A DNA stretch of 64,000 nucleotides from Desulfatiglandales bacterium. Its GTDB lineage: Bacteria > Desulfobacterota > DSM-4660 > Desulfatiglandales > Desulfatiglandaceae. The stretch covers positions 6,208,001 through 6,272,000 of the forward strand of contig OY759599.1 of assembly GCA_963662465.1 (NCBI GenBank). Direction: 5' to 3'. The notes beneath the pieces were generated by a model. It was given only the letters and a program-made list of their open reading frames with translations. It made no database searches and was not told the origin of the DNA. How positions within the stretch are numbered: position 1 is the first letter of the stretch; each line of letters starts with the position of its first letter. Shown here piece by piece: positions 1 to 64,000 of this stretch. A program made the translations under genes and the position numbers.

Positions 1-815
1 CCCACCGGCAGGCCCATATGTCTTGCAATAACCGGGCACTTGGCTTTTAAAAGAAAAAAAATGTTTTGGCGCTGGTTGGAAAGGGCTTCATAGTTGCCCT
101 GCCCTTTGCTGATAATCAATTCTGCTTCGTGGTATCGACGTATAAACCGGTCGCTGCAGGTTTCAAGAAGGGTTCCCGGCGCATCGGTTCCCGAACTCAT
201 GAGCTCGACCGCTGAATCGATCCCGGCCTGTTGGGCGTCCTCAAGGGTGGCGTCGTTGATGACGGGTTTTTCCCGCACCACATAGGTTGCCGGCTTGTTC
301 ATGGTTTCCAGGAGGACTCTGTCAAACACGCATTCTCCGGCATTATCGCCGAGGTAAAGGATCCTGTCGGACTGGGCCAAAGCCGTTTTGAATTGCTCAT
401 AATCGCATACGGCAAAAGCTTTGGACCGGGCCGTCTCAATTTCTTTCTTCATATCAAAGGCTTGGTTCGGTCCAAAGTCAATGACATTTCCGGCGATGGC
501 CATTCGAATGGCCATCAGCAGCCTGTCATCTGATTTTTCCACCAGACGCTTCATATGGGGGTAAAGGGAAAGGGCTTCACGGGTGCTGCGATTTTTAATT
601 TCCCGGTATGGGTCCTGGTTTTTTGTTATTTTGTGAACCTTCCGATAGATCAGCCGACCAATTTCAGGGGGGGGACTCTCAAGGGAAATGGTCGGGAGCA
701 TCATGCTGACGGCATCGAGGACCGCTTTGATTTTGATTTGATCATCGGTTGCCATTCGGGCGGCTCGAAGCGCCTGGTTCAAAAAGCAGGGAAAACAGTC
801 CAGATAGGTTTTCAT
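1..815 (-). CDS. DUF89/ARMT1-like damage-control phosphatase (runs off the left edge)
   Basis: Not in the ORF track. ATG at 815 reads MKTYLDCFPCFLNQALRAARMA...; the CxxC start is typical of the family. It overlaps the upstream stop (ATGA). Confidence 0.8.
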   Translation of the reverse strand, partial: MKTYLDCFPCFLNQALRAARMATDDQIKIKAVLDAVSMMLPTISLESPPPEIGRLIYRKVHKITKNQDPYREIKNRSTREALSLYPHMKRLVEKSDDRLLMAIRMAIAGNVIDFGPNQAFDMKKEIETARSKAFAVCDYEQFKTALAQSDRILYLGDNAGECVFDRVLLETMNKPATYVVREKPVINDATLEDAQQAGIDSAVELMSSGTDAPGTLLETCSDRFIRRYHEAELIISKGQGNYEALSNQRQNIFFLLKAKCPVIARHMGLPV

Positions 816-1681
816 GAGCGCATTTCCTTTGCCGCGTTGGAGCGGTTTGCATTTGCCTTTGATTGTAGATAAGTCATGGCGCGTTCATAGACTTCCGTAA
901 TGCGGATGGAATTTTCCGGAAGGGCCTGCCGGATTTGTTCAAGATAACCCCTTTCCTGTACCATCTGAAAAGTGCGGCGAAAATTCACGTCATAGATCCA
1001 TCCGATTTGAAGCAGCTTGAAATCATTCAGGGTTTTGAGGTCCGTCATTTTAACGATATTCCCTTTCATCAGGGATCGGCAGACGGCATCCGAAATTTCG
1101 GGTGTATCCGGAAGGTTCAATTCAATGGTCTGGTTTCGTTCTTTATGGGCATTGCGATAGTAGTCGGTCACCACCCGCCAGATGTCCACTTTGTCCGCAT
1201 CTCGCAGAAGCTTCATGAAGAACAGGCCGCGACCATTCTCGTTGGCGGGTAGGGCGGCTTTGTTATGGTATTCCACCGCACGAATGATCACACGTTTATT
1301 TTCCGGGTCAATGTTTTCCAGGATGCCGTTGTCCCGAATGACTTTTACGCCGAGAAGGGCATGATTTTCCGATTTTGCATCGGAGAAGGTTTTGTACTGT
1401 TGGTATTGCTCAAACCGACCGATATCGTGCAGCAGGGCCGCCGCTTCCGCCAGATGCAGGTCCTCGCCGGAAAGCCCCTCGTGCCGTCCGATATCCAGGA
1501 TGGCTTCACAGACCCGGGTGGTATGGTCCTGTTTTAAATCCAGGGCCGCTTGAATGTTTGGATCCCTTGAAGCAAACCGTGCAATGTAGTTTTTTAACCA
1601 ATGTTTGAGTTTCGGCAGAAGGTTCTCTAAATCCATTCTTGACCTCATATGTTTTTTATCTTGTAACCTGAGCATAACCAA
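812..1681 (-). CDS. HD-domain metal-dependent phosphohydrolase
   Basis: Motifs KQDHTTRV, LLHDIGRFEQY, HN and LRDADKVD. The true start may be a downstream Met. Confidence 0.85.
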   Translation of the reverse strand: MVMLRLQDKKHMRSRMDLENLLPKLKHWLKNYIARFASRDPNIQAALDLKQDHTTRVCEAILDIGRHEGLSGEDLHLAEAAALLHDIGRFEQYQQYKTFSDAKSENHALLGVKVIRDNGILENIDPENKRVIIRAVEYHNKAALPANENGRGLFFMKLLRDADKVDIWRVVTDYYRNAHKERNQTIELNLPDTPEISDAVCRSLMKGNIVKMTDLKTLNDFKLLQIGWIYDVNFRRTFQMVQERGYLEQIRQALPENSIRITEVYERAMTYLQSKANANRSNAAKEMRS

Positions 1682-1708
1682 CTTAGGTAGGGGTTTAAGT
1701 TTATGGCC

Positions 1709-2086
1709 TCAAGAAGGCGATGCCGACAACAGCATCTCCACTTCTTTTTTGATAAGTTGATAAACTTCTTCCTCCAGATCTTCCGAAGGAAGTTTCTTCG
1801 CCTTTTTGATGCCGAGGGTCGATGTTAGTTCGAGGTAGTGGTCCATGGTCATCCCCTCCCGCTCAAAAAGTACTCTGCCGCATTTTACGGGACAGGCATC
1901 AATCAAAATTCGTTTCTCGGAATTTTTGACGATCTCCTTGAATTTCCAAGGTATTGTTATCGCTGGAAGACAACCGATCTTGACATCATCCGGGTGCTGT
2001 TCCCATACCTTGATGCATGCCTTCGATGCCGACACGCCTGTTGCGCATCCGCCATAACATGTGAACATTAGAAGTTTGTATTTCAT
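1709..2086 (-). CDS. Putative zinc-binding DGC-domain protein
   Basis: Cysteine pattern CxGGC...GCL...IDACPVKC. Confidence 0.7.
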   Translation of the reverse strand: MKYKLLMFTCYGGCATGVSASKACIKVWEQHPDDVKIGCLPAITIPWKFKEIVKNSEKRILIDACPVKCGRVLFEREGMTMDHYLELTSTLGIKKAKKLPSEDLEEEVYQLIKKEVEMLLSASPS

Positions 2087-3357
2087 GAGTCCCTCCTCTC
2101 AGGGATTGCAATCATATCATGGTCTATTTGCGATTTCCAGACGGTGTCTCCCGTTTCCATTGCACGACCTTGTCCGTTACGCATACTTACCAGCGCCGTC
2201 AAATTGATGACCATGTCTTTTATCTGCATGGTTTGAGCGTTGATTTCCTTTGAAGCGTCGGCAGTTTCCTCCGCATTGGCCGCATTCTGCTGGACCGCCT
2301 TGTCCATTTCGGATACCGCCGTGTTAATTTGTTCGATTCCTTGGGCCTGTTCACCGGAGGCGCCGGCGATTTCATCAATCAGCTGCGCTACTCTTTTATT
2401 GTGCGTTAGCGTCACATCAAAGGCTTCATGCGTCTTTTCCACCAACCTCGACCCCGTATGGATCTCATCCACGGTTTTTTCGATGAGTGCCTGGGTATTT
2501 TTGGCTGCCTCGGCCGCCCGCATGGCCAGGTTGCGCACCTCATCGGCGACAACGGCGAAACCGGCCCCCGCTTCGCCGGCCCTTGCCGCTTCAACCGCCG
2601 CATTGAGGGCTAGAAGGTTGGTCTGAAAAGCGATTTCGTCGATGGTTTTGATAATCTTGCCGATTTCTTCCCCCCTCGATTTGATTCTGCTCATGGCCTC
2701 TATGGTCTGTTTCATGGCCTCATTGGCGGAAGCCAGGGAAGCATATGCCTCATTTCGAGAAGCCTTGGCCTGATTGGCGTTATCCGCATTTTGCCGGGTC
2801 ATGGACGATATCTCTTCCAGGGAAGATGAGGTTTCCTCGATGGAAGCCGCTTGCTCGGAAGCACTTTCAGCCAGAAACCGGCTGGATGCGGAGACTTGCT
2901 CGGACGTGGATGATACCTGGTCGGATTTCTCGTTCAAGCCTTCGATGATGTGGCCAAGGGATTTGGTGATGCCCCTGGCAATCAATATGCCCATGAAGAG
3001 ACCAAAGACAAGGCCGGAAAGGGAAAGGATGGTCATTACCCTGACGCCTGATTTTTCGTCATGTTTCGCTTTGATGGATGTCTCTTTGGTTAATTTTTCA
3101 ACCTTCTCCATGAACCCTTTGAGTTCATCGTTCAGATTTTCCGCTTCTGTTCCCACCTTTTCAGCAGGTTCTTTGGCTTCCTGCAGCATTTTCTTGCGCA
3201 TCGCCGCGAATGCCCGGTTTACCTGTTCCTCATAGGCTGCACGGTGTTTTCCAATGGAACCGAGTTTGATGATTCCGAAACCGTTGGCGGCAACCAGTAG
3301 GACCAGAATGATCGATATCACACCGATTATTTTTGTCTCCAATTTAAAGCTTTTCAT
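2083..3357 (-). CDS. Methyl-accepting chemotaxis protein
   Basis: Two TM segments and the signalling hairpin IAFQTNLLALNAAVEAARAGEAGAGFAVVADEVR. Confidence 0.95.
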   Translation of the reverse strand: MKSFKLETKIIGVISIILVLLVAANGFGIIKLGSIGKHRAAYEEQVNRAFAAMRKKMLQEAKEPAEKVGTEAENLNDELKGFMEKVEKLTKETSIKAKHDEKSGVRVMTILSLSGLVFGLFMGILIARGITKSLGHIIEGLNEKSDQVSSTSEQVSASSRFLAESASEQAASIEETSSSLEEISSMTRQNADNANQAKASRNEAYASLASANEAMKQTIEAMSRIKSRGEEIGKIIKTIDEIAFQTNLLALNAAVEAARAGEAGAGFAVVADEVRNLAMRAAEAAKNTQALIEKTVDEIHTGSRLVEKTHEAFDVTLTHNKRVAQLIDEIAGASGEQAQGIEQINTAVSEMDKAVQQNAANAEETADASKEINAQTMQIKDMVINLTALVSMRNGQGRAMETGDTVWKSQIDHDMIAIPERRDS

Positions 3358-3418
3358 ATCCTTTCCTCCAGAAGATTCTCAAAGCAGACCAAACTTAAGC
3401 CACAATCGATGCGACCCT

Positions 3419-4999
3419 TTAATGTTTGTCATCCAGCACGCGCCGGACGGTCTCCGCCATAACGCCCTTGAGTATGGGTTTTAAGAGAAACGCCCTGATC
3501 CCCATTTCTTTGGCTTTTTCCGCTTTGATCTTATGACTGAAGCCGGTACATAGAATAATGGGAATATCCGGTTGGATTTCCACGATTTTCAAGGCTAATT
3601 CATCGCCTGTCAAATTGGGCATCGTCATGTCGGAAATCACAAGATCGAATTTGTCCGGTCGGGCTTTGAACAGTTCCAGGGCTTCCATGCTGTTTGTTCT
3701 CGTGGTGACATCATAGCCTAAGGATTCGAGTATCTGTTTCCCAAGACTCACCAGCAGAATTTCGTCATCGATAAACAGTATCCTTTCGGTTCCGGTGGGA
3801 AAGGGTTTTTCCACAGGAGTTTCCCGCGCAAGGGTTTTTTCGATGACCGGTAAAAAGACATTGAAGGTGGCGCCTTTCCCGAGTTCGCTTTGAACGGTTA
3901 TGGCCCCGCCATGGGCCTTGACAATGCCGTGGACAACGGACAACCCCATGCCGGTCCCCTCACCCTTGTCTTTGGTTGTGAAAAATGGATCAAAAATACG
4001 GCTCAGAAGATGGGGCGGTATCCCGCATCCCGCGTCTCTTACCTTTAATTGCAGGTGTGTTCCCGGGTTCATATCCGGGTGCTGGGCCGTGAACGGGGCA
4101 TCCAGCAGCACGTCCACAAGGGTCACCTCCAATACCCCTCCTTTTTCCCGCATGGCATGGTCGGCATTGACACAGAGATTCAACAACACCTGGTGAATCT
4201 GGGTCGGGTCGCCCAATATCAGAGAATTGCTTTGAATGTTCTGACGTATTTCCAGGGTTGTGGGCAAGGTCGCTCTCAGCAGCTTCAGGGCTTCCTTGAT
4301 AATGAATTTCACCTGGATCGGACTGAAAGTTTTCGCACTCTGGCGGCTGAACGTAAGGATCTGCTTCACCAAATCTCTGGCCCTCTCCGCGGATGAAAGC
4401 ACGGATTTCAGGTTTTTCCTCAGTCGAGTTCCCGGTTCAGTCTCTTCCAAGGCCAATTCCGTATAGCTAAAGACCGATGCAAGGATGTTGTTGAAGTCGT
4501 GAGCAATGCCGCCTGCCAGAGTTCCGATGGCCTCCATTTTCTGGGCTTGCTGGAGCTGAATTTCCAATGATTTCAGCTCAGTGGTGTCTCTTAAAATCGT
4601 CATTTTTGAAACAGAACCATCCCCGTGAAAGATGGGGGTTTGGGAAATATGGTAAGAATGTTGGTCTTTCGGACTGACGATGTCATATTCAAGATGCGCT
4701 TTTGCTTGACCCTTACCCTGCATGCACCATGGGCATTTGTGGTCTAAATCGTGCAGAACTTTGAAACAATGCTCTCCCCTGGCGTCACGTCCAATTCTTT
4801 TGATCATCACCGGGTTCATGTATTCAACCCGGTATTCCGATGAGAGGATATAGATGGGGTCTTTCATGGCTTCCATCATGGACCGATAGCGCTCCTCACT
4901 TTCCTGAAGCGCTTCCTCGGTTTGCTTACGTTCAAAGGTTTTATGTTCCAGTTCTTTGATCCGTTGTTCCAATTCGTTATAGGTTAACCTTTTGGCCAT
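3419..4999 (-). CDS. PAS-domain hybrid sensor histidine kinase/response regulator
   Basis: PAS domain, H-box GIAHDFNNIL, G-box FFTTK..GEGTGMGL, and a C-terminal receiver (DMTMP). Confidence 0.95.
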   Translation of the reverse strand: MAKRLTYNELEQRIKELEHKTFERKQTEEALQESEERYRSMMEAMKDPIYILSSEYRVEYMNPVMIKRIGRDARGEHCFKVLHDLDHKCPWCMQGKGQAKAHLEYDIVSPKDQHSYHISQTPIFHGDGSVSKMTILRDTTELKSLEIQLQQAQKMEAIGTLAGGIAHDFNNILASVFSYTELALEETEPGTRLRKNLKSVLSSAERARDLVKQILTFSRQSAKTFSPIQVKFIIKEALKLLRATLPTTLEIRQNIQSNSLILGDPTQIHQVLLNLCVNADHAMREKGGVLEVTLVDVLLDAPFTAQHPDMNPGTHLQLKVRDAGCGIPPHLLSRIFDPFFTTKDKGEGTGMGLSVVHGIVKAHGGAITVQSELGKGATFNVFLPVIEKTLARETPVEKPFPTGTERILFIDDEILLVSLGKQILESLGYDVTTRTNSMEALELFKARPDKFDLVISDMTMPNLTGDELALKIVEIQPDIPIILCTGFSHKIKAEKAKEMGIRAFLLKPILKGVMAETVRRVLDDKH

Positions 5000-5009
5000 C
5001 AGAAGATCC

Positions 5010-6002
5010 TCAAATTTTAACCGGGCACAGGCACCTGGCCTTCAGATACCATTCAGGCAATCCATTTCGTCCGTCGTCATCCAATCGGGTTTTTTCCCCG
5101 TAGGCGCCCATCCGGGTCAGCAGCAGAATATCGCCACTTTCCACGGGGTATGGGTTTTTCAGGTATATGATGCCGTTTTTTGCACGTTTGGGTTGCCGTG
5201 TTATTCGGGTCAGAATGACCTTTTCTTCCTCGGGTCTTGAAAGATTCACCACCTGATGGGTGGTTCCATGGATTTCATAGAAAAGGGCATCCTCCATGGG
5301 AAGATACACCCGAATGTAGGGTATGCCTTCGGCCGTGCCGCTCTCCAGGACTTTCATGAGCAGTGCACCCGCGTAAGCGATCAGATGCGCCGGCAATTCA
5401 AGTTGCAATTTAAATCGGGGGCAGGCACTCTGGATGGCTTCCAGATAATTTTCGATTTCCGGGAGTTCCATGCCTTCCACAAGGGTGTCTGGTTCGCCGC
5501 TTTCGTCATTGCCGAGAATCAGATTGGCGATGTCCGGAAATTCCAGGGAAAGGCTTTGATACAATGAGATTTTTTCAGCCTGATGGCACAGGAATAGAAA
5601 TCGGTTGTCCGGGCGGATAACCGTCCCATGGGTATCCGTCCGGACCGCCACACGGAGTCTCTGACGCAGGGCCGCCTCACCATCTCTTTCGTGCCGCTGG
5701 TCGGACAAAAAGAAGATCCGTTCAGGGGGCAGTTTCGGAACGCGCGCTCTCAAACGGTTTACTGCCAAAAGAGAATTGCAACGGAAACAGGCATCCAGCT
5801 CAAAGGCTTTTTGCAGTATGGGTTGGTGAAAATTCACGTGATACGGGTAGAAAAGCCCTGAAAGAGCGTCCATGGCCGAGAGGTCAAAGAAAATCTCGTT
5901 CAGGGTTTCCTCGTTGTACACGTAGAGGGGCGCCTTATTCTGCGCGAGCGCCATCAATTCCTCATTTCGAAAATGCCACCAGTGTTTTTGGGTTGGGTTC
6001 AT
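5010..6002 (-). CDS. Degenerate diaminopimelate decarboxylase (LysA)-like protein
   Basis: PLYVYNE and GDILLLTRMGAYG resemble fold-type III decarboxylase motifs. The YAxKAN Schiff-base motif reads YPYHVN. Confidence 0.55.
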   Translation of the reverse strand: MNPTQKHWWHFRNEELMALAQNKAPLYVYNEETLNEIFFDLSAMDALSGLFYPYHVNFHQPILQKAFELDACFRCNSLLAVNRLRARVPKLPPERIFFLSDQRHERDGEAALRQRLRVAVRTDTHGTVIRPDNRFLFLCHQAEKISLYQSLSLEFPDIANLILGNDESGEPDTLVEGMELPEIENYLEAIQSACPRFKLQLELPAHLIAYAGALLMKVLESGTAEGIPYIRVYLPMEDALFYEIHGTTHQVVNLSRPEEEKVILTRITRQPKRAKNGIIYLKNPYPVESGDILLLTRMGAYGEKTRLDDDGRNGLPEWYLKARCLCPVKI

Positions 6003-6008
6003 TGACGA

Positions 6009-6971
6009 TTATCCCTCCGGGACGCATAACTGTCCACGACTAACCGCCTGAATGGTTTTGATGAGTACAACCCCAATGATCAGGATGGTAAAAGCCATGA
6101 AGATGCCTGCCAGCACCTTGAAAAAGGTAAAATGGTTCAGTTCATACATGAGCGCCGTGGCCAGGGTGATGGCATCCAGGGGAAAGGTGTAGGCCCACCA
6201 TGAGATAAAAAACGGCACTTTGGTAAATTTATCCACCATGGTGAACAGCATCAGCACGGTAAAAATACCGAAATAAAAAAGAATTCTTGAAAAGGGATCC
6301 AGTGAATGGGTCAGTTTGATATAGGCAATAAACCCTACTGCCGCCGGTGCAATGAGAATAAAGAGCGTCGGTACCAGCTTGGAGGGAAGGGGATCGTGAA
6401 AAATGACCCGGTACAGGAGAATCGACAGCAAGCCGATCCAGTAAATAATCCCCACGCTGAAGAAGAACCAGGAAATTTCGGGGTTCGCCACCTGAACGCC
6501 GGCCACCGGCACGAGAATGGGACCCACCACCGGAATAAACCAGGCCGGGTTGAAGGATTGCAGTTTATAATTTTTGTGAAACCAGGAATAAAGGGTGCGC
6601 AGCAGGAGCAACAGATGGATGACGACGCCGATCCACCAGGTGATTTTTGAAACCACCGGATTGACGCTAAGAAACGCAATGGAAAAGAGCAGAAAACAGA
6701 TGGAATAGGCTGGAAAAAAATGCATGCGCACGGGGTGGTTGTATTCCACCTTGACCTCTTCGGGATACTTGATCCACTTTACTCCGTAGATGATATTCAG
6801 CAATACAAACCATGCGCTGACCAGGTACAACAGGGTTACGCCCCAGTTGACGCTGAAATGGAGTACATGGGCCATTTTCAGTAAAACAATGGAAAGTCCC
6901 GCAAGCCCCATCACCGATGCAAACAGGGTAATGGGAAAGTACTGCAAACGATTAGATTGCGTTTGTTCCAT
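6009..6971 (-). CDS. SLAC1/TehA family anion channel (tellurite-resistance/dicarboxylate transporter)
   Basis: About 10 TM segments; motifs FASVMGLAGL, NPAWFIPVVG, SWWAYTFP. Start trimmed to MEQTQ. Confidence 0.9.
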   Translation of the reverse strand: MEQTQSNRLQYFPITLFASVMGLAGLSIVLLKMAHVLHFSVNWGVTLLYLVSAWFVLLNIIYGVKWIKYPEEVKVEYNHPVRMHFFPAYSICFLLFSIAFLSVNPVVSKITWWIGVVIHLLLLLRTLYSWFHKNYKLQSFNPAWFIPVVGPILVPVAGVQVANPEISWFFFSVGIIYWIGLLSILLYRVIFHDPLPSKLVPTLFILIAPAAVGFIAYIKLTHSLDPFSRILFYFGIFTVLMLFTMVDKFTKVPFFISWWAYTFPLDAITLATALMYELNHFTFFKVLAGIFMAFTILIIGVVLIKTIQAVSRGQLCVPEG

Positions 6972-6976
6972 ATTGA

Positions 6977-7636
6977 TTAATAACCCTCTTTCAGAAGTTT
7001 TGCCTGGTCCAGGAGCAGCGATTTGAACCGGTCCAGAGAGACGGGATAGCCCTGCATGGGAATGCCCATCCAGTCGCAATACTCCAGAAATTCTTCCGGT
7101 TTTTCCGCCATGAATTTATCCACATAACCGATGCCGTCCAGGACGATGGCGCCGCCTGAATGTTTGGGGAAGTTTTCGTTGGCAATGCCCTGATCCCACC
7201 CTTCGAATACCTGGTAGCGGTATTCCAGCCAGCCCGGCGTCATCCACCAGACTTTTTCGCCGCCGGCCAGTTCCTGCGCGATTTTGTCTCGGGTCGCTTC
7301 GTCGGCAAGCATATCCATGCAGTGGGTGGCTTGAACCCGTCCGATTCCCGGTCCCTGCTCCTCGAGGAGTTTCTGCATGGTGCGGGTGGGCGCATCGACA
7401 TTTACATAACAGAATTTTCCGCCGTAAACCACGATTACTTTATCCACTTTTTCCCGGGCCATTTTGATGCGTGAAATCAGCTGATTTTCCAGTTCATGAC
7501 AGTTTTGATGCAGCCCCGGTTTGGTGAAAAAGATTTTTTTAGCATCCAGGAAGCCTTCCTGCTTGAGATGATTCAACTCAAGGTTCAATGTGCCGCAGGA
7601 AACAATAGCGATATCTGAAAATGAAATTTTTTCCAT
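6977..7636 (-). CDS. DUF1638 family protein
   Basis: Pattern IVSCGTL...PGLH...VYG..C...HCMDML...WMTPGW. Confidence 0.7.
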   Translation of the reverse strand: MEKISFSDIAIVSCGTLNLELNHLKQEGFLDAKKIFFTKPGLHQNCHELENQLISRIKMAREKVDKVIVVYGGKFCYVNVDAPTRTMQKLLEEQGPGIGRVQATHCMDMLADEATRDKIAQELAGGEKVWWMTPGWLEYRYQVFEGWDQGIANENFPKHSGGAIVLDGIGYVDKFMAEKPEEFLEYCDWMGIPMQGYPVSLDRFKSLLLDQAKLLKEGY

Positions 7637-7688
7637 TATAAATCTCCTTCTTTGTTGAATTGGGTTTCAATTTCCCTGATCGGGACCT

Positions 7689-8009
7689 TTAGCACAGGAG
7701 TTTTTCCAATGCATCTGAGAGAACCCCTTCGGATTGGACTCCGACAAATCTTTGAATTTCCTTGTTGTTTTTGAAAATGATCAGGGTCGGAATGCTCTGT
7801 ATCCCCAATGTTGCGGCAATGTCCTGATGCTCATCAACATTCATCGCCGAAATGATTGCTTTTCCTTCATATTGGTTTGAAAGCTGTTCCAGAATTGGCT
7901 CCTGGGTGCGGCAGGGAGCGCACCAGGGGGCGTTGAAATCCATGAGTGTAAGGCCGTTTTCAATTATTTTTTCATATTCTTCTTTTGATTGCAGCGTTTT
8001 TAATGCCAT
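7689..8009 (-). CDS. trxA: Thioredoxin
   Basis: WCAPC and SIPTL motifs; AGGAGG RBS upstream of the ATG at 8009. Confidence 0.9.
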   Translation of the reverse strand: MALKTLQSKEEYEKIIENGLTLMDFNAPWCAPCRTQEPILEQLSNQYEGKAIISAMNVDEHQDIAATLGIQSIPTLIIFKNNKEIQRFVGVQSEGVLSDALEKLLC

Positions 8010-8105
8010 GCCATATCCCTCCTTTTTTTGGACCTTGTTCATCGTTTTGGTTGGAAACCCTCGTTTTCTGAAGATATCTTTTATATTGTCATAACTCGTA
8101 CGCTT

Positions 8106-9488
8106 CTATATAGCCTTGTCAGGATTCGTAATTTTATTCAATATCTCTTCTGCTGCCTTAACAATCAAATTATGAGCAGGATAGAAAGATTGGTATGGTT
8201 GCGCTGCATAAGATAAATTTACCAATTGATCAAGCGTAATTCCATATTGAATAGCCATTGTGATTTGATCTACTTTATCTACAACCGGCTCTCCACTAAT
8301 AAACTGGCCTCCCACTATTTTATGAGTTTTTTTATCAGCAATTAATTTTAATTTTATTTTTTTTGCATTTGGCATAATCGGGAAAGTCGTCGTAAACTCA
8401 GCATGGCCTATTTCTACATCGAAGAATCTTCTTGCTGCTTTTTCAGAAAAGCCGGCGCCCCCAATAAAATAATTGTTTATTTTGGTAGCAGCCCCATTAA
8501 AAAATCCTGAATAAACTTGATCTTTGCCCAGAAGATTATTTGCCAAAATCCTTCCCATGGGAACAGCGTTTGTTGCAAGTTTACCAGAAAGCACTTCGCC
8601 TGTAATTCCACTTACAAATTGACAGCAATCACCAATAGCGTAAACATCATTCACATTGGTTTCCATCTTATTGTTGACAACAATACCATCTTTATCAATC
8701 TTCAAACCAGTATCTTTAAATAATTCAACATCAGGTTTCATCCCGACAGCAAATATGACAAGGCCTGAAAGGTTGTTATTATTAGTTTCATTACGGTGAT
8801 CTAATGGGTCAAAATGAATAGCGCGTGCGTTTTCAAGTAAAACTTTTTCAACCGCTTCCGTTCCTTTCAAGGCGGTCACTTTACTTTTTAAATGCAAACT
8901 AATTCCGGATTTAACAAGTGATTTCTGAGCTTCCTCCACAATTTCATAGTCAACCATATTTGGCAGTACATAATCCGCCATGTCTATAAGATGCGTCTTT
9001 ACTTTTCGTTCGTTTAATGCTTGGGCAAGTTCGATTCCGATAGCGCCGGCTCCGACAACAACAGCCTTTTTCAAACCATTATGAACTAATTTCATTATTG
9101 CTTTGAGGTCTTCTTCTGTTTTGAAGGTCATAACGCCTTTTAGATTATGTCCTTCAATGCGAGGCAATACCGGCGTAGCGCCTGTCGCAATAATAAGTTT
9201 TCCGTAAGAAATATCACCGCTTTTTTCAGTTGCTACAGTCTTAGCAGCAAAATTGACTGCCACTACTTTATCCCTGATTAATTCGGCTTTTGCATCTGTA
9301 ACGATGGCATCATTTTTGAGGGTTTTTTCAAATGGAAGCAATCCTTCAATGGCATAAGGCATGGCGCAATATATCATTGAATGATCTTCAGGTCGGATAA
9401 TTCCAACCTTCATTTTGTCCTGGATGTTTTTTGCAATTGTAATTGCAGCAGGCCCACCGCCGATAACTAATATATCGAATTTATTCAA
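8106..9488 (-). CDS. FAD-dependent NADH oxidase / CoA-disulfide reductase family
   Basis: GGGPAA, a single redox Cys (YCAMPY), ATG, GAGAIG and YAIGDC motifs. TTG start with AGGAG RBS. Markedly AT-rich. Confidence 0.85.
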   Translation of the reverse strand: MNKFDILVIGGGPAAITIAKNIQDKMKVGIIRPEDHSMIYCAMPYAIEGLLPFEKTLKNDAIVTDAKAELIRDKVVAVNFAAKTVATEKSGDISYGKLIIATGATPVLPRIEGHNLKGVMTFKTEEDLKAIMKLVHNGLKKAVVVGAGAIGIELAQALNERKVKTHLIDMADYVLPNMVDYEIVEEAQKSLVKSGISLHLKSKVTALKGTEAVEKVLLENARAIHFDPLDHRNETNNNNLSGLVIFAVGMKPDVELFKDTGLKIDKDGIVVNNKMETNVNDVYAIGDCCQFVSGITGEVLSGKLATNAVPMGRILANNLLGKDQVYSGFFNGAATKINNYFIGGAGFSEKAARRFFDVEIGHAEFTTTFPIMPNAKKIKLKLIADKKTHKIVGGQFISGEPVVDKVDQITMAIQYGITLDQLVNLSYAAQPYQSFYPAHNLIVKAAEEILNKITNPDKAI

Positions 9489-9562
9489 ATTCCTATTCTC
9501 CTTTCTTGCTCTAAGGTTCCTTTAAAATACATAGCTTTTGAACAAAATCGCTTCCGGACGCG

Positions 9563-11551
9563 TTATAACCCGGAAGGTTCTTGATCTCCGGGCTTTTTTG
9601 TTCCCTGGATGAGCGACAGCACAACATCCGGATCCAATAGGGTCGATGTATCGCCTATATCAGATATATCTCCGGTGGAAATTTTCCTCAGGAGGCGGCG
9701 CATGATTTTGCCGCTGACCGTCTTGGGCAGGGCATCAGCCCATTGTATCCGTTCAGGCGTGGCGAAGGGCCCGATGAGACGGCGTACCTGTTGAATGAGT
9801 TCGGTCCGGAGAAGATCGTCCGGAATCCGATCAGGTTTCAGGGTGACGAAGGCATAAAGCGCCTCGCCCTTGATATCATGGGGGAATCCCACCACGGCGG
9901 CTTCCGCCACGGCCGGATGGGCCTCCAGGGCGCTTTCAACCTCGGCTGTGCCCAAACGGTGTCCGCTTACATTGATTACGTCATCCACCCGACCGGTTAT
10001 CCAGTAGTAACCGTCCTCGTCGCGTCGGGCGCCATCGCCGGTGAAATAGTAACCAGGGTAATCAGAGAAGTAAGTCTTTTGAAAGCGCACCGGATCATTA
10101 TAGATTGTGCGCGCCATACCCGGCCAGGGACTCTTTATACAGAGATACCCTTCTCCTGGTCCGTCTATTTCCTCTCCTTGCTCGTTCAGGAGACATGGCT
10201 GTATCCCGAAGTAAGGGACGGAAGCCGCACCGGGTTTAAGGTCAATGGCTCCGGGAAGCGGGCTGAGCAGGATGCCGCCCGTTTCGGTCTGCCACCAGGT
10301 ATCCACGATGGGACATTGTCCCTGGCCTACCATCTCGTAGTACCAGTGCCATGCCTCGGGATCGATCGGTTCTCCGACAGAGCCTAAAAGACGAAGACTG
10401 CTCACATCACGCCTATGGACTAACGTATTTCCTTCTTTACGGAGCGCCCGGATGGCAGTCGGCGCCGTGTAAAAAATGCTGATGCGATGTTTTTCTACCA
10501 CGTCCCAAAAGCGGTCATAGGCGGGATAGCTTGGCGATCCCTCATACATAACGCTGCTCGCACCCGCACAAAGTGGTCCGTAGACCAGATAGCTGTGCCC
10601 GGTGATCCAGCCGATATCAGCGGTACACCAATAGGTGTCTTCATCTTTATAATCGAATACGTCCAAAAAAGTACTTTCAGCAAAAAGGAGATACCCCCCC
10701 GTTGTATGGACCAAACCTTTAGGCTTACCCGTACTCCCCGAGGTATAGAGGATGAAAAGCGGGTCTTCGGCATCCATCCATTCCGGAGCGCAATACGGCT
10801 TGAGATCCGCCGCCCGCATTTCCCGATGGTACCAGAGATCGCGGCCCGGCTTCATGGGCACATCCCAGCGGATACGGCGTACCACGAGGACCGTCTCCAC
10901 TGAAGGGCAATACGCCAGCGCCTCATCTGCGTTGTGTTTCAGGGTCAGCACCCGTCCCGAACGGAATCCGCCATCACTGGTGATCAGAAGCCGAGACCGG
11001 CAGTCCTGAATGCGGTTGGCCAGAGACGCAGCGCTGAATCCGCCAAAGACCACACTGTGGATCGCCCCGATGCGTGCGCATGCCAACATCGCGATGACCA
11101 GATGCGGAATCATGGGGAGATAGAGCGTTACCCTGTCCCCTTTCTTCACGCCCAGCTTCTTTAGCACCTGGGCCAGCTTGTTGACTTCGTAAAAGAGATC
11201 CTGATAAGTGAAAGTGCGGCTGTCGCCAATTCGTTCTCCCTCAAAAATAATGGCGGCCTTATTGCGCCGCCAGGTTTGAATATGCCGGTCCAGGCAATTG
11301 TAGGCGGCGTTTAATTTCCCGCCCTGAAACCACGCAACACGGCCCTGGTTGAAGTCACCCTCCAAGGTCTTCTCCCATGGGGCATGCCAGGACAAAAGTT
11401 CACTGGCTTTTTCCGACCAGAACCCTTCCGGATCCTGGATAGACCTTGCATACAGACGGTCAAAGCCCTCACTTCCAGAAACCCGGGCGTGGCGCTGAAA
11501 GGTCTCCGGCACGGAATATCGCTCCTTTATCTGATTTATCTCTTGGCGCAT
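9563..11551 (-). CDS. acs: Acetate--CoA ligase
   Basis: Motifs [26 protein letters not shown] and [11 protein letters not shown]. Confidence 0.95.
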
Positions 11552-11565
11552 CGTCGCCTCCTTTC

Positions 11566-11811
11566 CTAAAGACGCGAATCAATATGGCCGGGGCCTCCGC
11601 ACTCCGGTGTGTAGCAGGTAATATTGATAAAATCACATTTCTCACCGCACTCCGGACAGATATCCGGCGGGTTTGCAGCGGTTATGGTAAAACCACACTT
11701 ACTGCATTTCCAGTAAGTCAGGCCACACTGGGGACATATGTCCCCTACGAACCTGCCCTTGGCCTCATAACCACAGTGCGCACAAACCAATTTTTTCTCT
11801 TTGTTTTCCAT
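11566..11811 (-). CDS. Small rubredoxin-like/zinc-ribbon Cys-rich protein
   Basis: Four CxxC motifs plus [14 protein letters not shown]. Confidence 0.7.
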
Positions 11812-12072
11812 TTTGGCTTCCCTCCCTCCCCCTCTTTTTTCGTTTAATGAGCAAAATCGTTTTCCATTTGTCATTTTTTCTACATCCAATATCTATGCCA
11901 CAATCGCGATAGTTTCCTGCTCAAATAAATGTTTAAAAAGTCATAGCAGTAAAAATATGGAAATACTCGTAAAAAATCGAGCATGGATTGACAAACGGAG
12001 GCCCCGTTACTTATATTGTAGGTAACGTCTAAATGACTCCAGTAACGTTACCGTAACGGTCCCGACATAAAC

Positions 12073-13530
12073 ATGGCACGGGAAAAATCAAAAATTCAAA
12101 GAATACAAATGGCTGAAAGTAAAAACAGCATCCAAAATATTCTGGACCCCAACTTTGCACGATTGCTCCTGGAATCCATGGCGGATGGTGTATTTACGCT
12201 GGATGACAAGGGAAAAATAACCTCCTGGAATCCATCCATGGAACGGATTACCGGTTACACCGCCGCGGAAGCCATTGGAAAACCCTGTATGTTTCTCAGT
12301 TTCAGCCGTTGTTTTTCCAACACTTGTCCCACGGGGATCAACCAATGCGGGATTTTTGAGCAATCCGTCGTTGATGCCAAGGAATGCTTTTTGCGCCACA
12401 AGGACGGCCACGATGTCCCCGTTGTGAAAAGCGCCCGGACGGTCAGGGAGCAGGGGTTTATCAAAGGCGTGGTGGAGACCGTCACGGATATGACCGAACT
12501 GCAATTGGCGCGGCGAAAGGCGGAAGAGGCCAGTCTCCGTCTGGGGGAACACCACAGATTCGAAAATATCATCGGCAAAAGCCATCCCATGCAGGAGGTT
12601 TTTGCAGCCCTCAAAGCGGTGGCTGCCAGTGAAGCCACCGTCCTGATCCAGGGGGAAAGCGGTACGGGCAAGGAGCTGGCGGCCGGCGCCATTCATTACA
12701 ACAGCGAACGGCAAAATAATCCTTTTGTGAGCGTAAACTGCAGCGCCTTGTCGGAATCCCTGCTGGAAAGCGAGCTGTTCGGCCATGTCAAGGGCGCGTT
12801 TACGGGTGCTGTGCGTGATCGTTCCGGACGCTTCGAAGATGCCCATGGCGGTACCCTTTTTCTGGATGAAATTGGTGAAATCAGTCCGTTTATTCAGCTC
12901 AAGCTGCTTCGGGTGCTGCAGGAGAGGGAAATTGAACGGGTTGGAGAATCCCGAAAGCGAAAGATCGATATTCGGATCATTGCGGCCACCAACAAGGACC
13001 TGTACGGTCTCGTGCAAAACGGCGTCTTTCGTGAAGATCTTTACTATCGTTTGAAGGTTTTCCCCATCCTGCTTCCCCCTTTAAGGAAGCGGAAGGAAGA
13101 CATCCCGCTTCTCATCAGTGATTTTATCCGTTTTCAGAATCAAAAAACCGGGAAACAGGTGGCGGGTATTTCACAGTCGGCCATGCGGATTCTCATGGAT
13201 TACGCGTGGCCCGGCAATGTCCGTGAATTGGAAAATGCCATTGAACATGCCTTTGTTCTATGTGATAGCGGCAACATGGATGTCTTTGATCTGCCCGTTG
13301 AGATTCGACAGTTTGCCCTAACGAATAACTTAAGGCAACCGGCGGCCTTGAAGGCGCCGCCGGCAATATTGCGGGCGCCTTTGGGAAAGAACCTGACCCG
13401 GGAAACGCTCCTTGAAATTCTTGTTGAGAGTGGGTGGAACAAAGCGGAAGCGGCCCGGCGGGTGGGTCTTAGCCGCACGGCCATATGGAAATATATGAAA
13501 AAATGGGATATTCCACTGAAGCGATCGTAA
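12073..13530 (+). CDS. PAS-containing sigma-54 enhancer-binding protein
   Basis: PAS domain, [14 protein letters not shown] and a C-terminal Fis-type HTH. Confidence 0.95.
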
Positions 13531-13552
13531 TTTACAAAAATTCCGGGTCCCC

Positions 13553-14932
13553 ATGAAAAAAGAAAAGCCTTACCAAATTCCTTCCCATGTGACCGAAACG
13601 ATCCTGAACAGCATCTCCGACGGGGTGTTTACCGTGGATCATGCCTGGCGCATTACCTCTTTCAACCGGGCCGCGGAACGGATCACCCGGATTCCCCGGG
13701 AAGAAGCGCTGGGAAAACATTGCTGGGAGGTGTTCCGGTCCAACATGTGTGAAACCGACTGCGCCCTCCGCCGCACCATGAAACAGGGGAAGGCCTTTGT
13801 GGATACCGCCACCTACATCGTGGACAGCGAAAAACGCCGCATTCCCGTGGTGGTTTCCACCAGCCTGCTGAAAGATGAGAAAAATACGGTGCTGGGTGGT
13901 GTGGAAACCTTTCGCGATATGAGTGTGGTGGAGGAGTTGCGCCGGGAACTAAATGCCCGCTATCAGGTGGGGGATATGGTCAGCCGGAGCCCTGCTATGC
14001 ACCGGGTTTTCAAGATCCTGCCCCAGGTGGCGGAAAGCGACAGCACCGTGCTGATCCAGGGGGAAACCGGCACCGGCAAGGAACTCTTGGCCCGGGCCCT
14101 TCACGGATTGAGTCCCCGTCGAGACAACCCCTTTGTGGCCATCAACTGCGGCGCTCTGCCGGACACCCTGTTGGAATCGGAGCTTTTCGGCTACAAGGCC
14201 GGTGCCTTTACCCATGCCGTCAAGGACAAACCGGGGCATTTCGCCCTGGCCGAAGGGGGCGTCATCATGCTGGACGAGATCGGCGATCTCAGTCCGGCCT
14301 TTCAGGTGAGGCTTTTGCGCGTGCTTCAGGAAAAGGCTTTTCGGCCCCTGGGGGGCGCTGGGGAGGTCAAGGCCGATGTGCGCATTATCGCGGCCACCAA
14401 CAAAGATCTGGACGACCTGGTGAAGACCGGTGTTTTTCGTCAGGATCTCTTTTACCGGGTGAACGTGGTTCGGTTGGACCTCCCTCCTTTGCGGGAGCGC
14501 AGAGAGGACGTTCCCACCCTGGCCAGGCATTTTATTGAGCGGTTCAACCGGTTGCAGGGGAGAATGGTGACCGGCATCAGCCAGGCGGCCCTTTCGCTGC
14601 TCATGTTCCATGACTATCCCGGCAATATTCGGGAACTTGAGAATATTATCGAGCATGCGCTGGTATTGTGTCCTGAAGGAGAAATCGGCATCCACTGTTT
14701 GCCGGAGAACCTGCAAAGGTTGTCTCCCGGACCGCTTCGGGCGGGGATGGATGCAGCGTTGAAATCGACGGAATCCCAGGTGATACAGGATGCCTTGAAA
14801 CGGCATCATTTTAACCGGTTGGCCGCCGCACGCGAACTTGGCATGCACAAGAGCACCCTGTTTCGAAAAATCAAACAACTGGGGATTCAACTGCCCAAAA
14901 CAGACGGCCGGAGCAAGCATAAAAATGAATAG
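13553..14932 (+). CDS. PAS-containing sigma-54 enhancer-binding protein (OrpR-like by context)
   Basis: Cys-containing PAS domain, GETGTGKE, GAFTHA and HTH; lies directly upstream of the orp-like operon. Confidence 0.9.
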   Translation: MKKEKPYQIPSHVTETILNSISDGVFTVDHAWRITSFNRAAERITRIPREEALGKHCWEVFRSNMCETDCALRRTMKQGKAFVDTATYIVDSEKRRIPVVVSTSLLKDEKNTVLGGVETFRDMSVVEELRRELNARYQVGDMVSRSPAMHRVFKILPQVAESDSTVLIQGETGTGKELLARALHGLSPRRDNPFVAINCGALPDTLLESELFGYKAGAFTHAVKDKPGHFALAEGGVIMLDEIGDLSPAFQVRLLRVLQEKAFRPLGGAGEVKADVRIIAATNKDLDDLVKTGVFRQDLFYRVNVVRLDLPPLRERREDVPTLARHFIERFNRLQGRMVTGISQAALSLLMFHDYPGNIRELENIIEHALVLCPEGEIGIHCLPENLQRLSPGPLRAGMDAALKSTESQVIQDALKRHHFNRLAAARELGMHKSTLFRKIKQLGIQLPKTDGRSKHKNE

Positions 14933-15082
14933 TTGAGTCTCTCATTAGCGACTGTGCGTCCCTGTATCGTCTTAAAAGTGCTACTCTATTGCGGTTTCCC
15001 ATGACGCCGACTGTCAAGCGAAACATGAATAACCTATTGACAATATAGATTTTATCGTTATATTTGAAAATCTGTTTAAATT

Positions 15083-15099
15083 CCGGCATGTAAATTGCT
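15083..15099 (+). promoter_or_regulatory. Sigma-54 -24/-12 promoter
   Basis: CCGGCATGTAAATTGCT gives GG-N10-GC about 33 nt before the operon start, just downstream of two sigma-54 activators. Confidence 0.75.
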
Positions 15100-15131
15100 G
15101 TATCTTTCTCCCAATGGGAGGATGATGACAA

Positions 15132-15503
15132 ATGAAGGTGGCTGTAACCGTATGGGAAAATCGTATTTCGCCCCTTTTCGATGCCACGCGAACATTGCTG
15201 ATCGCGGATGTTCATAATCATGTGGTTACCGAAAAACACCTGGTGTCCTTTGATTGCATTTCTCCTTTTTCCCGGGCCGCAACCCTGGAAGAGCTGGGGG
15301 TCGACACCTTGATTTGCGGCGGCGTATCCGATTTCTTCGCCAATCTGATCGAGGCGCGCAACATTCGTATTATTCCCTTTGTTGCGGGGCGTGTTGATGA
15401 GGTGATTGATGCTTATTTGAGGGATGTCCTTTGTCATAAAAGATTCCGAATGCCGGGATGTTGCGGTAGACGATATGAAAAAAATCAGGAGGAGCAAACA
15501 TGA
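15132..15503 (+). CDS. NifB/NifX (dinitrogenase FeMo-co biosynthesis/MTH1175-like) family protein
   Basis: MKVAV...RISPLFD...LICGGVS. Confidence 0.85.
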   Translation: MKVAVTVWENRISPLFDATRTLLIADVHNHVVTEKHLVSFDCISPFSRAATLEELGVDTLICGGVSDFFANLIEARNIRIIPFVAGRVDEVIDAYLRDVLCHKRFRMPGCCGRRYEKNQEEQT

Positions 15504-16141
15504 AAATTGCAGTGAGCAGTAGTGGCAATAATTTGGATTCACAGATTGATCCGCGCTTTGGCCGATGTGCCTATTTTGTCGTTGTGGATACGGAGAGTAT
15601 GAGTTTTGAAACCTTTGACAATGAAAGTATTGCGTTAGGCGGCGGGGCCGGCATTCAAGCGGCCCAGTTTGTGGCTTCCAAAGGCGCCAAAGCGATCCTT
15701 ACGGGGAATGTGGGTCCCAATGCGGTGAAAACGCTTGCCGCGGCCGGGGTAGAGGTTTTTGTGGGCCAAAATGGAACTGTGAGGGAAGCCCTTGAGCGGT
15801 ACAAAAGGGGAGATTTACAGTCCACCAGTGCGCCCAATGTGGTTGATCATTACGGTATGGGGGGTGGCGGCGCCGGAAGCGTGAGCTCTGGTAGTGGCGG
15901 CATGGGCGGCGGCGGTGGTCGCGGTATGGGCGGCGGCGGTGGTCGCGGTATGGGCGGCGGTGGTGGTCGCGGCATGGGCGGCGGCGGTGGTTGTGGTATG
16001 GGTGGCGGTGGTGGTCGCGGCATGGGTGGCGCGCTTCAAGGGACGGGGTCTCAATCCGCCCCTCTATCCAGGGATGAAGAATTGAAACGGCTGAAAGACC
16101 AGGTTAATCAACTGCAAGAGCAGATAAAGGCCATTGAATAG
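15500..16141 (+). CDS. NifB/NifX family protein (Orange protein-like) with Gly-rich tail
   Basis: DPRFGRCAYF...GGGAGIQAAQ...TGNVGPNA, followed by MGGGGGRG repeats and a short coiled coil. Confidence 0.85.
   Translation: MKIAVSSSGNNLDSQIDPRFGRCAYFVVVDTESMSFETFDNESIALGGGAGIQAAQFVASKGAKAILTGNVGPNAVKTLAAAGVEVFVGQNGTVREALERYKRGDLQSTSAPNVVDHYGMGGGGAGSVSSGSGGMGGGGGRGMGGGGGRGMGGGGGRGMGGGGGCGMGGGGGRGMGGALQGTGSQSAPLSRDEELKRLKDQVNQLQEQIKAIE
15902..16030 (+). repeat. Coding 24-nt tandem repeat encoding MGGGGG(R/C)G, about 5 copies
   Basis: Units like atgggcggcggcggtggtcgcggt are seen directly. Confidence 0.9.
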
Positions 16142-16184
16142 AAACGCTTTAGGGCCATGTGAAAGAACTGGAGGTTAGCAATTT

Positions 16185-17414
16185 ATGGCAAATGAAAATA
16201 TAAGCCAGCAGGATCAGCATAAAATGCAGGATATTGAGATCAAGGAAAGCCTGCTCCGAATCAAACATAAAATTCTTGTAATGAGCGGCAAGGGAGGCGT
16301 TGGAAAAAGCAGTGTGGCCGCCTACTTGTCCGTGGCGCTGGCCAAAAAGGGGTACAAGGTGGGACTCATGGATGTGGACCTCCACGGACCCAGTATTCCC
16401 CGCATGCTGGGACTTCAAGGAAATATTGGGCAGGGCAGTTCCGGAAAGGCCCGGCCCGTCAGCTATCTTCCCAATATGGAAGTCATTTCCATTGAAAGTC
16501 TCCTTGGGGAAAACAAGGATGCCGCCACTATTTGGCGGGGCCCTCTCAAGATTGGGGTGATAAGGCAGTTTATATCCGATATGCAGTGGAATGATTTGGA
16601 CTACATGATTATTGATTCGCCGCCGGGTACTGGAGATGAGCCTCTGACCGTGGCCCAGACCATTCCCGATGCCTTGGCCCTGATTGTCACCACTCCCCAG
16701 GAAGTGTCTTTGGCGGATGTGCGAAAGTCTATCAATTTCTGCCGCCAGGTCAATATGGAAATCCTGGGCCTGGTTGAAAACATGAGTGGACTCACCTGCC
16801 CTCACTGTGGCAAAACCATTGAATTATTCAAAACCAAGGGCGGCATGCAAACCGCAAAAAATGAAGGATTGCGGCTGCTGGGGACACTCCCCCTGGAGCC
16901 CCAGGTGGTCATGAACGGCGATGCCGGGAATATGGGACTCCTGGATGACAGCACTCGCCCCATTACTCAGGAATTCAATAAAATAGTGGATGAGATTGTG
17001 CAGTTGACCCAGCATCGGACAAAGACCGTTCCGAAAACCCAGTCGGAGTTTCCCGTCATTGAGAAATCCTCTAAAGATTCGAAAGTGCTTGTGGTTCCAG
17101 TGAGCGGGGGAAAGTTGAGCGCCCATTTTGGTCACTGCGAACAATTCGCGTTTGTTGAAACCCTGAATGGGAAAATCGTCAAAACGGATATGCGCAATCC
17201 GCCGGCTCACGAACCGGGGGTGTTGCCCCGGTGGCTTGCCGAGCAGGGCGCTGATGTGGCGATTGTGGGCGGAATGGGTGAAAGCGCTCAGCAGCTTTTG
17301 CGCGACAATGGCATTGAAGTGATTATGGGTGCGCCCATGGATTCTCCAGAGTCGCTGGCAAACCAGTATCTCTCCAACACCCTGGTTTCGGGTGAGAATA
17401 GCTGTGATCATTAG
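16185..17414 (+). CDS. Mrp/NBP35 Fe-S carrier ATPase fused to a NifB/NifX domain (MrpORP-like)
   Basis: GKGGVGKS, DSPPGTGD, ENMS..CPHC, and a C-terminal HFGHC...GGMG domain. Confidence 0.9.
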   Translation: MANENISQQDQHKMQDIEIKESLLRIKHKILVMSGKGGVGKSSVAAYLSVALAKKGYKVGLMDVDLHGPSIPRMLGLQGNIGQGSSGKARPVSYLPNMEVISIESLLGENKDAATIWRGPLKIGVIRQFISDMQWNDLDYMIIDSPPGTGDEPLTVAQTIPDALALIVTTPQEVSLADVRKSINFCRQVNMEILGLVENMSGLTCPHCGKTIELFKTKGGMQTAKNEGLRLLGTLPLEPQVVMNGDAGNMGLLDDSTRPITQEFNKIVDEIVQLTQHRTKTVPKTQSEFPVIEKSSKDSKVLVVPVSGGKLSAHFGHCEQFAFVETLNGKIVKTDMRNPPAHEPGVLPRWLAEQGADVAIVGGMGESAQQLLRDNGIEVIMGAPMDSPESLANQYLSNTLVSGENSCDH

Positions 17415-17442
17415 TAGGGGCGAATAACGATTCGCCCTTTAC
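17414..17442. repeat. GTAG-type REP-like palindrome
   Basis: GTAGGGGCGAAT-AACG-ATTCGCCCTTTAC. Confidence 0.55.
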
Positions 17443-17483
17443 CTGTGCGGATGAATCCGCACCTACACGGGAGAAGGAATGGC

Positions 17484-17924
17484 ATGAGCGACAATCTGGA
17501 TGATTTCATAGACGGGTTGCAGGATCAGATTTATCAGGAAACCCGGGCCGCTTATGGAGATCTTGCCTTTGAACGATGGCAAAATCTCCTCTATCTGGGC
17601 CCCATGGAGGATCCGGATGGATTCGCACGGATTACCGGTTCATGCGGGGATACCATGGAAATTTTTTTGAAATTTCAAAATGGTCGTGTTCTGGCAGCGT
17701 CATTTCAAACGGACGGGTGCGGGACCAGCGCCGTATGCGGGTCCTTTGCCTCGGAAATGGCACTGAATAAGACCCCGGATGAAGTGCTGGAAGTTACCGG
17801 CGAAAAAATCCTGGAAATTTTGGGAGGGTTTCCAAAGGAAGATGAACACTGTGCCTTTTTGGCCGCTGAAACCCTCCAGGAAGCTCTGAACAATTATATG
17901 ATTAAGCAGAAAAAGAGCAATTAG
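17484..17924 (+). CDS. IscU/NifU N-terminal-like Fe-S scaffold
   Basis: GSCGD...TDGCG...EHCA (three Cys). Start moved to MSDNL. Confidence 0.85.
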   Translation: MSDNLDDFIDGLQDQIYQETRAAYGDLAFERWQNLLYLGPMEDPDGFARITGSCGDTMEIFLKFQNGRVLAASFQTDGCGTSAVCGSFASEMALNKTPDEVLEVTGEKILEILGGFPKEDEHCAFLAAETLQEALNNYMIKQKKSN

Positions 17925-18076
17925 CTGTTAGCGATTAGCCATTAGCTGCTGTAGGCGCTGATTTACTTGTATACGTCCCATATTGCATATTGCACGGGAA
18001 GCTTCTTGTTTTCTTTGACACGGTTCTAAGGAATAGCGCACTATCCGCTAACAGCTAACAGCTAAAGGAGACCATA

Positions 18077-18931
18077 ATGATTATCAGTATAGCAAGCGGC
18101 AAGGGAGGAACGGGAAAGACCACGGTCGCCACCAATCTGGCGGTTTCCCTTGATTTCGAAGCGCAGATTCTGGATTGCGACGTGGAAGAACCCAATGTAC
18201 ACCTCTTTATCCAACCTCATATGGAAGAGACCCGGATTATTACCACCCCGGTACCCGAGGTGGACATGGAGAAATGCAGCCTTTGCGGGAAATGTGGGGA
18301 AATCTGTCAGTTCAGGGCCATTATTGTGCTCGGAGAGACCGTGCTGCCCTTTGTTGAAATGTGCCATAGCTGTGGCGGCTGCATGGCGGTCTGTCCCGAA
18401 AAGGCCATCACCGAGACGACCCGGGAGTTGGGCCGCATCGAAAGGGGACATCGCAATGGTCTGGAATTTGTCCATGGAAAACTGAGAGTAGGCGAAGCCA
18501 TGTCTCCGCCGCTGATCAAGAGCGTGCGGCAATACACTCGCCCCGACGTCCTGACCATTATCGATGCCCCACCGGGAACCTCATGCCCCGTGATTGCCTC
18601 CATGAAAGGGGCGGATTTTGTGTTGCTGGTGACCGAACCCACGCCCTTCGGCCTCCACGATTTGAAATTGGCGGTGGGCGCCGTCCGAATTCTCGACATT
18701 CCTTGCGGGCTGGTCATCAACCGATCGGATATGGGTGATGATAAGGTCTTAAGTTATGCCAAAAAGGAAAATATTCCAATCTTAATGGAAATTCCCTTTG
18801 ATCGAAAGATTGCTGAGGCGTATTCAAGGGGCGACATGATTGTAGAAGTTATGCCTGAATGGAAAGAAAACTTTATCAAACTGTACCGGGATATTGCTGA
18901 AATAGCAGGGCATAAAAGGAGCGTTTCATGA
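18077..18931 (+). CDS. MinD-superfamily P-loop ATPase with 4Fe-4S dicluster insert
   Basis: GKGGTGKT, two ferredoxin-type Cys clusters, and DAPPGTSC. Confidence 0.9.
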   Translation: MIISIASGKGGTGKTTVATNLAVSLDFEAQILDCDVEEPNVHLFIQPHMEETRIITTPVPEVDMEKCSLCGKCGEICQFRAIIVLGETVLPFVEMCHSCGGCMAVCPEKAITETTRELGRIERGHRNGLEFVHGKLRVGEAMSPPLIKSVRQYTRPDVLTIIDAPPGTSCPVIASMKGADFVLLVTEPTPFGLHDLKLAVGAVRILDIPCGLVINRSDMGDDKVLSYAKKENIPILMEIPFDRKIAEAYSRGDMIVEVMPEWKENFIKLYRDIAEIAGHKRSVS

Positions 18932-19788
18932 AAGAGATAGTCGTCATAAGCGGCAAGGGAGGAACGGGAAAGACCAGTATCATTTCGGCGTTTGCTTCCC
19001 TTGCCAAAAGCAAAGTGCTTTGCGATGCGGATGTGGATGCGGCGGATCTTCACCTGATAATGGCCCCTACGATAAAGGAACGCCATGATTTTGATTCCGG
19101 ACACACTGCGAAAATTGATCTGGATAAATGTACCCAGTGTGGCCAGTGCCGGGACCTGTGCCGATGGGATGCCATCAGCGAGGATTTTGTGGTGGACGAA
19201 ATCGAATGCGAGGGTTGCGGGGTCTGTTATTATTTTTGTCCTGAAAAAGCCATTGAATTTCCCCTCAACACCTGCGGCGAGTGGTTTATTTCCGATACAC
19301 GATTTGGTCCCATGGCCCATGCCAGCCTGGGCATTGCCGAAGAGAACTCCGGAAAACTAGTGGCGCTCATTCGAAAGGAAGGACGGGAACTGGCTGAAAA
19401 AAATAATCTGGATTTACTGCTCACGGATGGTCCTCCCGGTGTGGGATGCCCGGTCATCGCGTCCCTGGGCGGGGCCTCGGCCGTTTTGATCGTGGCTGAG
19501 CCTACGGTTTCGGGCAAACATGACATGGAAAGGGTGTCGGAGCTGGCGGCATTTTTCAAGGTGCCGGCAATGCTTTGCGTCAACAAATTTGATCTCAATC
19601 CCGGGATGGGAGAGGCCATCGAGGCCTTTGCGCAAGAAAAGAACATAAAGGTTATGGGTCGCGTTCCCTTTGATCCCGCCTTTACCCACGCCATGGTTCA
19701 GGGAAAGACCATTGTTGAGTTTGATGAACAGGGGGAGGGCGCCCGGGCGGTTAAAGCTATTTGGGAGAAGGTGAAAGGCGAAAGCTGA
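18928..19788 (+). CDS. MinD-superfamily P-loop ATPase with 4Fe-4S dicluster insert (paralog)
   Basis: GKGGTGKT, ferredoxin motifs, and DGPPGVGC; ATGA coupling to the upstream gene. Confidence 0.9.
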   Translation: MKEIVVISGKGGTGKTSIISAFASLAKSKVLCDADVDAADLHLIMAPTIKERHDFDSGHTAKIDLDKCTQCGQCRDLCRWDAISEDFVVDEIECEGCGVCYYFCPEKAIEFPLNTCGEWFISDTRFGPMAHASLGIAEENSGKLVALIRKEGRELAEKNNLDLLLTDGPPGVGCPVIASLGGASAVLIVAEPTVSGKHDMERVSELAAFFKVPAMLCVNKFDLNPGMGEAIEAFAQEKNIKVMGRVPFDPAFTHAMVQGKTIVEFDEQGEGARAVKAIWEKVKGES

Positions 19789-19807
19789 AAAAAAGGAGGG
19801 ACAATCA

Positions 19808-20035
19808 ATGCCGAGAGGAGACGGAACAGGACCGGGAGGCCAGGGCGCTGGAACAGGTCGTGGAATGGGCAGAGGCCAAGGCGGGCAGGGCAGAGGCCGC
19901 GGGGGTGGTGTCGGAGCGGGGCCGGGAGGCAATTGCGTTTGTCCCAGCTGCGGTGAAAAGGCGCCCCACCAGCTGGGAACGCCCTGCTATGACCAGCAGT
20001 GTCCCAAATGCGGGGCATCCATGACGCGGGAATAG
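19808..20035 (+). CDS. Small Gly-rich, Cys-containing protein (DUF5320-like plus zinc ribbon)
   Basis: MPRGDGTGP...GRG repeats...CVCPSCG...PC...CPKCG; AGGAGG RBS. Confidence 0.75.
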   Translation: MPRGDGTGPGGQGAGTGRGMGRGQGGQGRGRGGGVGAGPGGNCVCPSCGEKAPHQLGTPCYDQQCPKCGASMTRE

Positions 20036-20051
20036 GGACCGATTATACGCC

Positions 20052-20076
20052 CGTTCCCACGCTCTGCGTGGGAACG
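20052..20076. repeat. REP-like palindrome
   Basis: CGTTCCCACGC-TCT-GCGTGGGAACG; same family as 50878 and 52160-52238. Confidence 0.8.
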
Positions 20077-20853
20077 TAAGGCGGGATGCTTCGTGTCCAT
20101 GCCCGTCAATTTCAAAATTCTCCCGCCAAGGGGGTTGTTACGCCGGCGGATGAAAAATCTTTAGACGTTATTTTTCTCTGTTTGTTATCCTTGGGCAGGA
20201 TGCTCTGATCCATTTTTCCTTCAGCACGGAAATCAGATATGCCCGAAACGCGAGATCCGGGCACTGAATTCACGATCGTTCAATACATTGACATTGAGCT
20301 TTCCTGCTATGTACCGTCAAAAATCCGTATTTTTTCATGCTGGGTGTTGAGAATGCTCAAATCTCAAACTTCCAGCTATAGCATTTTTCATATGACTTGA
20401 TGAGCTTTTTTGGAAACAAAGTAAATAATATCAATGATTAAAGGCTAAGAATCGATATCAAGTCATCTGGAATGCCCTATAGTTGATGTACGTTGGAGTT
20501 ATCACAGGTCTTATGTCCTCCAAAAAACTGTCAGTTCCATGCACCTCTTAGCACTCATTCCGCACCCATGCCAACGATAATATCACAGGCATTCGTCTGC
20601 GAGAAATCGGTTGAGATATCATTCCGACCGAAATAGTGGAGTTGACCTCATGGGGCTCACAAAGCATTTCAAACCACAATTTGGAGATGGCTCGTATCAC
20701 AACTCGGTCGCCACTTGATGTCTCTGAAATATTAACAGGTTTCGGTTCATCCATAAAATTGTGAAGGCCGTGTCCCTCTTGACCAGAGGTCAGTCATCCT
20801 AATGAAAAGCCAATAAGTCACGAGCGTTCCTGTTCCCCAGAGGTTTGCAACAG

Positions 20854-22631
20854 CTAAAAACCATATTTGGTGGTGTGCCCCTTGGGTGCCCCTTCATCTC
20901 TAACTGATGGCAAGGTTTGAGTTTCCTTTGCACCATTGCTTTTCTGACCTAAACTTTGCCATTCCCTCTCGTCAGAGCGGTTTCTAGGCATATTCGTTTT
21001 TCCCGGTTCCACCGAATTACGTTCAGAAGGCTTTGACAGGTTGGGTGGTGCAGTCTTTTTCGCCTCTCTCTCTTTTGCAAACATATTCAAATCGGAGTCG
21101 GATAGTTTAAAGAAAGACATGCCTTCCTTATTAGCTGTAACACCTTGTCTTGGATTAAGAATCATCTTTTCTGAGGTAGCTTTCGAAGTCACCTCCACAG
21201 TCCCTTCATAGACCTCTATCACCGAAACATTTCCTTTTTCAATACATCTGAACTTGGTCCCTTTGGCCCAGGCCTCAAGCCTGTCCAAGAGAATAAACAG
21301 ATCAGTATTCATTTTATCAAAGCTTTCATCAAATTTTTTGTTAGTTTTTTTAATGGTGATCCAAATATTACCCAAAATGAGTTTTATATCTATTAATTTA
21401 CGTTTTTTTCGTGGGGGGAGAAACACCAGTGTTGAGTTGGGACCCATAATAACATCTGACCCATTTTTGTTAACTATAACCACTTCGCTATCATCAAAAG
21501 TCTTTATCGTATCACCGTAATGGATCTTATTTCCGGAAATAGTTTTCCCATCGTTGCTTACGATCTCCATTTTACCGTCCGTGAAGGAAATCCACGCCCC
21601 GGAAGGTTTGCCAAAACTACTTTTTAACTCTTGTACCCTCTTGTCTATCTCTTTTTCTTCCTCAAGATATTTTGGGTCAAGTAAGCGGGCTTTGCGGCTC
21701 CACTCATCAAAATGGGCCTTGGCTGCAGCATAATTATCTAGACCATCTTCTTCCATGCACTTTTTGATGCATGAATCCTTGGGATATCCCCGAGAGCAAA
21801 CCGCAGTCCCTCCTATGCATGGGCCATTGTAAAGCTTGGCGCAGGGAGCATTAGCGTTAAAGGTTCTAACCTTCTTGAGGGACAAGATGCCGCCATCTTC
21901 CGGAGCCATCCCAAGGGAACAACGGCACACACAGGATTCAAATTGGCGGAGTTTTTGATCAGACAAGTCATTAAAATCGATTCTTTTTGTGGGAGATATC
22001 GTCCCCGGTTCGCTAAGGTCTGAAACGCCGGCACCGGAATCAATATTCCATTCGTAAATATATCAAAATCCCTGCTGCACCGTATTCATTGATCCATCGG
22101 GACAAAACCTGATCGCAAAGGATTCACCCTTTGATCCTGCCGGAACTTTGAATTTGACCGTCTTTGTCGCTGTATCAGACTTAGCTCGTGAATTTGCCTC
22201 CACTCTACCCAGCTCATGTCGTCCACCACAAACGGTGCCGCAGCCGCAACTTGGAAGATCGATGGATATACTCAAACCAAGACTTAAAATAGCCCCGGTA
22301 TATTAGATCCTCTTTTTGCAGAAATTGTAAACTGCTGAGTCTCACCAGCATTAAGTCGTTTCGGGGGTGGGGTCCATGAGGCGCTGGCAGAGAATACTTC
22401 CTCTTTACGACAGTTACATACACCTGCAAAATAAACTGTACGCAAAGAGAAGGTTCCTTCACTGATCGTGATACGTTGTTCTCCACACTGGTTTTTAGAA
22501 TTTTTTCCCTCACCACTCTTGACATCTACCTGTTCCCAGTAGCCTTGAGCTCCAGCACAATTGGAAAAACCCAGAGAAAACAATACCAAAGATGAAAATA
22601 AGAACAGACATATAGAGACACGTTTAGACAA
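20854..22631 (-). pseudogene. Secreted FecR-domain protein split by one frameshift and one nonsense codon
   Basis: The signal-peptide ORF 22284-22631 joins 22063-22275 via a frameshift near 22285. The TGA at 22063-22065 is in frame with 20854-21966. It has a FecR-like segment (GDTIKT...KGTKF...VYEGTVEV) and ends PKGHTTKYGF. Confidence 0.7.
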
Positions 22632-22901
22632 GTTCGCTCCTCCATTCTGTTTATAGGTAATAGTAGGAAATTAATTATTGCGTTGGTTTCTATAGCTCTA
22701 ATCTCTTCTTTCAGTACTGTCAAGGATTAGGTGGGAAAGGTGATTTAGATACCTTTATCTTGACAGGCTGCGGCTAATATGAGACAGCTCCTCAGGGTAG
22801 AAATCCTTTATCCGAAAATATTAAAAACCTCTTTCTTCTTTATCTATCAATGCTTATTTGAGACGTACGGAAGTCTCTTCAGCAAATGAGATGGTGGAAA
22901 A

Positions 22902-24203
22902 ATGGACAAACTTAACAGAATTGGCAGGGTTGCGATAAGATTCTTCCTTTGTGGGTTAATGGTAGTCTGTTGGTTATTTATTGTTCCAAAAGTTTCAGCC
23001 CAAACCTATGACTTCGACGAAGGGCTTGAAGCGGTTACCGAGGGTCTTGTATCAGAAAACAGTGGGATTTTGAAAAACAAGAAAGTAGCCGTTTTTGGAA
23101 TAATTGAAAGCAAGTCAGAAGAAAAGTGGTTAATCTCTTCGCATATTGAAGATGGAATTGTTGACGCCCTCGTCAATAATGGGTGCAGGGTTATTGAGAG
23201 GCGAAGGATTCAGGATGTAATAAAAAAGGAGATTAAAGAAACTACCGATCTGTGGTTTGACCAGGACCAAGCGGCTCAATTCGGAAAACTTGTCGGAGCG
23301 GACTTTGTTGTGACGGGCAATTACGTCCTGTGGGGACAGGGAATGCTTAAGATCAGCATAAGAGCCATTAATGTTGCCGACGGAGAGATTGTGGCCGCAG
23401 ACAAAGTGAAAATCCTTACGGACAGGATAGCGAACTTATTAAAATCAGAAGAGGACGGGAAACACCTGAAAGAGACTGATGTGGGCTCTGGGAAATCGGT
23501 TGCTGAACCGACAAGAGAAGAGAGTAAAACAACACTCGCGGTTAACGCAAACGTAACAAACGCCAAAGTCCTGGTGGACGGAAAAGAAATGGGGCTTACA
23601 CCCATGTCGGATGTGACAGTATCACCGGGCGAACGCAAAATAACGGTTAAGAAACAGGGCTATGAACTCTACCAAAAAACGATTCATCTTGGTAAAGGCA
23701 GAGCCGTATCTCTCTACGTGGATTTGCATTTGAAAAGAACGAAAAAAGGGAGATCTTATGTCGAGGTGAAGCCCGATGATGCAACCGTGAAAACGACAAC
23801 AAAGCATCAGCCTGAGCATCCCAAAACCGAGAATCGTTCGATTAGATGCTCGAAAGAGTCTATTCTTGTAAAACACGAATTTCTGGGCGCTTGCGGGTTT
23901 GTTAATAAATCTCAGTTTATTCTAGCCGAAGGGCGTAATGTCAGCCGTATACGAATCTGGTATTATACGCCAAAAGGCGGTGGCAGCCTAAATGTGAACA
24001 TCGTCGGGCCAAATGGCTATTCATGGTCAGGTCTAACCCGTATGGGCAATTGTCAAGGGCAATGGTGCGAAGGCATAGTGAATCTCAATCAGTACCTTAG
24101 CAGGGGGACCTACTCTCTAGCAATTGACAGTGTCTCGATGTGCAAGAATCCAAATGGCCTCACAACCCTCATTGTTTACGGTTGTACAGAGAGTTCTAAT
24201 TAA
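22902..24203 (+). CDS. Secreted protein: CsgG/FlgO/TolB-N-like domain + PEGA domain + Cys-containing C-terminal domain
   Basis: Signal peptide; VIERRRI...GKLVGADFVVTG; PEGA motif AKVLVDG..MGLTP...KQGY. Confidence 0.7.
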   Translation: MDKLNRIGRVAIRFFLCGLMVVCWLFIVPKVSAQTYDFDEGLEAVTEGLVSENSGILKNKKVAVFGIIESKSEEKWLISSHIEDGIVDALVNNGCRVIERRRIQDVIKKEIKETTDLWFDQDQAAQFGKLVGADFVVTGNYVLWGQGMLKISIRAINVADGEIVAADKVKILTDRIANLLKSEEDGKHLKETDVGSGKSVAEPTREESKTTLAVNANVTNAKVLVDGKEMGLTPMSDVTVSPGERKITVKKQGYELYQKTIHLGKGRAVSLYVDLHLKRTKKGRSYVEVKPDDATVKTTTKHQPEHPKTENRSIRCSKESILVKHEFLGACGFVNKSQFILAEGRNVSRIRIWYYTPKGGGSLNVNIVGPNGYSWSGLTRMGNCQGQWCEGIVNLNQYLSRGTYSLAIDSVSMCKNPNGLTTLIVYGCTESSN

Positions 24204-24220
24204 GATTTATTCCGAGAGCA

Positions 24221-26329
24221 TTGAACATGAAATTCAACCCATTTTACGGACGTTTTAAAACTCCCTCCTGGACTGTGTTGTTCAGGTATGTGGTACTGAG
24301 TGCCGTATGTCTGCTAACCATGGCGGGCAATGCCTGGGGTGTTCCCAATGTGATTCAGATCCTGGTTGATCCTGTTGGTGGGCTGGTTGCTTTAACCGAA
24401 GACAAGGGCGGGCTCTTTTATTCCAACGATGGGGGCAAACAATGGGCACAAGGAAAAGGTTTGCCCAAAACCTATCTTTACAGGGCTTCAGCAGGCCCAA
24501 AAAAGAATCTTTTTATGACAACCTCAGACGGAGTTTATTGTTCTGTTAATGGGGGGGCTGATTGGTTTCAGAGCGGAAGGGTAAACAGTGCCTTTATTGC
24601 TTTTGCTCCATCAGGGGACTTATGCTTGGTAAAAGTTTGGGGAGAGGGTCTTTTCAAGACGTCAAGCCAATATTTTATGGATAGGGGCGCAACCCACGGT
24701 GCAAAAGCCACGGATGCAATTGACCAAATTGAGAATGAGATTACCCAGAAATCGCTCGCACTCGCAAAATTGATTAAAGACCTTAAACAGAAAATGGGGC
24801 TTCAATCACCGGATACAACAGATTTTCAGCGCATGGATACCAATAAGACGCAGCAGTTCCTAGCGAAAATAAAGCCTGCAAGTGATGAACTGAAAGCCCT
24901 GAAAAAGCAAGCAGCCCAATTGAAAGAGGTAGGCGGCGCTGGTTTGCAGCCTATCCAAGGATTGCCGGATAGATTCATACAGTGCATATCATTCAGTCAG
25001 GATGAAGAGGCGTTCGTCGGATTTTTCGGTAAGGGCGTATACGTTTCCCGGAATGGCGGCCTGAACTGGGTCGAGGCCAGTCAAGGCCTCGAAAACCGTG
25101 ACATTCTGGCAATGGAATCAAACCCCAGTGGTATCGTTTTTGCCGGCACCTACGGTGGAGGGCTTTTCCGGTGTTCCTCAAAAGAGACAATCTGGTCCCG
25201 ACTCAATTTAGGCTTAAAAAAACGAATTGTGACCTGCCTGGCTTTCGGGTCCCGCAGCCTAGTTCTTGTGGGGACCCGGGGAGAAGGCATGCGGCTTTCC
25301 CATGATGGCGGAAACACCTGGAACCCAATCGAAGGGCCTCTCGCCGAAGCCAATGTTCAGGCGGTGGCTGTCGATCTGGAAGGGACGCTCTGGGCCGGCG
25401 TTTACGGTAGTGGGCTCTTTTTTTCACGGGATGAGGGTAAAAGCTGGTTTCCAAAGCCTTTTGCGTATGTTTCGCGGGTGGTTGGATTGGCAACGAATGG
25501 AAACGGGGATTGGTACGCGGCGGTTACGGGTTTGGGGCTTTTGCGCAGCAGCGATAAAGGGGGAAACTGGACGCTGATATCATTGCCTTTTCCTTTGGAA
25601 CAGGGGATATCCATTGCCTTTCAGAAAGACCGTTTATGGGTGGCATCCCGCCAATGCGGACCCTTTTTCAAAACGGATGGTGGCAAAACATGGAAAAAAT
25701 CAATCACGGGTTTGCCTGAAGAAGGGGTTCACGCGTTGAGGGCTGATCCCAAGGGATCAATCTTTGTCACATCGGTCGATGGAAAAGGCCTCTACCAACT
25801 GAATTCTCAGGATGCCTGGGAAAAAATCAGTGCGGATGACGGCCATGACTATTCCGCCTGGGACCTGCTTTTTCTTCCCAATGGTGAAGCAGTGGTGTGG
25901 GGCTATAATGATGTCCTTTTTTCAAGGGATGGTTTGAAAAAATGGCACCGCGAGCGAATCGGACAGGCATTTAAAGATCTGTGGGTGGATCAAAATAGAA
26001 CCATATGGACCCGACGTCAGATAAGCACCTTTGCATTTACAGAGAATGGGCTGGAATTTCCAGATAAAAGCGAGAACATTCCGGAAGATCGATACACCTT
26101 TTTTGTTCCTTTCAATTCTTCCCAGTTCGCAGCCATTCGATCTGATAGCGGAATTGATACGCTTCAATTAGTGGATAAGAAATTGAAGCCCCTTTTTCGG
26201 GGGATTGAGAACAAGAAAGTACTGTCCATCACTGTGGACGGAACATCTTTGCTTGCGGGTACAGAACACGGGATATGGGTTTCGGAGAACCAAGGGCAAT
26301 CGTGGCGGAAAGTGGATCTGCAGCCTTGA
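24221..26329 (+). CDS. Secreted BNR/Asp-box (Ycf48/WD40-like) beta-propeller protein
   Basis: Many S-x-D/N-G-G-x-x-W repeats and an N-terminal signal. Confidence 0.8.
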   Translation: MNMKFNPFYGRFKTPSWTVLFRYVVLSAVCLLTMAGNAWGVPNVIQILVDPVGGLVALTEDKGGLFYSNDGGKQWAQGKGLPKTYLYRASAGPKKNLFMTTSDGVYCSVNGGADWFQSGRVNSAFIAFAPSGDLCLVKVWGEGLFKTSSQYFMDRGATHGAKATDAIDQIENEITQKSLALAKLIKDLKQKMGLQSPDTTDFQRMDTNKTQQFLAKIKPASDELKALKKQAAQLKEVGGAGLQPIQGLPDRFIQCISFSQDEEAFVGFFGKGVYVSRNGGLNWVEASQGLENRDILAMESNPSGIVFAGTYGGGLFRCSSKETIWSRLNLGLKKRIVTCLAFGSRSLVLVGTRGEGMRLSHDGGNTWNPIEGPLAEANVQAVAVDLEGTLWAGVYGSGLFFSRDEGKSWFPKPFAYVSRVVGLATNGNGDWYAAVTGLGLLRSSDKGGNWTLISLPFPLEQGISIAFQKDRLWVASRQCGPFFKTDGGKTWKKSITGLPEEGVHALRADPKGSIFVTSVDGKGLYQLNSQDAWEKISADDGHDYSAWDLLFLPNGEAVVWGYNDVLFSRDGLKKWHRERIGQAFKDLWVDQNRTIWTRRQISTFAFTENGLEFPDKSENIPEDRYTFFVPFNSSQFAAIRSDSGIDTLQLVDKKLKPLFRGIENKKVLSITVDGTSLLAGTEHGIWVSENQGQSWRKVDLQP

Positions 26330-26379
26330 AAAGGTGCAGGCCTTTTAAACCAGCATGTTCGAAATCAAGAGAATAAACC

Positions 26380-27681
26380 ATGCGTTTTTTGTTGAATCCT
26401 TTTCTAATCTTTTGCGGCATATTTGCAGCTCTGCTGTTTTGGTGGCGACCCGCCCCGGAACTGATTTGCATGAAATCTGTGGACTGGGCGCATGAGTACG
26501 AAAAACAGCACACTCCCTCAAAACATCTTTTGGGCGCCATGGAAATGGCGCGTGAATTAATCCGCTCCGGTTCACCCCATGAGCCTTTCACTGAATTTAT
26601 CGCCCGGAAAACACGAGACCAGTTGATTGTTGTGGCCACAAAGGACTGGCAGTCATGGGATGAAAAGTATTTTTCAAAAGGAGCATTTTCCCCTAAACGC
26701 AATCTCTATTTTTCACCTGATGATTCGCCGATAGATGTCCTCAAGGATCCCCAGGGTTATGTTGAACTAAGAGGGAAGAACACGATCCATTTTGTGTACT
26801 ACGACCGTCTTGAAGCGAGGGAATTGGACTGGGATGACATCCCGAATTCTTTGCGATATCCATACCGCAACTTTGCCATAATAATGTTCTGTGCTGCCCT
26901 GCTCTTCTGGGGCGTCAGCAGGGTTCGGAAAAGGGTGCTCGATTTGGCTGCGGCAAGTTCAGCGGGCACAGGATGCCGGGTTTTTTTGGTCGGTATGTGC
27001 ATGGGTATGGCCCTGACGCTACTGCCGTTTCTGTATTACAATGGCGAAGCCGGCATCCCCGCTTTTTTTCTGGGTGTTGTGAGTATGTTGGCGGGGGCAA
27101 TCGGACTGGTTTTTTTCGGCCTACAGGTCTCGATGGTTCGAAAAATGATCGGTGGAAAAGATCAATTGGCCCACTGGACCTATGATCCTTCAAAGTGGAA
27201 ACGATTTATAGATTGGCATTTGAATGAGGAAAAAGAGGCAAAGTGGGGACTTTTTGTATTTATTACTATCATCATTGCGGTTGTGGGAGTGGGGTTCTGG
27301 CTGGCCATGAGGGATACCGCATCCTTGTGGGTACTCCTTTTTCTCCTGGGGCTGATTGTTTTGCTATGGCTGGTGGCAATTGTGGCGCCAAGATTGACCT
27401 ACCGCAGGCTGAAGAAGGGTTCAGGGCAGGTTTACCTTGGAAAATCCGGTATATATTTAAACGGGGTTGTACACACCTGGAGCCTGATCGGTTCGCGTTT
27501 GGAGTCCGTGGAGTTAATCCAGAAACCTTTTCCAATGTTGGTGTTTGTTTATTCATACCTCATGATGGCAGGCCAGTCGCTGTTTTTTTTCAGACGGTAC
27601 GCTTCCGTACATGTTCCTGTGCCAGACGGGAAAGAGGCTGAGGCAACCAAGGTTGTCAATCGTTATAGAAAGAAGGTATAA
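26380..27681 (+). CDS. Multi-pass membrane protein of unknown function
   Basis: Long ORF with about 6 hydrophobic segments, co-oriented in the operon. Confidence 0.7.
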   Translation: MRFLLNPFLIFCGIFAALLFWWRPAPELICMKSVDWAHEYEKQHTPSKHLLGAMEMARELIRSGSPHEPFTEFIARKTRDQLIVVATKDWQSWDEKYFSKGAFSPKRNLYFSPDDSPIDVLKDPQGYVELRGKNTIHFVYYDRLEARELDWDDIPNSLRYPYRNFAIIMFCAALLFWGVSRVRKRVLDLAAASSAGTGCRVFLVGMCMGMALTLLPFLYYNGEAGIPAFFLGVVSMLAGAIGLVFFGLQVSMVRKMIGGKDQLAHWTYDPSKWKRFIDWHLNEEKEAKWGLFVFITIIIAVVGVGFWLAMRDTASLWVLLFLLGLIVLLWLVAIVAPRLTYRRLKKGSGQVYLGKSGIYLNGVVHTWSLIGSRLESVELIQKPFPMLVFVYSYLMMAGQSLFFFRRYASVHVPVPDGKEAEATKVVNRYRKKV

Positions 27682-27901
27682 AACCGGTTCAGACCTTGGG
27701 CTGTTTATTAGAAATCAAAACTCAGTCTTGCACAAATATTATTGCCGGAGCCTCTATTTATGCGGCAAAGGGTTGGCGTATCTGACAAAAATCCAATATT
27801 TTAGCAGGCCAAAACACAAAATTACGTTGACGCACAAGAGGGATTTCGCCATTCTTTTTCACCGAAAAGGCGAGTTCTTACCAAATTGAAGGAATGTATT
27901 T

Positions 27902-28747
27902 ATGAGGCTCAAAGCGTTGATTATAGCCATCATTCTTCTTGGTGTGCTGTGCACAGCGGGAGGATTCATGGCCTCTTGGCAGGGAGAAAAGAAGTTTACG
28001 GCTGAAACAGAGCAGGCCTTTTTAGGTCTGACCGATCAAAGCCAACCCTTTCTTCCAATCGTTAACCCAAAACAATCCATGGACGAGCTGCCCGAGCCGG
28101 TCCGTCTGTATTTGAGCAAAGCCCTTTCCGACAGCAGCAAATCAATCAGTTCAATCCGAATTAAGCAGACGGGTAAGATCAAGACCACAGAAGATTCCCG
28201 ATGGGACAACCTCGCTGCCACCCAAGTAATATCTCTTAACCCTCCGGGTTTGGTTTGGAGCGGAAAGGTGGATTATGCGCCGTTGACCCCATTGACGATA
28301 ATGACGTCGCTTCTTGGTGGAAAAGGGGCGACTCAGTCCAAGCTGTGGGGGCTGATTTCACTTTTTGAAAACAAATCATATTCAATGGGCAAGTATCTTC
28401 TCCTTCGTTGGCTGGCTGAAGCGGTTTGGTATCCAGAGGTCTTGTTAAAGGGGAAGGGCGTCAAATGGGACCGAGCGGAATCCAAGGTCCATGATGCGAG
28501 TACAGCGAAAATCATTATGGAAGTAGACGATCTTAAGGTTGAAGGCGAATTTCACTTTTTCCGCAGCTCTGGTGCTCCAATATTTTTCATCGGCCAATCG
28601 ATTGATGGTTACAAATGGTACTGTGAGTATTCGGGCTGGAAACAGATTCAAGGGCGGCAAATCCCGACGAAGTTAGTTCAGGGCGTGTACCATGGAGCCA
28701 ATAAGCAAGAAAGACTAATGATATTCGTGGATGAAATTGAATATTAG
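27902..28747 (+). CDS. DUF6544-like membrane-anchored protein
   Basis: N-terminal TM; LPEPVRLYL...IRIKQTG...RWLAEAVWYP. Confidence 0.6.
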   Translation: MRLKALIIAIILLGVLCTAGGFMASWQGEKKFTAETEQAFLGLTDQSQPFLPIVNPKQSMDELPEPVRLYLSKALSDSSKSISSIRIKQTGKIKTTEDSRWDNLAATQVISLNPPGLVWSGKVDYAPLTPLTIMTSLLGGKGATQSKLWGLISLFENKSYSMGKYLLLRWLAEAVWYPEVLLKGKGVKWDRAESKVHDASTAKIIMEVDDLKVEGEFHFFRSSGAPIFFIGQSIDGYKWYCEYSGWKQIQGRQIPTKLVQGVYHGANKQERLMIFVDEIEY

Positions 28748-29017
28748 CAATCTTTTTAGACTATTAACGGTCTGGATTAGATGCGGCACACGCTCGTAAG
28801 GCAAAGTGGACACTGTTTGAAAAGGGAGGGCAATCTATAAACCATACGGTTCTTTCGTGTGCGAACATGCAAAAGAGAATAGTAGGAATGGTTTTAATTT
28901 TGACCTGTTGTCAGCTTTTTCCGTCTATGACTCCGTACCCTTCCCAATCCTGCCTCAGATATCGCCATATGGCTATAAATAATCACTGCTTCTTTCACCA
29001 GGGGTAAGCATCCAAAA

Positions 29018-30979
29018 TCAAAACCCATATTTTGTTGAATGACCTTTGGGAATATTTCGCTGTCCCTCTGAAGTCCCCCTCTGCTGTCCGGATGAAAAGG
29101 TATCACCCCCGCCAATACTCTCAAACGTGTCCCGGTTGACCGGTTTTGATCCGACCTCCTTTTGCCAACCGCCGTCGGCCGGTGCCGGCTGGGACGTCAT
29201 CGCAGGTGGGGCAGGCGCGGGCGAGGGTTTCAGCAGGGCGTTGTTGCCAGCCCAGATCTTGTAGTCCGCCTTGGCGATCTTATACATTGTCTGGATGCTT
29301 TGGGTCAGACCGGCCTTGGTGTCGGCGGAAAGGTCGGGCACCTCGCCGATCGCCTTGGTCAGTTTGCTGAGGATCATCTTTTCGGCGGCAACCTCTCCGA
29401 TCTTTTTCATGATGGTCAGGAAGGACTTGTCGTAATTGCCCTTGGAATAGGCGCAGAGCGACGAGAATGCGGTGAAGCCCCAGCTTATGCCGCTGCCGTA
29501 GACGGGTATCAGTTTCAGGGTCTCGCGCAGGACGACTTGTTGGGTCGTGTCCGCCTCGAACATGCAGGCATAGAGCTGCTGCCACGAGGGATCGGACTCG
29601 AAGGTGGCGGTGTAGAACAGGTCTTGGGTCAGGTCGCCGAAATCCCAGGCCTTTCTGCTGCCAACGTGAGGTCGAAGCGCGGTCATGAACGAGTATTCGC
29701 CGGTGACCGCCAGTGCCACGCCGGGATACCGGTGCTTGCCGAATTTGTGCTGCGGCCCGCCGCCGCCCTGTCCGACCTTCTCGGGCATTATGCCGTCGAC
29801 GACCAGCACCGCCTCCTTGTCGTTCAGGCGTTTGAAGGCCAAGGGGCCGCGATAGACCTGCAGCTTGACCGGGTCGCCGAACACCTCGTTGGGGTCAATC
29901 AGCACCTCGGGCCGCATATTGACCTTGATGTCGGGCTGCAAGTTCGCCAGCTCGTGGCCTTGACGGCAGGTGTCGTAGCCCTCGAACCAGGCGCCGACAT
30001 CCAGGCCGGGCCGAAGGTTCGAGGCTACCGACAGAACCAGGGCATGCGTCGTCAGCCGCGAAGGCTCAGTGTCGACCAGCATCAGCTTGGCGTGGGTATA
30101 GGCGAGGCCCAGGCCGACACGATAGGGCAGCGTCTTGGAATCCAGGACTTTGCCCTCGTCGTCCAGGACCTCGACAGTGATGGTCTTGTCGACCTTGCGG
30201 GTGGGCTGCTTGTCATCGGCGCCGTTGTCATAGGCCATGATTTCGATCCACGGCACGTCGAGGGCCATCTCATGCGCCTCATCCTCGTCGCTTTGCTTCC
30301 AGCGCAACCGCTTCCAGCCGTCGCCCTCAACTTTGATGTCGAAGCGCGCCGGGAAGCCCGGCCAGTTAGGGATCAGTGCGCCCTGACCTGAGGGGTCGGC
30401 TGGGCAGGCGGTCACCTTCAAAGTTGCGTTTTTTGTGACCGAAGAATCCTTTATTAAGTCTTTCTTCTCCTCTCCCTGTAAGGAGCCGCTGACCACCAAC
30501 CCTCTGCCCCCGGCATTATATTCTCCGGTCATGTCCACGCGGAAACCACCCGATCCGGCGCCCTTAGGCACTTGAAGCGTCAGATTGAAGGACCGAGACT
30601 CGCCCTTTTTGAATTTCGCATTAAACTTTCGTTTTTCCTTTCCGGCCCAGAGATCCACCCTGACCGATGCCCCATAGCCCCAGTCCTGCTTGACGCTGCC
30701 CGACAGGGTCATGGTTCCAGCACCCAGAACACCCTCGTAATGCCTGGCCGTTGTAAAGCCCGGCTTATCCACAGGTTTCCCGCAGGCTCCCCCATTGAAA
30801 CTGTAGGTGATCTGCATACCATTAAATGGAGACCCCGGATAGGTACCGCTAACTGTTCCTCCTGAAGCTTGCTTGGGCTTGGCCGGGCAGAGGGGCAAGT
30901 GATTGACCTCGATGTCCTTAGCCACACAAACGCCTGTTAAAAGCAGGAATATCGCTGTCCCCAACAGAATCAGTTTCAT
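29018..30979 (-). CDS. Secreted protein of unknown function, mosaic in GC content, ending PKGHSTKYGF
   Basis: Signal peptide MKLILLG...CVA; GGAGG RBS; 653 aa. Confidence 0.8.
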   Translation of the reverse strand: MKLILLGTAIFLLLTGVCVAKDIEVNHLPLCPAKPKQASGGTVSGTYPGSPFNGMQITYSFNGGACGKPVDKPGFTTARHYEGVLGAGTMTLSGSVKQDWGYGASVRVDLWAGKEKRKFNAKFKKGESRSFNLTLQVPKGAGSGGFRVDMTGEYNAGGRGLVVSGSLQGEEKKDLIKDSSVTKNATLKVTACPADPSGQGALIPNWPGFPARFDIKVEGDGWKRLRWKQSDEDEAHEMALDVPWIEIMAYDNGADDKQPTRKVDKTITVEVLDDEGKVLDSKTLPYRVGLGLAYTHAKLMLVDTEPSRLTTHALVLSVASNLRPGLDVGAWFEGYDTCRQGHELANLQPDIKVNMRPEVLIDPNEVFGDPVKLQVYRGPLAFKRLNDKEAVLVVDGIMPEKVGQGGGGPQHKFGKHRYPGVALAVTGEYSFMTALRPHVGSRKAWDFGDLTQDLFYTATFESDPSWQQLYACMFEADTTQQVVLRETLKLIPVYGSGISWGFTAFSSLCAYSKGNYDKSFLTIMKKIGEVAAEKMILSKLTKAIGEVPDLSADTKAGLTQSIQTMYKIAKADYKIWAGNNALLKPSPAPAPPAMTSQPAPADGGWQKEVGSKPVNRDTFESIGGGDTFSSGQQRGTSEGQRNIPKGHSTKYGF

Positions 30980-31761
30980 AATAGCACCCTCCCAAATTGG
31001 TTTTTTAAAACGGCTTTCGGCTAAATGGTTGAATTAATCTTGTTTTGCGGTATGCCTCTGTTTTTCAATATTTCCCGCTTCATTATCAGCTTATTAAATA
31101 ACGTAATAACGTTCAGAACCCCAATCCAGCATGATATCATGTATATTGCAGTTCCTCTACTCCGTGACGCACAAGGGGAATTTCGCTATGTCCCCCACTC
31201 ATAAAAAAGGCCTTACCAAAGTGCGGAGGAGATTGGCTGGTCGTGAATTGACGGTCCGTATCTGGCCTTCAAATATGTTGGGTTTCCAATAGAAAACACA
31301 AAGTATTGGCACCATCAAAAACCTTCAATATGCCTTACTTCTTTGATGAGAATATCGCCTCGAATTTGAAAAAATTCCAGCCTCACCTTAACTCAATCTC
31401 TATACCAAAACACAAAATATCGTAAAGCTCAAATAAACTGTGATATCATCAAGTCAGAGGGTTTGAGCGACCGTTGTTATCGATGCCATCTTTAAGGGCC
31501 GGTCGCTCTGGGTATATATTGAGAATATTGCCGCGGATTCAATTCTTCAAATCAGTTGGAATTATTGCTGGTTTCCCGGAGAGGAGGCGTCAAACGTTAC
31601 TGGGTCTACGTCCTCATACAATTGGCGAATACGCGGTATTAATCTTCGCGAGGCGTGAGGCTTCCCGGTCTATGACCGAGGGCCATCACTTGCCTCTTTC
31701 GCAAGCCTGCTCAATCAATGGGGATGGGTGCAGGAAATACGCGCTTTTGCTTTATTATGTC

Positions 31762-32046
31762 TTACATAATTTCTGGAGTATCAGCCTCATCACCCACCAC
31801 CCAACCCAACGTACACCACCCAACATCCCATATGTCCTTCACCCAACTCCCGCCGACAACCCCGTCCAACTCCGCTTCAGAAAGTTCTTCTTTCAGAGTT
31901 GCAATGTCATCTTTCGTAAAATCAAATCATGCCTCTTTGACGTATTCCATACGTTTTTCCGATGTAGCAATTTTCCCCACGCTCTTCCTGAAATCCTCGT
32001 CGGTTTTGATCCGTTCCAAAAATGCTTTTGCGCTTTCAATGGACAT
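31762..32046 (-). pseudogene. Nif11-leader RiPP precursor with in-frame TGA at codon 40 and a Trp-rich core
   Basis: Not in the ORF track. AGGAG RBS, then MSIESAKAFLERIKTDEDFRKSVGKIATSEKRMEYVKEA*FDFTKDDIATLKEELSEAELDGVVGG|SWVKDIWDVGWCTLGWVVGDEADTPEIM. The TGA is at 31927-31929. Confidence 0.85.
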
Positions 32047-32194
32047 GTGCGGTTCTCCTTTCCCGGTTTGGCGGTAATGGTTTGTTTGAACTAATCACTG
32101 ATGGCAATTACAGCAAGGACCTGATCTGGTCAAATAAAAAAATGGCCATCTGTTTAGCGGACGCAACTGTTTTTTGGTTCCTCATCCCCCCGGA

Positions 32195-33352
32195 TCAAAT
32201 GACCTTTCCTTGCCACAGATCATCTAAAAACATCCTCCAAGGAATAAGGATGATATTTCCATGAACCCGTTTTGTTTTCTCATTGCAAACAACGAATCCC
32301 TTTCGAGGCGAATATTCTTCCATAAAGGCGGAGAGAGGCTTTAAACTTCTGTTATCTATACGGCTTGATCCCTTTATTTCTACCGCAATTTCTCCTTTTC
32401 CCAAAATAAAATCGACTTCCATGCCTGATTTTGTTCTCCAGAAATTGATTTCGTATTCCAATTCGCTGTAGGAACTGTGTGCTATCATTTGCATTAAGAT
32501 AAAATGTTCAAAGGCTTTTCCGAACAATTCTCCTTTTTCTTCATGCAGTTCCCGCTTGGTAATGGCGCCTGCAACGCCCACGTCAAAAAGGTAGAATTTT
32601 GAAGCTTTGGTGATGGTTTGTCTGTTTTTCCTTTTCTTGAAGGGTTCCACCATTGTTCCCAGCAATGTGTCGACCAGTATCTGGTAATATTCTTTAACGG
32701 TCTTGGAGTTTACACCGCATTCACGGGCGATATTTGAATAATTGGTCAGCTCACCGTGTGAATATCCCATGGCGTCAAAAAATCTGGAAAATGCGGGAAT
32801 ATTGCGTGTCAATCCTTCATTGAAAACCTCCTCTTTGAGATAATCTCTTACATATGCCGTTAACGACTTTTTGCAATTATTTTGCAAATAATGAGTTGGA
32901 ATTAACCCATGATTCAGTGCTCGGAGAAGATCGACATCACCGATTTCAACTGTCGTCAGAGGAAGCATTTCGTACCGCCATGCCCTTCCTCCCAACAAAT
33001 TGGCCTGACCTCGTTTTAATTTTCTTGCGCTCGATCCGCACAGGATAAATTGGAACCCTTTGTTCTCTATGAGCCAGTGCACTTCATCCAGAATCTGAGG
33101 GACCTTTTGTACTTCATCCAGTATGACGGGATGCCCTATCACGGTATCACCCTGCGCGAGCAGTTGTTCCCGCAGCAATGAGGGGTTTTTTGAAAATTCA
33201 ATAAATAAATCGGATTTAAGGAAATCATAAACCAGGCTGTGGGGGAATTTTTTCTTCAGGTAGGTTGATTTCCCGGTTTTTCTTGCCCCCCATAAAAACG
33301 CAGACTGCCTTGGGGGCAGATCAATATTCAAAACCCTGTCAATCATTTTCAT
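32195..33352 (-). CDS. AAA+ ATPase with DUF4143 domain
   Basis: GARKTGKS, LDEVQK, GSS, KFYLFDVG, and FWRTKSGMEVDF...EIK. Start uncertain. Confidence 0.9.
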   Translation of the reverse strand: MKMIDRVLNIDLPPRQSAFLWGARKTGKSTYLKKKFPHSLVYDFLKSDLFIEFSKNPSLLREQLLAQGDTVIGHPVILDEVQKVPQILDEVHWLIENKGFQFILCGSSARKLKRGQANLLGGRAWRYEMLPLTTVEIGDVDLLRALNHGLIPTHYLQNNCKKSLTAYVRDYLKEEVFNEGLTRNIPAFSRFFDAMGYSHGELTNYSNIARECGVNSKTVKEYYQILVDTLLGTMVEPFKKRKNRQTITKASKFYLFDVGVAGAITKRELHEEKGELFGKAFEHFILMQMIAHSSYSELEYEINFWRTKSGMEVDFILGKGEIAVEIKGSSRIDNRSLKPLSAFMEEYSPRKGFVVCNEKTKRVHGNIILIPWRMFLDDLWQGKVI

Positions 33353-33621
33353 TATCGGCATTGCCTCCAAAATAGTTTGACTATTTTGGAATATAGTACT
33401 CAATATTGCATCAATGTCAATAACATTATCTTGTATAACGTTGTTTCCATATTGACGCGCTGATGCCAAGGAAGTCAGTACTCGCCCGTCAGCCGTGAGC
33501 AGTGGAATATTGCGCGGGCGGAAACTTCTGAGACAAAAGGAAATAGAGGCAATATCGTCGGAAAGTCAATAAATCAAAAACGTCTCGCCATCCATCTCCA
33601 TCCCAACGAAAAACTTTACAA

Positions 33622-35346
33622 ATGGCAATGAATAGGATAATAGCTCAATTTAATTTAAACAAGTTCAGCATACATAATGCGCGACCCACTAACCGACAGA
33701 GAACAACGCTTATGACCCTCTTTCAAGGGGCTGGGAAAAGCCTCTTTTTTCTGCTGTTTTCAATCCTTGCATCGGCGTATCTCCTCTGCACATCAACCCT
33801 TGTTTATTCCGAACTCCAGGAAGCCGCCAAATCCGTGGATCAGGAGGTCCGGACGGGATTGGGCCTGATGCAAGCGGTCCAGGTAACACTCTATCAACAG
33901 CCTGAAGTCCTTATTCAGCAGCAAGAGGTGGAGGGTTCTCGCGGCAACCTCCGAATGGAAGCGGGTGCGTTTGATCCGAGCCTGACATCTTCCTTCCTCT
34001 ATCAGACGAACGAGTATGCGGCCACCTACTGGCAGCAGGCGCTGTACGGCATCGGCAACCGGAGCTATACCACCACGGGATCTTCCATCGGTTTAGAGAC
34101 CAGGTCCCGCTACGGGTTCAGTTTCGGCCCCAGCGTAGGCGTTACCCGCAATCACGGAATCACCGATTACTTGATGCCCACCAGTTACAACCAGGCCATT
34201 GTTGCCTTTACCGTTAATGTTCCCCTGCTCAAGGGGATGGGAAAGGAGGCGGCCGATGCCGGTGAAATGGCCGCCATGGAAGAACTGGAAGCCGGCATGC
34301 TGGACCTTGAGCAGACCATTAGCCGGAGTGTCATGAATACCACCCAGGCCTACTGGGGTTATCTCTCGGCACTGAGGCAGTTTGAGGTCTTTAAGGAAAT
34401 GGAAACGGATGCTGGGCAGACCCTGGAAGCCATAAGAGAATTGGTTAAGGGGGATGAACGGCCCGCCTCCGACCTGGATCCCTTTGAAGCCAACCTGGCC
34501 CAGAAAACATCCCAGCGCATCAATGCGGAGCAGACGCTTTTCGAGGCCAAGCAGAACCTGGGACTGGCCATGGGCCTGGCCTACACCGCCATTGACGATC
34601 TGCTCCTTCCCAAGGATGCCTTTCCCGATACCGTTTCAGGCGGCGCCAATTCCAACATTATGAATCCCGATGCGCTCTTTCAGGAAGCCCTTCGGAAGCG
34701 CCCGGATTTCCTTGCGCTCAAAAAACGGGAAAACGCCGCAAAAATTATGCTGACCGCCGCAAAAAACAATGTCCTCCCGCAGTTGGACATCAATGCGGGC
34801 GTGGGATATGCGGGGCTGGAAAACGGCGGCGAGGTGAACGACTATCTGAAATCCCTGGGCCAAAATGTCACAGGGGCCAACTACCAGGCGGGGATCCAGT
34901 TCAGCTATCCTTTCGGAAACAACGCGGCGGAGGGATTGGTGGTCCAGCGCAGATCCAATGTGCAAAAGGTGGTGATCCGGACCCGAGATTTGGCGCGAAA
35001 GATCAATTCCGGCATATTGGTGGCGGTACAGGCCCTGTGGCGGACTCTCCGGGAACTCCGGGAGACCCGCAATTCCATCGCCCATTACACAAAGGCGGTC
35101 TCCAGTGAACAGATCAAATTCAGCATGGGAATGGCCTCCGTGATGGATGTCATCAACATGCAGGACAGGCTTCGGGATGTCCGGCTGAGCGAGGTGACCC
35201 AGATGAACCGGTTCGCGGACGCCGTGGTGCGGTTGGGCTTCGAAACGGGAACCCTGGTCATGCCTGAAGGCGACACTTACAGGATCGAAATGAAAAACCT
35301 GACCTCACCCGGGTCCGCGGGGAGAACGGCCGATGACCGAAAATAA
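33622..35346 (+). CDS. TolC family outer membrane efflux protein
   Basis: VPLLKG, AYW, RPD and LPQLD motifs; first gene of the export operon. The true start may be at 33712. Confidence 0.85.
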   Translation: MAMNRIIAQFNLNKFSIHNARPTNRQRTTLMTLFQGAGKSLFFLLFSILASAYLLCTSTLVYSELQEAAKSVDQEVRTGLGLMQAVQVTLYQQPEVLIQQQEVEGSRGNLRMEAGAFDPSLTSSFLYQTNEYAATYWQQALYGIGNRSYTTTGSSIGLETRSRYGFSFGPSVGVTRNHGITDYLMPTSYNQAIVAFTVNVPLLKGMGKEAADAGEMAAMEELEAGMLDLEQTISRSVMNTTQAYWGYLSALRQFEVFKEMETDAGQTLEAIRELVKGDERPASDLDPFEANLAQKTSQRINAEQTLFEAKQNLGLAMGLAYTAIDDLLLPKDAFPDTVSGGANSNIMNPDALFQEALRKRPDFLALKKRENAAKIMLTAAKNNVLPQLDINAGVGYAGLENGGEVNDYLKSLGQNVTGANYQAGIQFSYPFGNNAAEGLVVQRRSNVQKVVIRTRDLARKINSGILVAVQALWRTLRELRETRNSIAHYTKAVSSEQIKFSMGMASVMDVINMQDRLRDVRLSEVTQMNRFADAVVRLGFETGTLVMPEGDTYRIEMKNLTSPGSAGRTADDRK

Positions 35347-36637
35347 GGCCGCAAAGCGTCTGTTTCGGAAGGTGGCGCTGGAACATCTCTCCCTGCCCGA
35401 ACAGCTGGACCAGTTGATGCGGATCACAAGCCCCACCGGTTGGGTGGCCCTGGTGGCCATAGGCCTTCTCCTGGCTTGTGGAATCCTGTGGGGTATTTGG
35501 GGGTCTATTCCCACAAAGGTGGAGGGTTCCGGAATCCTCATGAGCCGCGGCGGAATCTTCTCCATCTCAGCTAGGGCTTCAGGGAGCGTACAGGCCATCC
35601 GCTTGAATGAAGGCGATGAAGTGGAAGCGGGCCAGGTGGTGGTGGTTATCGGGCAACCGGATATTCGAGACAAGATTCTGGCCGGCAACAACAAAGTCCG
35701 CGACCTGAAAACCCAGTACCAACAGCACCGTGCCTTCAGCGAAAAGGAAATGGCCCTTGAGGAACATTCCATTGCCGAACAGCGTACCAATTTGCTTCAA
35801 ACCAATGAAAGCCTGAATGCTCAGCTGAAACTGCTCCGAAAGCGCCTTAAAGACCAGAAACGCCTGGTGGAACTGGGCCTGATTACGCGAATGAAGGTGT
35901 TGGAGACCCGAATTGAAATAGACAACCGAGCCGAAAAGATCAGACAGAACAACAACCAGATTAAACAGCTTTCCATCCAGAAGCTTCAGGCTCAAAACCG
36001 GATCCGGGAAGAACTCTTGGGCCTGGAAAATCAGATTCAAATGGCCCAGGACGAACTTGAAGGCTTTCAAAACAGCCTCCGGATGGATTCCAAGGTCATC
36101 AGCGTATTCACGGGCAGGGTTATCAGCGTGGATGTGGCGCTGGGGGATGTGGTACAGACCGGATCGCGGCTGATGACCATCGAAAAAACAGGGCAACATT
36201 CCCGGTTTCTGCAGGCGATTTTGTATGTTCCGGCAAACCAGGGTAAACGGATCGTAACGGGCATGAGGGTTCATGTGTCCCCCTCAACCGTGAAAAAGGA
36301 CCAGTACGGTTCCATCATGGGACTGGTGACCTACGTCTCCGCGTTTCCCACCAACCGGGAAGCCATGAAACGGGCACTTCTGAACGAAAAAATGGTGGAG
36401 GAACTCTCGAAAAACGGACCGCCCAGTGAGGTCAAGGTGGCACTGGTGCCCGATTCACTTACTTATAGCTGGTATAAATGGACATCGTCCGATGGTCCGC
36501 CCGTTTCCATCCTTGCGGGAACCATGTGTACGGCGACCGCCATTGTGAAGCGGCAGCCGCCCATTCAGCTGGTCATTCCCCTCATGAAAAAATATTTGAT
36601 GGGTGTCGATGAGGACCCCACGCCGTGGGGAGAGTAG
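35333..36637 (+). CDS. NHLM/NHLP bacteriocin system secretion protein (HlyD-like membrane fusion protein)
   Basis: LFRKVALEHLSLPEQLDQL, a TM segment, GSIPTKVEGSGIL, and YKWTSSDGP. Confidence 0.9.
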   Translation: MTENKAAKRLFRKVALEHLSLPEQLDQLMRITSPTGWVALVAIGLLLACGILWGIWGSIPTKVEGSGILMSRGGIFSISARASGSVQAIRLNEGDEVEAGQVVVVIGQPDIRDKILAGNNKVRDLKTQYQQHRAFSEKEMALEEHSIAEQRTNLLQTNESLNAQLKLLRKRLKDQKRLVELGLITRMKVLETRIEIDNRAEKIRQNNNQIKQLSIQKLQAQNRIREELLGLENQIQMAQDELEGFQNSLRMDSKVISVFTGRVISVDVALGDVVQTGSRLMTIEKTGQHSRFLQAILYVPANQGKRIVTGMRVHVSPSTVKKDQYGSIMGLVTYVSAFPTNREAMKRALLNEKMVEELSKNGPPSEVKVALVPDSLTYSWYKWTSSDGPPVSILAGTMCTATAIVKRQPPIQLVIPLMKKYLMGVDEDPTPWGE

Positions 36638-36640
36638 CTG

Positions 36641-38821
36641 ATGGCGCACTCCTCCGGGGCCTGGAAAAGGCGACGCGTCAAAACCCCCACCGTGCTTCAG
36701 ATGGAGGCGGCGGAGTGCGGTGCGGCCAGTCTTGCCATGGTCCTGGCATATCACGGACTTTACGTGCCCCTTGAGGTGTTGCGGGTCCAGTGCGGCGTAT
36801 CCCGGGACGGGAGCAAAGCCAGCAATATCGTCAAGGCGGCCCAAAAGTACGGTATGACGGCCAAAGGGTTTCGCAAGGAACCCGAAACCCTGAAAGGCTT
36901 GCCGCTGCCCATGATCCTTTTCTGGAATTTTAATCACTTTATCGTTCTTGAAGGCATCAAGGGGAATCGTGCGTACCTCAACGATCCCGCGGCCGGCCCG
37001 AAAAAAATATCCATGGACCAACTGAATAAATCCTTTACGGGGGTTGTGCTCACCTTCGAGCCCGGGGAAGACTTTAAAAAAGGAGGCGAGAAGCGCAATG
37101 TCTTTAGATCGCTGAGACGCCGGTTTTCCGGCTGCGGGAAAGCCCTGGCTTATGTGGTGCTGGCGGGCCTTTTTCTGATGATACCGGGTTTGGTTTTTCC
37201 CACCTATACCAAAATATTTTTAGACAATGTGCTCATGGACGGCTATACGTCCTGGCTCAGACCCCTCCTGTTGGCCATGGGCATTACGGCCCTGACCAGT
37301 TTTGCCTTGACCTGGCTTCAGCGTTATTTTCTCCTTCGATTTGAATTGCGGTTGTCCCTGAGTGGATCGACCCGGTTTTTTCACCACATATTGCGCCTTC
37401 CCATCCCCTACTTTGCCCAGCGTTTCGCGGGAGATCTGGCAGGCCGCGTACACTTGAACGACAAGGTGGCCCAGCTCCTTTCGGGTCAGTTGGCCGTCAC
37501 CATGATTCATCTGATCACGGCAATATTTTATCTGGTTGTCATGCTTCAGTACAGCATCCTTCTGAGCATGATCGGCATCGGGTTTGCCATGTTGAACCTG
37601 GTGGCATTGAAAGTGGCTTCCTATCGCAGGAAGAATGTCAACATGGCCCTTCAACAGGATATGGGAAAACTCATGGGACACACCATGACCGGTCTCCAGA
37701 TGATTGAAACCCTGAAAGCGGGGGGGGCGGAGGCGGATTTCTTCACCCTGTGGGCCGGTTATCAGACCAAAGTGGTCAATTCGCAGCAGAAGCTGTCCGT
37801 TTCCACCCAGCTCCTCTCCGCTATTCCCCCGACGCTCCTCTCCCTCAACCACACCATCATGTTGTTTTTCGGGGCCATCCTGATCATGGACGGACAGATG
37901 ACCATCGGCATGCTCTTTGCGTTCCAGATTCTGATGATGGGCTTCATGCAACCCTTCAGCCATTTCGTGGACATGGGAAGCCGGATGCAGGAGATCCATG
38001 CCGATATCAACCGTCTGGAAGATGTGACGGCCAACCCCGTGGATGAGGCATGTTCGGGAACTCGGGTGAATCCGAAAGATTTCCCTGACGTATGCGTAAA
38101 ACTGGACGGTCAACTTGAAATGAAAAACATCACCTTCGGGTACAGTCCGCTGGAACCGCCGCTGATCAGGGATTTTAACCTGACGTTAAATCCCTGTGCC
38201 CGGGTGGCGCTGGTGGGCGCCTCGGGATCGGGTAAATCCACGGTGGCGAAATTGGCAGCCGGTCTCTATGAGCCCTGGGAGGGAGAAATTTTGCTGGACG
38301 GTCGACCCATCGCTTCCATTCCCAGACAGGTCTTTGCACACTCCGTGGCCATGGTTGATCAGGATATCTTTCTCTTTGAAGGGACCATTCGTGAAAACCT
38401 GACCATGTGGGATGCGACCCTTCCGGAAAACGCTTTGATTCGGGCAACCACGGATGCCTGTATTCATGACGACATCCTGGGACGTCCAGATGGATACGGG
38501 GGCCGGGTTGATGAAGGGGGCGCCAATTTCAGTGGTGGGCAGGCCCAACGGCTGGAAATCGCCAGGGGATTATCCGGGAATCCGGCACTGCTGATCCTGG
38601 ACGAGGCCACCAGCGCCCTGGATCCGGAAACGGAAGCAAGGGTGGACAACCATTTAAGACGACGGGGCGTCAGCTGCCTGATCATCGCCCATCGCCTGAG
38701 CACCATCAGGGATTGCGACGAGATTATTGTTCTGGATGGGGGGGTGGTGGTTCAGCGGGGCACACACCGGGAACTGCAGGGTCAAGAAGGGGTTTATGCC
38801 GAACTCATCAAATCACAGTGA
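36641..38821 (+). CDS. NHLM ABC transporter, C39 peptidase/permease/ATPase
   Basis: QMEAAECGAA (catalytic Cys), WNFNHF, GASGSGKS, and FSGGQ. Confidence 0.95.
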   Translation: MAHSSGAWKRRRVKTPTVLQMEAAECGAASLAMVLAYHGLYVPLEVLRVQCGVSRDGSKASNIVKAAQKYGMTAKGFRKEPETLKGLPLPMILFWNFNHFIVLEGIKGNRAYLNDPAAGPKKISMDQLNKSFTGVVLTFEPGEDFKKGGEKRNVFRSLRRRFSGCGKALAYVVLAGLFLMIPGLVFPTYTKIFLDNVLMDGYTSWLRPLLLAMGITALTSFALTWLQRYFLLRFELRLSLSGSTRFFHHILRLPIPYFAQRFAGDLAGRVHLNDKVAQLLSGQLAVTMIHLITAIFYLVVMLQYSILLSMIGIGFAMLNLVALKVASYRRKNVNMALQQDMGKLMGHTMTGLQMIETLKAGGAEADFFTLWAGYQTKVVNSQQKLSVSTQLLSAIPPTLLSLNHTIMLFFGAILIMDGQMTIGMLFAFQILMMGFMQPFSHFVDMGSRMQEIHADINRLEDVTANPVDEACSGTRVNPKDFPDVCVKLDGQLEMKNITFGYSPLEPPLIRDFNLTLNPCARVALVGASGSGKSTVAKLAAGLYEPWEGEILLDGRPIASIPRQVFAHSVAMVDQDIFLFEGTIRENLTMWDATLPENALIRATTDACIHDDILGRPDGYGGRVDEGGANFSGGQAQRLEIARGLSGNPALLILDEATSALDPETEARVDNHLRRRGVSCLIIAHRLSTIRDCDEIIVLDGGVVVQRGTHRELQGQEGVYAELIKSQ

Positions 38822-41522
38822 TCGGGCTACACCGACCTCCGATCTCCGACCTCCGACCTTTGTCTTTTCCGGCGGCGATCCCTTGGAAATCGCCGGAAAC
38901 AGGCCTCTGTTCGCCGTGGACGCGGATTCCTTTTGGATTGTCAAAAGGGGGGAAGTCGATCTTTTTGCCGTTAGACTGGAAAACGGTAAAGCCGTAGGTC
39001 CAAGGCGCCATCTGTTCTGGGCAGGTGTCGGGGATTTTATTTTCGGCGCCGCCCTTAAGGAAAAAACCCATGTTCTGAGCATCATGGCCGTGGGAAAGCC
39101 GGGTACGAAATTAACCCGATATGACCGAACGGTCCTCAAGGGCGCGTTGGAATCCCCGGAACCGTCAAAGGCCGTGCTTTCGGGCGTGGAGACATGGGTT
39201 GCCAGGATGTCCGGTGTCACCGGGTTTTCAGCCGGGAATGGTTTGGGCGGCAAAGCGTTTGACACGGCGCTTGATGGTTTTCATGAAACCGTCCTTCAAG
39301 GTATTTCCGAGGGAGAAGAAAAGGACCGGATTAAAGATCGATTGCATTTTGACCAGCGGATCATGCAAGATTTTCGAGGGCTGGAAAAGACCCTTTTCCA
39401 TTTGGGCGCCACCTTGTTTCGGAAGGGGAAAACCGCTCTTCAACCGAGCGGCAAAGGCTCTTCCCTTTTGGTGTCGGCAGTGGCGGTTGCACAAGCCTGC
39501 GGTATTGAGACGGGGAAACTCTCAGATGCCGTGGCCCGGAGGCAAGACGACCTGACCCTGGATTATATTGCCAGGGCCGGCAATTTCTTCACCCGCCCGG
39601 TGGTTCTCACACCCGGGTGGTCCGGTGAAGACAACGGCCCCCTGCTGGGGCGGCTGGAGGATGAAAAGGGCGAACGGTTCGTGGCCTTGCTGCCCACATC
39701 CCCCACCCGCTATGTGCTGTTCGACCCGGAAAATGGGACCCGCATTCCCATGACCCGGGGGTTGGAGGAACGGATCCACGGGATTGCCCATACCTTCTAT
39801 CGACCGCTCCCGCCCGAATCCCTCACCATTCGCCATATCCTGCGATTCGTCCTGGCGGGGGTTTGGCGCGACCTGACCATGATGGCCCTGGTGGGCGCGG
39901 CCGGGGCGCTATTGGCCCTGTTGATTCCCATTATGACGGGGGTCATCATCGACTCGGTGATTCCTGAAGCCAACCGGAGCCAACTGCTCCAGATTGGTCT
40001 GATTCTGCTGGTGAGTGTTTTTGCCGCGTTTATGTTCCAGATTACCCGGGCCATTGCCATGGTTCGCGTGGAGGGGCGAATGGATGCGGGGTTTCAGGCG
40101 GCGGTCCTGGACCGCCTGCTGAACCTGCCGATCCCTTTTTTCCGCAAGTTTACGGCGGGTGATCTGGCCAACCGGACCATGGGCATCAACTACATTCGCC
40201 AGATTCTTTCAGGCGCCACCCTCACCACCGCCATGACGAGCATTTTCTCTTCCTTCAACCTGATCGTCATGTTTATCTATGACTGGCATCTCGCCCTCAT
40301 AGGCCTCTGCATGATCCTGATTACCCTCATCATTTCAGGGGGACTCAGTATTTCCATGATCCGGTATCAAAGACAGGTTTTTGATATCGAGGGGAAAAAT
40401 GCCGGCATTGTCTTCCAACTCCTTACCGGGATTGCCAAACTGCGCATGACCGGGACGGAAGACCGGGCCTTCGGGGTGTGGGCCGAAAATTTTGCAAAGA
40501 AAAAGATCATCGATTTCAAGTCCGGAAAAATCAATGCGGCCCTGGATACGGCCACTTCTTTTATCCCAATGGTATCCACCATGCTGATTTTCTGGTTTTT
40601 CTTAAAATCCCGCATGACGGGCATGAGCACCGGCCATTTTTTGGCGTTCAATGCAGCCTTTACCAGTTTTCAGATGGCATTGGTCCAGACCACACTGGTT
40701 TTTTCCAGCCTTCTCCACATCATTCCCCTGTGGGAGCGGGCAAAACCGATCCTCGCAACCGTACCCGAGAGGTTCGATGCCGGGACTGCAGCCCCCCGTC
40801 TTAGCGGCAGCCTTACGGTGGACCATGTTGCCTTTCGTTACAGTGAGGATGGACCAAAGGTTCTGAAAGAGGTGAGCCTCAAGATCGCTCCCGGTGAATT
40901 CGTCGCGGTGGTGGGAGGCTCAGGCTCCGGGAAATCGACGCTTCTCCGTATTCTACTGGGGTTTGAAAAACCGGAGTCGGGAGTCGTTTACTATGACCGC
41001 CATGATCTGGCGCACCTGGATGTGAAAAGCGTTCGCAGACAAATGGGAGTGGTCCTTCAGAATGGGCAGGTGATGCCCGGAAGCATCCTCAAGAATATTA
41101 CGGGCGCCGCCGATCTCACCCTGGAGGATGCCTGGGTTGCGGCCCGTATGGTGGGGCTGGACAAGGATATCGAGGCCATGCCCATGGGCATGTATACGGT
41201 CGTTCCGGCAGGGGGAGGGACCCTTTCCGGAGGACAGCGTCAACGACTCATTATTGCCAGAGCCGTTGTGAGAAAACCTCGCATTCTGCTTTTTGATGAG
41301 GCCACCAGCGCCTTGGACAATCTCACCCAGGCCATTGTCATGAAAAGCCTCGATGGACTGGAAGTGACGCGGCTGGTGATTGCCCACCGGCTCAGCACCA
41401 TCACCAACGCCGATCGGATTTATGTCATGGAACGGGGGAAAATTGTGGAATCGGGAACCTACGACGAACTCATGGAAGCGAAAGGCTATTTCCACCAGCT
41501 TGCCATACGGCAGATTGCGTAA
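38796..41522 (+). CDS. NHLM ABC transporter, second permease/ATPase subunit
   Basis: N-terminal cNMP-like domain, TM domain, GGSGSGKS, and LSGGQRQR. Start trimmed to the ATG at 38796. Confidence 0.9.
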   Translation: MPNSSNHSDRATPTSDLRPPTFVFSGGDPLEIAGNRPLFAVDADSFWIVKRGEVDLFAVRLENGKAVGPRRHLFWAGVGDFIFGAALKEKTHVLSIMAVGKPGTKLTRYDRTVLKGALESPEPSKAVLSGVETWVARMSGVTGFSAGNGLGGKAFDTALDGFHETVLQGISEGEEKDRIKDRLHFDQRIMQDFRGLEKTLFHLGATLFRKGKTALQPSGKGSSLLVSAVAVAQACGIETGKLSDAVARRQDDLTLDYIARAGNFFTRPVVLTPGWSGEDNGPLLGRLEDEKGERFVALLPTSPTRYVLFDPENGTRIPMTRGLEERIHGIAHTFYRPLPPESLTIRHILRFVLAGVWRDLTMMALVGAAGALLALLIPIMTGVIIDSVIPEANRSQLLQIGLILLVSVFAAFMFQITRAIAMVRVEGRMDAGFQAAVLDRLLNLPIPFFRKFTAGDLANRTMGINYIRQILSGATLTTAMTSIFSSFNLIVMFIYDWHLALIGLCMILITLIISGGLSISMIRYQRQVFDIEGKNAGIVFQLLTGIAKLRMTGTEDRAFGVWAENFAKKKIIDFKSGKINAALDTATSFIPMVSTMLIFWFFLKSRMTGMSTGHFLAFNAAFTSFQMALVQTTLVFSSLLHIIPLWERAKPILATVPERFDAGTAAPRLSGSLTVDHVAFRYSEDGPKVLKEVSLKIAPGEFVAVVGGSGSGKSTLLRILLGFEKPESGVVYYDRHDLAHLDVKSVRRQMGVVLQNGQVMPGSILKNITGAADLTLEDAWVAARMVGLDKDIEAMPMGMYTVVPAGGGTLSGGQRQRLIIARAVVRKPRILLFDEATSALDNLTQAIVMKSLDGLEVTRLVIAHRLSTITNADRIYVMERGKIVESGTYDELMEAKGYFHQLAIRQIA

Positions 41523-41537
41523 TAAGAGGATCATTTT

Positions 41538-42737
41538 ATGACCTACAGACTGACGACAATCCTGATGGTTCTGCTCATTTTCCTCGCCTCCTGTATTGTG
41601 CCCGAAGACCCGGCCAGGGAACGGGAGGAACGGGCAAAACAGGTCCGAGGGGATATCCTTGTGGGCGCCGTGGCGCCCTGGTCCGCCATCGACGTCCTCC
41701 TGTGGGAAGGCATCGCCATGGCCGTTGATGAAATCAACCATTCGGGGGGTCTTTCGGGCCGGAAAATCCGGGTCCTCAAGCGGGATGATGAAAGCACCGT
41801 CAAAAAGGGGATCCTGATTGCACAGGAATTTGGAGAAAACCCCGATCTGGCGGCGGTGGTGGGACATTATGAATCGTTCATTACCCTGCCGGCTTCCGTT
41901 GTTTATCAGTATTACGGTATCCTGATGCTCTCCAGCGTGGATACCAACCCCGGTCTCACGCGGCAGGGGTTCCCCCTGGTCTTCCGGACCGTCCCCAACG
42001 ACATCGAGTATGGAAAAAGACTGGCCGATTTCTGCCGCCAAAAAGGGTATAATCAGTTGCTGGTGATGCTTCAGCGGAGCGAGTACGGCAGGGATTTTTC
42101 AGACGCTTTTGCCACGGTGGCCCAGAGTGCGGCGCTCAACATTTTAGACGGCGCCTCATACGATCGGATGACCAGCGAGAAGGAACTTCAAGGAATCCTA
42201 AAGCTCTGGAAGGAGCGCTATACATTTGATGCCATCCTTCTCTCCGGCGAACTGCCCCGGTCCGCCGCCATCATTCGTGAAGCACGGCTCATGGGGATCC
42301 AACAACCGATCATCGGCGGCATCGCCATGGACCAGAAACGGATTTTGACCCTGGTGGGGAAAGAGACGAAAGACGTGTTTCTCCCCACCAATTTTTATCC
42401 CCATTCAAAATCGACTGAAGTTGAGCGGTTTGTGAAGAACTTTCAAAAACGATACGGCCGTATGCCCGATGTCATGGCGGCCCAGGGGTATGACACGATT
42501 CACGCCCTGGCGTATGCCATCAAAAAGGCCGGATCCACCGTACCGTCTGAAATGGCCAAGGCCCTCCGGTCGGCGGATAATCTGCGAGGCGCCACTGGAA
42601 ACCTGCGGTTTTCAAAGGATGGGGACCGCGTCATGGACAAGATTTTCATCAAGATGATGGAAAACGGGCAATTCGTCTACCTCAACCCTCAATCAGAGGA
42701 AGAAGGGCGGATGTCGAATGCAGTGAAAGGGAAATGA
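41538..42737 (+). CDS. LivK-like (type 1 periplasmic binding) lipoprotein
   Basis: Lipobox LASC; AVDEIN..GG..GR, FRTVPND and AAQGYD motifs. Confidence 0.85.
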   Translation: MTYRLTTILMVLLIFLASCIVPEDPAREREERAKQVRGDILVGAVAPWSAIDVLLWEGIAMAVDEINHSGGLSGRKIRVLKRDDESTVKKGILIAQEFGENPDLAAVVGHYESFITLPASVVYQYYGILMLSSVDTNPGLTRQGFPLVFRTVPNDIEYGKRLADFCRQKGYNQLLVMLQRSEYGRDFSDAFATVAQSAALNILDGASYDRMTSEKELQGILKLWKERYTFDAILLSGELPRSAAIIREARLMGIQQPIIGGIAMDQKRILTLVGKETKDVFLPTNFYPHSKSTEVERFVKNFQKRYGRMPDVMAAQGYDTIHALAYAIKKAGSTVPSEMAKALRSADNLRGATGNLRFSKDGDRVMDKIFIKMMENGQFVYLNPQSEEEGRMSNAVKGK

Positions 42738-42756
42738 GGAGCCCTCAGGGGCTCCT
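42737..42756. terminator. Hairpin between convergent operons
   Basis: AGGAGCCC-TCAG-GGGCTCCT; the T-tract is weak. Confidence 0.45.
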
Positions 42757-42849
42757 TCAAAAATGAATTCCGGAGAATTGATGCTCAAATTTGGATCAGA
42801 CTCTATCAAAAAATCAACCACCACCCGGAAGACATCGACCCGTGCCGGC

Positions 42850-43179
42850 TCAGAAATTGTATCCTCCGGGTCCATATCCTTCAAGCGCATCTTTCTCGAC
42901 GGGCACGGTACAATCCCCCGGCACATAAACTCCCCCTGCCACAGCGTCCAATTCTATTCCGGAAAGTTCCCCATCCAAGGGAGGCAGGGAGGGCAATACC
43001 ACATGAATCACCTTCTCGGTGTTTTCCAGGAATCTTATCTCTACGCCTTCGGGAACGTCAATGCCCGCTTCCTTGAGCACGCCGGCGCTGTCCGTCAGAA
43101 GCTTTTCTTTAAATGCTTTGTCGGACCAGGCTTTTTCCACCAGCCTGCCGAACGCTTTTGACGCTTCTTTTTTTTTCAT
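42850..43179 (-). CDS. NHLP-leader RiPP precursor (core VYVPGDCTVPVEKDALEGYGPGGYNF)
   Basis: KAWSD.AFK..LL.D...ELS..ELDAVAGG double-glycine leader; AAGGAG RBS. Confidence 0.9.
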   Translation of the reverse strand: MKKKEASKAFGRLVEKAWSDKAFKEKLLTDSAGVLKEAGIDVPEGVEIRFLENTEKVIHVVLPSLPPLDGELSGIELDAVAGGVYVPGDCTVPVEKDALEGYGPGGYNF

Positions 43180-43341
43180 AGCGTTTCTCCTTTTATGATT
43201 GGTGTGAAGGGGTTACTTCATGGGCTTGAGCAATGTTATAAAAGTACGGTTTCCCGTTGCGGTCCCTTTGGCTTTCCGGGCCACCACCTGGCGCCATTAC
43301 CGAAAGTTGTCCCCTAAAGGGCTTGCCCAATTCTTTTTTAA

Positions 43342-43608
43342 TTATGCCTCCATCCGTCCGCCGTGACAGCCTCTGCATCCCAGGTCTTCCACCAGATCAT
43401 CGCATCCCGCTCCCACAACATTCGCCATATCATCTTCGCTTAATTCACCGCGCGCGTTCCTCATTTCTTCAGCCGTAAATTGAAATTCTTCAGCTTTGGC
43501 GATGTTCAGACGGTCCTCCCCCGACAAGTTTTTATCCGACAATTTCGTCCTCAAATCCTCGTCGTTTTTGACTTTTTCCAAGAATGCTTTTGCACTTTCA
43601 ATGGTCAT
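43342..43608 (-). CDS. Nif11-leader RiPP precursor (core approx. GCDDLVEDLGCRGCHGGRMEA)
   Basis: MTIESAKAFLEKVKND...FQFTAEE...ELSEDDMANVVGAG; AAGGAG RBS. Confidence 0.9.
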   Translation of the reverse strand: MTIESAKAFLEKVKNDEDLRTKLSDKNLSGEDRLNIAKAEEFQFTAEEMRNARGELSEDDMANVVGAGCDDLVEDLGCRGCHGGRMEA

Positions 43609-43745
43609 GGGCTTCTCTCCTTTCCCTTAATAGGGCAATTTTCGGGTTAAGATATTCAGTGTTTTATAAATGCAACAATACTTACCTTTTTTACTATTTA
43701 GCGTTATTTGTGAAAGATGCAAGTTTCCGGCAAAAGAGTTTTCTT

Positions 43746-45143
43746 TCATCCAAAATCAAGGGGACAGGGCTTGGGCGGGACAATGTCTTCTCCCTGCAAA
43801 AAGTCCCGGTCCGCTTCATCCAGTCTACTACTTAAGTAGGCGCTGAGCTCAAACTCCCGGCAGCGCAAGCGGCACATTTCCTCCGGGGGCTTAAATATGG
43901 AGCCTGTGGCGGCCGCATTGTCATACCTGCAACCGCCCGCACAATAGTATCTGGCATGGCATTCGCCGCATTCCCGCACAAATTTCATGGGGCTTTTCAA
44001 GTATTCATCCCGGTCTATGCTGTTGTCAAAGATATTTCCCAGCTTGTATGCTTCCATTCCCACAAACCGGTGGCACAGATAAACATCTCCCGCACTGGAG
44101 ATCGCCGTAAGGCCCAGCCCGGCGCCGCAGGGAAAGAATCTTTTGCGCTTATGGGAAAAGCTAAGCAACCCATGGTAGAGCTCGGAACTGTTTTTGAGTT
44201 GCCTTAAGGCCTGGGTATCCCTGCCCTCGATCCCCTTAAGCCACGCGTCAGCCTCCTGTTCCAGGAGGTCAAGCGTATTTTGCAGATTCCTGTCCGATGC
44301 GGGCTTTTTGCGGTCGCAGGTCAGCATGCAATCCGAAGCCGGGGTTATTGAGATCTTGGTAAACCCGATGTCCTTTAGGGCCGCTTTTACTTTTTGCGGA
44401 TCGGCGCCCTCCATGAGGACCGCATGGCCCGGGGTTTCCGGGCGGACCGCCAGCAGATTTTTGATTTTGGGAACTATGGCATTATATGAGCCCTTGCCGC
44501 CGATAAAGGGTCGCTGAATATCCTGTATCTCCCTGGGACCATCGAAACTGATCATGACCTCGATATCCTCATCCTGAATGAAATTAATCTGTTTTTCATC
44601 CAGCAGGGTCCCATTGGTAGTGGCGTGAAAATCCACCTTTTTATGGACTTCATGGGTCCTGTTCCGGGCATAGTCCACGATCTTTTGCATCAGGGGAAAA
44701 TTCAAAAACGGTTCCCCGCCAAAGAATCCTATATGGATCTTCTTGGCCTTCCCGGATTGTTCAATGAGCCAGTCCACCGCCTGATAAGCGGTCTCTTCTT
44801 CCATATTGCCCCTGTGGCCATACTCCCCACCTTCACCGTAACAGTAGACGCAGCGCAGATTGCAGGACTGGGTGAGGAAAAAGGCTGCATTGACAATGGG
44901 TACGGGATCGATCGGTTCTTTTCGGGCTGCTTTTTTATCTTTTTGGGAAATCAAGCCCAGTGTTTGGAGCGGTTTAATGTTGAGTGATCTCCAAAAAGAA
45001 TCACCGTTATCCGTAACTTGCCGTAGAAGTTCGGCGGTTTTTTCATCTATGGGACGGGTTTCCATCTCTTCAATATTGATCACATACCGGTGATCTTGAT
45101 GGTCGCCCACATAAAAGGGCTTTAGTCGCATCTCTTTGTCCAT
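43746..45143 (-). CDS. Radical SAM/SPASM peptide maturase 1
   Basis: CNLRCVYC, GGEP, and SPASM CGAG...YLC...CGECHARYYCAGGC...C. Start trimmed to MDKEM because the longer ORF overlaps the NHLP gene. Confidence 0.9.
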   Translation of the reverse strand: MDKEMRLKPFYVGDHQDHRYVINIEEMETRPIDEKTAELLRQVTDNGDSFWRSLNIKPLQTLGLISQKDKKAARKEPIDPVPIVNAAFFLTQSCNLRCVYCYGEGGEYGHRGNMEEETAYQAVDWLIEQSGKAKKIHIGFFGGEPFLNFPLMQKIVDYARNRTHEVHKKVDFHATTNGTLLDEKQINFIQDEDIEVMISFDGPREIQDIQRPFIGGKGSYNAIVPKIKNLLAVRPETPGHAVLMEGADPQKVKAALKDIGFTKISITPASDCMLTCDRKKPASDRNLQNTLDLLEQEADAWLKGIEGRDTQALRQLKNSSELYHGLLSFSHKRKRFFPCGAGLGLTAISSAGDVYLCHRFVGMEAYKLGNIFDNSIDRDEYLKSPMKFVRECGECHARYYCAGGCRYDNAAATGSIFKPPEEMCRLRCREFELSAYLSSRLDEADRDFLQGEDIVPPKPCPLDFG

Positions 45144-45204
45144 ATTATCATTCCCCGAATAGATGAGTGGATGCCGGAGGACGGAAGACATCGACCGTAC
45201 CGGC

Positions 45205-45534
45205 TCAGAAATTATATCCTCCGGGTCCATATCCTTCAAGCGCATCTCTCTCGACGGGCACGGCACAATCCCCCGGCACATCAACTCCCCCTGCCACAGC
45301 ATCCAATTCTATTCCGGAAAGTTCCCTATCCAAGGGAGGCAGGGAGGGCAATACCACATGAATTACCTTCTCTGTGTTTTCCAGGAATCTTATTTCCACG
45401 CCTTCGGGAACGTCAATGCCCGCTTCCTTGAGCACGCCGGCGCTGTCCGTCAGAAGCTTTTCTTTAAATGCTTTGTCGGACCAGGCTTTTTCCACCAGTC
45501 TGCCGAACGCTTTTGACGCTTCTTTTTTTTTCAT
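45205..45534 (-). CDS. NHLP-leader RiPP precursor, paralog (core VDVPGDCAVPVERDALEGYGPGGYNF)
   Basis: 105/109 aa identical to 42850-43179. Confidence 0.9.
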   Translation of the reverse strand: MKKKEASKAFGRLVEKAWSDKAFKEKLLTDSAGVLKEAGIDVPEGVEIRFLENTEKVIHVVLPSLPPLDRELSGIELDAVAGGVDVPGDCAVPVERDALEGYGPGGYNF

Positions 45535-45572
45535 AGCGTTTCTCCTTTTATGATTGGTGTGAAGGGTTTACT

Positions 45573-47036
45573 TCATGGGCTTGTGCCCGGTCCGTAAAAC
45601 TTTCTTTGATTTTCCTGTAAAAAAGCAATGTCCGGCGCCTCGAGCCGGTGAAAGATGCAGACGGCCTTTTCAATGGCATATTTAACCCGGTCGCAATAAT
45701 CGTCCACGGGATGGAAAAGATCGCCGTTGGCCGCGCGGTTCACGTAGATACAGCCGCCGCCGCAGAAATGGGCGGCCCAGCATCGGGCGCATTTTTCCAA
45801 TCGCGTGACCATGGCCCTGAGATACGGTTTCCTGTCCGCCACTGTTTCAAACACGCTCCCCATTTTCATTCCGGGGTCTCCGGTGAACAGCGGACAGGGG
45901 AAAAGGTCTCCAGTAACCGACACCCCCAGATACCCTCTGCCGGCGCCGCATCCATACAGGCGTTTTTGTTTTGACATCAAAGCGTAAACATATGTTAGCA
46001 GCATTTTGGAACCGTGCTTGGGGACGCTTCGGTCCCTGATGGCCTCTAAGGTGATATCGGCTTCATGATCCAGAAAGTCAGAAATGTGCTGCCTCTCTTT
46101 CGCTCCTTGGTTTTGCGGCGCCCAGTTGCCGTAAAGGGATGGCATAGCTGGGGTCAGGGTATAGGATGTAAAACCCGTCGACACAATGGCCTCTTTTATT
46201 TGGGGTAGGTCTTTCGCCCTTTTGATGGTCGCCCTGCAGCGGGCCCCGGGGATTTTTGCCAGCAGTTTTTCAACATTTTTCGCAACCGTTTTATAGGACC
46301 CGCGGCCGTTCTTAAAGGGCCGGTTTTCATTCTGGATATGCTCCGGACCGTCAAAACTGACCAGGGGGGTAATGCCATGGGCCTTTAAAAATGCGATCTT
46401 TTCTTCGTCCAGCAATGTGGCATTGGTAGTCATTCCGTATTTCACCTTTTTTCCCAAGGCCTTTCCCTTTTTGTCGGCATGGGCCACCACATGCCGGATC
46501 AACGGAAAATTCATCAGGGGTTCGCCGCCGCCAAAGAGGATACCCACCGACTTTTTTTGGCCGGATTGTGCCATGAGCCAGTCGACGGCCCGTGTCGCGG
46601 TCGCCTCGTCCATTTTCCCTTCACTGCCGCATTCCCCGGTGTTTCCGTAGCAGTAAACACAGCTGAGGTTGCACTGCCGGGTGACATTCATGGTCAGGGT
46701 GACCACGGGTTCCCCGGTGAGTATTTTAATGAGATCATTCATCCCGGGGCTCTTTTCCCCGGGCGGATGGGATAAGGCATCTTCCTTCGGGGCGCCGTCA
46801 ACCAGGCCCATGTTCTCTAGTTTTTCCATGACGGAGGAAGGGACCGGCATGCCTTTATTGAAGCGGATTCGATCCAATGTATCGGCCATCCGGTCGTCAA
46901 TGATCGCACTGGTCATGGCAATTGCGTTCAAAAGATATGAAGTGCCTTCATGTCGGAACAGGTGAAAGGGCGTAAGGGAAACGTTACAAAAGTACGTTTT
47001 TCCGTTGCAATGTATTTCAATATGTTGTGGCAGCAT
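45573..47036 (-). CDS. Radical SAM/SPASM peptide maturase 2
   Basis: CNLSCVYC, GGEP, and SPASM CGAG...FPC...CARCWAAHFCGGGC...C; N-terminal extension of about 100 aa. Confidence 0.9.
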   Translation of the reverse strand: MLPQHIEIHCNGKTYFCNVSLTPFHLFRHEGTSYLLNAIAMTSAIIDDRMADTLDRIRFNKGMPVPSSVMEKLENMGLVDGAPKEDALSHPPGEKSPGMNDLIKILTGEPVVTLTMNVTRQCNLSCVYCYGNTGECGSEGKMDEATATRAVDWLMAQSGQKKSVGILFGGGEPLMNFPLIRHVVAHADKKGKALGKKVKYGMTTNATLLDEEKIAFLKAHGITPLVSFDGPEHIQNENRPFKNGRGSYKTVAKNVEKLLAKIPGARCRATIKRAKDLPQIKEAIVSTGFTSYTLTPAMPSLYGNWAPQNQGAKERQHISDFLDHEADITLEAIRDRSVPKHGSKMLLTYVYALMSKQKRLYGCGAGRGYLGVSVTGDLFPCPLFTGDPGMKMGSVFETVADRKPYLRAMVTRLEKCARCWAAHFCGGGCIYVNRAANGDLFHPVDDYCDRVKYAIEKAVCIFHRLEAPDIAFLQENQRKFYGPGTSP

Positions 47037-47751
47037 GGGTTGCGGCTCCGTTGACTCCACGCACAAGACCGAAAGCCCTCGCGATGGGCTTTGGTCGCTT
47101 TATGACTTGACCGGAATGGCAAACCGATGCTTATGGGAGCCTTCGTGCTGTCGTTCACCCAGACAACGGCGTCCCAGGTAGCCTTCCGGGGTTTTTGTGA
47201 TCTCAGTGTGAGCGGTGAATTTATAGGTTCCGTCACCTTTTTCATCGACGCTGTAGGTCTCGGGGTATCCGTCAGTATTAGCAGAAGGCCGAAGACAGGC
47301 TTTCCTCAGAATCGTCTTTGGTTTTCATCGGAGGATCGGTTTGGCTTCCGGTTTAAATCTGAAACCCGCGATCAAGTTTTTGAAGACGCAGGCAGGACTT
47401 CAGCGGAGAAAGTGAGTTTGCGACAGACTAACAATGTCCACCAGGAGGGGCAAATGATAATTTGAGGATTTTAAGCATCTGAAAACTCCTAAATAGAGAT
47501 TAAGATTTTATTAAAAAAACGAACAATTTTTAATAGAGCAAAATAAAACACACCGTGTCAAGGAAAAAAGGGTCTTCACGAGGGTTCAACGGTCCATGGG
47601 TATAGGTTGAAAAGCTCTTATATCCTTTTTTACAATAAAAGGGAAAATCCGTGCATAGCCAGCAATTCTAATTTTGACCTGAAACAAATTTTCGAGATTG
47701 GTCCTAACTTCGCCCACTCGCACCTCGCGACTGAATTGGCAAGCCTCTGAT

Positions 47752-47811
47752 GCAGCGCAGATTGCAGGACTGGGTGAGAAAAAAAGCGGCATTGACAATG
47801 GGGACGGGATC
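47752..47811 (-). pseudogene. 60-bp remnant of a maturase-1 paralog (DPVPIVNAAFFLTQSCNLRC)
   Basis: Matches 44850-44909 with four synonymous differences. Confidence 0.75.
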
Positions 47812-48049
47812 CTTTCGAGGGACTCTTTTCTAATGGAAAATTGGCATAAAAATAAAATCAGCCGGCAATTAAGATTTGAGTATTCAAAAATAAATGGTAT
47901 GTTTTTATTTGAGCAGTGGGTAAAACAGGTTCCAGTTCAGGTGGAACATTGATCGCCATTTCAAAACGCTTCATGCGGTGGAAGTGAGACCTGTGGTTCT
48001 TCTTAAGAATCGCCGGTGAAAAACGGGATTGTGAAACGAGGATTAACAC

Positions 48050-48592
48050 ATGAGAAAAGTGCTCTACATTCTGGGTGGATTGGACGACAACGACGTGGAG
48101 TGGTTGATCGCAAGAGGAGAGCGACGGCGGTTGCCTTCAGGCGAGGTGCTCATTTCCGAGGGGGATATGATTGAGGCCCTTTATATTTTGCTGGAGGGGG
48201 AGTTGGCGGCTTCGGTAAAAACCCATGAGGGTGCCCGTGAGTTGGGCCGCATGGCGGTGGGCGACATGGTGGGGGAGATTTCCTTGGTGGACGACCGGCC
48301 CGCATCCGCAACCGTCACCGTGGTGCGGGACGCGTATGTATTGGCTATCCCCCGCTCGGCGCTGCTGCAAAAACTGGAAATCGAAGTGGGGTTCGCGGCA
48401 AGGTTCTATCACGCTGTGGCCCAGTTGCTCTCCTACCGCCTGCGGGATAACACGGCTCTGATCGCAGGCGAAGGCGGGCCGCCGGTCCCCGAGCTGGAGA
48501 AGGACGAGGACCTTCTCGGCCTGGATGTGTTGGACAATGTGCATATGGCGGGTCAGCGTTTTTCCCGCATCATGCGGCGGTTGGCCGGTTAG
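48050..48592 (+). CDS. Cyclic nucleotide-binding domain protein (type associated with NHLM transporters)
   Basis: MRKVLYILGGLDD..VEWL, and GDMVGEISLVDDRPASATV. Confidence 0.8.
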   Translation: MRKVLYILGGLDDNDVEWLIARGERRRLPSGEVLISEGDMIEALYILLEGELAASVKTHEGARELGRMAVGDMVGEISLVDDRPASATVTVVRDAYVLAIPRSALLQKLEIEVGFAARFYHAVAQLLSYRLRDNTALIAGEGGPPVPELEKDEDLLGLDVLDNVHMAGQRFSRIMRRLAG

Positions 48593-48630
48593 GTCAGAGA
48601 AGATTGCTATCAAATGCGGATGAAAAATCT

Positions 48631-48785
48631 GGTTCATCGCGGATTAACGTGAAATCGCGCTTTGAGATTGTTTCGGTTCGGGCTGTAGGTGCGACTTCAG
48701 TCGCACAGGGTCGGCTTAATGTGCGACTGAAGTCGCACCTACAATCGGCTCAGAAGCCAAATCTCACGCGAATCCACGATGAGCC
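48631..48785. mobile_element. MITE-like element containing a GTAG REP doublet
   Basis: Imperfect TIRs GGTTCATCGCGGATTAACGTGA / TCACGCGAATCCACGATGAGCC, with ATCT on both sides and an inner inverted pair at 48684-48743. Confidence 0.6.
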
Positions 48786-48954
48786 ATCTTGGCTCAATGC
48801 GGATTAACGTGAAAAAATGTTTCGCCACCAAGAAAAACCTCAGTGCATTCGTCATAAAGAGTCGTATGTATTCGGAACCCGACGATCCCATGGTTATTTT
48901 TCCCACGTGGTAGGTCAGGGTGCGGCGCGTCCCGTTTTTTCCTCTGACCCTGTG

Positions 48955-49389
48955 GTTGAAACCAAGGGAGACAACGAGCAGCGATATCGGTGGAAGCTGA
49001 TCCTCATTAAAAGACTCTACCGCCAGGGATACGCTAAAGCAGATGTGATCAGGCTGTTTGCATTTATAGATTGGGTCATGTCCCTGCCCGCGGATATGGA
49101 AAAAGGCCTTTGGACGGAAATCCAAAAGTTCGAGGAGGAAACGAAAATGGAATATGTTACCAGCGTGGAAAGAATCGGTATAGAGAAAGGCATGGAGAAA
49201 GGCAGCCTGAATCTTCTGTGCCGTCTCATTGCGAAGCGGTTTAAAACCGGTTCCGAATCGCTTCCGCCGATCTTCACGGGTTTGCGTGCGGAAGATATCG
49301 AAGATCTTGGAGAGCGTTTCCTGGATGCCGAGAGCGTGGATGAGATTCGTCGATGGGCGGAAGAGAAACGCAGGGCGAGGATGCAGTAG
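48955..49389 (+). pseudogene. Rpn/YhgA-like family A copy A1, 5'-truncated; intact internal ORF 49147-49389
   Basis: Near-identical to the 3' part of 56656-57654; GAGGAGG RBS before MEYVTSVERIG. Confidence 0.8.
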
Positions 49390-49713
49390 AGCAGGGACTC
49401 AGCCCATGGATATCTGGGTGGCGCTTTATAAAAAACATCAACGGACGCGGAGCGTCCACCCGGTTGTAATCCTTATCCCGTTCATCCTGTATATCCATGT
49501 TCATTTTTCCATTGGTTCAAGAAATGGTATGCGTTCACGGGTTCATCGCTTCCTTCGGGATACCATTGTGTCGGAGCTGAAGGTGGAAGGTTCGTAGTGT
49601 GCCCGTAAGGCATGGAGTGGACATGCAACCAAACGTCTCACGGCGTCACTACGAACGTCGCAACAGAGCGCATTAACCCCCGGAAAATCCACTTTCGCTG
49701 CCGAATAACCTTA

Positions 49714-49887
49714 GAGCCTGTTTAAAAATTATCCCTGCTGCGGTCGGCTGCGGCTTCCGATGGCTGCGTCAGCGACAAAAATGGGTCTTCAGCGTAGCTC
49801 GACTACGCTTTCAGCCCCATTTTTATCGCTTCCTTGCCCTCGAAAACCTCGCTCAACCTCGCGACGGGATAATTTTTAAACAGGCTT
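49714..49887. mobile_element. 174-bp MITE with 22-bp TIRs and TTA target duplication (IS5-family-like)
   Basis: GAGCCTGTTTAAAAATTATCCC...GGGATAATTTTTAAACAGGCTT flanked by TTA. An empty site with a single TTA is at about 62525. Confidence 0.85.
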
Positions 49888-49914
49888 TTAGAACCGTGGA
49901 CACTGAACCCGTGA

Positions 49915-50238
49915 ATGGTTACAGAAAAAGATAGAGCAAGATATTATGGTACTTCTAAAAAAAGAAACTGCCCCGAATGCGGAGGAGAAATGCATTCCCG
50001 GCTTATCAATCTTCTATATAAAAAAGAGAAGTGCGAAATTCAGGTTGATGTGATCGGAATACCAGCCAATGTTTGTACGAAATGTTTTTACAGAATTATT
50101 CCGGGCAAAATCGCAAAATATATTGATTCCCTGGTTGATCCGATATTTGAATCTGAAATCGGGCAGCAGGAAAAAATACTTCCTGCTCCACATGTAGGTA
50201 TTTGGTTTCTGCCGGCAGAAAGAGAATTTTATTGCTAA
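49915..50238 (+). CDS. YgiT-type zinc finger protein (MqsA N-terminal-like)
   Basis: CPECGGEM...GIPANVCTKC. The start is uncertain; a frameshift in the A run after the ATG at 49946 is possible. Confidence 0.6.
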   Translation: MVTEKDRARYYGTSKKRNCPECGGEMHSRLINLLYKKEKCEIQVDVIGIPANVCTKCFYRIIPGKIAKYIDSLVDPIFESEIGQQEKILPAPHVGIWFLPAEREFYC

Positions 50239-50329
50239 TTTTCAATACCTCTGGCTATTCGTGTAATTCGAGTGTGGTTTTTGGCGCTCGAAGACATTCC
50301 TCTGCCAGGGTGCAGTACTCCCGGGAGCT

Positions 50330-50869
50330 TCCTTGGCATGCCGATCTTTCGGAATACAGTGATGAAGAGATTAAAGGCGCTGTTGTTTTGAGAGTTGTCT
50401 TTCTCCTTTTGAAGCATATTTTTTCAAGCGATCTTCCGGAAAAATTCCCTGGGATTTTGGGTCTGTTAAAAGACCTTCTGAATAAACGAAACGGTCTTGA
50501 ATATCTTGAGACGGTGTTGCGATATGTTAGCTTCAGGGAGTGATCAAATAGGCAGTGTCGAGATTGAGGAGAGCGTTAGACAGGTTTTTTGAAGGTCAGG
50601 GAGGAGATATTATGCCAACAGCATCTGAACAATGGATCGAGCAGGGAATTGAGCAGGGAATTGAGCAGGGAATGCAGAAGGGGGCTATGAAACTTTTGTC
50701 CCGTCAAATTGTGAGGCGTTTTCAGGTCAGCTCTGATTCTGTTCATCCGATCTTTGCCGGCTTAACCACAGAGCAACTTGAAGAATTGGGGGAGAGGTTT
50801 CTTGAAGCTGAAAGTTTGGATGAAATTCAGGCTTGGGCAGAGGAAAAACGGTTGACAAAAGCGCAATAA
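50330..50869 (+). pseudogene. Rpn/YhgA family C copy C1, frameshifted fragment; intact internal ORF 50612-50869
   Basis: DLSEYSDEEI...LLLKHIF...LRYV, then frameshifts; GGAGGA RBS before MPTASEQWIEQGIEQG. Confidence 0.75.
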
Positions 50870-50877
50870 ATTGCCCT

Positions 50878-50902
50878 CGTTCCTACGCTCCGGCGTAGGA
50901 AC
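50878..50902. repeat. REP-like palindrome; empty group II intron target site
   Basis: CGTTCCTACGC-TCCG-GCGTAGGAAC. The paralogous position at 63190/63191 is occupied by an intron. Confidence 0.75.
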
Positions 50903-51059
50903 CCATACCGGGCGGCGTTGACACGCCAGGGCTGAACCCGCCTCCCATGACTTTTTGAAACATGATGTGAAAGTCTTTTTCATACCTTGAAAACCAACAC
51001 CAGCTCCAAGCTCCGAGATCCAAATACGTTGCATATTTGTCTGTCAGGTTTTTCCTCAA

Positions 51060-51300
51060 ACGGCTCACGACCAATTATTGGAACTGCAAAGGGTCTGGTT
51101 TCTGGTGGGGTGGGGGGGGGATGCTTGAGGCAATCCAGCGATTCATCGATACCAATTCCCTCGACGCGGTATTTGATGTTCCGGCCTCGATTATTGAAAC
51201 ATACAAAGACGATTTTGCGAAATATGTAACCCAGTCCGATTTGCTCCGTTTTCATAAGGTGTTTAACTATGTCCCCATGGCCGCCGGCGGTGAAAAAACT
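51060..51300 (+). pseudogene. Internal fragment of an AAA+/DUF4143-type ATPase
   Basis: HDQLLELQRVWFLVG..MLEAI...IETYKDDFAKY, disrupted at a G run. Confidence 0.5.
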
Positions 51301-51477
51301 AGACCTTAGCAGATAGATTCCGTGTTGTGTCTGGAACTTTTGTTTAGTACAGACACACGGATTGATTGACAGAGCCCGTCAAATTGTTCAGAATAAAGTC
51401 AAAATTCATTGATAGGTGGCGCAGACTTTACTGGGTTTCCATTTTGATGCTCATAGAAGAGAAACGGGAGATACGCC

Positions 51478-51969
51478 ATGTCAGAGATTGACAAATGGGA
51501 TGAAGTGTTTGAACAACGCCTGACCGGCTTCTTAAAGGAGCATTTGGCCGAGCTCTTGACCAGCGAAGGCCTGAGTCGGCCTGCCAAGGTTTACGAGATA
51601 GAACTTCGGGAGCGGCTTGTGAGGGTGGAAGAGGCGATTAAACACCAGAGCGAGCTGATCCAAAAGACCCTCGACTTCATGGATGTGCGGTTCGGCGCCG
51701 TGGACAAGCGGTTTGAGGCGGTGGACAAGCGGTTCGAGGCGGTGGACAAGCGGTTCGAGGAATTGAGAGAGGATATGAATACACGGTTCGAGGCCGTGGA
51801 TAAGCGGTTTGAAGAGCTGAGAGAGGATATGAATACACGGTTCGAGGCCGTGGATAAGCGGTTTGAGGCCGTGGATAGGCGCTTCAACTCGTTGCAGTGG
51901 CTGATAGGGGGAGGGTTTACCTTCCTGACCGTCGTTATCGTCCTTATGAAATTCCTCGTCGGCCCTTGA
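51478..51969 (+). CDS. Coiled-coil repeat protein with C-terminal TM (DUF1640/Bdr-like)
   Basis: Tandem AVDKRFE and ELREDMNTRFE repeats, a terminal hydrophobic helix, and a GGAG RBS. Confidence 0.75.
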   Translation: MSEIDKWDEVFEQRLTGFLKEHLAELLTSEGLSRPAKVYEIELRERLVRVEEAIKHQSELIQKTLDFMDVRFGAVDKRFEAVDKRFEAVDKRFEELREDMNTRFEAVDKRFEELREDMNTRFEAVDKRFEAVDRRFNSLQWLIGGGFTFLTVVIVLMKFLVGP

Positions 51970-52159
51970 GTTGCCGCTACGCCATGAATTTGTACCTTCC
52001 TTGAACTGCGCGGGACGTTCATAAGAAACTAAGAAACTCGCCAGGCGTACATTGATTTCCCGCTCGCCGAGGCCGCGTATCGGTTGTTATTCGAAAATTA
52101 TTGCAAAGCGGCTGATTACGACAGTCCGTGGAAAAACGCTTCGGAATGTTATTTCCTCT

Positions 52160-52238
52160 CGTTCCCACGCTCCAGCGTGGGAATGCACTGTGGACGCTCA
52201 GCGCCGTTCGCACCGTTCCCACGCAGAGCGTGGGAACG
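52160..52238. repeat. REP doublet (REPIN-like) immediately 5' of the intron
   Basis: CGTTCCCACGCTCCAGCGTGGGAATG...CGTTCCCACGCAGAGCGTGGGAACG. Confidence 0.8.
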
Positions 52239-54141
52239 GTGCGCCTGTGAAGGCGCTTTATCAGTGCGGTGAAAGTCCGTACCGGAGTATGCCATAGCTC
52301 CGTAGCCGAAGGTAACTGCGTCGCCGCGAGGCGGGGTGGAGAGCAACCGGAGGCGAAAAGTCAGTCCGTAGGATGACGAACCCGATTCGGTGTCATGTGG
52401 TGGCGAGCCTACCGTTCCATGGTGAAGCCTGAAACTCACAGACCACGCTGTAATGGCGGTTAAAGCGATGGTTTGACGGCATGGTATGTTTGGGGTCGGA
52501 ATGACTGGAAGGTAAAGCGAGATAAGCAGGGAGACCTGTCTCTTGGGGTGACAGGAGGCAGGAGTCAGAGTCCTCATAGTACCGTAGCGACAGAACGGTC
52601 CTGCTAACAAGGCTTACGGCGTGAGACCAGTACCCGCCGCCTGCGTCGGATACCGGGTTGTGAAAAGCGCGGATAGCAAAACCGTGCCGAGGGAAGGAGG
52701 ATAGGAAGATAGATACGGAAAGGTCATATAGATGCAGCTAAATCAAGCAGTCTCGGCAGTGTTGGAAACAACTAAACGCGAGGCAGAAACCCGATGGGAT
52801 TGGGTGGAAGCATCGGTGTGGACGGAACGTATGTTGGCAGCCCTGGGTAACGGGGTGAAAGGTGGTAAATGGTACAGTTTGATGGATAAGGTGTTCGCCT
52901 TGTCGACGCTGGAAGCGGCTTGGGGACGTGTCAAAGCCAATAAAGGAGCGGCAGGGATAGACCGTATCAGCATAAAGCGCTTTAAGGAGCAGGCGGAGAA
53001 ATACCTTGCCGAACTGCATGAAACCTTGAAAGCGGGAACGTACCGACCGGAAGCGGTAAAACGGGTATACATTCCGAAAAGCGACGGCAAACAACGCCCG
53101 CTGGGGATACCCACGGTCAAAGACCGGGTAGTGCAGGCAGCGGTTAAAATGGTTATGGAGCCCATATTCGAGCATGAATTTCTGCCGATGAGTTACGGCT
53201 TCAGGCCGCAAAGAGGTTGCAAGGACGCGTTGCGAGAAGTAGACGCGCTTATTAAGGAAGGCTACACCTTCATACTGGACGCCGACCTGAAAAGTTACTT
53301 TGATACGATTCCGCACGATAAGCTGATGCAACAAGTCGAAATGCGCATCAGCGACGGCAAATTGCTCAATCTGATTCAAATGTTCCTGAAACAGGACGTG
53401 ATGGACGGCTTGGAAAGATGGACACCGACGGGTGGTTCGCCACAAGGGGCGGTAGTCAGCCCCTTGCTTGCGAATATTTACCTGCATCCTCTTGACAGCC
53501 TGATCGCGGAATCAGGTATGCGGATGGTGCGTTACGCAGACGACTTTGTTATCCTCAGCCGCAGTCAAACGGAAGCGGAGAATGCTTTGCAAAAGGTACG
53601 GGAGTGGGTACAGGCTAATGACCTGAGCTTACACCCGGACAAGACGCATCTTGGCGACTGTCGACAAAAGGGTCAGGGATTTGAATTCCTGGGATACCGG
53701 TTTGAGGCAGGAAAGCGCTGGATACGCAGTAAAAGCCGTAAAGCCCTTCGTGATAAAATCCGGGAAGAGACCCGGCGCAAACGTAGCGGAAGTATGGAAA
53801 GCATCATTGATGATCTGAACCCCATGCTTGAAGGCTGGTTTGGTTACTTCAAACACGCCTACCGCACTGAGTTTGCGGCGGTGGATAAGTTTGTCCGCCG
53901 ACGCTTACGCGCCGTATTATTGCGTCGTAACAAACGCAAGGGCTGGGGCAAAAGCCTTGAAGCCCACCGCCGCTGGCCGAATGCCTACTTCGCGAAAATC
54001 GGGCTTTTCACTATGCATGAGGCCCGGTTAGCAGCGTGCCGATCCCGATGAGGAAACTATCGACCGGAGAGCCGTGTGCGGGAGAACCGCATGCACGGTT
54101 CGGAGGGAGGGGAGAGCCAAGAGGCTCTTTCCTACCCCTAT
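52239..54141 (+). mobile_element. Group II intron, complete
   Basis: 5' GTGCG; RT ORF; domain V GAGCCGTGTGCGGGAGAACCGCATGCACGGTTC; domain VI ending CCCCTAT. Confidence 0.92.
52732..54051 (+). CDS. ltrA: Group II intron reverse transcriptase/maturase (no endonuclease domain)
   Basis: RPLGIP, SYGFRP, PQG and YADD motifs, and an X/thumb domain (LNPMLEGWFGYF); no HNH. Confidence 0.95.
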   Translation: MQLNQAVSAVLETTKREAETRWDWVEASVWTERMLAALGNGVKGGKWYSLMDKVFALSTLEAAWGRVKANKGAAGIDRISIKRFKEQAEKYLAELHETLKAGTYRPEAVKRVYIPKSDGKQRPLGIPTVKDRVVQAAVKMVMEPIFEHEFLPMSYGFRPQRGCKDALREVDALIKEGYTFILDADLKSYFDTIPHDKLMQQVEMRISDGKLLNLIQMFLKQDVMDGLERWTPTGGSPQGAVVSPLLANIYLHPLDSLIAESGMRMVRYADDFVILSRSQTEAENALQKVREWVQANDLSLHPDKTHLGDCRQKGQGFEFLGYRFEAGKRWIRSKSRKALRDKIREETRRKRSGSMESIIDDLNPMLEGWFGYFKHAYRTEFAAVDKFVRRRLRAVLLRRNKRKGWGKSLEAHRRWPNAYFAKIGLFTMHEARLAACRSR

Positions 54142-54195
54142 AGGGAGTGTAGTGCGTAAAAACGAGTATACTCTCCAACGGTTGTGATTTACACC

Positions 54196-54973
54196 CGTAC
54201 AGCTGTACCGCAAAGACGGCAGCGATGAATGGGTGTTGGCGCACGTGGAAGTGCAGGGGCAGAAAAAGAAACCGTTCCCTGAGAGGATGTACACTTATAA
54301 TTACCGAACATTTGACCTTTTTCATCGGAAAGTAGCCAGTATCGCGATTCTGGCGGATGAAAATCCTTTGTGGCGTCCGGATCATTTCAGTTATGACTTG
54401 TGGGGAAGTCGTGCCGGGCTGTGGTTTCCATGTGTGAAGCTTCTTGATTACCGTGAGAAATGGTTGGAACTGGAGGAGTCGACCAATCCCTTTGCCTCGG
54501 TTGTGATGGCGTATTTAAAGGCGGTTGAAACCAAGGGAGACAACGATCAGAGATACCGGTGGAAGCTGATTCTCATTAAAAGACTCTATCGCCAGGGATA
54601 CGCTAAAGTAGATGTGATCAGGCTGTTTGCATTTATAGATTGGGTCATGTCCCTGCCTGCGGATATGGAAAAAGGCCTTTGGACGGAAGTCCAAAAGTTT
54701 GAGGAGGAAACGAAAATGGAATATGTTACCAGCGTGGAAAGAATCGGTATGGAGAAAGGTATGGAGAAAGGCATGGAGAAAGGCAGCCTGAATCTTCTGT
54801 GCCGTCTCATTGCGAAGCGATTTAAAACCGGTTACGAATCGCTTCCGCTGATCTTCACCTTGGGTTTGCGTGCGGAAGATATCGAAGATCTTGGCGAGCG
54901 TTTCCTGGATGCCGAGAGTGTGGATGAGATTCGTCGATGGGCGGAAGAAAAACGCAGGGCGAGGATGCAGTAG
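54196..54973 (+). pseudogene. Rpn-like family A copy A2, 5'-disrupted; internal ORF 54716-54973
   Basis: Matches A3 from VQLYRK onward. A short 5' piece (ADYDSPWKNA) is stranded at about 52108-52153, before the REP and intron. Confidence 0.8.
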
Positions 54974-55239
54974 TGCAGGGACTTAGCCCATGGACATCTG
55001 GGTGGCACTCTGTAAAAAACATCAACGGACGCGGAGCGTCCACCCGGTTGGGGAGGGTGGCTTCAATTCCGGTTGTAATCCTTATCCTGTTCATCCTGTA
55101 TATCCATGTTCATTTTTCCATTGGTTCAAGAAATGGATAATGATTATGTCGCTGTTCACAGGAGAAGTTCTTCTCGGCACGCAAGCGCCGGTGTTTCATT
55201 TTATTGACAATTCTCTTTAAATGAGCCACAATCGACACC

Positions 55240-56214
55240 ATGGTCGAACATGACAACAGTTACAAGCTTCTTTTTTCCCATGCGGAGATGGTCCGGGATT
55301 TGCTTCTGGGTTTTGTGAAAGAGGAGTGGGTCCGGAAACTCGATCTGGCGTCATTGGAACGGGTGAGCGGGTCCTATGTAAGCGATGATATCCGGGATCG
55401 GCACGACGATATTGTCTGGCGGGTGAAGTGGGGCCGAGAGTGGCTCTATGTGTACATCTTGATCGAGTTTCAGTCAACCATCGATAAATACATGCCACTG
55501 CGTGTCCTGGTGTATGTCGGGCTTTTATATCAGGACCTGATTCGGGAAAAGAAACTGGGACCTTCGGGCAAATTGCCGGCTGTTCTGCCGGTGGTACTGT
55601 ATAATGGGAGCCGGCGCTGGGACAAGTCCACCGAATTGTGGGACCTGATCGAGGATGTGCCTGGGGGGCTATCCCAATATCGTCCCCGGTTCACATTCTT
55701 GCTGCTGGACGAAGGCGCTTACCGGGATGAAGATCTGAAACCGCTTAAGAATCTTGTTTCGGCCCTGTTCCGTTTGGAAAACAGCCGGAACCCGGAACGG
55801 ATCAGGGAGGTGGTAACAGTGCTGTTGGATTGGCTGGCTGCGCCCGAACAGGCGAGTTTGAGACGCGCCTTTACGGTATGGTTTAATCGGGTATTTTTTC
55901 CGTCCCGAGGAAAGGAAATGATACCCCCTGAATTTGAAGAACTGACGGAGGTACGTGCCATGCTGGCTGAAACCGTTGCGGAATGGAAAGAAGAATGGAA
56001 GAGGGATGGGCTGAAAGAAGGCCTGAAGAAAGGCCTGAAGAAAGGCCGGAAGGAGGGTGAAGCGAACATTCTTTTAAAGCTTATTGAGATGAAATTTGGA
56101 CGAATAAGCCTAATAGATCGAAAAAGGGTTCAATCGGCTGACAGTGAAACTCTGTTGAGATGGGGGAAACAAATTCTCACAGCCAACAAAATGGATGAGA
56201 TATTCAGACTGTAA
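55240..56214 (+). CDS. Rpn family recombination-promoting nuclease/putative transposase (YhgA-like), family B copy B1
   Basis: HDNSYKLLF, RHDDIVW, IEFQS and PVVLYNG motifs; G(L/R)K(E/K) repeats; internal GGAGGT RBS with ATG at 55960. Confidence 0.9.
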   Translation: MVEHDNSYKLLFSHAEMVRDLLLGFVKEEWVRKLDLASLERVSGSYVSDDIRDRHDDIVWRVKWGREWLYVYILIEFQSTIDKYMPLRVLVYVGLLYQDLIREKKLGPSGKLPAVLPVVLYNGSRRWDKSTELWDLIEDVPGGLSQYRPRFTFLLLDEGAYRDEDLKPLKNLVSALFRLENSRNPERIREVVTVLLDWLAAPEQASLRRAFTVWFNRVFFPSRGKEMIPPEFEELTEVRAMLAETVAEWKEEWKRDGLKEGLKKGLKKGRKEGEANILLKLIEMKFGRISLIDRKRVQSADSETLLRWGKQILTANKMDEIFRL

Positions 56215-56655
56215 GTCTAAGGAAAATTGGGACAGGCAAATAATGCCTCTATCAGCCCGCCATGTCATGGAACGGAAGTGGGACGTCCATAAAAAGCTAA
56301 AAAAGTCGCCAGGCGTACAATGATTTCCCGCTTGCCGAGGCCGCGTATCGGTTGTTATTCGAAAATTATTGCAAAAGGGAATAGGCTCAGACCTCAATCT
56401 TCTGACAGAATCAATCCCCCTTCCAGCGGGATTAACGGGATAAAAGAAAAAAGGTTATCAGTATACTGAAAATCACGTAAATCCTGTCACAATAACCCGG
56501 TAATATTCAAAAGGGACAGGCCGATAATTTTATATTGGCGACGTGGGCCGAATTCTCCTTGATCTCCATTGCTTCCATCAATTTCCAAACATCAAAAGAA
56601 CCTTGCCCGACCTTGGGATTTCTGATATTCTGGTAGTATATTCAAACTCGAATGG

Positions 56656-57654
56656 GTGGAACAAAAAATGACCTTTGACTCTGAAACGGCTGATTACGAC
56701 AGTCCGTGGAAAAACGCTCTGGAATGCTATTTTCGTGAATGCATTGAGTTTTTTCTTCCTGATATGGCGCAGGATGTGGATTGGGAAAGGGGATGCCTTT
56801 TTTTGGACAAGGAATTTCAGCAGGTGTCCAAAAATGCGGCTGTCGGTCGCAGATATGCCGACAAACTCGTACAATTGTACCGCAAAGACGGCAGCGATGA
56901 ATGGGTGTTGGCGCACGTGGAAGTGCAGGGGCAGAAAAGGAAACCGTTCCCTGAGAGGATGTACACTTATAATTACCGAACCTTTGACCTTTTTCATCGG
57001 GAAGTAGCCAGTATCGCGATTTTGGCGGATGAAAATCCTTTGTGGCGTCCGGATCATTTCAGTTATGACTTGTGGGGAAGTCGTGCCGGGCTGTGGTTTC
57101 CATGTGTAAAGCTTCTTGATTACCGTGAGAAATGGTCGGAACTGGAGGCATCGACCAATCCCTTTGCCTCGGTTGTGATGGCGCATTTAAAGGCGGTTGA
57201 AACCAAGGGAGACAACGAACAGCGATACCGGTGGAAGCTGATCCTCATTAAAAGGCTCTACCGCCAGGGATACGCTAAAGCAGATGTGATCAGGCTCTTT
57301 GCATTTATAGATTGGGTCATGTCCCTGCCCGCGGATATGGAAAAAGGCCTTTGGACGGAAATCCAAAAGTTCGAGGAGGAAACGAAAATGGAATATGTTA
57401 CCAGCGTGGAAAGAATCGGTATGGAGAAAGGCATGGAGAAAGGCATGGAGAAAGGCATGGAGAAAGGCAGTCTGAATCTTCTGTGCCGTCAAATTGCGAA
57501 GCGGTTTAAAACCGGATACGAATCGCTTCCGCCGATCTTCACGGGTTTGCGTGCGGAAGATATCGAAGATCTTGGCGAGCGTTTCCTGGATGCCGAGAGC
57601 GTGGATGAGATTCGTCGATGGGCGGAAGAAAAACGCAGGGCGAGGATGCAGTAG
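56656..57654 (+). CDS. Rpn-like PD-(D/E)XK nuclease with DUF4351-like C-terminus, family A full-length copy A3
   Basis: DYDSPWK, YADKLV and HVEVQ motifs; (GMEK)x4; internal start at 57388. The main start may be the ATG at 56668. Confidence 0.85.
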   Translation: MEQKMTFDSETADYDSPWKNALECYFRECIEFFLPDMAQDVDWERGCLFLDKEFQQVSKNAAVGRRYADKLVQLYRKDGSDEWVLAHVEVQGQKRKPFPERMYTYNYRTFDLFHREVASIAILADENPLWRPDHFSYDLWGSRAGLWFPCVKLLDYREKWSELEASTNPFASVVMAHLKAVETKGDNEQRYRWKLILIKRLYRQGYAKADVIRLFAFIDWVMSLPADMEKGLWTEIQKFEEETKMEYVTSVERIGMEKGMEKGMEKGMEKGSLNLLCRQIAKRFKTGYESLPPIFTGLRAEDIEDLGERFLDAESVDEIRRWAEEKRRARMQ

Positions 57655-57750
57655 AGCTGAGGGACTCAGCCCATGGACATCTTTCCCAAAAACCTCGATT
57701 TAAGTTCACAGATTTCTTGTTTTTCATGACAGAAAACCTGGAAATAAGGT

Positions 57751-57876
57751 ACTAAACAGCTTGAAGAGGAATTCCAGGTTTCGGTGGATGCTTACCTTGA
57801 TTTTTGTAAAGATCTTGGGGAGACTCCAGAAAAACTATATTCAGGGAAGATTGTGTTGCGCTTGCTGCTCAAATAG
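57751..57876 (+). pseudogene. HicB antitoxin fragment
   Basis: LEEEFQVSVDAYLDFCKDLGETPEKLYSGKIVLRL; no start codon. Confidence 0.65.
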
Positions 57877-58175
57877 CCAACCAGAGCCTCAACGTATGGG
57901 CAGCAGAGCATTTGATCAAAAATGCCGAACAAGAACTTCAAAAGCCTTTTTGAAGAAATTGGTTTCCCTGCCTGAGTCTCCGATTTTTCTTGCACATTAA
58001 TAGTATGCCCCTACGCTAAACGCAACATGCACAAAATAGACCCTCTTCCGAGCATCTTCAGGATAAAAAAAGCCTGTATAGTGAAGTACCTTTTATCGGA
58101 ACTTATAGCCACATAAGTTCTGACAATCAGAACCTTATCCTTGACACATCGAGCCTCAGAGTGTATTGAAATTAT

Positions 58176-58481
58176 ATGCACATAATCGCCCGTAACTCAC
58201 TAATTGAATTTGGGGTAAAATATCCGGACGGCAGAACGGCTGTTGACAGGTGGTGGACCATATGCAGAAAAAATACTTTTTGTTCTTTCTCCGACCTGAA
58301 AAAGACATTCGGCACAGCCGATATGGTAAACAGATGTGTTATTTTCAACATCGGTGGCGGAAAATATAGATTGGTGGTAAGCGTCAACTTTGTGGGCCGG
58401 AGAATGTGGGTAAAGTATGTGTTACCCCATAATGAATATGAAAAACTTGATCTGAAGGAGGACTCAAAATGCCGGCCGTAG
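58176..58481 (+). CDS. higB: HigB family toxin
   Basis: MHIIA...DLKKTFGTAD...IFNIGGGKYRLV...HNEYEK. Confidence 0.85.
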   Translation: MHIIARNSLIEFGVKYPDGRTAVDRWWTICRKNTFCSFSDLKKTFGTADMVNRCVIFNIGGGKYRLVVSVNFVGRRMWVKYVLPHNEYEKLDLKEDSKCRP

Positions 58482-58849
58482 ATCGGATAGACTCCAGAGA
58501 TTTATATCCACTGATGGTTATAAGAACCCAGGATGATTACAAAAAGGCACTTGGTTCCATGGAGACTGTTTTTGATGAGGAGACAGGCCCCCTGGCGGAT
58601 TATGCAGAAACACTTGCCATCCTGATTGTGCACTATGAGGAACAGAATTTTCTATTGGAGAAAAAACAGGGGGTGGAAGTCCTGAAGTTTCTTATGGAAC
58701 AGAATGGTCTCAAACAAAGGGATCTGGTGGGGACTCTTGGAGGGAAGTCGACTGTTTCGGAGATACTTAATGGGAAAAGGCCATTGAATCTCCAACACAT
58801 CAGGATCTTGGCAGATAGATTCCATGTTGTGCCTGGAACCTTTGTTTAA
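58469..58849 (+). CDS. higA: HigA family HTH antitoxin
   Basis: LKFLMEQNGLKQRDL...KSTVSEILNGKRPLN; follows the toxin. Confidence 0.85.
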   Translation: MPAVDRIDSRDLYPLMVIRTQDDYKKALGSMETVFDEETGPLADYAETLAILIVHYEEQNFLLEKKQGVEVLKFLMEQNGLKQRDLVGTLGGKSTVSEILNGKRPLNLQHIRILADRFHVVPGTFV

Positions 58850-59047
58850 CACGGACACACAGGCTGACACCGACTTTTTCACCTATCGCAGCTTCTTCCA
58901 TGACGAAGAAACCGGCATCCTTCAAAACAGCTCAAAAGTAGTTTACACTTTTGAAAAGTGAAAGGTGAAAAGTTGACGACTCTTCACTCTTCGGCATCCG
59001 GTGCATGACTTTTCAAAAAAGTGTAAACTGCGAGATGAAGGATGCCC

Positions 59048-59516
59048 ATCGACCAATCCCTTTGCCTCGGTTGTGATGGCGCATTTAAAGGCGGTTGAAA
59101 CCAAGGGAGGCAACGATCAGAGATACCGGTGGAAGCTGATCCTCATCAAAAGGCTCTACCGCCAGGGATACGCTAAAGCAGATGTGATCAGGCTGTTTGC
59201 ATTTATAGATTGGGTCATGTCCCTTCCCGCGGATATGGAAAAAGGCCTTTGGACGGAAATCCAAAAGTTCGAGGAGGAAACGAACATGGAATATGTTACC
59301 AGCGTAGAAAGAATCGGTATGGAGAAAGGCAGCCTGAATCTTCTGTGCCGTCTCATTGCGAAGCGGTTTAAAACCGCTTACGAATCGCTTCCGCCGATCT
59401 TCACGGGTTTGCGTGCGGAAGATATCGAAGATCCTGGCGAGCGTTTCCTGGATGCCGAGAGCGTGGATGAGATTCGTCGATGGGCGGAAGAGAAACGCAG
59501 GGCGAGGATGCAGTAG
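59048..59516 (+). pseudogene. Rpn-like family A copy A4, 5'-truncated; internal ORF 59286-59516
   Basis: Homology to A3 starts at STNPFA. Confidence 0.8.
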
Positions 59517-59782
59517 AGCAGAGACTCAGCCCATGGACATCTGGGTGGTGCTTTGTAAAAAACATCAACGGACGCGGAGCGGCCACTCGGTTGGGGAGGG
59601 TGGCTTCAATTCCGGTTGCAATCCTTATCCCGTTCATCCTGTATATCCATGTTCATTTTTCAATTGGTTCAAGAAATGGATAATGATCATGTCGCTGTTC
59701 ACAGGGGAAGTTCTTCCCGGCACGCAAGCGCCGGTGTTTCATTTTATTGACAATTCTCTTTAAATGAGCCACAATCGACACC

Positions 59783-60841
59783 ATGGTCGAACATGACAAC
59801 AGTTACAAGCTTCTTTTTTCCCATGCGGAGATGGTCCGGGATTTGCTTCTGGGTTTTGTGAAAGAGGAGTGGGTCCGGAAGCTCGATCTGGCGTCATTGG
59901 AACGGGTGAGCGGGTCCTATGTAAGCGATGATATCCGGGATCGGCATGACGATATTGTATGGCGGGTGAAGTGGGGTCGAGAGTGGCTCTATGTGTACAT
60001 CCTGATCGAGTTTCAGTCAACCGTCGATATATACATGCCACTGCGCGTCCTGGTGTATATCGGGCTTTTATATCAGGACCTGATCCGGGAAAAGAAACTG
60101 GGACCTTCGGGCAAATTGCCGGCTGTTCTGCCGGTGGTACTGTATAATGGGAGCCGGCGCTGGGACAAGTCCACCGAGTTGTGGGACCTGATCGAGGATG
60201 TGCCTGGGGGGCTATCCCAATATCGTCCCCGGTTTACATTCTTGCTGCTGGACGAAGGCGCTTACCGGGATGAAGATCTGAAACCGCTTAAGAATCTTGT
60301 TTCGGCCCTGTTCCGTTTGGAAAACAGCCGGGACCCGGAACGGATCAGGGAGGTGGTAACAGCGCTGTTGGATTGGCTGGCTGCGCCGGAACAGGCGAGT
60401 TTGAGACGCGCCTTTACGGTATGGTTTAATCGGGTATTTTTTCCGTCCCGAGGAAAGGAAATGATACCCCCTGAATTTGAAGAACTGACGGAGGTACGTG
60501 CCATGCTGGCTGAAACCGTTGCAGAATGGAAAGAAGAATGGAAGAGGGATGGCCGAAAGGAAGGCCTGAAAGAAGGCCGGAACGAAGGCCTGAAAGAAGG
60601 CCGGAACGAAGGCCTGAAAGAAGGCCGGAACGAAGGCCTGAAAGAAGGCCGGAACGAAGGTCGGAAGGAGGGTCGGAAGGAGGGGGAAGCAAACATTCTT
60701 TTAAAGCTTATTGAACTGAAGTTTGGACCCATAAACCTGAAAGACCGAAAACTGGTTCAATCCGCTGACAGCGAAACCCTGTTGAGATGGGGAAAACAAA
60801 TTCTCACAGCCAACAAAATGGATGAGATATTCAGACTGTAA
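59783..60841 (+). CDS. Rpn family nuclease, family B copy B2 with expanded repeat
   Basis: Near-identical to B1; internal ATG at 60503. Confidence 0.9.
   Translation: MVEHDNSYKLLFSHAEMVRDLLLGFVKEEWVRKLDLASLERVSGSYVSDDIRDRHDDIVWRVKWGREWLYVYILIEFQSTVDIYMPLRVLVYIGLLYQDLIREKKLGPSGKLPAVLPVVLYNGSRRWDKSTELWDLIEDVPGGLSQYRPRFTFLLLDEGAYRDEDLKPLKNLVSALFRLENSRDPERIREVVTALLDWLAAPEQASLRRAFTVWFNRVFFPSRGKEMIPPEFEELTEVRAMLAETVAEWKEEWKRDGRKEGLKEGRNEGLKEGRNEGLKEGRNEGLKEGRNEGRKEGRKEGEANILLKLIELKFGPINLKDRKLVQSADSETLLRWGKQILTANKMDEIFRL
60560..60655 (+). repeat. Perfect 24-nt tandem repeat x4 (EGLKEGRN)
   Basis: gaaggcctgaaagaaggccggaac repeated four times. Confidence 0.95.
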
Positions 60842-61103
60842 GTCTAAGGAAAATTGGGACAGGCAAATAATGCATCTATCAGCCCGCCATGTCATGGAAC
60901 GGAAGTGGGATGTCCATAAAAAGCTAAGAAAGTCGCCAGGCGTACATTGATTCCCCGCTTGCCGAGGCCGCGTATCGGTTGTTATTCGAAAATTATTGCA
61001 GAAGGGAATAGGTTCAGACCTCAATCTTCTGACAGGATCAACTGGATTAACTGGATAAAAGAAAAAAGGTTATAAGTATCCTGAAAATCAAGTAAATCCT
61101 GTC

Positions 61104-62174
61104 ACATTTGACCTTTTTCATCGGAAAGTAGCCAGTATCGCGATTCTGGCGGATTAACGTGAAAAAATGTTTCGCCACCAGGAAAAACCTCGGTGCATTC
61201 GTCATAAAGAATCGTATGTATTCGGAACCCGACGAACCCATGGTTATTTTTCCCACGCGGTAGGTCAGGGTGCGGCGCGTCCCGTTTTTTCCTCTGACGC
61301 TGTTGAATCCCAAATGGGTTGAAATCCATCAAACGACCGAAAAAACTCCAACGCGCCGTTCCCTGACATTTTTGCGACCACCCCAACGTCGCCAATGGGA
61401 TTATCGGTTTATGCCGAATCAATGTCAGGTAATCCCGCGTGTGGACATGTGGGATTTTGAATGTTCATGGGGGTTGGCGTGGAAATCGAAATTTCGCGGT
61501 AAAAATGTGAACGCGGGACAACCTGACCTACTGACTATACAACTTTTCCCCTCCGGGAATGTTTTTACGTCAATCCGCGATGAACCAAAAATCCTTTGTG
61601 GCGTCCGGATCATTTCAGTTATGACTTGTGGGGAAGTCGTGCCGGGCTGTGGTTTCCATGTGTAAAGCTTCTTGATTACCGTGAGAAATGGTCGGAACTG
61701 GAGGCATCGACCAATCCCTTTGCCTCGGTTGTGATGGCGCATTTAAAGGCGGTTGAAACCAAAGGAAACAACGATCAGCGATACCGGTGGAAGCTGATCC
61801 TTATTAAAAGACTCTACCGCCAGGGATACGCTAAAGCAGATGTAATCAGGCTGTTTGCATTTATAGATTGGGTCATGTCCCTGCCTGCGGATATGGAAAA
61901 AGGCCTTTGGACGGAAATCCAAAAGTTCGAGGAGGAAACGAAAATGGAATATGTTACCAGCGTGGAAAGAATCGGTATGGAGAAAGGCAGCCTGAATCTT
62001 CTGTGCCGTCAAATTGCGAAGCGGTTTAAAACCGGTTACGAATCGCTTCCGCCGATCTTCACGGGTTTGCGTGCGGAAGATATCGAAGATCTTGGCGAGC
62101 GTTTTCTGGATGCCGAGAGCGTGGATGAGATTCGTCGATGGGCGGAAGAGAAACGCAGGGCGAGGATGCAGTAG
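61104..62174 (+). pseudogene. Rpn-like family A copy A5, truncated and interrupted; internal ORF 61944-62174
   Basis: A fragment at 61104-61154, an insertion up to 61586, then homology resumes. Confidence 0.8.
61149..61586. mobile_element. About 440-bp non-autonomous element related to the 48631 MITE ends
   Basis: Left GCGGATTAACGTGAAA, right TTTACGTCAATCCGCGATGAACC. It splits a sequence that is contiguous in A2 and A3. A partial copy is at 48791-48948. Confidence 0.6.
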
Positions 62175-62654
62175 AGCTGAGGGTCTCAACCCATGGACAT
62201 CTGGGTGGCGCTTTGTAAAAAACATCAACGGACGTGGAGCGTCCACCTGGTTGGGGAGGGTGGCTTCAATTCCGGTTGTAATCCTTATCCCGTTCATCCT
62301 GTATATCCATGTTCATTTTTCCATTGGTTCAAGAAATGGTATGCGTTCACGGGTTCATCGCTTTCTTCGGGATACCATTGTGTCGGAGCTGAAGGTGGAA
62401 GGTTCGTAGTGTGCCCGTAAGGGCATGGGGTGGGCATGCAACCAAACGCCTCACTGCGTCACTACGAACGTCGCAACAGGGCGCATTAACCCCCGGAAAA
62501 TCACACTTTCGCTGCCGAATAACCTTAGAAACATGGACACTGAACCAGTGAACGGTTACCTAATTTCAAATACCTCTGGCTATTCGTGTAATTCGAGGGT
62601 GGTCTTTGGCGCTCGAAGACATTCCTCTGCCAGGGTGCCGTATTTCCGGGATCT

Positions 62655-63182
62655 TCCTTGGCATGCCGATCTTTCGGAATACAGTGATGAAGAGATTAAA
62701 GGCGCTGTTGTTTTGAGAGTTGTCTTTCTCCTTTTGAAGCATATTTTTTCAAGCGATCTTCCGGAAAAATTCCCTGGGATTTTGGGTCTGTTAAAAGACC
62801 TTCTGAATAAACGAAACGGTCTTGAATATCTTGAGACGGTGTTGCGATATGTTAGCTTCAGGGAGTGATCAAATAGGCAGTGTCGAGATTGAGGAGAGCG
62901 TTAGACAGGTTTTTTGAAGGTCAGGGAGGAGATATCATGCCAACAGCAGCTGAACAATGGATTGAGCAGGGAATTGAGCAGGGAATGCAGCAGGAGGCTA
63001 TGAAACTTTTGTCTCGTCAAATTGTGAGGCGTTTTCAGGTCAGCTCTGATTCTGTTCAACCGATCTTTGCCGGCTTAACCACAGAGCAACTTGAAGAATT
63101 GGGGGAGAGGTTTCTTGAAGCTGAAAGTTTGGATGAAATTCAGGCTTGGGCAGAGGAAAAACGGTTGACAAAAGCGCAATAA
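62655..63182 (+). pseudogene. Rpn family C copy C2; intact internal ORF 62937-63182
   Basis: Duplicate of C1 with the same frameshifts and one fewer IEQG repeat. Confidence 0.75.
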
Positions 63183-63190
63183 ATTACCCT

Positions 63191-64000
63191 ATAGGGGTAG
63201 GAAAGAGCCTCTTGGCTCTCCCCTCCCTCCGAACCGTGCATGCGGTTCTCCCGCACACGGCTCTCCGGTCGATAGTTTCCTCATCGGGATCGGCACGCTG
63301 CTAACCGGGCCTCATGCATAGTGAAAAGCCCGATTTTCGCGAAGTAGGCATTCGGCCAGCGGCGGTGGGCTTCAAGGCTTTTGCCCCAGCCCTTGCGTTT
63401 GTTACGACGCAATAATACGGCGCGTAAGCGTCGGCGGACAAACTTATCCACCGCCGCAAACTCAGTGCGGTAGGCGTGTTTGAAGTAACCAAACCAGCCT
63501 TCGAGCATGGGGTTCAGATCATCAATGATGCTTTCCATACTTCCGCTACGTTTGCGCCGGGTCTCTTCCCGGATTTTATCACGAAGGGCTTTACGGCTTT
63601 TACTGCGTATCCAGCGCTTTCCTGCCTCAAACCGGTATCCCAGGAATTCAAATCCCTGACCCTTTTGTCGACAGTCGCCAAGATGCGTCTTGTCCGGGTG
63701 TAAGCTCAGGTCATTAGCCTGTACCCACTCCCGTACCTTTTGCAAAGCATTCTCCGCTTCCGTTTGACTGCGGCTGAGGATAACAAAGTCGTCCGCGTAA
63801 CGCACCATCCGCATACCTGATTCCGCGATCAGGCTGTCAAGAGGATGCAGGTAAATATTCGCAAGCAAGGGGCTGACTACCGCCCCTTGTGGCGAACCAC
63901 CCGTCGGTGTCCATCTTTCCAAGCCGTCCATCACGTCCTGTTTCAGGAACATTTGAATCAGATTGAGCAATTTGCCGTCGCTGATGCGCATTTCGACTTG
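63191..64000 (-). mobile_element. ltrA: Second group II intron copy (3' part; RT ORF ends at 63281; runs off the right edge)
   Basis: Reverse complement of about 53332-54141; the few differences seen are synonymous. Confidence 0.92.

Follow-up and report, generated by a model that had tools for sequence, protein, structure and literature searches.

I propose that the broken copies in a tandem array of Rpn-like genes, each copy with a conserved internal start, probably keep their small gene as the toxic front of the gene tends to decay first. The array lies in a window of 64,000 nucleotides, the whole stretch of DNA that was analysed. If the full-length proteins are toxic DNases restrained by the small protein, then selection would act against any lesion that costs a live copy its small gene but would tolerate damage to the 5' 72% of the gene. 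The orphan small ORF would then drift and be lost later. Retention would mostly reflect target size, young age and shared ancestry, with selection adding a modest extra bias.

The initial annotation took these genes for Rpn-like nucleases with a nested small gene, and that identification, of the array's modules as gene-within-gene nuclease modules, is supported by the sequence. B1 and B2 match Transposase_31 (PF04754) with 105 and 102 bits against a cut-off of 21, and the family C remnants fall slightly below it (20.1 and 18.7 bits). A3, unlike the published RpnL/RpnS genes, has no match to PF04754/Transposase_31, TIGR01784 or NCBIfam and is recognised by Pfam through its DUF4351 tail only; PF04754 is matched weakly by 17 of 100 family A homologs, and a profile alignment of family A to B1 has a probability of 96% (E 4.5e-9). 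The available text of PMC5350276 gives the catalytic pattern of RpnA as D11/D63/E82/Q84/R94, and this spacing is kept in families B and A (residues under B1 and A3 in Table 1), D69, E89, Q91 and R101 being present in all 112 family A homologs. The N-terminal domain of the A3 model resembles the repair endonuclease 2vld at a middling Z of 7.0 (rmsd 3.2, 100 residues aligned). Comparison of A3 by sequence with solved structures gave no meaningful match, and Foldseek gave none at E 0.001 or better; the RpnAS structure is absent among the matches listed in the structure comparison, which is not evidence for a different fold. A search of viral contigs returned 101 pattern matches and no relatives.

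The internal start is a trait of the family, not just of the array. Nine internal ribosome-binding sites with ATGs had been reported in the window, and all nine are present, each ATG preceded by a strong SD (duplex energies from -10.8 to -12.2 kcal/mol); the nine small ORFs, of 76-112 aa, are open to the native stop. The internal Met is retained in 109 of 112 full-length homologs. An SD of -5 kcal/mol or lower precedes it at 72 of 72 homologous loci that have the Met, against 5 of 229 control Mets (three other conserved positions, with 2 of 77, 3 of 76 and 0 of 76). It exceeds the synonymous-codon null in 17 of 17 representatives, and SD and ATG together are kept in distant genomes. The internal ribosome-binding site and start are likely to give a small antitoxin. 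Internal promoters are not supported by the promoter scan (12 sites against 14.3 expected), nor is expression by RNA run X17, covered as contigs only: some are 95-98% like A, B and HigBA, but the word share is small and the material may be DNA. The small ORFs of the family A copies in the array carry 1 to 5 four-residue repeats, a variable stretch that falls within the small protein's first helix (predicted at 251-284, with low confidence at 249-263).

Table 1. Features of the array, numbered as in the 64,000-nt window; coordinates beyond 64,000 extend the same numbering past the window.
Feature	Position	Strand	Description
155-bp MITE	48631..48785	.	37 full genome copies, mostly with 8-bp target duplications
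~445-bp MITE, initial 163 bp	48791..48953	+	deletion-fused to A1
A1	48954..49389	+	family A, 5'-truncated, starts at A nt 540; small ORF 49147-49389, 80 aa, 2 repeats
107-aa protein, two CxxC motifs	49915..50238	+	zinc-ribbon matches weak only
C1	50235..50869	+	Rpn copy, 5'-truncated and frame-broken; small ORF 50612-50869, 85 aa; remnant 57% like genome families D2/D3
PDC-S01 (PADLOC) fragment	51037..51309	+	covers profile positions 194-251 of 439
A nt 29-77 scrap	52105..52154	+	behind deletion; taken as 5' piece of A2
Group II intron	52239..54141	+	RT/maturase ORF 52732-54051; behind palindromic repeat; 13 near-identical copies in genome
A2	54193..54973	+	starts at A nt 210; without D15, D69; one extra codon, in-frame; small ORF 54716-54973, 85 aa, 3 repeats
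B1	55240..56214	+	intact Rpn (Transposase_31); D5/D57/E76/Q78/R88; internal ORF 55960-56214
A3	56656..57654	+	intact family A nuclease (predicted); D15/D69/E89/Q91/R101; internal ORF 57388-57654, 4 repeats
HigB-like toxin and HTH antitoxin pair	58176..58849	+	second copy past window, 65612-66285
A4	59047..59516	+	starts at A nt 494; small ORF 59286-59516, 76 aa, 1 repeat, L310P
B2	59783..60841	+	intact Rpn; internal ORF 60503-60841, 112 aa
A5	61104..62174	+	scrap A nt 325-375, MITE 61149-61590, then A nt 377-999; small ORF 61944-62174, 76 aa, 1 repeat
C2	62560..63182	+	C1 duplicate, identical breaks; small ORF 62937-63182, 81 aa
Group II intron, second copy	63191..64000	-	
A6	68093-69103		intact family A gene; beyond window
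A7 scrap	69361-69419		A nt 325-383; no small ORF; beyond window

Within the window the calls of the initial annotation hold (A3, B1 and B2 intact; A1, A2, A4, A5, C1 and C2 broken). Its three live nucleases are an undercount: four genes are intact in the array, and the genome as a whole has 21 intact Rpn-like genes, among which no intact family C gene was found. The array, 21 kb long, runs past the window to about 69,870 in extended coordinates, with a HigBA copy, a BrnT/CopG-like pair, the intact A6 and the A7 scrap. The island also carries scraps of other genes.

Segmental duplications, insertions of MITEs and introns, and deletions formed the array, and several breaks occur in more than one copy. 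A single MITE insertion, near A nt 376-383, lies behind A1, A5 and A7; a deletion junction is common to A5 and A7, and C1 and C2 have their breaks in common. With lesions shared in this way the six broken copies are not independent, and the strong pattern of retention once read from them comes down to about four independent lineages. An open small ORF is, moreover, expected by chance at this divergence, the probability of no stop being 0.61 at 11 substitutions and 0.37 at 22, and the dead N-terminal remnants of A1, A2, A4 and A5 have no stop or frameshift before they enter the small ORF. Among 60 related genomes A3 has a match in just 2, so they offer no orthologous array for comparison.

Two other accounts of the broken copies were considered. 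An assembly artefact is rejected as the main explanation: the copies are mutually distinct, with 2-10 differences in every 166-183 nt, and in runs X1 and X2 the contigs reach almost two-copy depth on HigBA and include unique junctions, such as 51010-to-57808, present only past the window. No read or contig spans the whole array, and the check with reads covers the part inside the window. The other account is that the intron RT caused the 5' truncations by retrocopying; several breaks, however, trace to MITEs or deletions, and the junctions inspected show neither poly(A) nor a target duplication.

A census of the whole genome (which left out seven 49-nt scraps inside one repeated element and assigned the scrap at 52105 to A2) found 28 broken pieces, 14 with the small ORF and 14 without. 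That all lesions lie upstream of the internal start is true of the six broken copies in the window, but it is not confirmed as a general rule, the A7 scrap of the same array having no small ORF; universal retention of the small ORF in decayed copies is in part an effect of where the window ends. None of the 28 pieces has an unbroken nuclease with a lost small ORF. A point against toxin-first decay is the copy C1:92482 of this genome, whose nuclease domain is complete and whose frameshift falls at codon 178; nucleases without a tail are thus sometimes tolerated. RpnD without its tail is described, in the available text of PMC5350276, as still weakly toxic.

Could neutral decay and ascertainment alone produce this? 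The copies are young, 72% of the gene lies upstream of the internal start, breaks have been duplicated, and a counter-example sits beyond the window edge. Pieces with the 3' end only outnumber those with the 5' end only by 13 to 3 (p 0.021), but by 10 to 3 once events common to several pieces are counted as one (p 0.09), and of the 13 pieces retaining the 3' end, 10 have the entire small ORF, just as target size predicts (p 1.0). The scraps of other genes in the same island also fit neutral decay. Broken copies in other genomes bear out the retention of the small ORF (29 of 34) but not, taken alone, a bias in breakpoints: 22 of 25 point lesions are upstream, which is not significant (p 0.05-0.11), and in 5 of the 34 (L096, L126, L152, L210, L212) the nuclease frame is kept and the small ORF broken. 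Against neutrality stand the two sets pooled, in which 32 of 36 point and indel lesions are upstream (one-sided p 0.014-0.034) and truncations divide 17 to 5 (p 0.017), together with the missing class in the census. The lesions were tallied by hand, with kin sharing events and L206 excluded as a duplicate of L056. Neutral decay by itself seems to me unlikely.

Toxin-first decay has a published counterpart, which the census pattern matches. In the type II toxin-antitoxin pairs of Photorhabdus, the available text of Belot et al. (PMC13617665) describes a two-step erosion in which loss of the toxin only (185) is about as common as loss of both (186) and loss of the antitoxin only is rare (8); the corresponding classes in this genome are 14, 14 and 0. 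Clustering in spots of high turnover is common to both. Unlike those pairs, toxin and antitoxin here occupy a single reading frame, so a lesion in the tail truncates the toxin too. The word 'Rpn' does not occur in the available text of that paper.

The initial annotation went further, to a bank of orphan antitoxins resembling the orphan-immunity arrays of polymorphic toxin loci; on this reading selection would retain the small proteins to neutralise resident or incoming Rpn nucleases of other repeat counts. There is something to be said for it. Each of the six broken copies within the window retains an intact SD and start, the small ORFs of array A cover repeat counts 1 to 5, and E. coli produces a stand-alone RpnS (PMC10327210). 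The A5 small protein is predicted to bind A3, weakly (score 0.55 against 0.00 for the best control; of 157 solved complexes 18 passed at 0.60 or under, as did both passing mismatches); the runs agreed in at least 84% of contacts, with partner pLDDT at least 82. But half the broken pieces have no working small ORF, and the orphans show no excess constraint, their dN/dS being 0.25 against 0.19 for dead N-terminal remnants (Fisher p 0.44), in a test low in power because most differences are older than the breaks. A4 carries L310P within a predicted helix, the breaks are shared, not convergent, and no intact family C gene was found in the genome. The orphans in the array have 1, 1, 2 and 3 repeats, none matching the 4 and 5 of the intact A genes, and in E. 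coli a mismatch of one repeat abolished neutralisation (PMC10327210). A bank is unsupported, and I regard it as very improbable.

Tail exchange between unrelated nuclease families is the more interesting side finding. The orphan 3' ends might be donor cassettes, a library from which recombination transfers other repeat numbers and helical bundles to live nucleases and so alters their antitoxin specificity. The four-gamete test fails in 47 of 91 informative site pairs among eight A copies, intact ones included. In the bundle, C1 and family E share 83-90% identity; in the N-terminal part, family E shares about 20% with the others. Further, 23 of 56 family A homologs have a bundle at least 15 points nearer to C1 than to A3. 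Gene conversion is expected in any tandem repeats, however, with no direction or benefit apparent here, and no constraint on the orphans is detected by dN/dS. Donor cassettes seem distinctly improbable. A fuller version, in which the orphan tails are an expressed library of antitoxins of other repeat lengths, recombined at the 12-nt repeats onto live nucleases of unrelated Rpn families, cassette exchange reprogramming specificity, is also quite unlikely.

Toxin-first decay, the reading I prefer, would operate on an architecture already known. The Rpn (YhgA-like, COG5464) genes of the RpnL/RpnS type (Zhong et al., PMC10327210 / PMC10400941) have the same PD-(D/E)XK catalytic spacing, the same internal SD and start, and the same variable four-residue repeats early in a small ORF with a DUF4351-type tail; tandem-duplication arrays and stand-alone small genes have been described among them too (PMC10327210). 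The likeness here is one of sequence and prediction. This array differs in that three families are interleaved and in that its orphans arose as MITEs, deletions and frameshifts eroded the 5' parts of genes, not by clean downstream duplication. Orphan modules of Rhs polymorphic toxins likewise keep 3' gene ends downstream without a conserved front, but what they keep, according to the available text of PMC7043789, is a toxin tip, with immunity to the delivered toxin encoded by a separate gene; in this array it is the nuclease part that is lost, and the tail that stays behind is the predicted inhibitor.

The analysis extends the gene-within-gene design of Rpn to the divergent family A, with its internal start conserved in distant bacteria, and gives evolutionary, not experimental, support to the idea that Rpn-like genes decay as toxin-antitoxin pairs do. 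Copies with 1 to 5 repeats on a single nuclease background form a natural series in which the rule that repeat length sets specificity could readily be tested. Should the exchange of tails between unrelated nuclease families prove functional, the diversification of Rpn specificities would have an explanation.

The initial annotation, which read a nine-copy Rpn-like array with three live nucleases, stands in part. The window corresponds to G000:C1:6208001-6272000 of a genome in one contig of 8.16 Mb, and its nine internal ATGs lie where they had been placed, each behind GAGGAGG, GGAGGT or GGAGGAG and each opening 76-112 codons that run to the native stop. All nine copies are there, but the array extends past the window: beyond the edge come, in order, the remainder of an intron, another HigBA pair, a BrnT/CopG-like pair, a further intact nuclease (A6) and a seventh family A piece (A7). 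The island is rich in broken TA-like genes, among them scraps that look like HicA/HicB genes, beside PDC-S01/DUF4143 fragments. The window also encodes a coiled-coil protein of 163 aa that has seven-residue repeats inside and ends in a hydrophobic C-terminus; a specific family match for it was sought and none found. Two radical SAM/SPASM genes flank a 109-aa NHase-alpha-like leader protein and adjoin a cNMP-binding protein of bacteriocin-type transport, by gene content a likely RiPP cluster.

Coordinates of features (extended coordinates continue the window's numbering past its 3' edge)
Feature	Coordinates	Remark
A6, intact sixth A gene	68093-69103 (extended)	
A7, seventh A piece	A nt 325-383 (position in family A gene), then MITE	without small ORF
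MITEs of the two families	window 48631-48785, 48791-48953, 61149-61590	
Shared bundles, examples	window 50612-50869; G000:C1:8058410-8059249, 4505799-4506740	proteins P0007-P0032
Group II intron copies	window 52239-54141; 63191-65093 (extended)	
HicA/HicB-like scraps	window 57748-57873; 65220-65300, 69870-70200 (extended)	
Coiled-coil protein	window 51478-51969	
Radical SAM/SPASM and leader	window 43746-47066 (-), 48050-48592 (+)	
Second broken-copy cluster (L002)	G000:C1:5413686-5416336	
A gene with second small ORF	L147:3881-5384	metagenome

The Rpn-like identity of the genes is supported. B1 and B2 match Transposase_31, B1 aligns to the profile built from 100 proteins of family A (probability 96%), and families A and B keep the spacing of the RpnA catalytic residues D11/D63/E82/Q84/R94, taken from the available text of Kingston et al. 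(PMC5350276). The sole family match of A3 is DUF4351; its modeled N-terminal domain resembles endonuclease 2vld with a middling score (Z 7.0, rmsd 3.2, 100 aligned). The internal start characterises the family: Met245 occurs in 109 of 112 full-length A homologs and has an equivalent in 72 of 80 outside loci, all 72 behind an SD whose energy is -5 kcal/mol or stronger; the matching figures are 2/77, 3/76 and 0/76 for the three other conserved Mets compared. In 17/17 representatives codon choice at the internal SD beats the synonymous null. Modelled binding of the A5 small protein to A3 itself received weak support (0.55 against 0.00 for the best control; contacts agree to 84% or more, and the partner's pLDDT is 82 or higher); at 0.60 or under, 18 of 157 solved complexes made the mark, and so did both mismatches that passed. 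Directly after one metagenomic A gene comes a second small ORF, stand-alone and with more repeats, an arrangement resembling E. coli rpnE with its downstream copy. Internal starts, rpn arrays arising by tandem duplication and stand-alone DUF4351 RpnS genes all appear in the available text of Zhong et al. (PMC10327210; supplement PMC10400941).

It had been claimed that decayed copies all keep the small ORF. The six broken window copies do, but A7 does not, and genome-wide, where manual tally gives 21 intact genes and 28 broken pieces, 14 pieces still have the SD, the start and an open small ORF (6 in the array and 8 elsewhere) and 14 do not; none of the 28 is an unbroken nuclease without its small ORF. 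Seven scraps of 49 nt, all within one repeated element, are outside this census, in which the 52105 scrap counts with A2. Moreover, the six amount to about four lineages, because breaks are shared: A5 and A7 have one deletion junction and MITE in common, in A1 that MITE is joined to a point further along, A nt 540, and C1 and C2 share a 5' end and frame breaks (an intact family C gene was sought genome-wide and none found). Between copies there are no more than 2-10 differences per 166-183 bases, and at such an age open small ORFs are expected (P 0.37-0.61); the dead remnants upstream in A1, A2, A4 and A5 are likewise open. A second cluster of broken copies contains two A pieces whose small ORFs are open and have 5 and 3 repeats, as well as a B scrap that lacks a small ORF; the MITE-A junction of A5 recurs there.

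Pieces with only the 3' end outnumber those with only the 5' end 13 to 3 (p 0.021, the 52105 scrap taken as 5'-only), or 10 to 3 once shared events are merged (p 0.09). Neutral decay with ascertainment is an unlikely account of the whole; in its favour, the small ORF is entire in 10 of 13 pieces with a kept 3' end, as target size predicts. In other genomes (80 genome and 80 metagenome loci, 12 stretches picked from 71 matches, 18 picked among 150 listed of 424), 29 of 34 broken copies keep the small ORF, the losses being L096, L126, L152, L210 and L212. The breakpoint bias looked for there is borne out only on pooling with this genome: of the point lesions, 22 of 25 elsewhere (expected 0.72-0.75, p 0.05-0.10) and 32 of 36 together (p 0.014-0.034) are upstream, a modest bias, given events common to kin and the neutral lesions that sequencing errors contribute. 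Among the papers that literature searches listed, none deals with where lesions lie within Rpn genes.

The proposed bank of selected orphan antitoxins is not supported, and I consider it highly improbable. When 12 broken copies are set against the nearest intact gene, their small ORFs show a dN/dS of 0.25 where the dead remnants show 0.19 (Fisher p 0.44); nine intact pairs give 0.19 and, upstream, 0.13. Half the genome's broken pieces lack a working small ORF. Synonymous to non-synonymous alleles private to broken A copies stand at 6:5 in the small ORF and 12:11 upstream, though these tests have low power because most differences predate the breaks. The array's A orphans have 1, 1, 2 and 3 repeats against 4 and 5 in its intact A genes, and A4 carries L310P in a predicted helix; one added repeat abolishes neutralisation, according to the available text of Zhong et al. 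(PMC10327210, PMC10400941).

Tails are exchanged between Rpn-like families, an exchange that may serve a function or may follow merely from the repeats. The C-terminal helical bundle is 75-92% identical across otherwise unrelated families (C, E, many A homologs), that of C1 being 83-90% identical to that of E; the C remnant resembles D2/D3 at 57% and E at 24%. The switch point falls at the 12-nt repeats, and in 23 of 56 A homologs the bundle lies nearer C1 than A3 by 15 points or more. Those common bundles, and the 47 of 91 site pairs among eight A copies that fail the four-gamete test, would suit orphan tails kept as donor cassettes, which I nevertheless hold to be quite improbable.

The group II intron has 13 near-identical genome copies, most directly behind one palindromic repeat and one in tandem behind another copy, a hairpin targeting that presumably recalls class IIC. 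Two MITE families (37 and 4 full copies), which I take to be ISL3-like, share a terminal repeat and mostly have 8-bp target duplications. Contigs from two runs of one sample (X1, X2) carry unique junctions. Their depth is about 36-43 over unique stretches, rises as far as 77 over HigBA and is 400-500 over the intron, of which the assembly has 13 copies; no read or contig, of those mapped to the window, spans the whole array.

I propose that the toxin part decays first, which probably explains the broken copies that keep the small ORF. The full-length proteins would be toxic, the small proteins would be translated and act as antitoxins, and selection would oppose losing the small gene first. 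Tail-less RpnD still has residual toxicity (available text of Kingston et al., PMC5350276), and the available text of Belot et al. (PMC13617665) describes two-step TA decay, counting 185 toxin-only, 186 both and 8 antitoxin-only cases. In this family a broken copy with its small ORF may be a stage in which the toxin has gone and the antitoxin has not.

Follow-up and report, generated by a model that had tools for sequence, protein, structure and literature searches.

A recently multiplied group II intron of a Desulfatiglandales bacterium that likely uses REP hairpins as landing pads

In the genome of a Desulfatiglandales bacterium, we describe a recently multiplied group II intron without endonuclease that, with a probability of roughly 0.8, inserts at the ends of REP palindromes matched to its guide elements EBS1 and EBS3, likely by reverse splicing into a hairpin on the lagging-strand template. 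This reading, drawn from sequence comparison, builds on six observations: the census of copies, the specificity of their sites, the covariation of EBS1 and EBS3, the missing EBS2 signal, a hairpin register in related introns, and a strand bias. The window denotes the whole stretch of 64,000 nt analyzed here (contig OY759599.1, positions 6,208,001 to 6,272,000); other genomic positions are given as such.

Results and Discussion

Two introns in the window

Intron 1 (52239-54141, plus strand) is a full-length group II intron of 1,903 nt and belongs to a set of 13 copies in this genome. At its 5' junction, GCGTGGGAACG is followed by GTGCG, and at its 3' junction, CCCCTAT is followed by AGGG. The hallmarks of group II introns are present: a GUGYG 5' end, an AY 3' end, domains V and VI, and an RT/maturase ORF. 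Of intron 2, the 3' part lies in the window (63191-64000, minus strand), while the whole element occupies genomic positions 6271191-6273093 (minus strand). The Rfam model Intron_gpII matches at 54067-54141 and 63191-63265, and re-reading the sequence confirmed what the initial annotation had quoted for both introns.

The RT/maturase ORF of intron 1 (52732-54051, plus strand) encodes 439 aa with a YADD motif and scores 409.7 bits against TIGR04416 (cut-off 300); its Pfam domains are RVT_1 and GIIM only, without an endonuclease domain. Domain V (54069-54101, plus strand) comprises 33 nt and carries the annotated AGC triad at 54070-54072. The domain VI region with the 3' end (54102-54141, plus strand) was delimited from the Rfam alignment, and A54134, 8 nt before the intron end, is likely the branch point.

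Filled and empty sites

The 13 copies are distributed over 12 sites, one of which (genomic positions 1395772-1399577) carries two copies head-to-tail. They are 99.1-100% identical, with 12 intact copies deviating by 0-2 bases from their majority sequence, and such near-identity implies that mobility was recent. Both introns of the window had been placed at the foot of the same REP family, and indeed, at 11 of the 12 sites, intron 2's included, the insertion point is GGAA(C/T)G^A, where a REP of one family ends. Past the window edge, the 5' flank of intron 2 is the predicted REP of intron 1's family; it ends in GGGAATG, one letter off the expected GGAACG. The collection of all copies left one site without a REP (genomic positions 2868022-2869931), located in a gene start behind a weak hairpin (-2.3 kcal/mol), with a mismatch at -6 and CATG retained at -10 to -7. 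Its intron is the most decayed of the 13 (99.06%, frameshifted). An intron look-alike at genomic position 1102410, where GGAACG is followed by ATGCGCCT, was rejected and represents an empty REP.

Intron 1 follows the right REP of a dimer (52214-52238, plus strand), whose last 6 nt form IBS1; the left REP (52160-52185, minus strand) offers a perfect empty target at 52160/52159. A second empty target, 50878/50877, belongs to the REP at 50878-50902 (minus strand), the stem of which is preserved by a C-G to T-A change. Adjacent to it, a duplicated segment bearing a DUF4351 gene (50235-50877, plus strand) is 95.8% identical to a second copy (62560-63190, plus strand) that stops at the 3' exon of intron 2, and 50880-51010 matches the DNA outside intron 2's 5' end at 95.4%. 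Because these matches cover both sides, 50878/50877 corresponds to the site of intron 2 in its empty state, as had been proposed.

Duplicated segments abound in the window, and the intron could have spread together with its REP by DNA duplication instead of retrohoming. The filled sites at genomic positions 2293020 and 6533869 have long flanks in common, and for these two and for the head-to-tail pair duplication may hold; no sequencing-run contig bridges the head-to-tail junction, which carries no weight either way. At most sites duplication is refuted by flanks that are unrelated outside the REP and by exact junctions. Moreover, there are empty paralogs such as 50878/50877, and relatives without the intron commonly carry the REP, rendering duplication extremely improbable as the general route.

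The intron-removed genome contains 2,246 GGAA(C/T)G^A sites, 11 of which are filled: 11/40 in the REP family, 0/109 with another hairpin, and 0/2,097 without a hairpin, that is, 0/2,206 perfect guide matches outside REPs. Insertion at any guide match, with only the intergenic (REP) copies lasting, would agree with the intergenic location of REPs and with the decay of the gene-start copy. Yet many of the 2,206 empty sites are expected to be intergenic in an 8-Mb genome, and selection explains neither the fixed register nor the strand bias within REP dimers. We thus regard such survivorship as quite unlikely.

The REP family of the host

The target family shows the traits of REPs, being a short imperfect palindrome, mostly intergenic, arranged in inverted dimers and present in many copies (61 at 1 mismatch, 91 at 2). 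The REP terminal tag GTAG or CGTC (PMC3733652) is absent; the foot reads CTCG/TCGT. Among the relatives of the intron, the bases at -3 to +1 read GTAG in 12/57 and GTCA in 12/57 on the other strand. The search for a cognate RAYT gene gave 30 Y1_Tnp matches in the genome, four of them with one REP within 3 kb and none with REPs on both sides. The REP was found in 11 of 30 relatives; within the genus, 9 of 10 other genomes carry it, and no close RT was found in these. Hence, the REP is independent of the intron.

Nine of the 11 filled REP sites overlap no ORF of at least 100 aa, and the other two overlap frames of 111 and 151 codons with no shown function. On these grounds, REPs are a putative multicopy safe haven. 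With 11 of 12 sites in REPs, complementarity of the guide, and matched guides in relatives, REP hairpins likely serve as many-copy landing pads for these introns, and such pads are probably harmless to the host.

Guide pairing by EBS1 and EBS3 without EBS2

EBS1 and EBS3 were assigned by covariation instead of MFE folding, scanning the intron columns of 68 non-redundant relatives against exon positions; the whole-region MFE fold was uninformative (z -1.84). The candidate CGTTCC (52413-52418, plus strand) of the initial annotation emerged as EBS1. It pairs with exon positions -1 to -6, strongly at -1 to -5 and more weakly at -6 across relatives. Of the 68 relatives, 65, 66, 60, 64, and 57 form Watson-Crick pairs at -1 to -5, respectively, where shuffling yields at most 37. 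Among the 82 EBS1 differences between 33 pairs picked from the tree, 66 are compensated, seven are kept by G-U and nine are broken, and 40 distinct EBS1 5-mers occur among the relatives. EBS3 is T52489 (plus strand), pairing with the first 3' exon base, which is A at 12/12 sites; its column, the best of the scan, is Watson-Crick in 51/57.

For exon positions -7 to -25, the scan of the 68 relatives gave no covarying intron column, so the intron appears to lack EBS2, and the unusual order of the annotated EBS candidates needs no explanation. The second candidate, CCACGCT, does stand at 52443-52449, where it forms a strand of a stem: pairs 52443-52471, 52444-52470, 52445-52469, and 52448-52465 covary, and its unpaired probability is at most 0.06. 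The stem-loop concerned (52441-52473, plus strand) sits 3' of the EBS1 stem and holds alpha' (52453-52458) in its loop; alpha (TGCCAT, 52290-52295, plus strand) was assigned by covariation with alpha', with covarying pairs 52292-52456 and 52295-52453. A further candidate, TCATGT (52393-52398), was likewise rejected, being the 5' strand of a stem with 52480-52485. Folding of domain I, which bears on whether the candidates are accessible, leaves CCACGCT buried and EBS1 partly so in the full fold (unpaired probability 0.08-0.56), with EBS1 in an open loop in the local fold.

A hairpin in fixed register among relatives

For all but 58 of 165 relative loci the 5' end was located, and the results on targets cover the located ones. 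A hairpin in strict register precedes the intron in 43/63 relatives compared to 53/2,312 upstream control windows, and the count drops to at most 5 once the window is moved by 3 or more. The remaining 20/63 fail the strict test, and the hairpins of 23/65 are not significant against shuffles. In 53/65 relatives the hairpin stem overlaps IBS1. Target families, counted in nine genomes for about ten relatives with 0 in backward controls, are repeated, yielding 154 (G213), 109 (G209), 103 (G222), 36 (G223), 25 (G221), 22 (G212), 7 (G210), and 3 and 6 (G211) copies. Patterns of another family run on G214, G216-G220, G224, G225, G227, and G228 gave an uninformative 0-3 matches, and the hairpin of relative L016 merely resembles a pattern counted 28 times in G226.

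A fixed REP tag was rejected as the recognition signal, as 28 different junction-spanning 4-mers occur among 57 relatives. Some relatives insert on the tail side, i.e., at the opposite end of their REP. The foot is thus not invariant, and the rule becomes a hairpin plus a guide match. REP targeting itself is supported, in this genome by 11 of 12 sites and more widely by the hairpin register of the clade.

Could the RT instead read the REP bases upstream of IBS1, in the manner in which IIA and IIB proteins recognize distal exon bases, with the hairpin being incidental? The 11 regular sites are all of one sequence family, perfect guide matches at other hairpins are empty (0/14 in strict register, 0/109 by energy), and the off-REP site has its CATG without a strong hairpin. 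Conversely, near-identical introns stand behind unrelated hairpin sequences in one genome, with the same guide match: three hairpin types at four sites in G209, and hairpins of different sequence at four sites in G215. This points to shape. Relatives with 73-81% protein identity also have different hairpin sequences at the same register, and the filled sites of our genome vary at -7 and -9. Sequence reading is unlikely on this evidence. The 14 empty strict-register sites, all outside REPs and co-oriented with the fork, indicate that shape and guide as defined are insufficient, or that such insertions were removed by selection.

The hairpins might also be intrinsic terminators followed by an ordinary class C intron, since the RT tree joins the clade to class C and the nearby g6, U1, and U2 types are reported to stand often behind predicted terminators (PMC8919778). 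Against this, a T-run (at least four T in the last 8 nt) occurs at 1/65 targets only, the upstream ORF of the filled REP sites points toward the intron in 6/11 cases and away in 5/11, and the AGC triad is found in 53/58 relatives. It is the genome's own CGC-triad family that stands behind T-tailed hairpins, and 0/6 terminator-following Bacillales relatives fit the short register, making the terminator explanation very unlikely.

Replication-fork orientation

With fork direction derived from an origin that GC skew locates close to two DnaA boxes, filled REP sites favor the lagging-strand template: 9/14 co-oriented sites are filled versus 2/26 opposed ones (Fisher p=2.9e-4). Both empty REP targets in the window face against the fork. 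Intron 2 is one of two copies that also do so.

Class of the intron

The CGC catalytic triad is a hallmark of class C; the annotated departure from it holds, as seen from the AGC counts above. Our RT tree (FastTree) comprises 61 proteins with few references; class C references were assigned by us from triad and attC/terminator context, and D, E, F, and g1 are represented by one labelled reference each from PMC8919778 Table S3. In this tree the clade groups with class C (support 1.0) as a separate branch (0.84) beside the CGC-triad group, near and not inside class C, and apart from the D, E, F, and g1 references. The nearest solved relatives are the GsI-IIC and E.r. RTs. PMC8919778 Table S3 lists one relative, NZ_CP022993 (start 23112; 62% identity), as Unclassified. 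The Unclassified reference L081 falls inside the clade and three others outside, so this label covers several groups.

The intron shares with class C the lack of EBS2 and the upstream DNA stem-loop; it lacks the CGC triad, the EBS1 of 3-4 bp, the spacer between stem and IBS1, and the terminator or attC target. The EBS2-IBS2 pairing of IIB introns was not detected in the covariation scan. As judged from these features, the intron likely works in a IIC-like manner, except that it targets REPs, uses a longer guide, and dispenses with the spacer.

Evidence from sequencing runs

The run evidence consists of assembled contigs (22 runs listed, 3 of them RNA, shares about 0.1). One RNA-run contig spans 52224-52872 with 36 differences, so this REP flank recurs in a close relative. 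Three runs, DNA or unlabelled, contain intron-less joined forms, which may come from empty paralogs; neither these forms nor the RNA-run contig demonstrate splicing.

A possible mechanism

The REP would form a hairpin where the lagging-strand template is single-stranded, and the intron RNA would reverse-splice at the end of the REP, guided by EBS1 and EBS3. EBS1 presumably opens the base of the stem; the short apical part that remains, at about -7 to -11, may be gripped by protein or RNA where IIB introns form EBS2-IBS2. As is known from other introns without endonuclease, the nascent lagging strand could then serve as primer for reverse transcription. The guide of each lineage may drift to the commonest hairpin family of its host, usually a REP.

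We would give even odds to a broader proposal: that the clade is a widespread, uncharacterized group II class homing to REPs, in which the REP 5' arm replaces EBS2 by a short DNA stem in the EBS2-IBS2 register of IIB introns and a retunable EBS1 of 5-6 nt tracks the host REP family. If so, IIC introns, which read shape, and IIB introns, which read sequence, would have a living intermediate in this clade, and nature would already provide a programmable integrator specified by a hairpin plus six bases. The 40 natural guide variants would yield the retargeting rule, and the genome, with filled and empty sites in both orientations, is suited to a direct assay.

Comparison with known systems

A 2015 review lists three target specificities of bacterial group II introns, namely homing sites, terminators, and attC (PMC4424553), and our literature search found no REP-homing group II intron. 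Exploitation of REPs was found in that search only for insertion sequences, namely IS1397, IS621, ISKpn1, ISPa11, ISPpu9/10, and ISRm22 (PMC1525189). Like these, the intron has a multicopy REP as its target and a fixed insertion point within it; they are DNA transposases, whereas the intron is a retroelement with an RNA guide matching the REP.

RmInt1-type introns are described as lacking an En domain and priming at replication forks (PMC3898094). With classes D, E, and F (IIB-like, e.g., RmInt1) our intron has the AGC triad and the missing En domain in common, but IIB introns use EBS2-IBS2 (PMC7923331). The 2022 IIC structure paper (PMC10190682) describes the DNA stem-loop as exclusive to IIC and suggests that EBS2 evolved in imitation of it. 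Our intron makes this idea testable, as it combines a IIB-like triad with the lack of EBS2, and a short DNA stem lies roughly at the EBS2-IBS2 position.

Miura et al. 2022 (PMC8919778) place the U1/U2 and g6 types, too, near class C and report them often behind predicted terminators of L or I shape; the sections of that study compared here contain no REP, EBS analysis, or register. IIC introns rely on EBS1, EBS3, and an upstream DNA stem-loop without EBS2 (PMC10190682, PMC7923331), and PMC8919778 reports a lagging-strand bias for them. The IIC introns (B.h.I1, GsI-IIC, E.r. IIC, IIC-attC) and ours thus agree in the stem-loop, the lagging-strand bias, and the lack of endonuclease and EBS2. Our intron differs by its AGC triad, 33-nt domain V, and own branch in the RT tree, by an EBS1 of 5-6 bp compared to 3-4 (+1), by a stem that overlaps IBS1 without a spacer where IIC introns have a 9-12 bp stem plus spacer, and by targets that are REP-type palindromes without a T-run.

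Intron Copies and Insertion Sites in the Genome

Intron 1 spans 52239-54141 (+), with domains V/VI at its 3′ end, and encodes an RT/maturase of 439 aa (52732-54051, +) composed of RVT_1 and GIIM domains only; intron 2 (-) has its 3′ end at 63191. A BLAST search against the whole genome (8.16 Mb, one contig) revealed 13 full copies with 99.1-100% identity, which represent 12 sites, because two copies lie head to tail. With all copies and flanks collected, the REP target proposed in the initial annotation recurs at 11 of the 12 sites as TTCC(C/T)A(C/T)GC-loop-GC(A/G)T(A/G)GGAA(C/T)G^A. The twelfth lies at the beginning of a short frame and has a weak hairpin; the copy there is frameshifted. The 5′ flank of intron 2, for which a REP had been predicted, indeed carries the same one, with a T at -2 that can form a G-U pair with EBS1. 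Likewise, the duplicate segment regarded as the intron-free counterpart is collinear with both sides of intron 2 (95.8% and 95.4%), and 50878/50877 is thus a true empty paralog. The window contains a further empty site at 52160/52159.

The head-to-tail pair (G000:C1:1395772-1399577, where G000 is the whole genome) has an exact end-to-start junction, with a single base difference between its copies. Homing cannot explain this pair, since the intron's own 3′ end is no match for EBS1; either recombination involving a circular copy or a misassembly could.

Allowing one mismatch, the genome has 61 REP palindromes, and allowing two, 91; many form inverted dimers whose feet point outward. Elsewhere, 9 of 10 genomes from the genus and 2 of 8 further genomes from the taxonomic family carry this repeat, and it is absent from all 12 more distant genomes. 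A close RT was found in only one of 208 other genomes of the class (at most 8 candidates scored per genome); the repeat is therefore wider spread than the intron. By structure, the repeat fits a REP. However, its foot is neither of the tags described for REPs, GTAG and CGTC (PMC3733652). Among 30 Y1 matches, no RAYT flanked by these REPs was found.

In the window, 48800-63180 is densely packed with paralogous genes and gene fragments of the Rpn/YhgA-like (Transposase_31) and DUF4351 types, which have variable short tandem repeats close to their C-termini; a HigB-like toxin/HTH antitoxin pair lies at 58176-58849 (+). In a Nif11-type RiPP cluster (43746-47066, -), two TIGR04064 radical SAM maturases, of which one scores above the cut-off, surround an NHLP-leader precursor (45205-45534). 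A 163-aa protein (51478-51969, +) has coiled-coil repeats of the FEAVDKR type plus a hydrophobic C-terminal stretch, with no family match above cut-off.

Guide and Target Change in Step

Relatives' loci were taken from genomes (80), metagenomes (80) and plasmids (3), plus one class relative. Intron starts were located with a 5′-end profile that uses no exon sequence; of 165 loci (query included), 107 gave a start and 58 did not. After removal of 2 doubtful starts and 10 Bacillales loci, 95 were aligned; 92 of them had enough exon, and these were thinned to 68 at <90% identity.

The suggestion that CGTTCC is an EBS holds: columns 52413-52417 covary strongly with exon -1 to -5, pairing in 65, 66, 60, 64 and 57 of the 68 (shuffle means 19-25, maximum 37). 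Exon -6 is paired in 36 of 68; -7 and -8 do not exceed background. For EBS3 (52489), pairing with +1 is seen in 51 of 57, against an expectation of 40.2 that is high because C is common. In 33 non-overlapping pairs of relatives drawn from a tree made without the EBS columns, EBS1 shows 82 differences: 66 have a compensating exon change, 7 retain pairing through G-U and 9 break it. For exon -7 to -25, no intron column is prominent among the 68 relatives (best excess 12.8 versus 37-45 for EBS1). CCACGCT, once a candidate second EBS, is instead a strand of a stem whose loop holds alpha′, 3′ of EBS1.

A Hairpin in Fixed Register

A 5′ hairpin is found at p<=0.05 against dinucleotide shuffles in 42 of 65 relatives (controls: 10/55 and 6/48). 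In 55 of 65 the innermost 3′ stem base lies at -10 to -12; 53 have a stem overlapping IBS1, and only one has a T-run. A strict register test is passed by 43 of 63 relatives versus 53 of 2,312 control windows, and fails upon a shift of 3. Where a matching pattern was tested, relatives' genomes contain 154, 109, 103, 36, 25, 22, 7, 6 and 3 hairpin copies. In G209, one such genome, four near-identical introns lie behind three different hairpins, each ending CCCTAC, and a fifth behind domain VI of the intron itself, ending CCCTAT. In this tandem (G209:C1:109838-112008; L188, L190), domain VI plus CCCTAT mimics target hairpin plus IBS1, and therefore the intron may home to its own tail. G215, another relative's genome, has four identical copies with four different flanks, two with weak hairpins. 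By eye, Burkholderiaceae plasmid relatives (L081-L083) appear to start with GTACG near position 1041, and their guide matches TTTAGT, which lies behind a single conserved bulged hairpin; in one case the site is located between genes for tyrosine recombinases.

Site Choice and Strand Bias

With introns removed, the genome contains 2,246 perfect IBS1+IBS3 matches. All 11 filled ones are among the 40 REP sites; none of 109 other hairpin matches and none of 2,097 plain matches is filled. GC skew locates the origin at about 5.76 Mb, where two DnaA boxes occur (5.761-5.763 Mb), and the terminus at about 1.78 Mb. REP sites oriented along fork movement (lagging-strand template) are filled in 9 of 14 cases, opposite ones in 2 of 26 (p=2.9e-4). 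Both empty window sites have the opposite orientation, as does intron 2, an exception. A pure shape rule is disfavoured by the fork-co-oriented non-REP sites that pass the register test, of which 0 of 14 are filled. Another repeat of about 25 copies presents a hairpin with a longer loop (8 nt) and then GGAATG^A, a near-perfect guide match; none is filled.

Class Placement

The RT phylogeny envisaged for class assignment yields a separate clade near class C (support 0.84). The FastTree phylogeny comprises 61 proteins and 399 columns, with one reference per class and class B and g6 missing. The clade shares a group of support 1.0 with class C proteins bearing the CGC triad, a Bacillales group and two other proteins, and the F, D, E, g1, A, CL1 and ML references fall outside. 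The CGC triad is a class C hallmark. The genome's own class C-type family (4 copies) has this triad and lies behind T-tailed hairpins, which the Bacillales group also follows; the Bacillales introns (L054-L067, about 2,050 nt) do not fall among the class C references of this tree. The class C-type family is one of several further group II intron families in the genome, which also include many CL1-type copies. Miura 2022 lists the Paraburkholderia relative that falls within the clade as 'Unclassified' (Table S3); the accessible part of this paper places g6, U1 and U2 near C, often behind predicted terminators, including ones without a U-run. REPs scored as terminators could explain part of this association.

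Comparison with Known Hairpin-Targeting Introns

Complementarity of guide and target changing in step, a fixed hairpin register, strand bias and recent spread are observed. At sequence level, REP targeting is thus real and well supported, a variation on hairpin targeting that extends across the clade and lies outside class C. No REP-homing group II intron was found in the accessible portions of the literature searched, including Toro 2013 (PMC3552965), Zimmerly and Semper 2015 (PMC4424553), Monachello 2021 (PMC8643678), Di Nocera 2013 (PMC3733652), Chung 2022 (PMC10190682), Sonbol 2021 (PMC7923331), Quentin 2018 (PMC6006769), Tobes 2006 (PMC1525189), Enyeart 2014 (PMC3898094) and PMC2936281; subscription papers, theses and Miura's figure supplement may describe such targets.

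By analogy with IIC biology, as covered in the accessible parts of PMC10190682, PMC3898094 and PMC7923331, the spliced RNP would encounter the REP folded into a hairpin on the lagging-strand template. EBS1 would open the base of the stem, the leftover stem of about 5 bp would be held at the EBS2-IBS2 position, and the intron would reverse-splice, with a nascent strand priming the RT. In an alignment, this intron's RT has a shorter stretch at the position of the E.r. loop that touches the tip of the long stem in IIC systems, which may loosely agree with a shorter stem.
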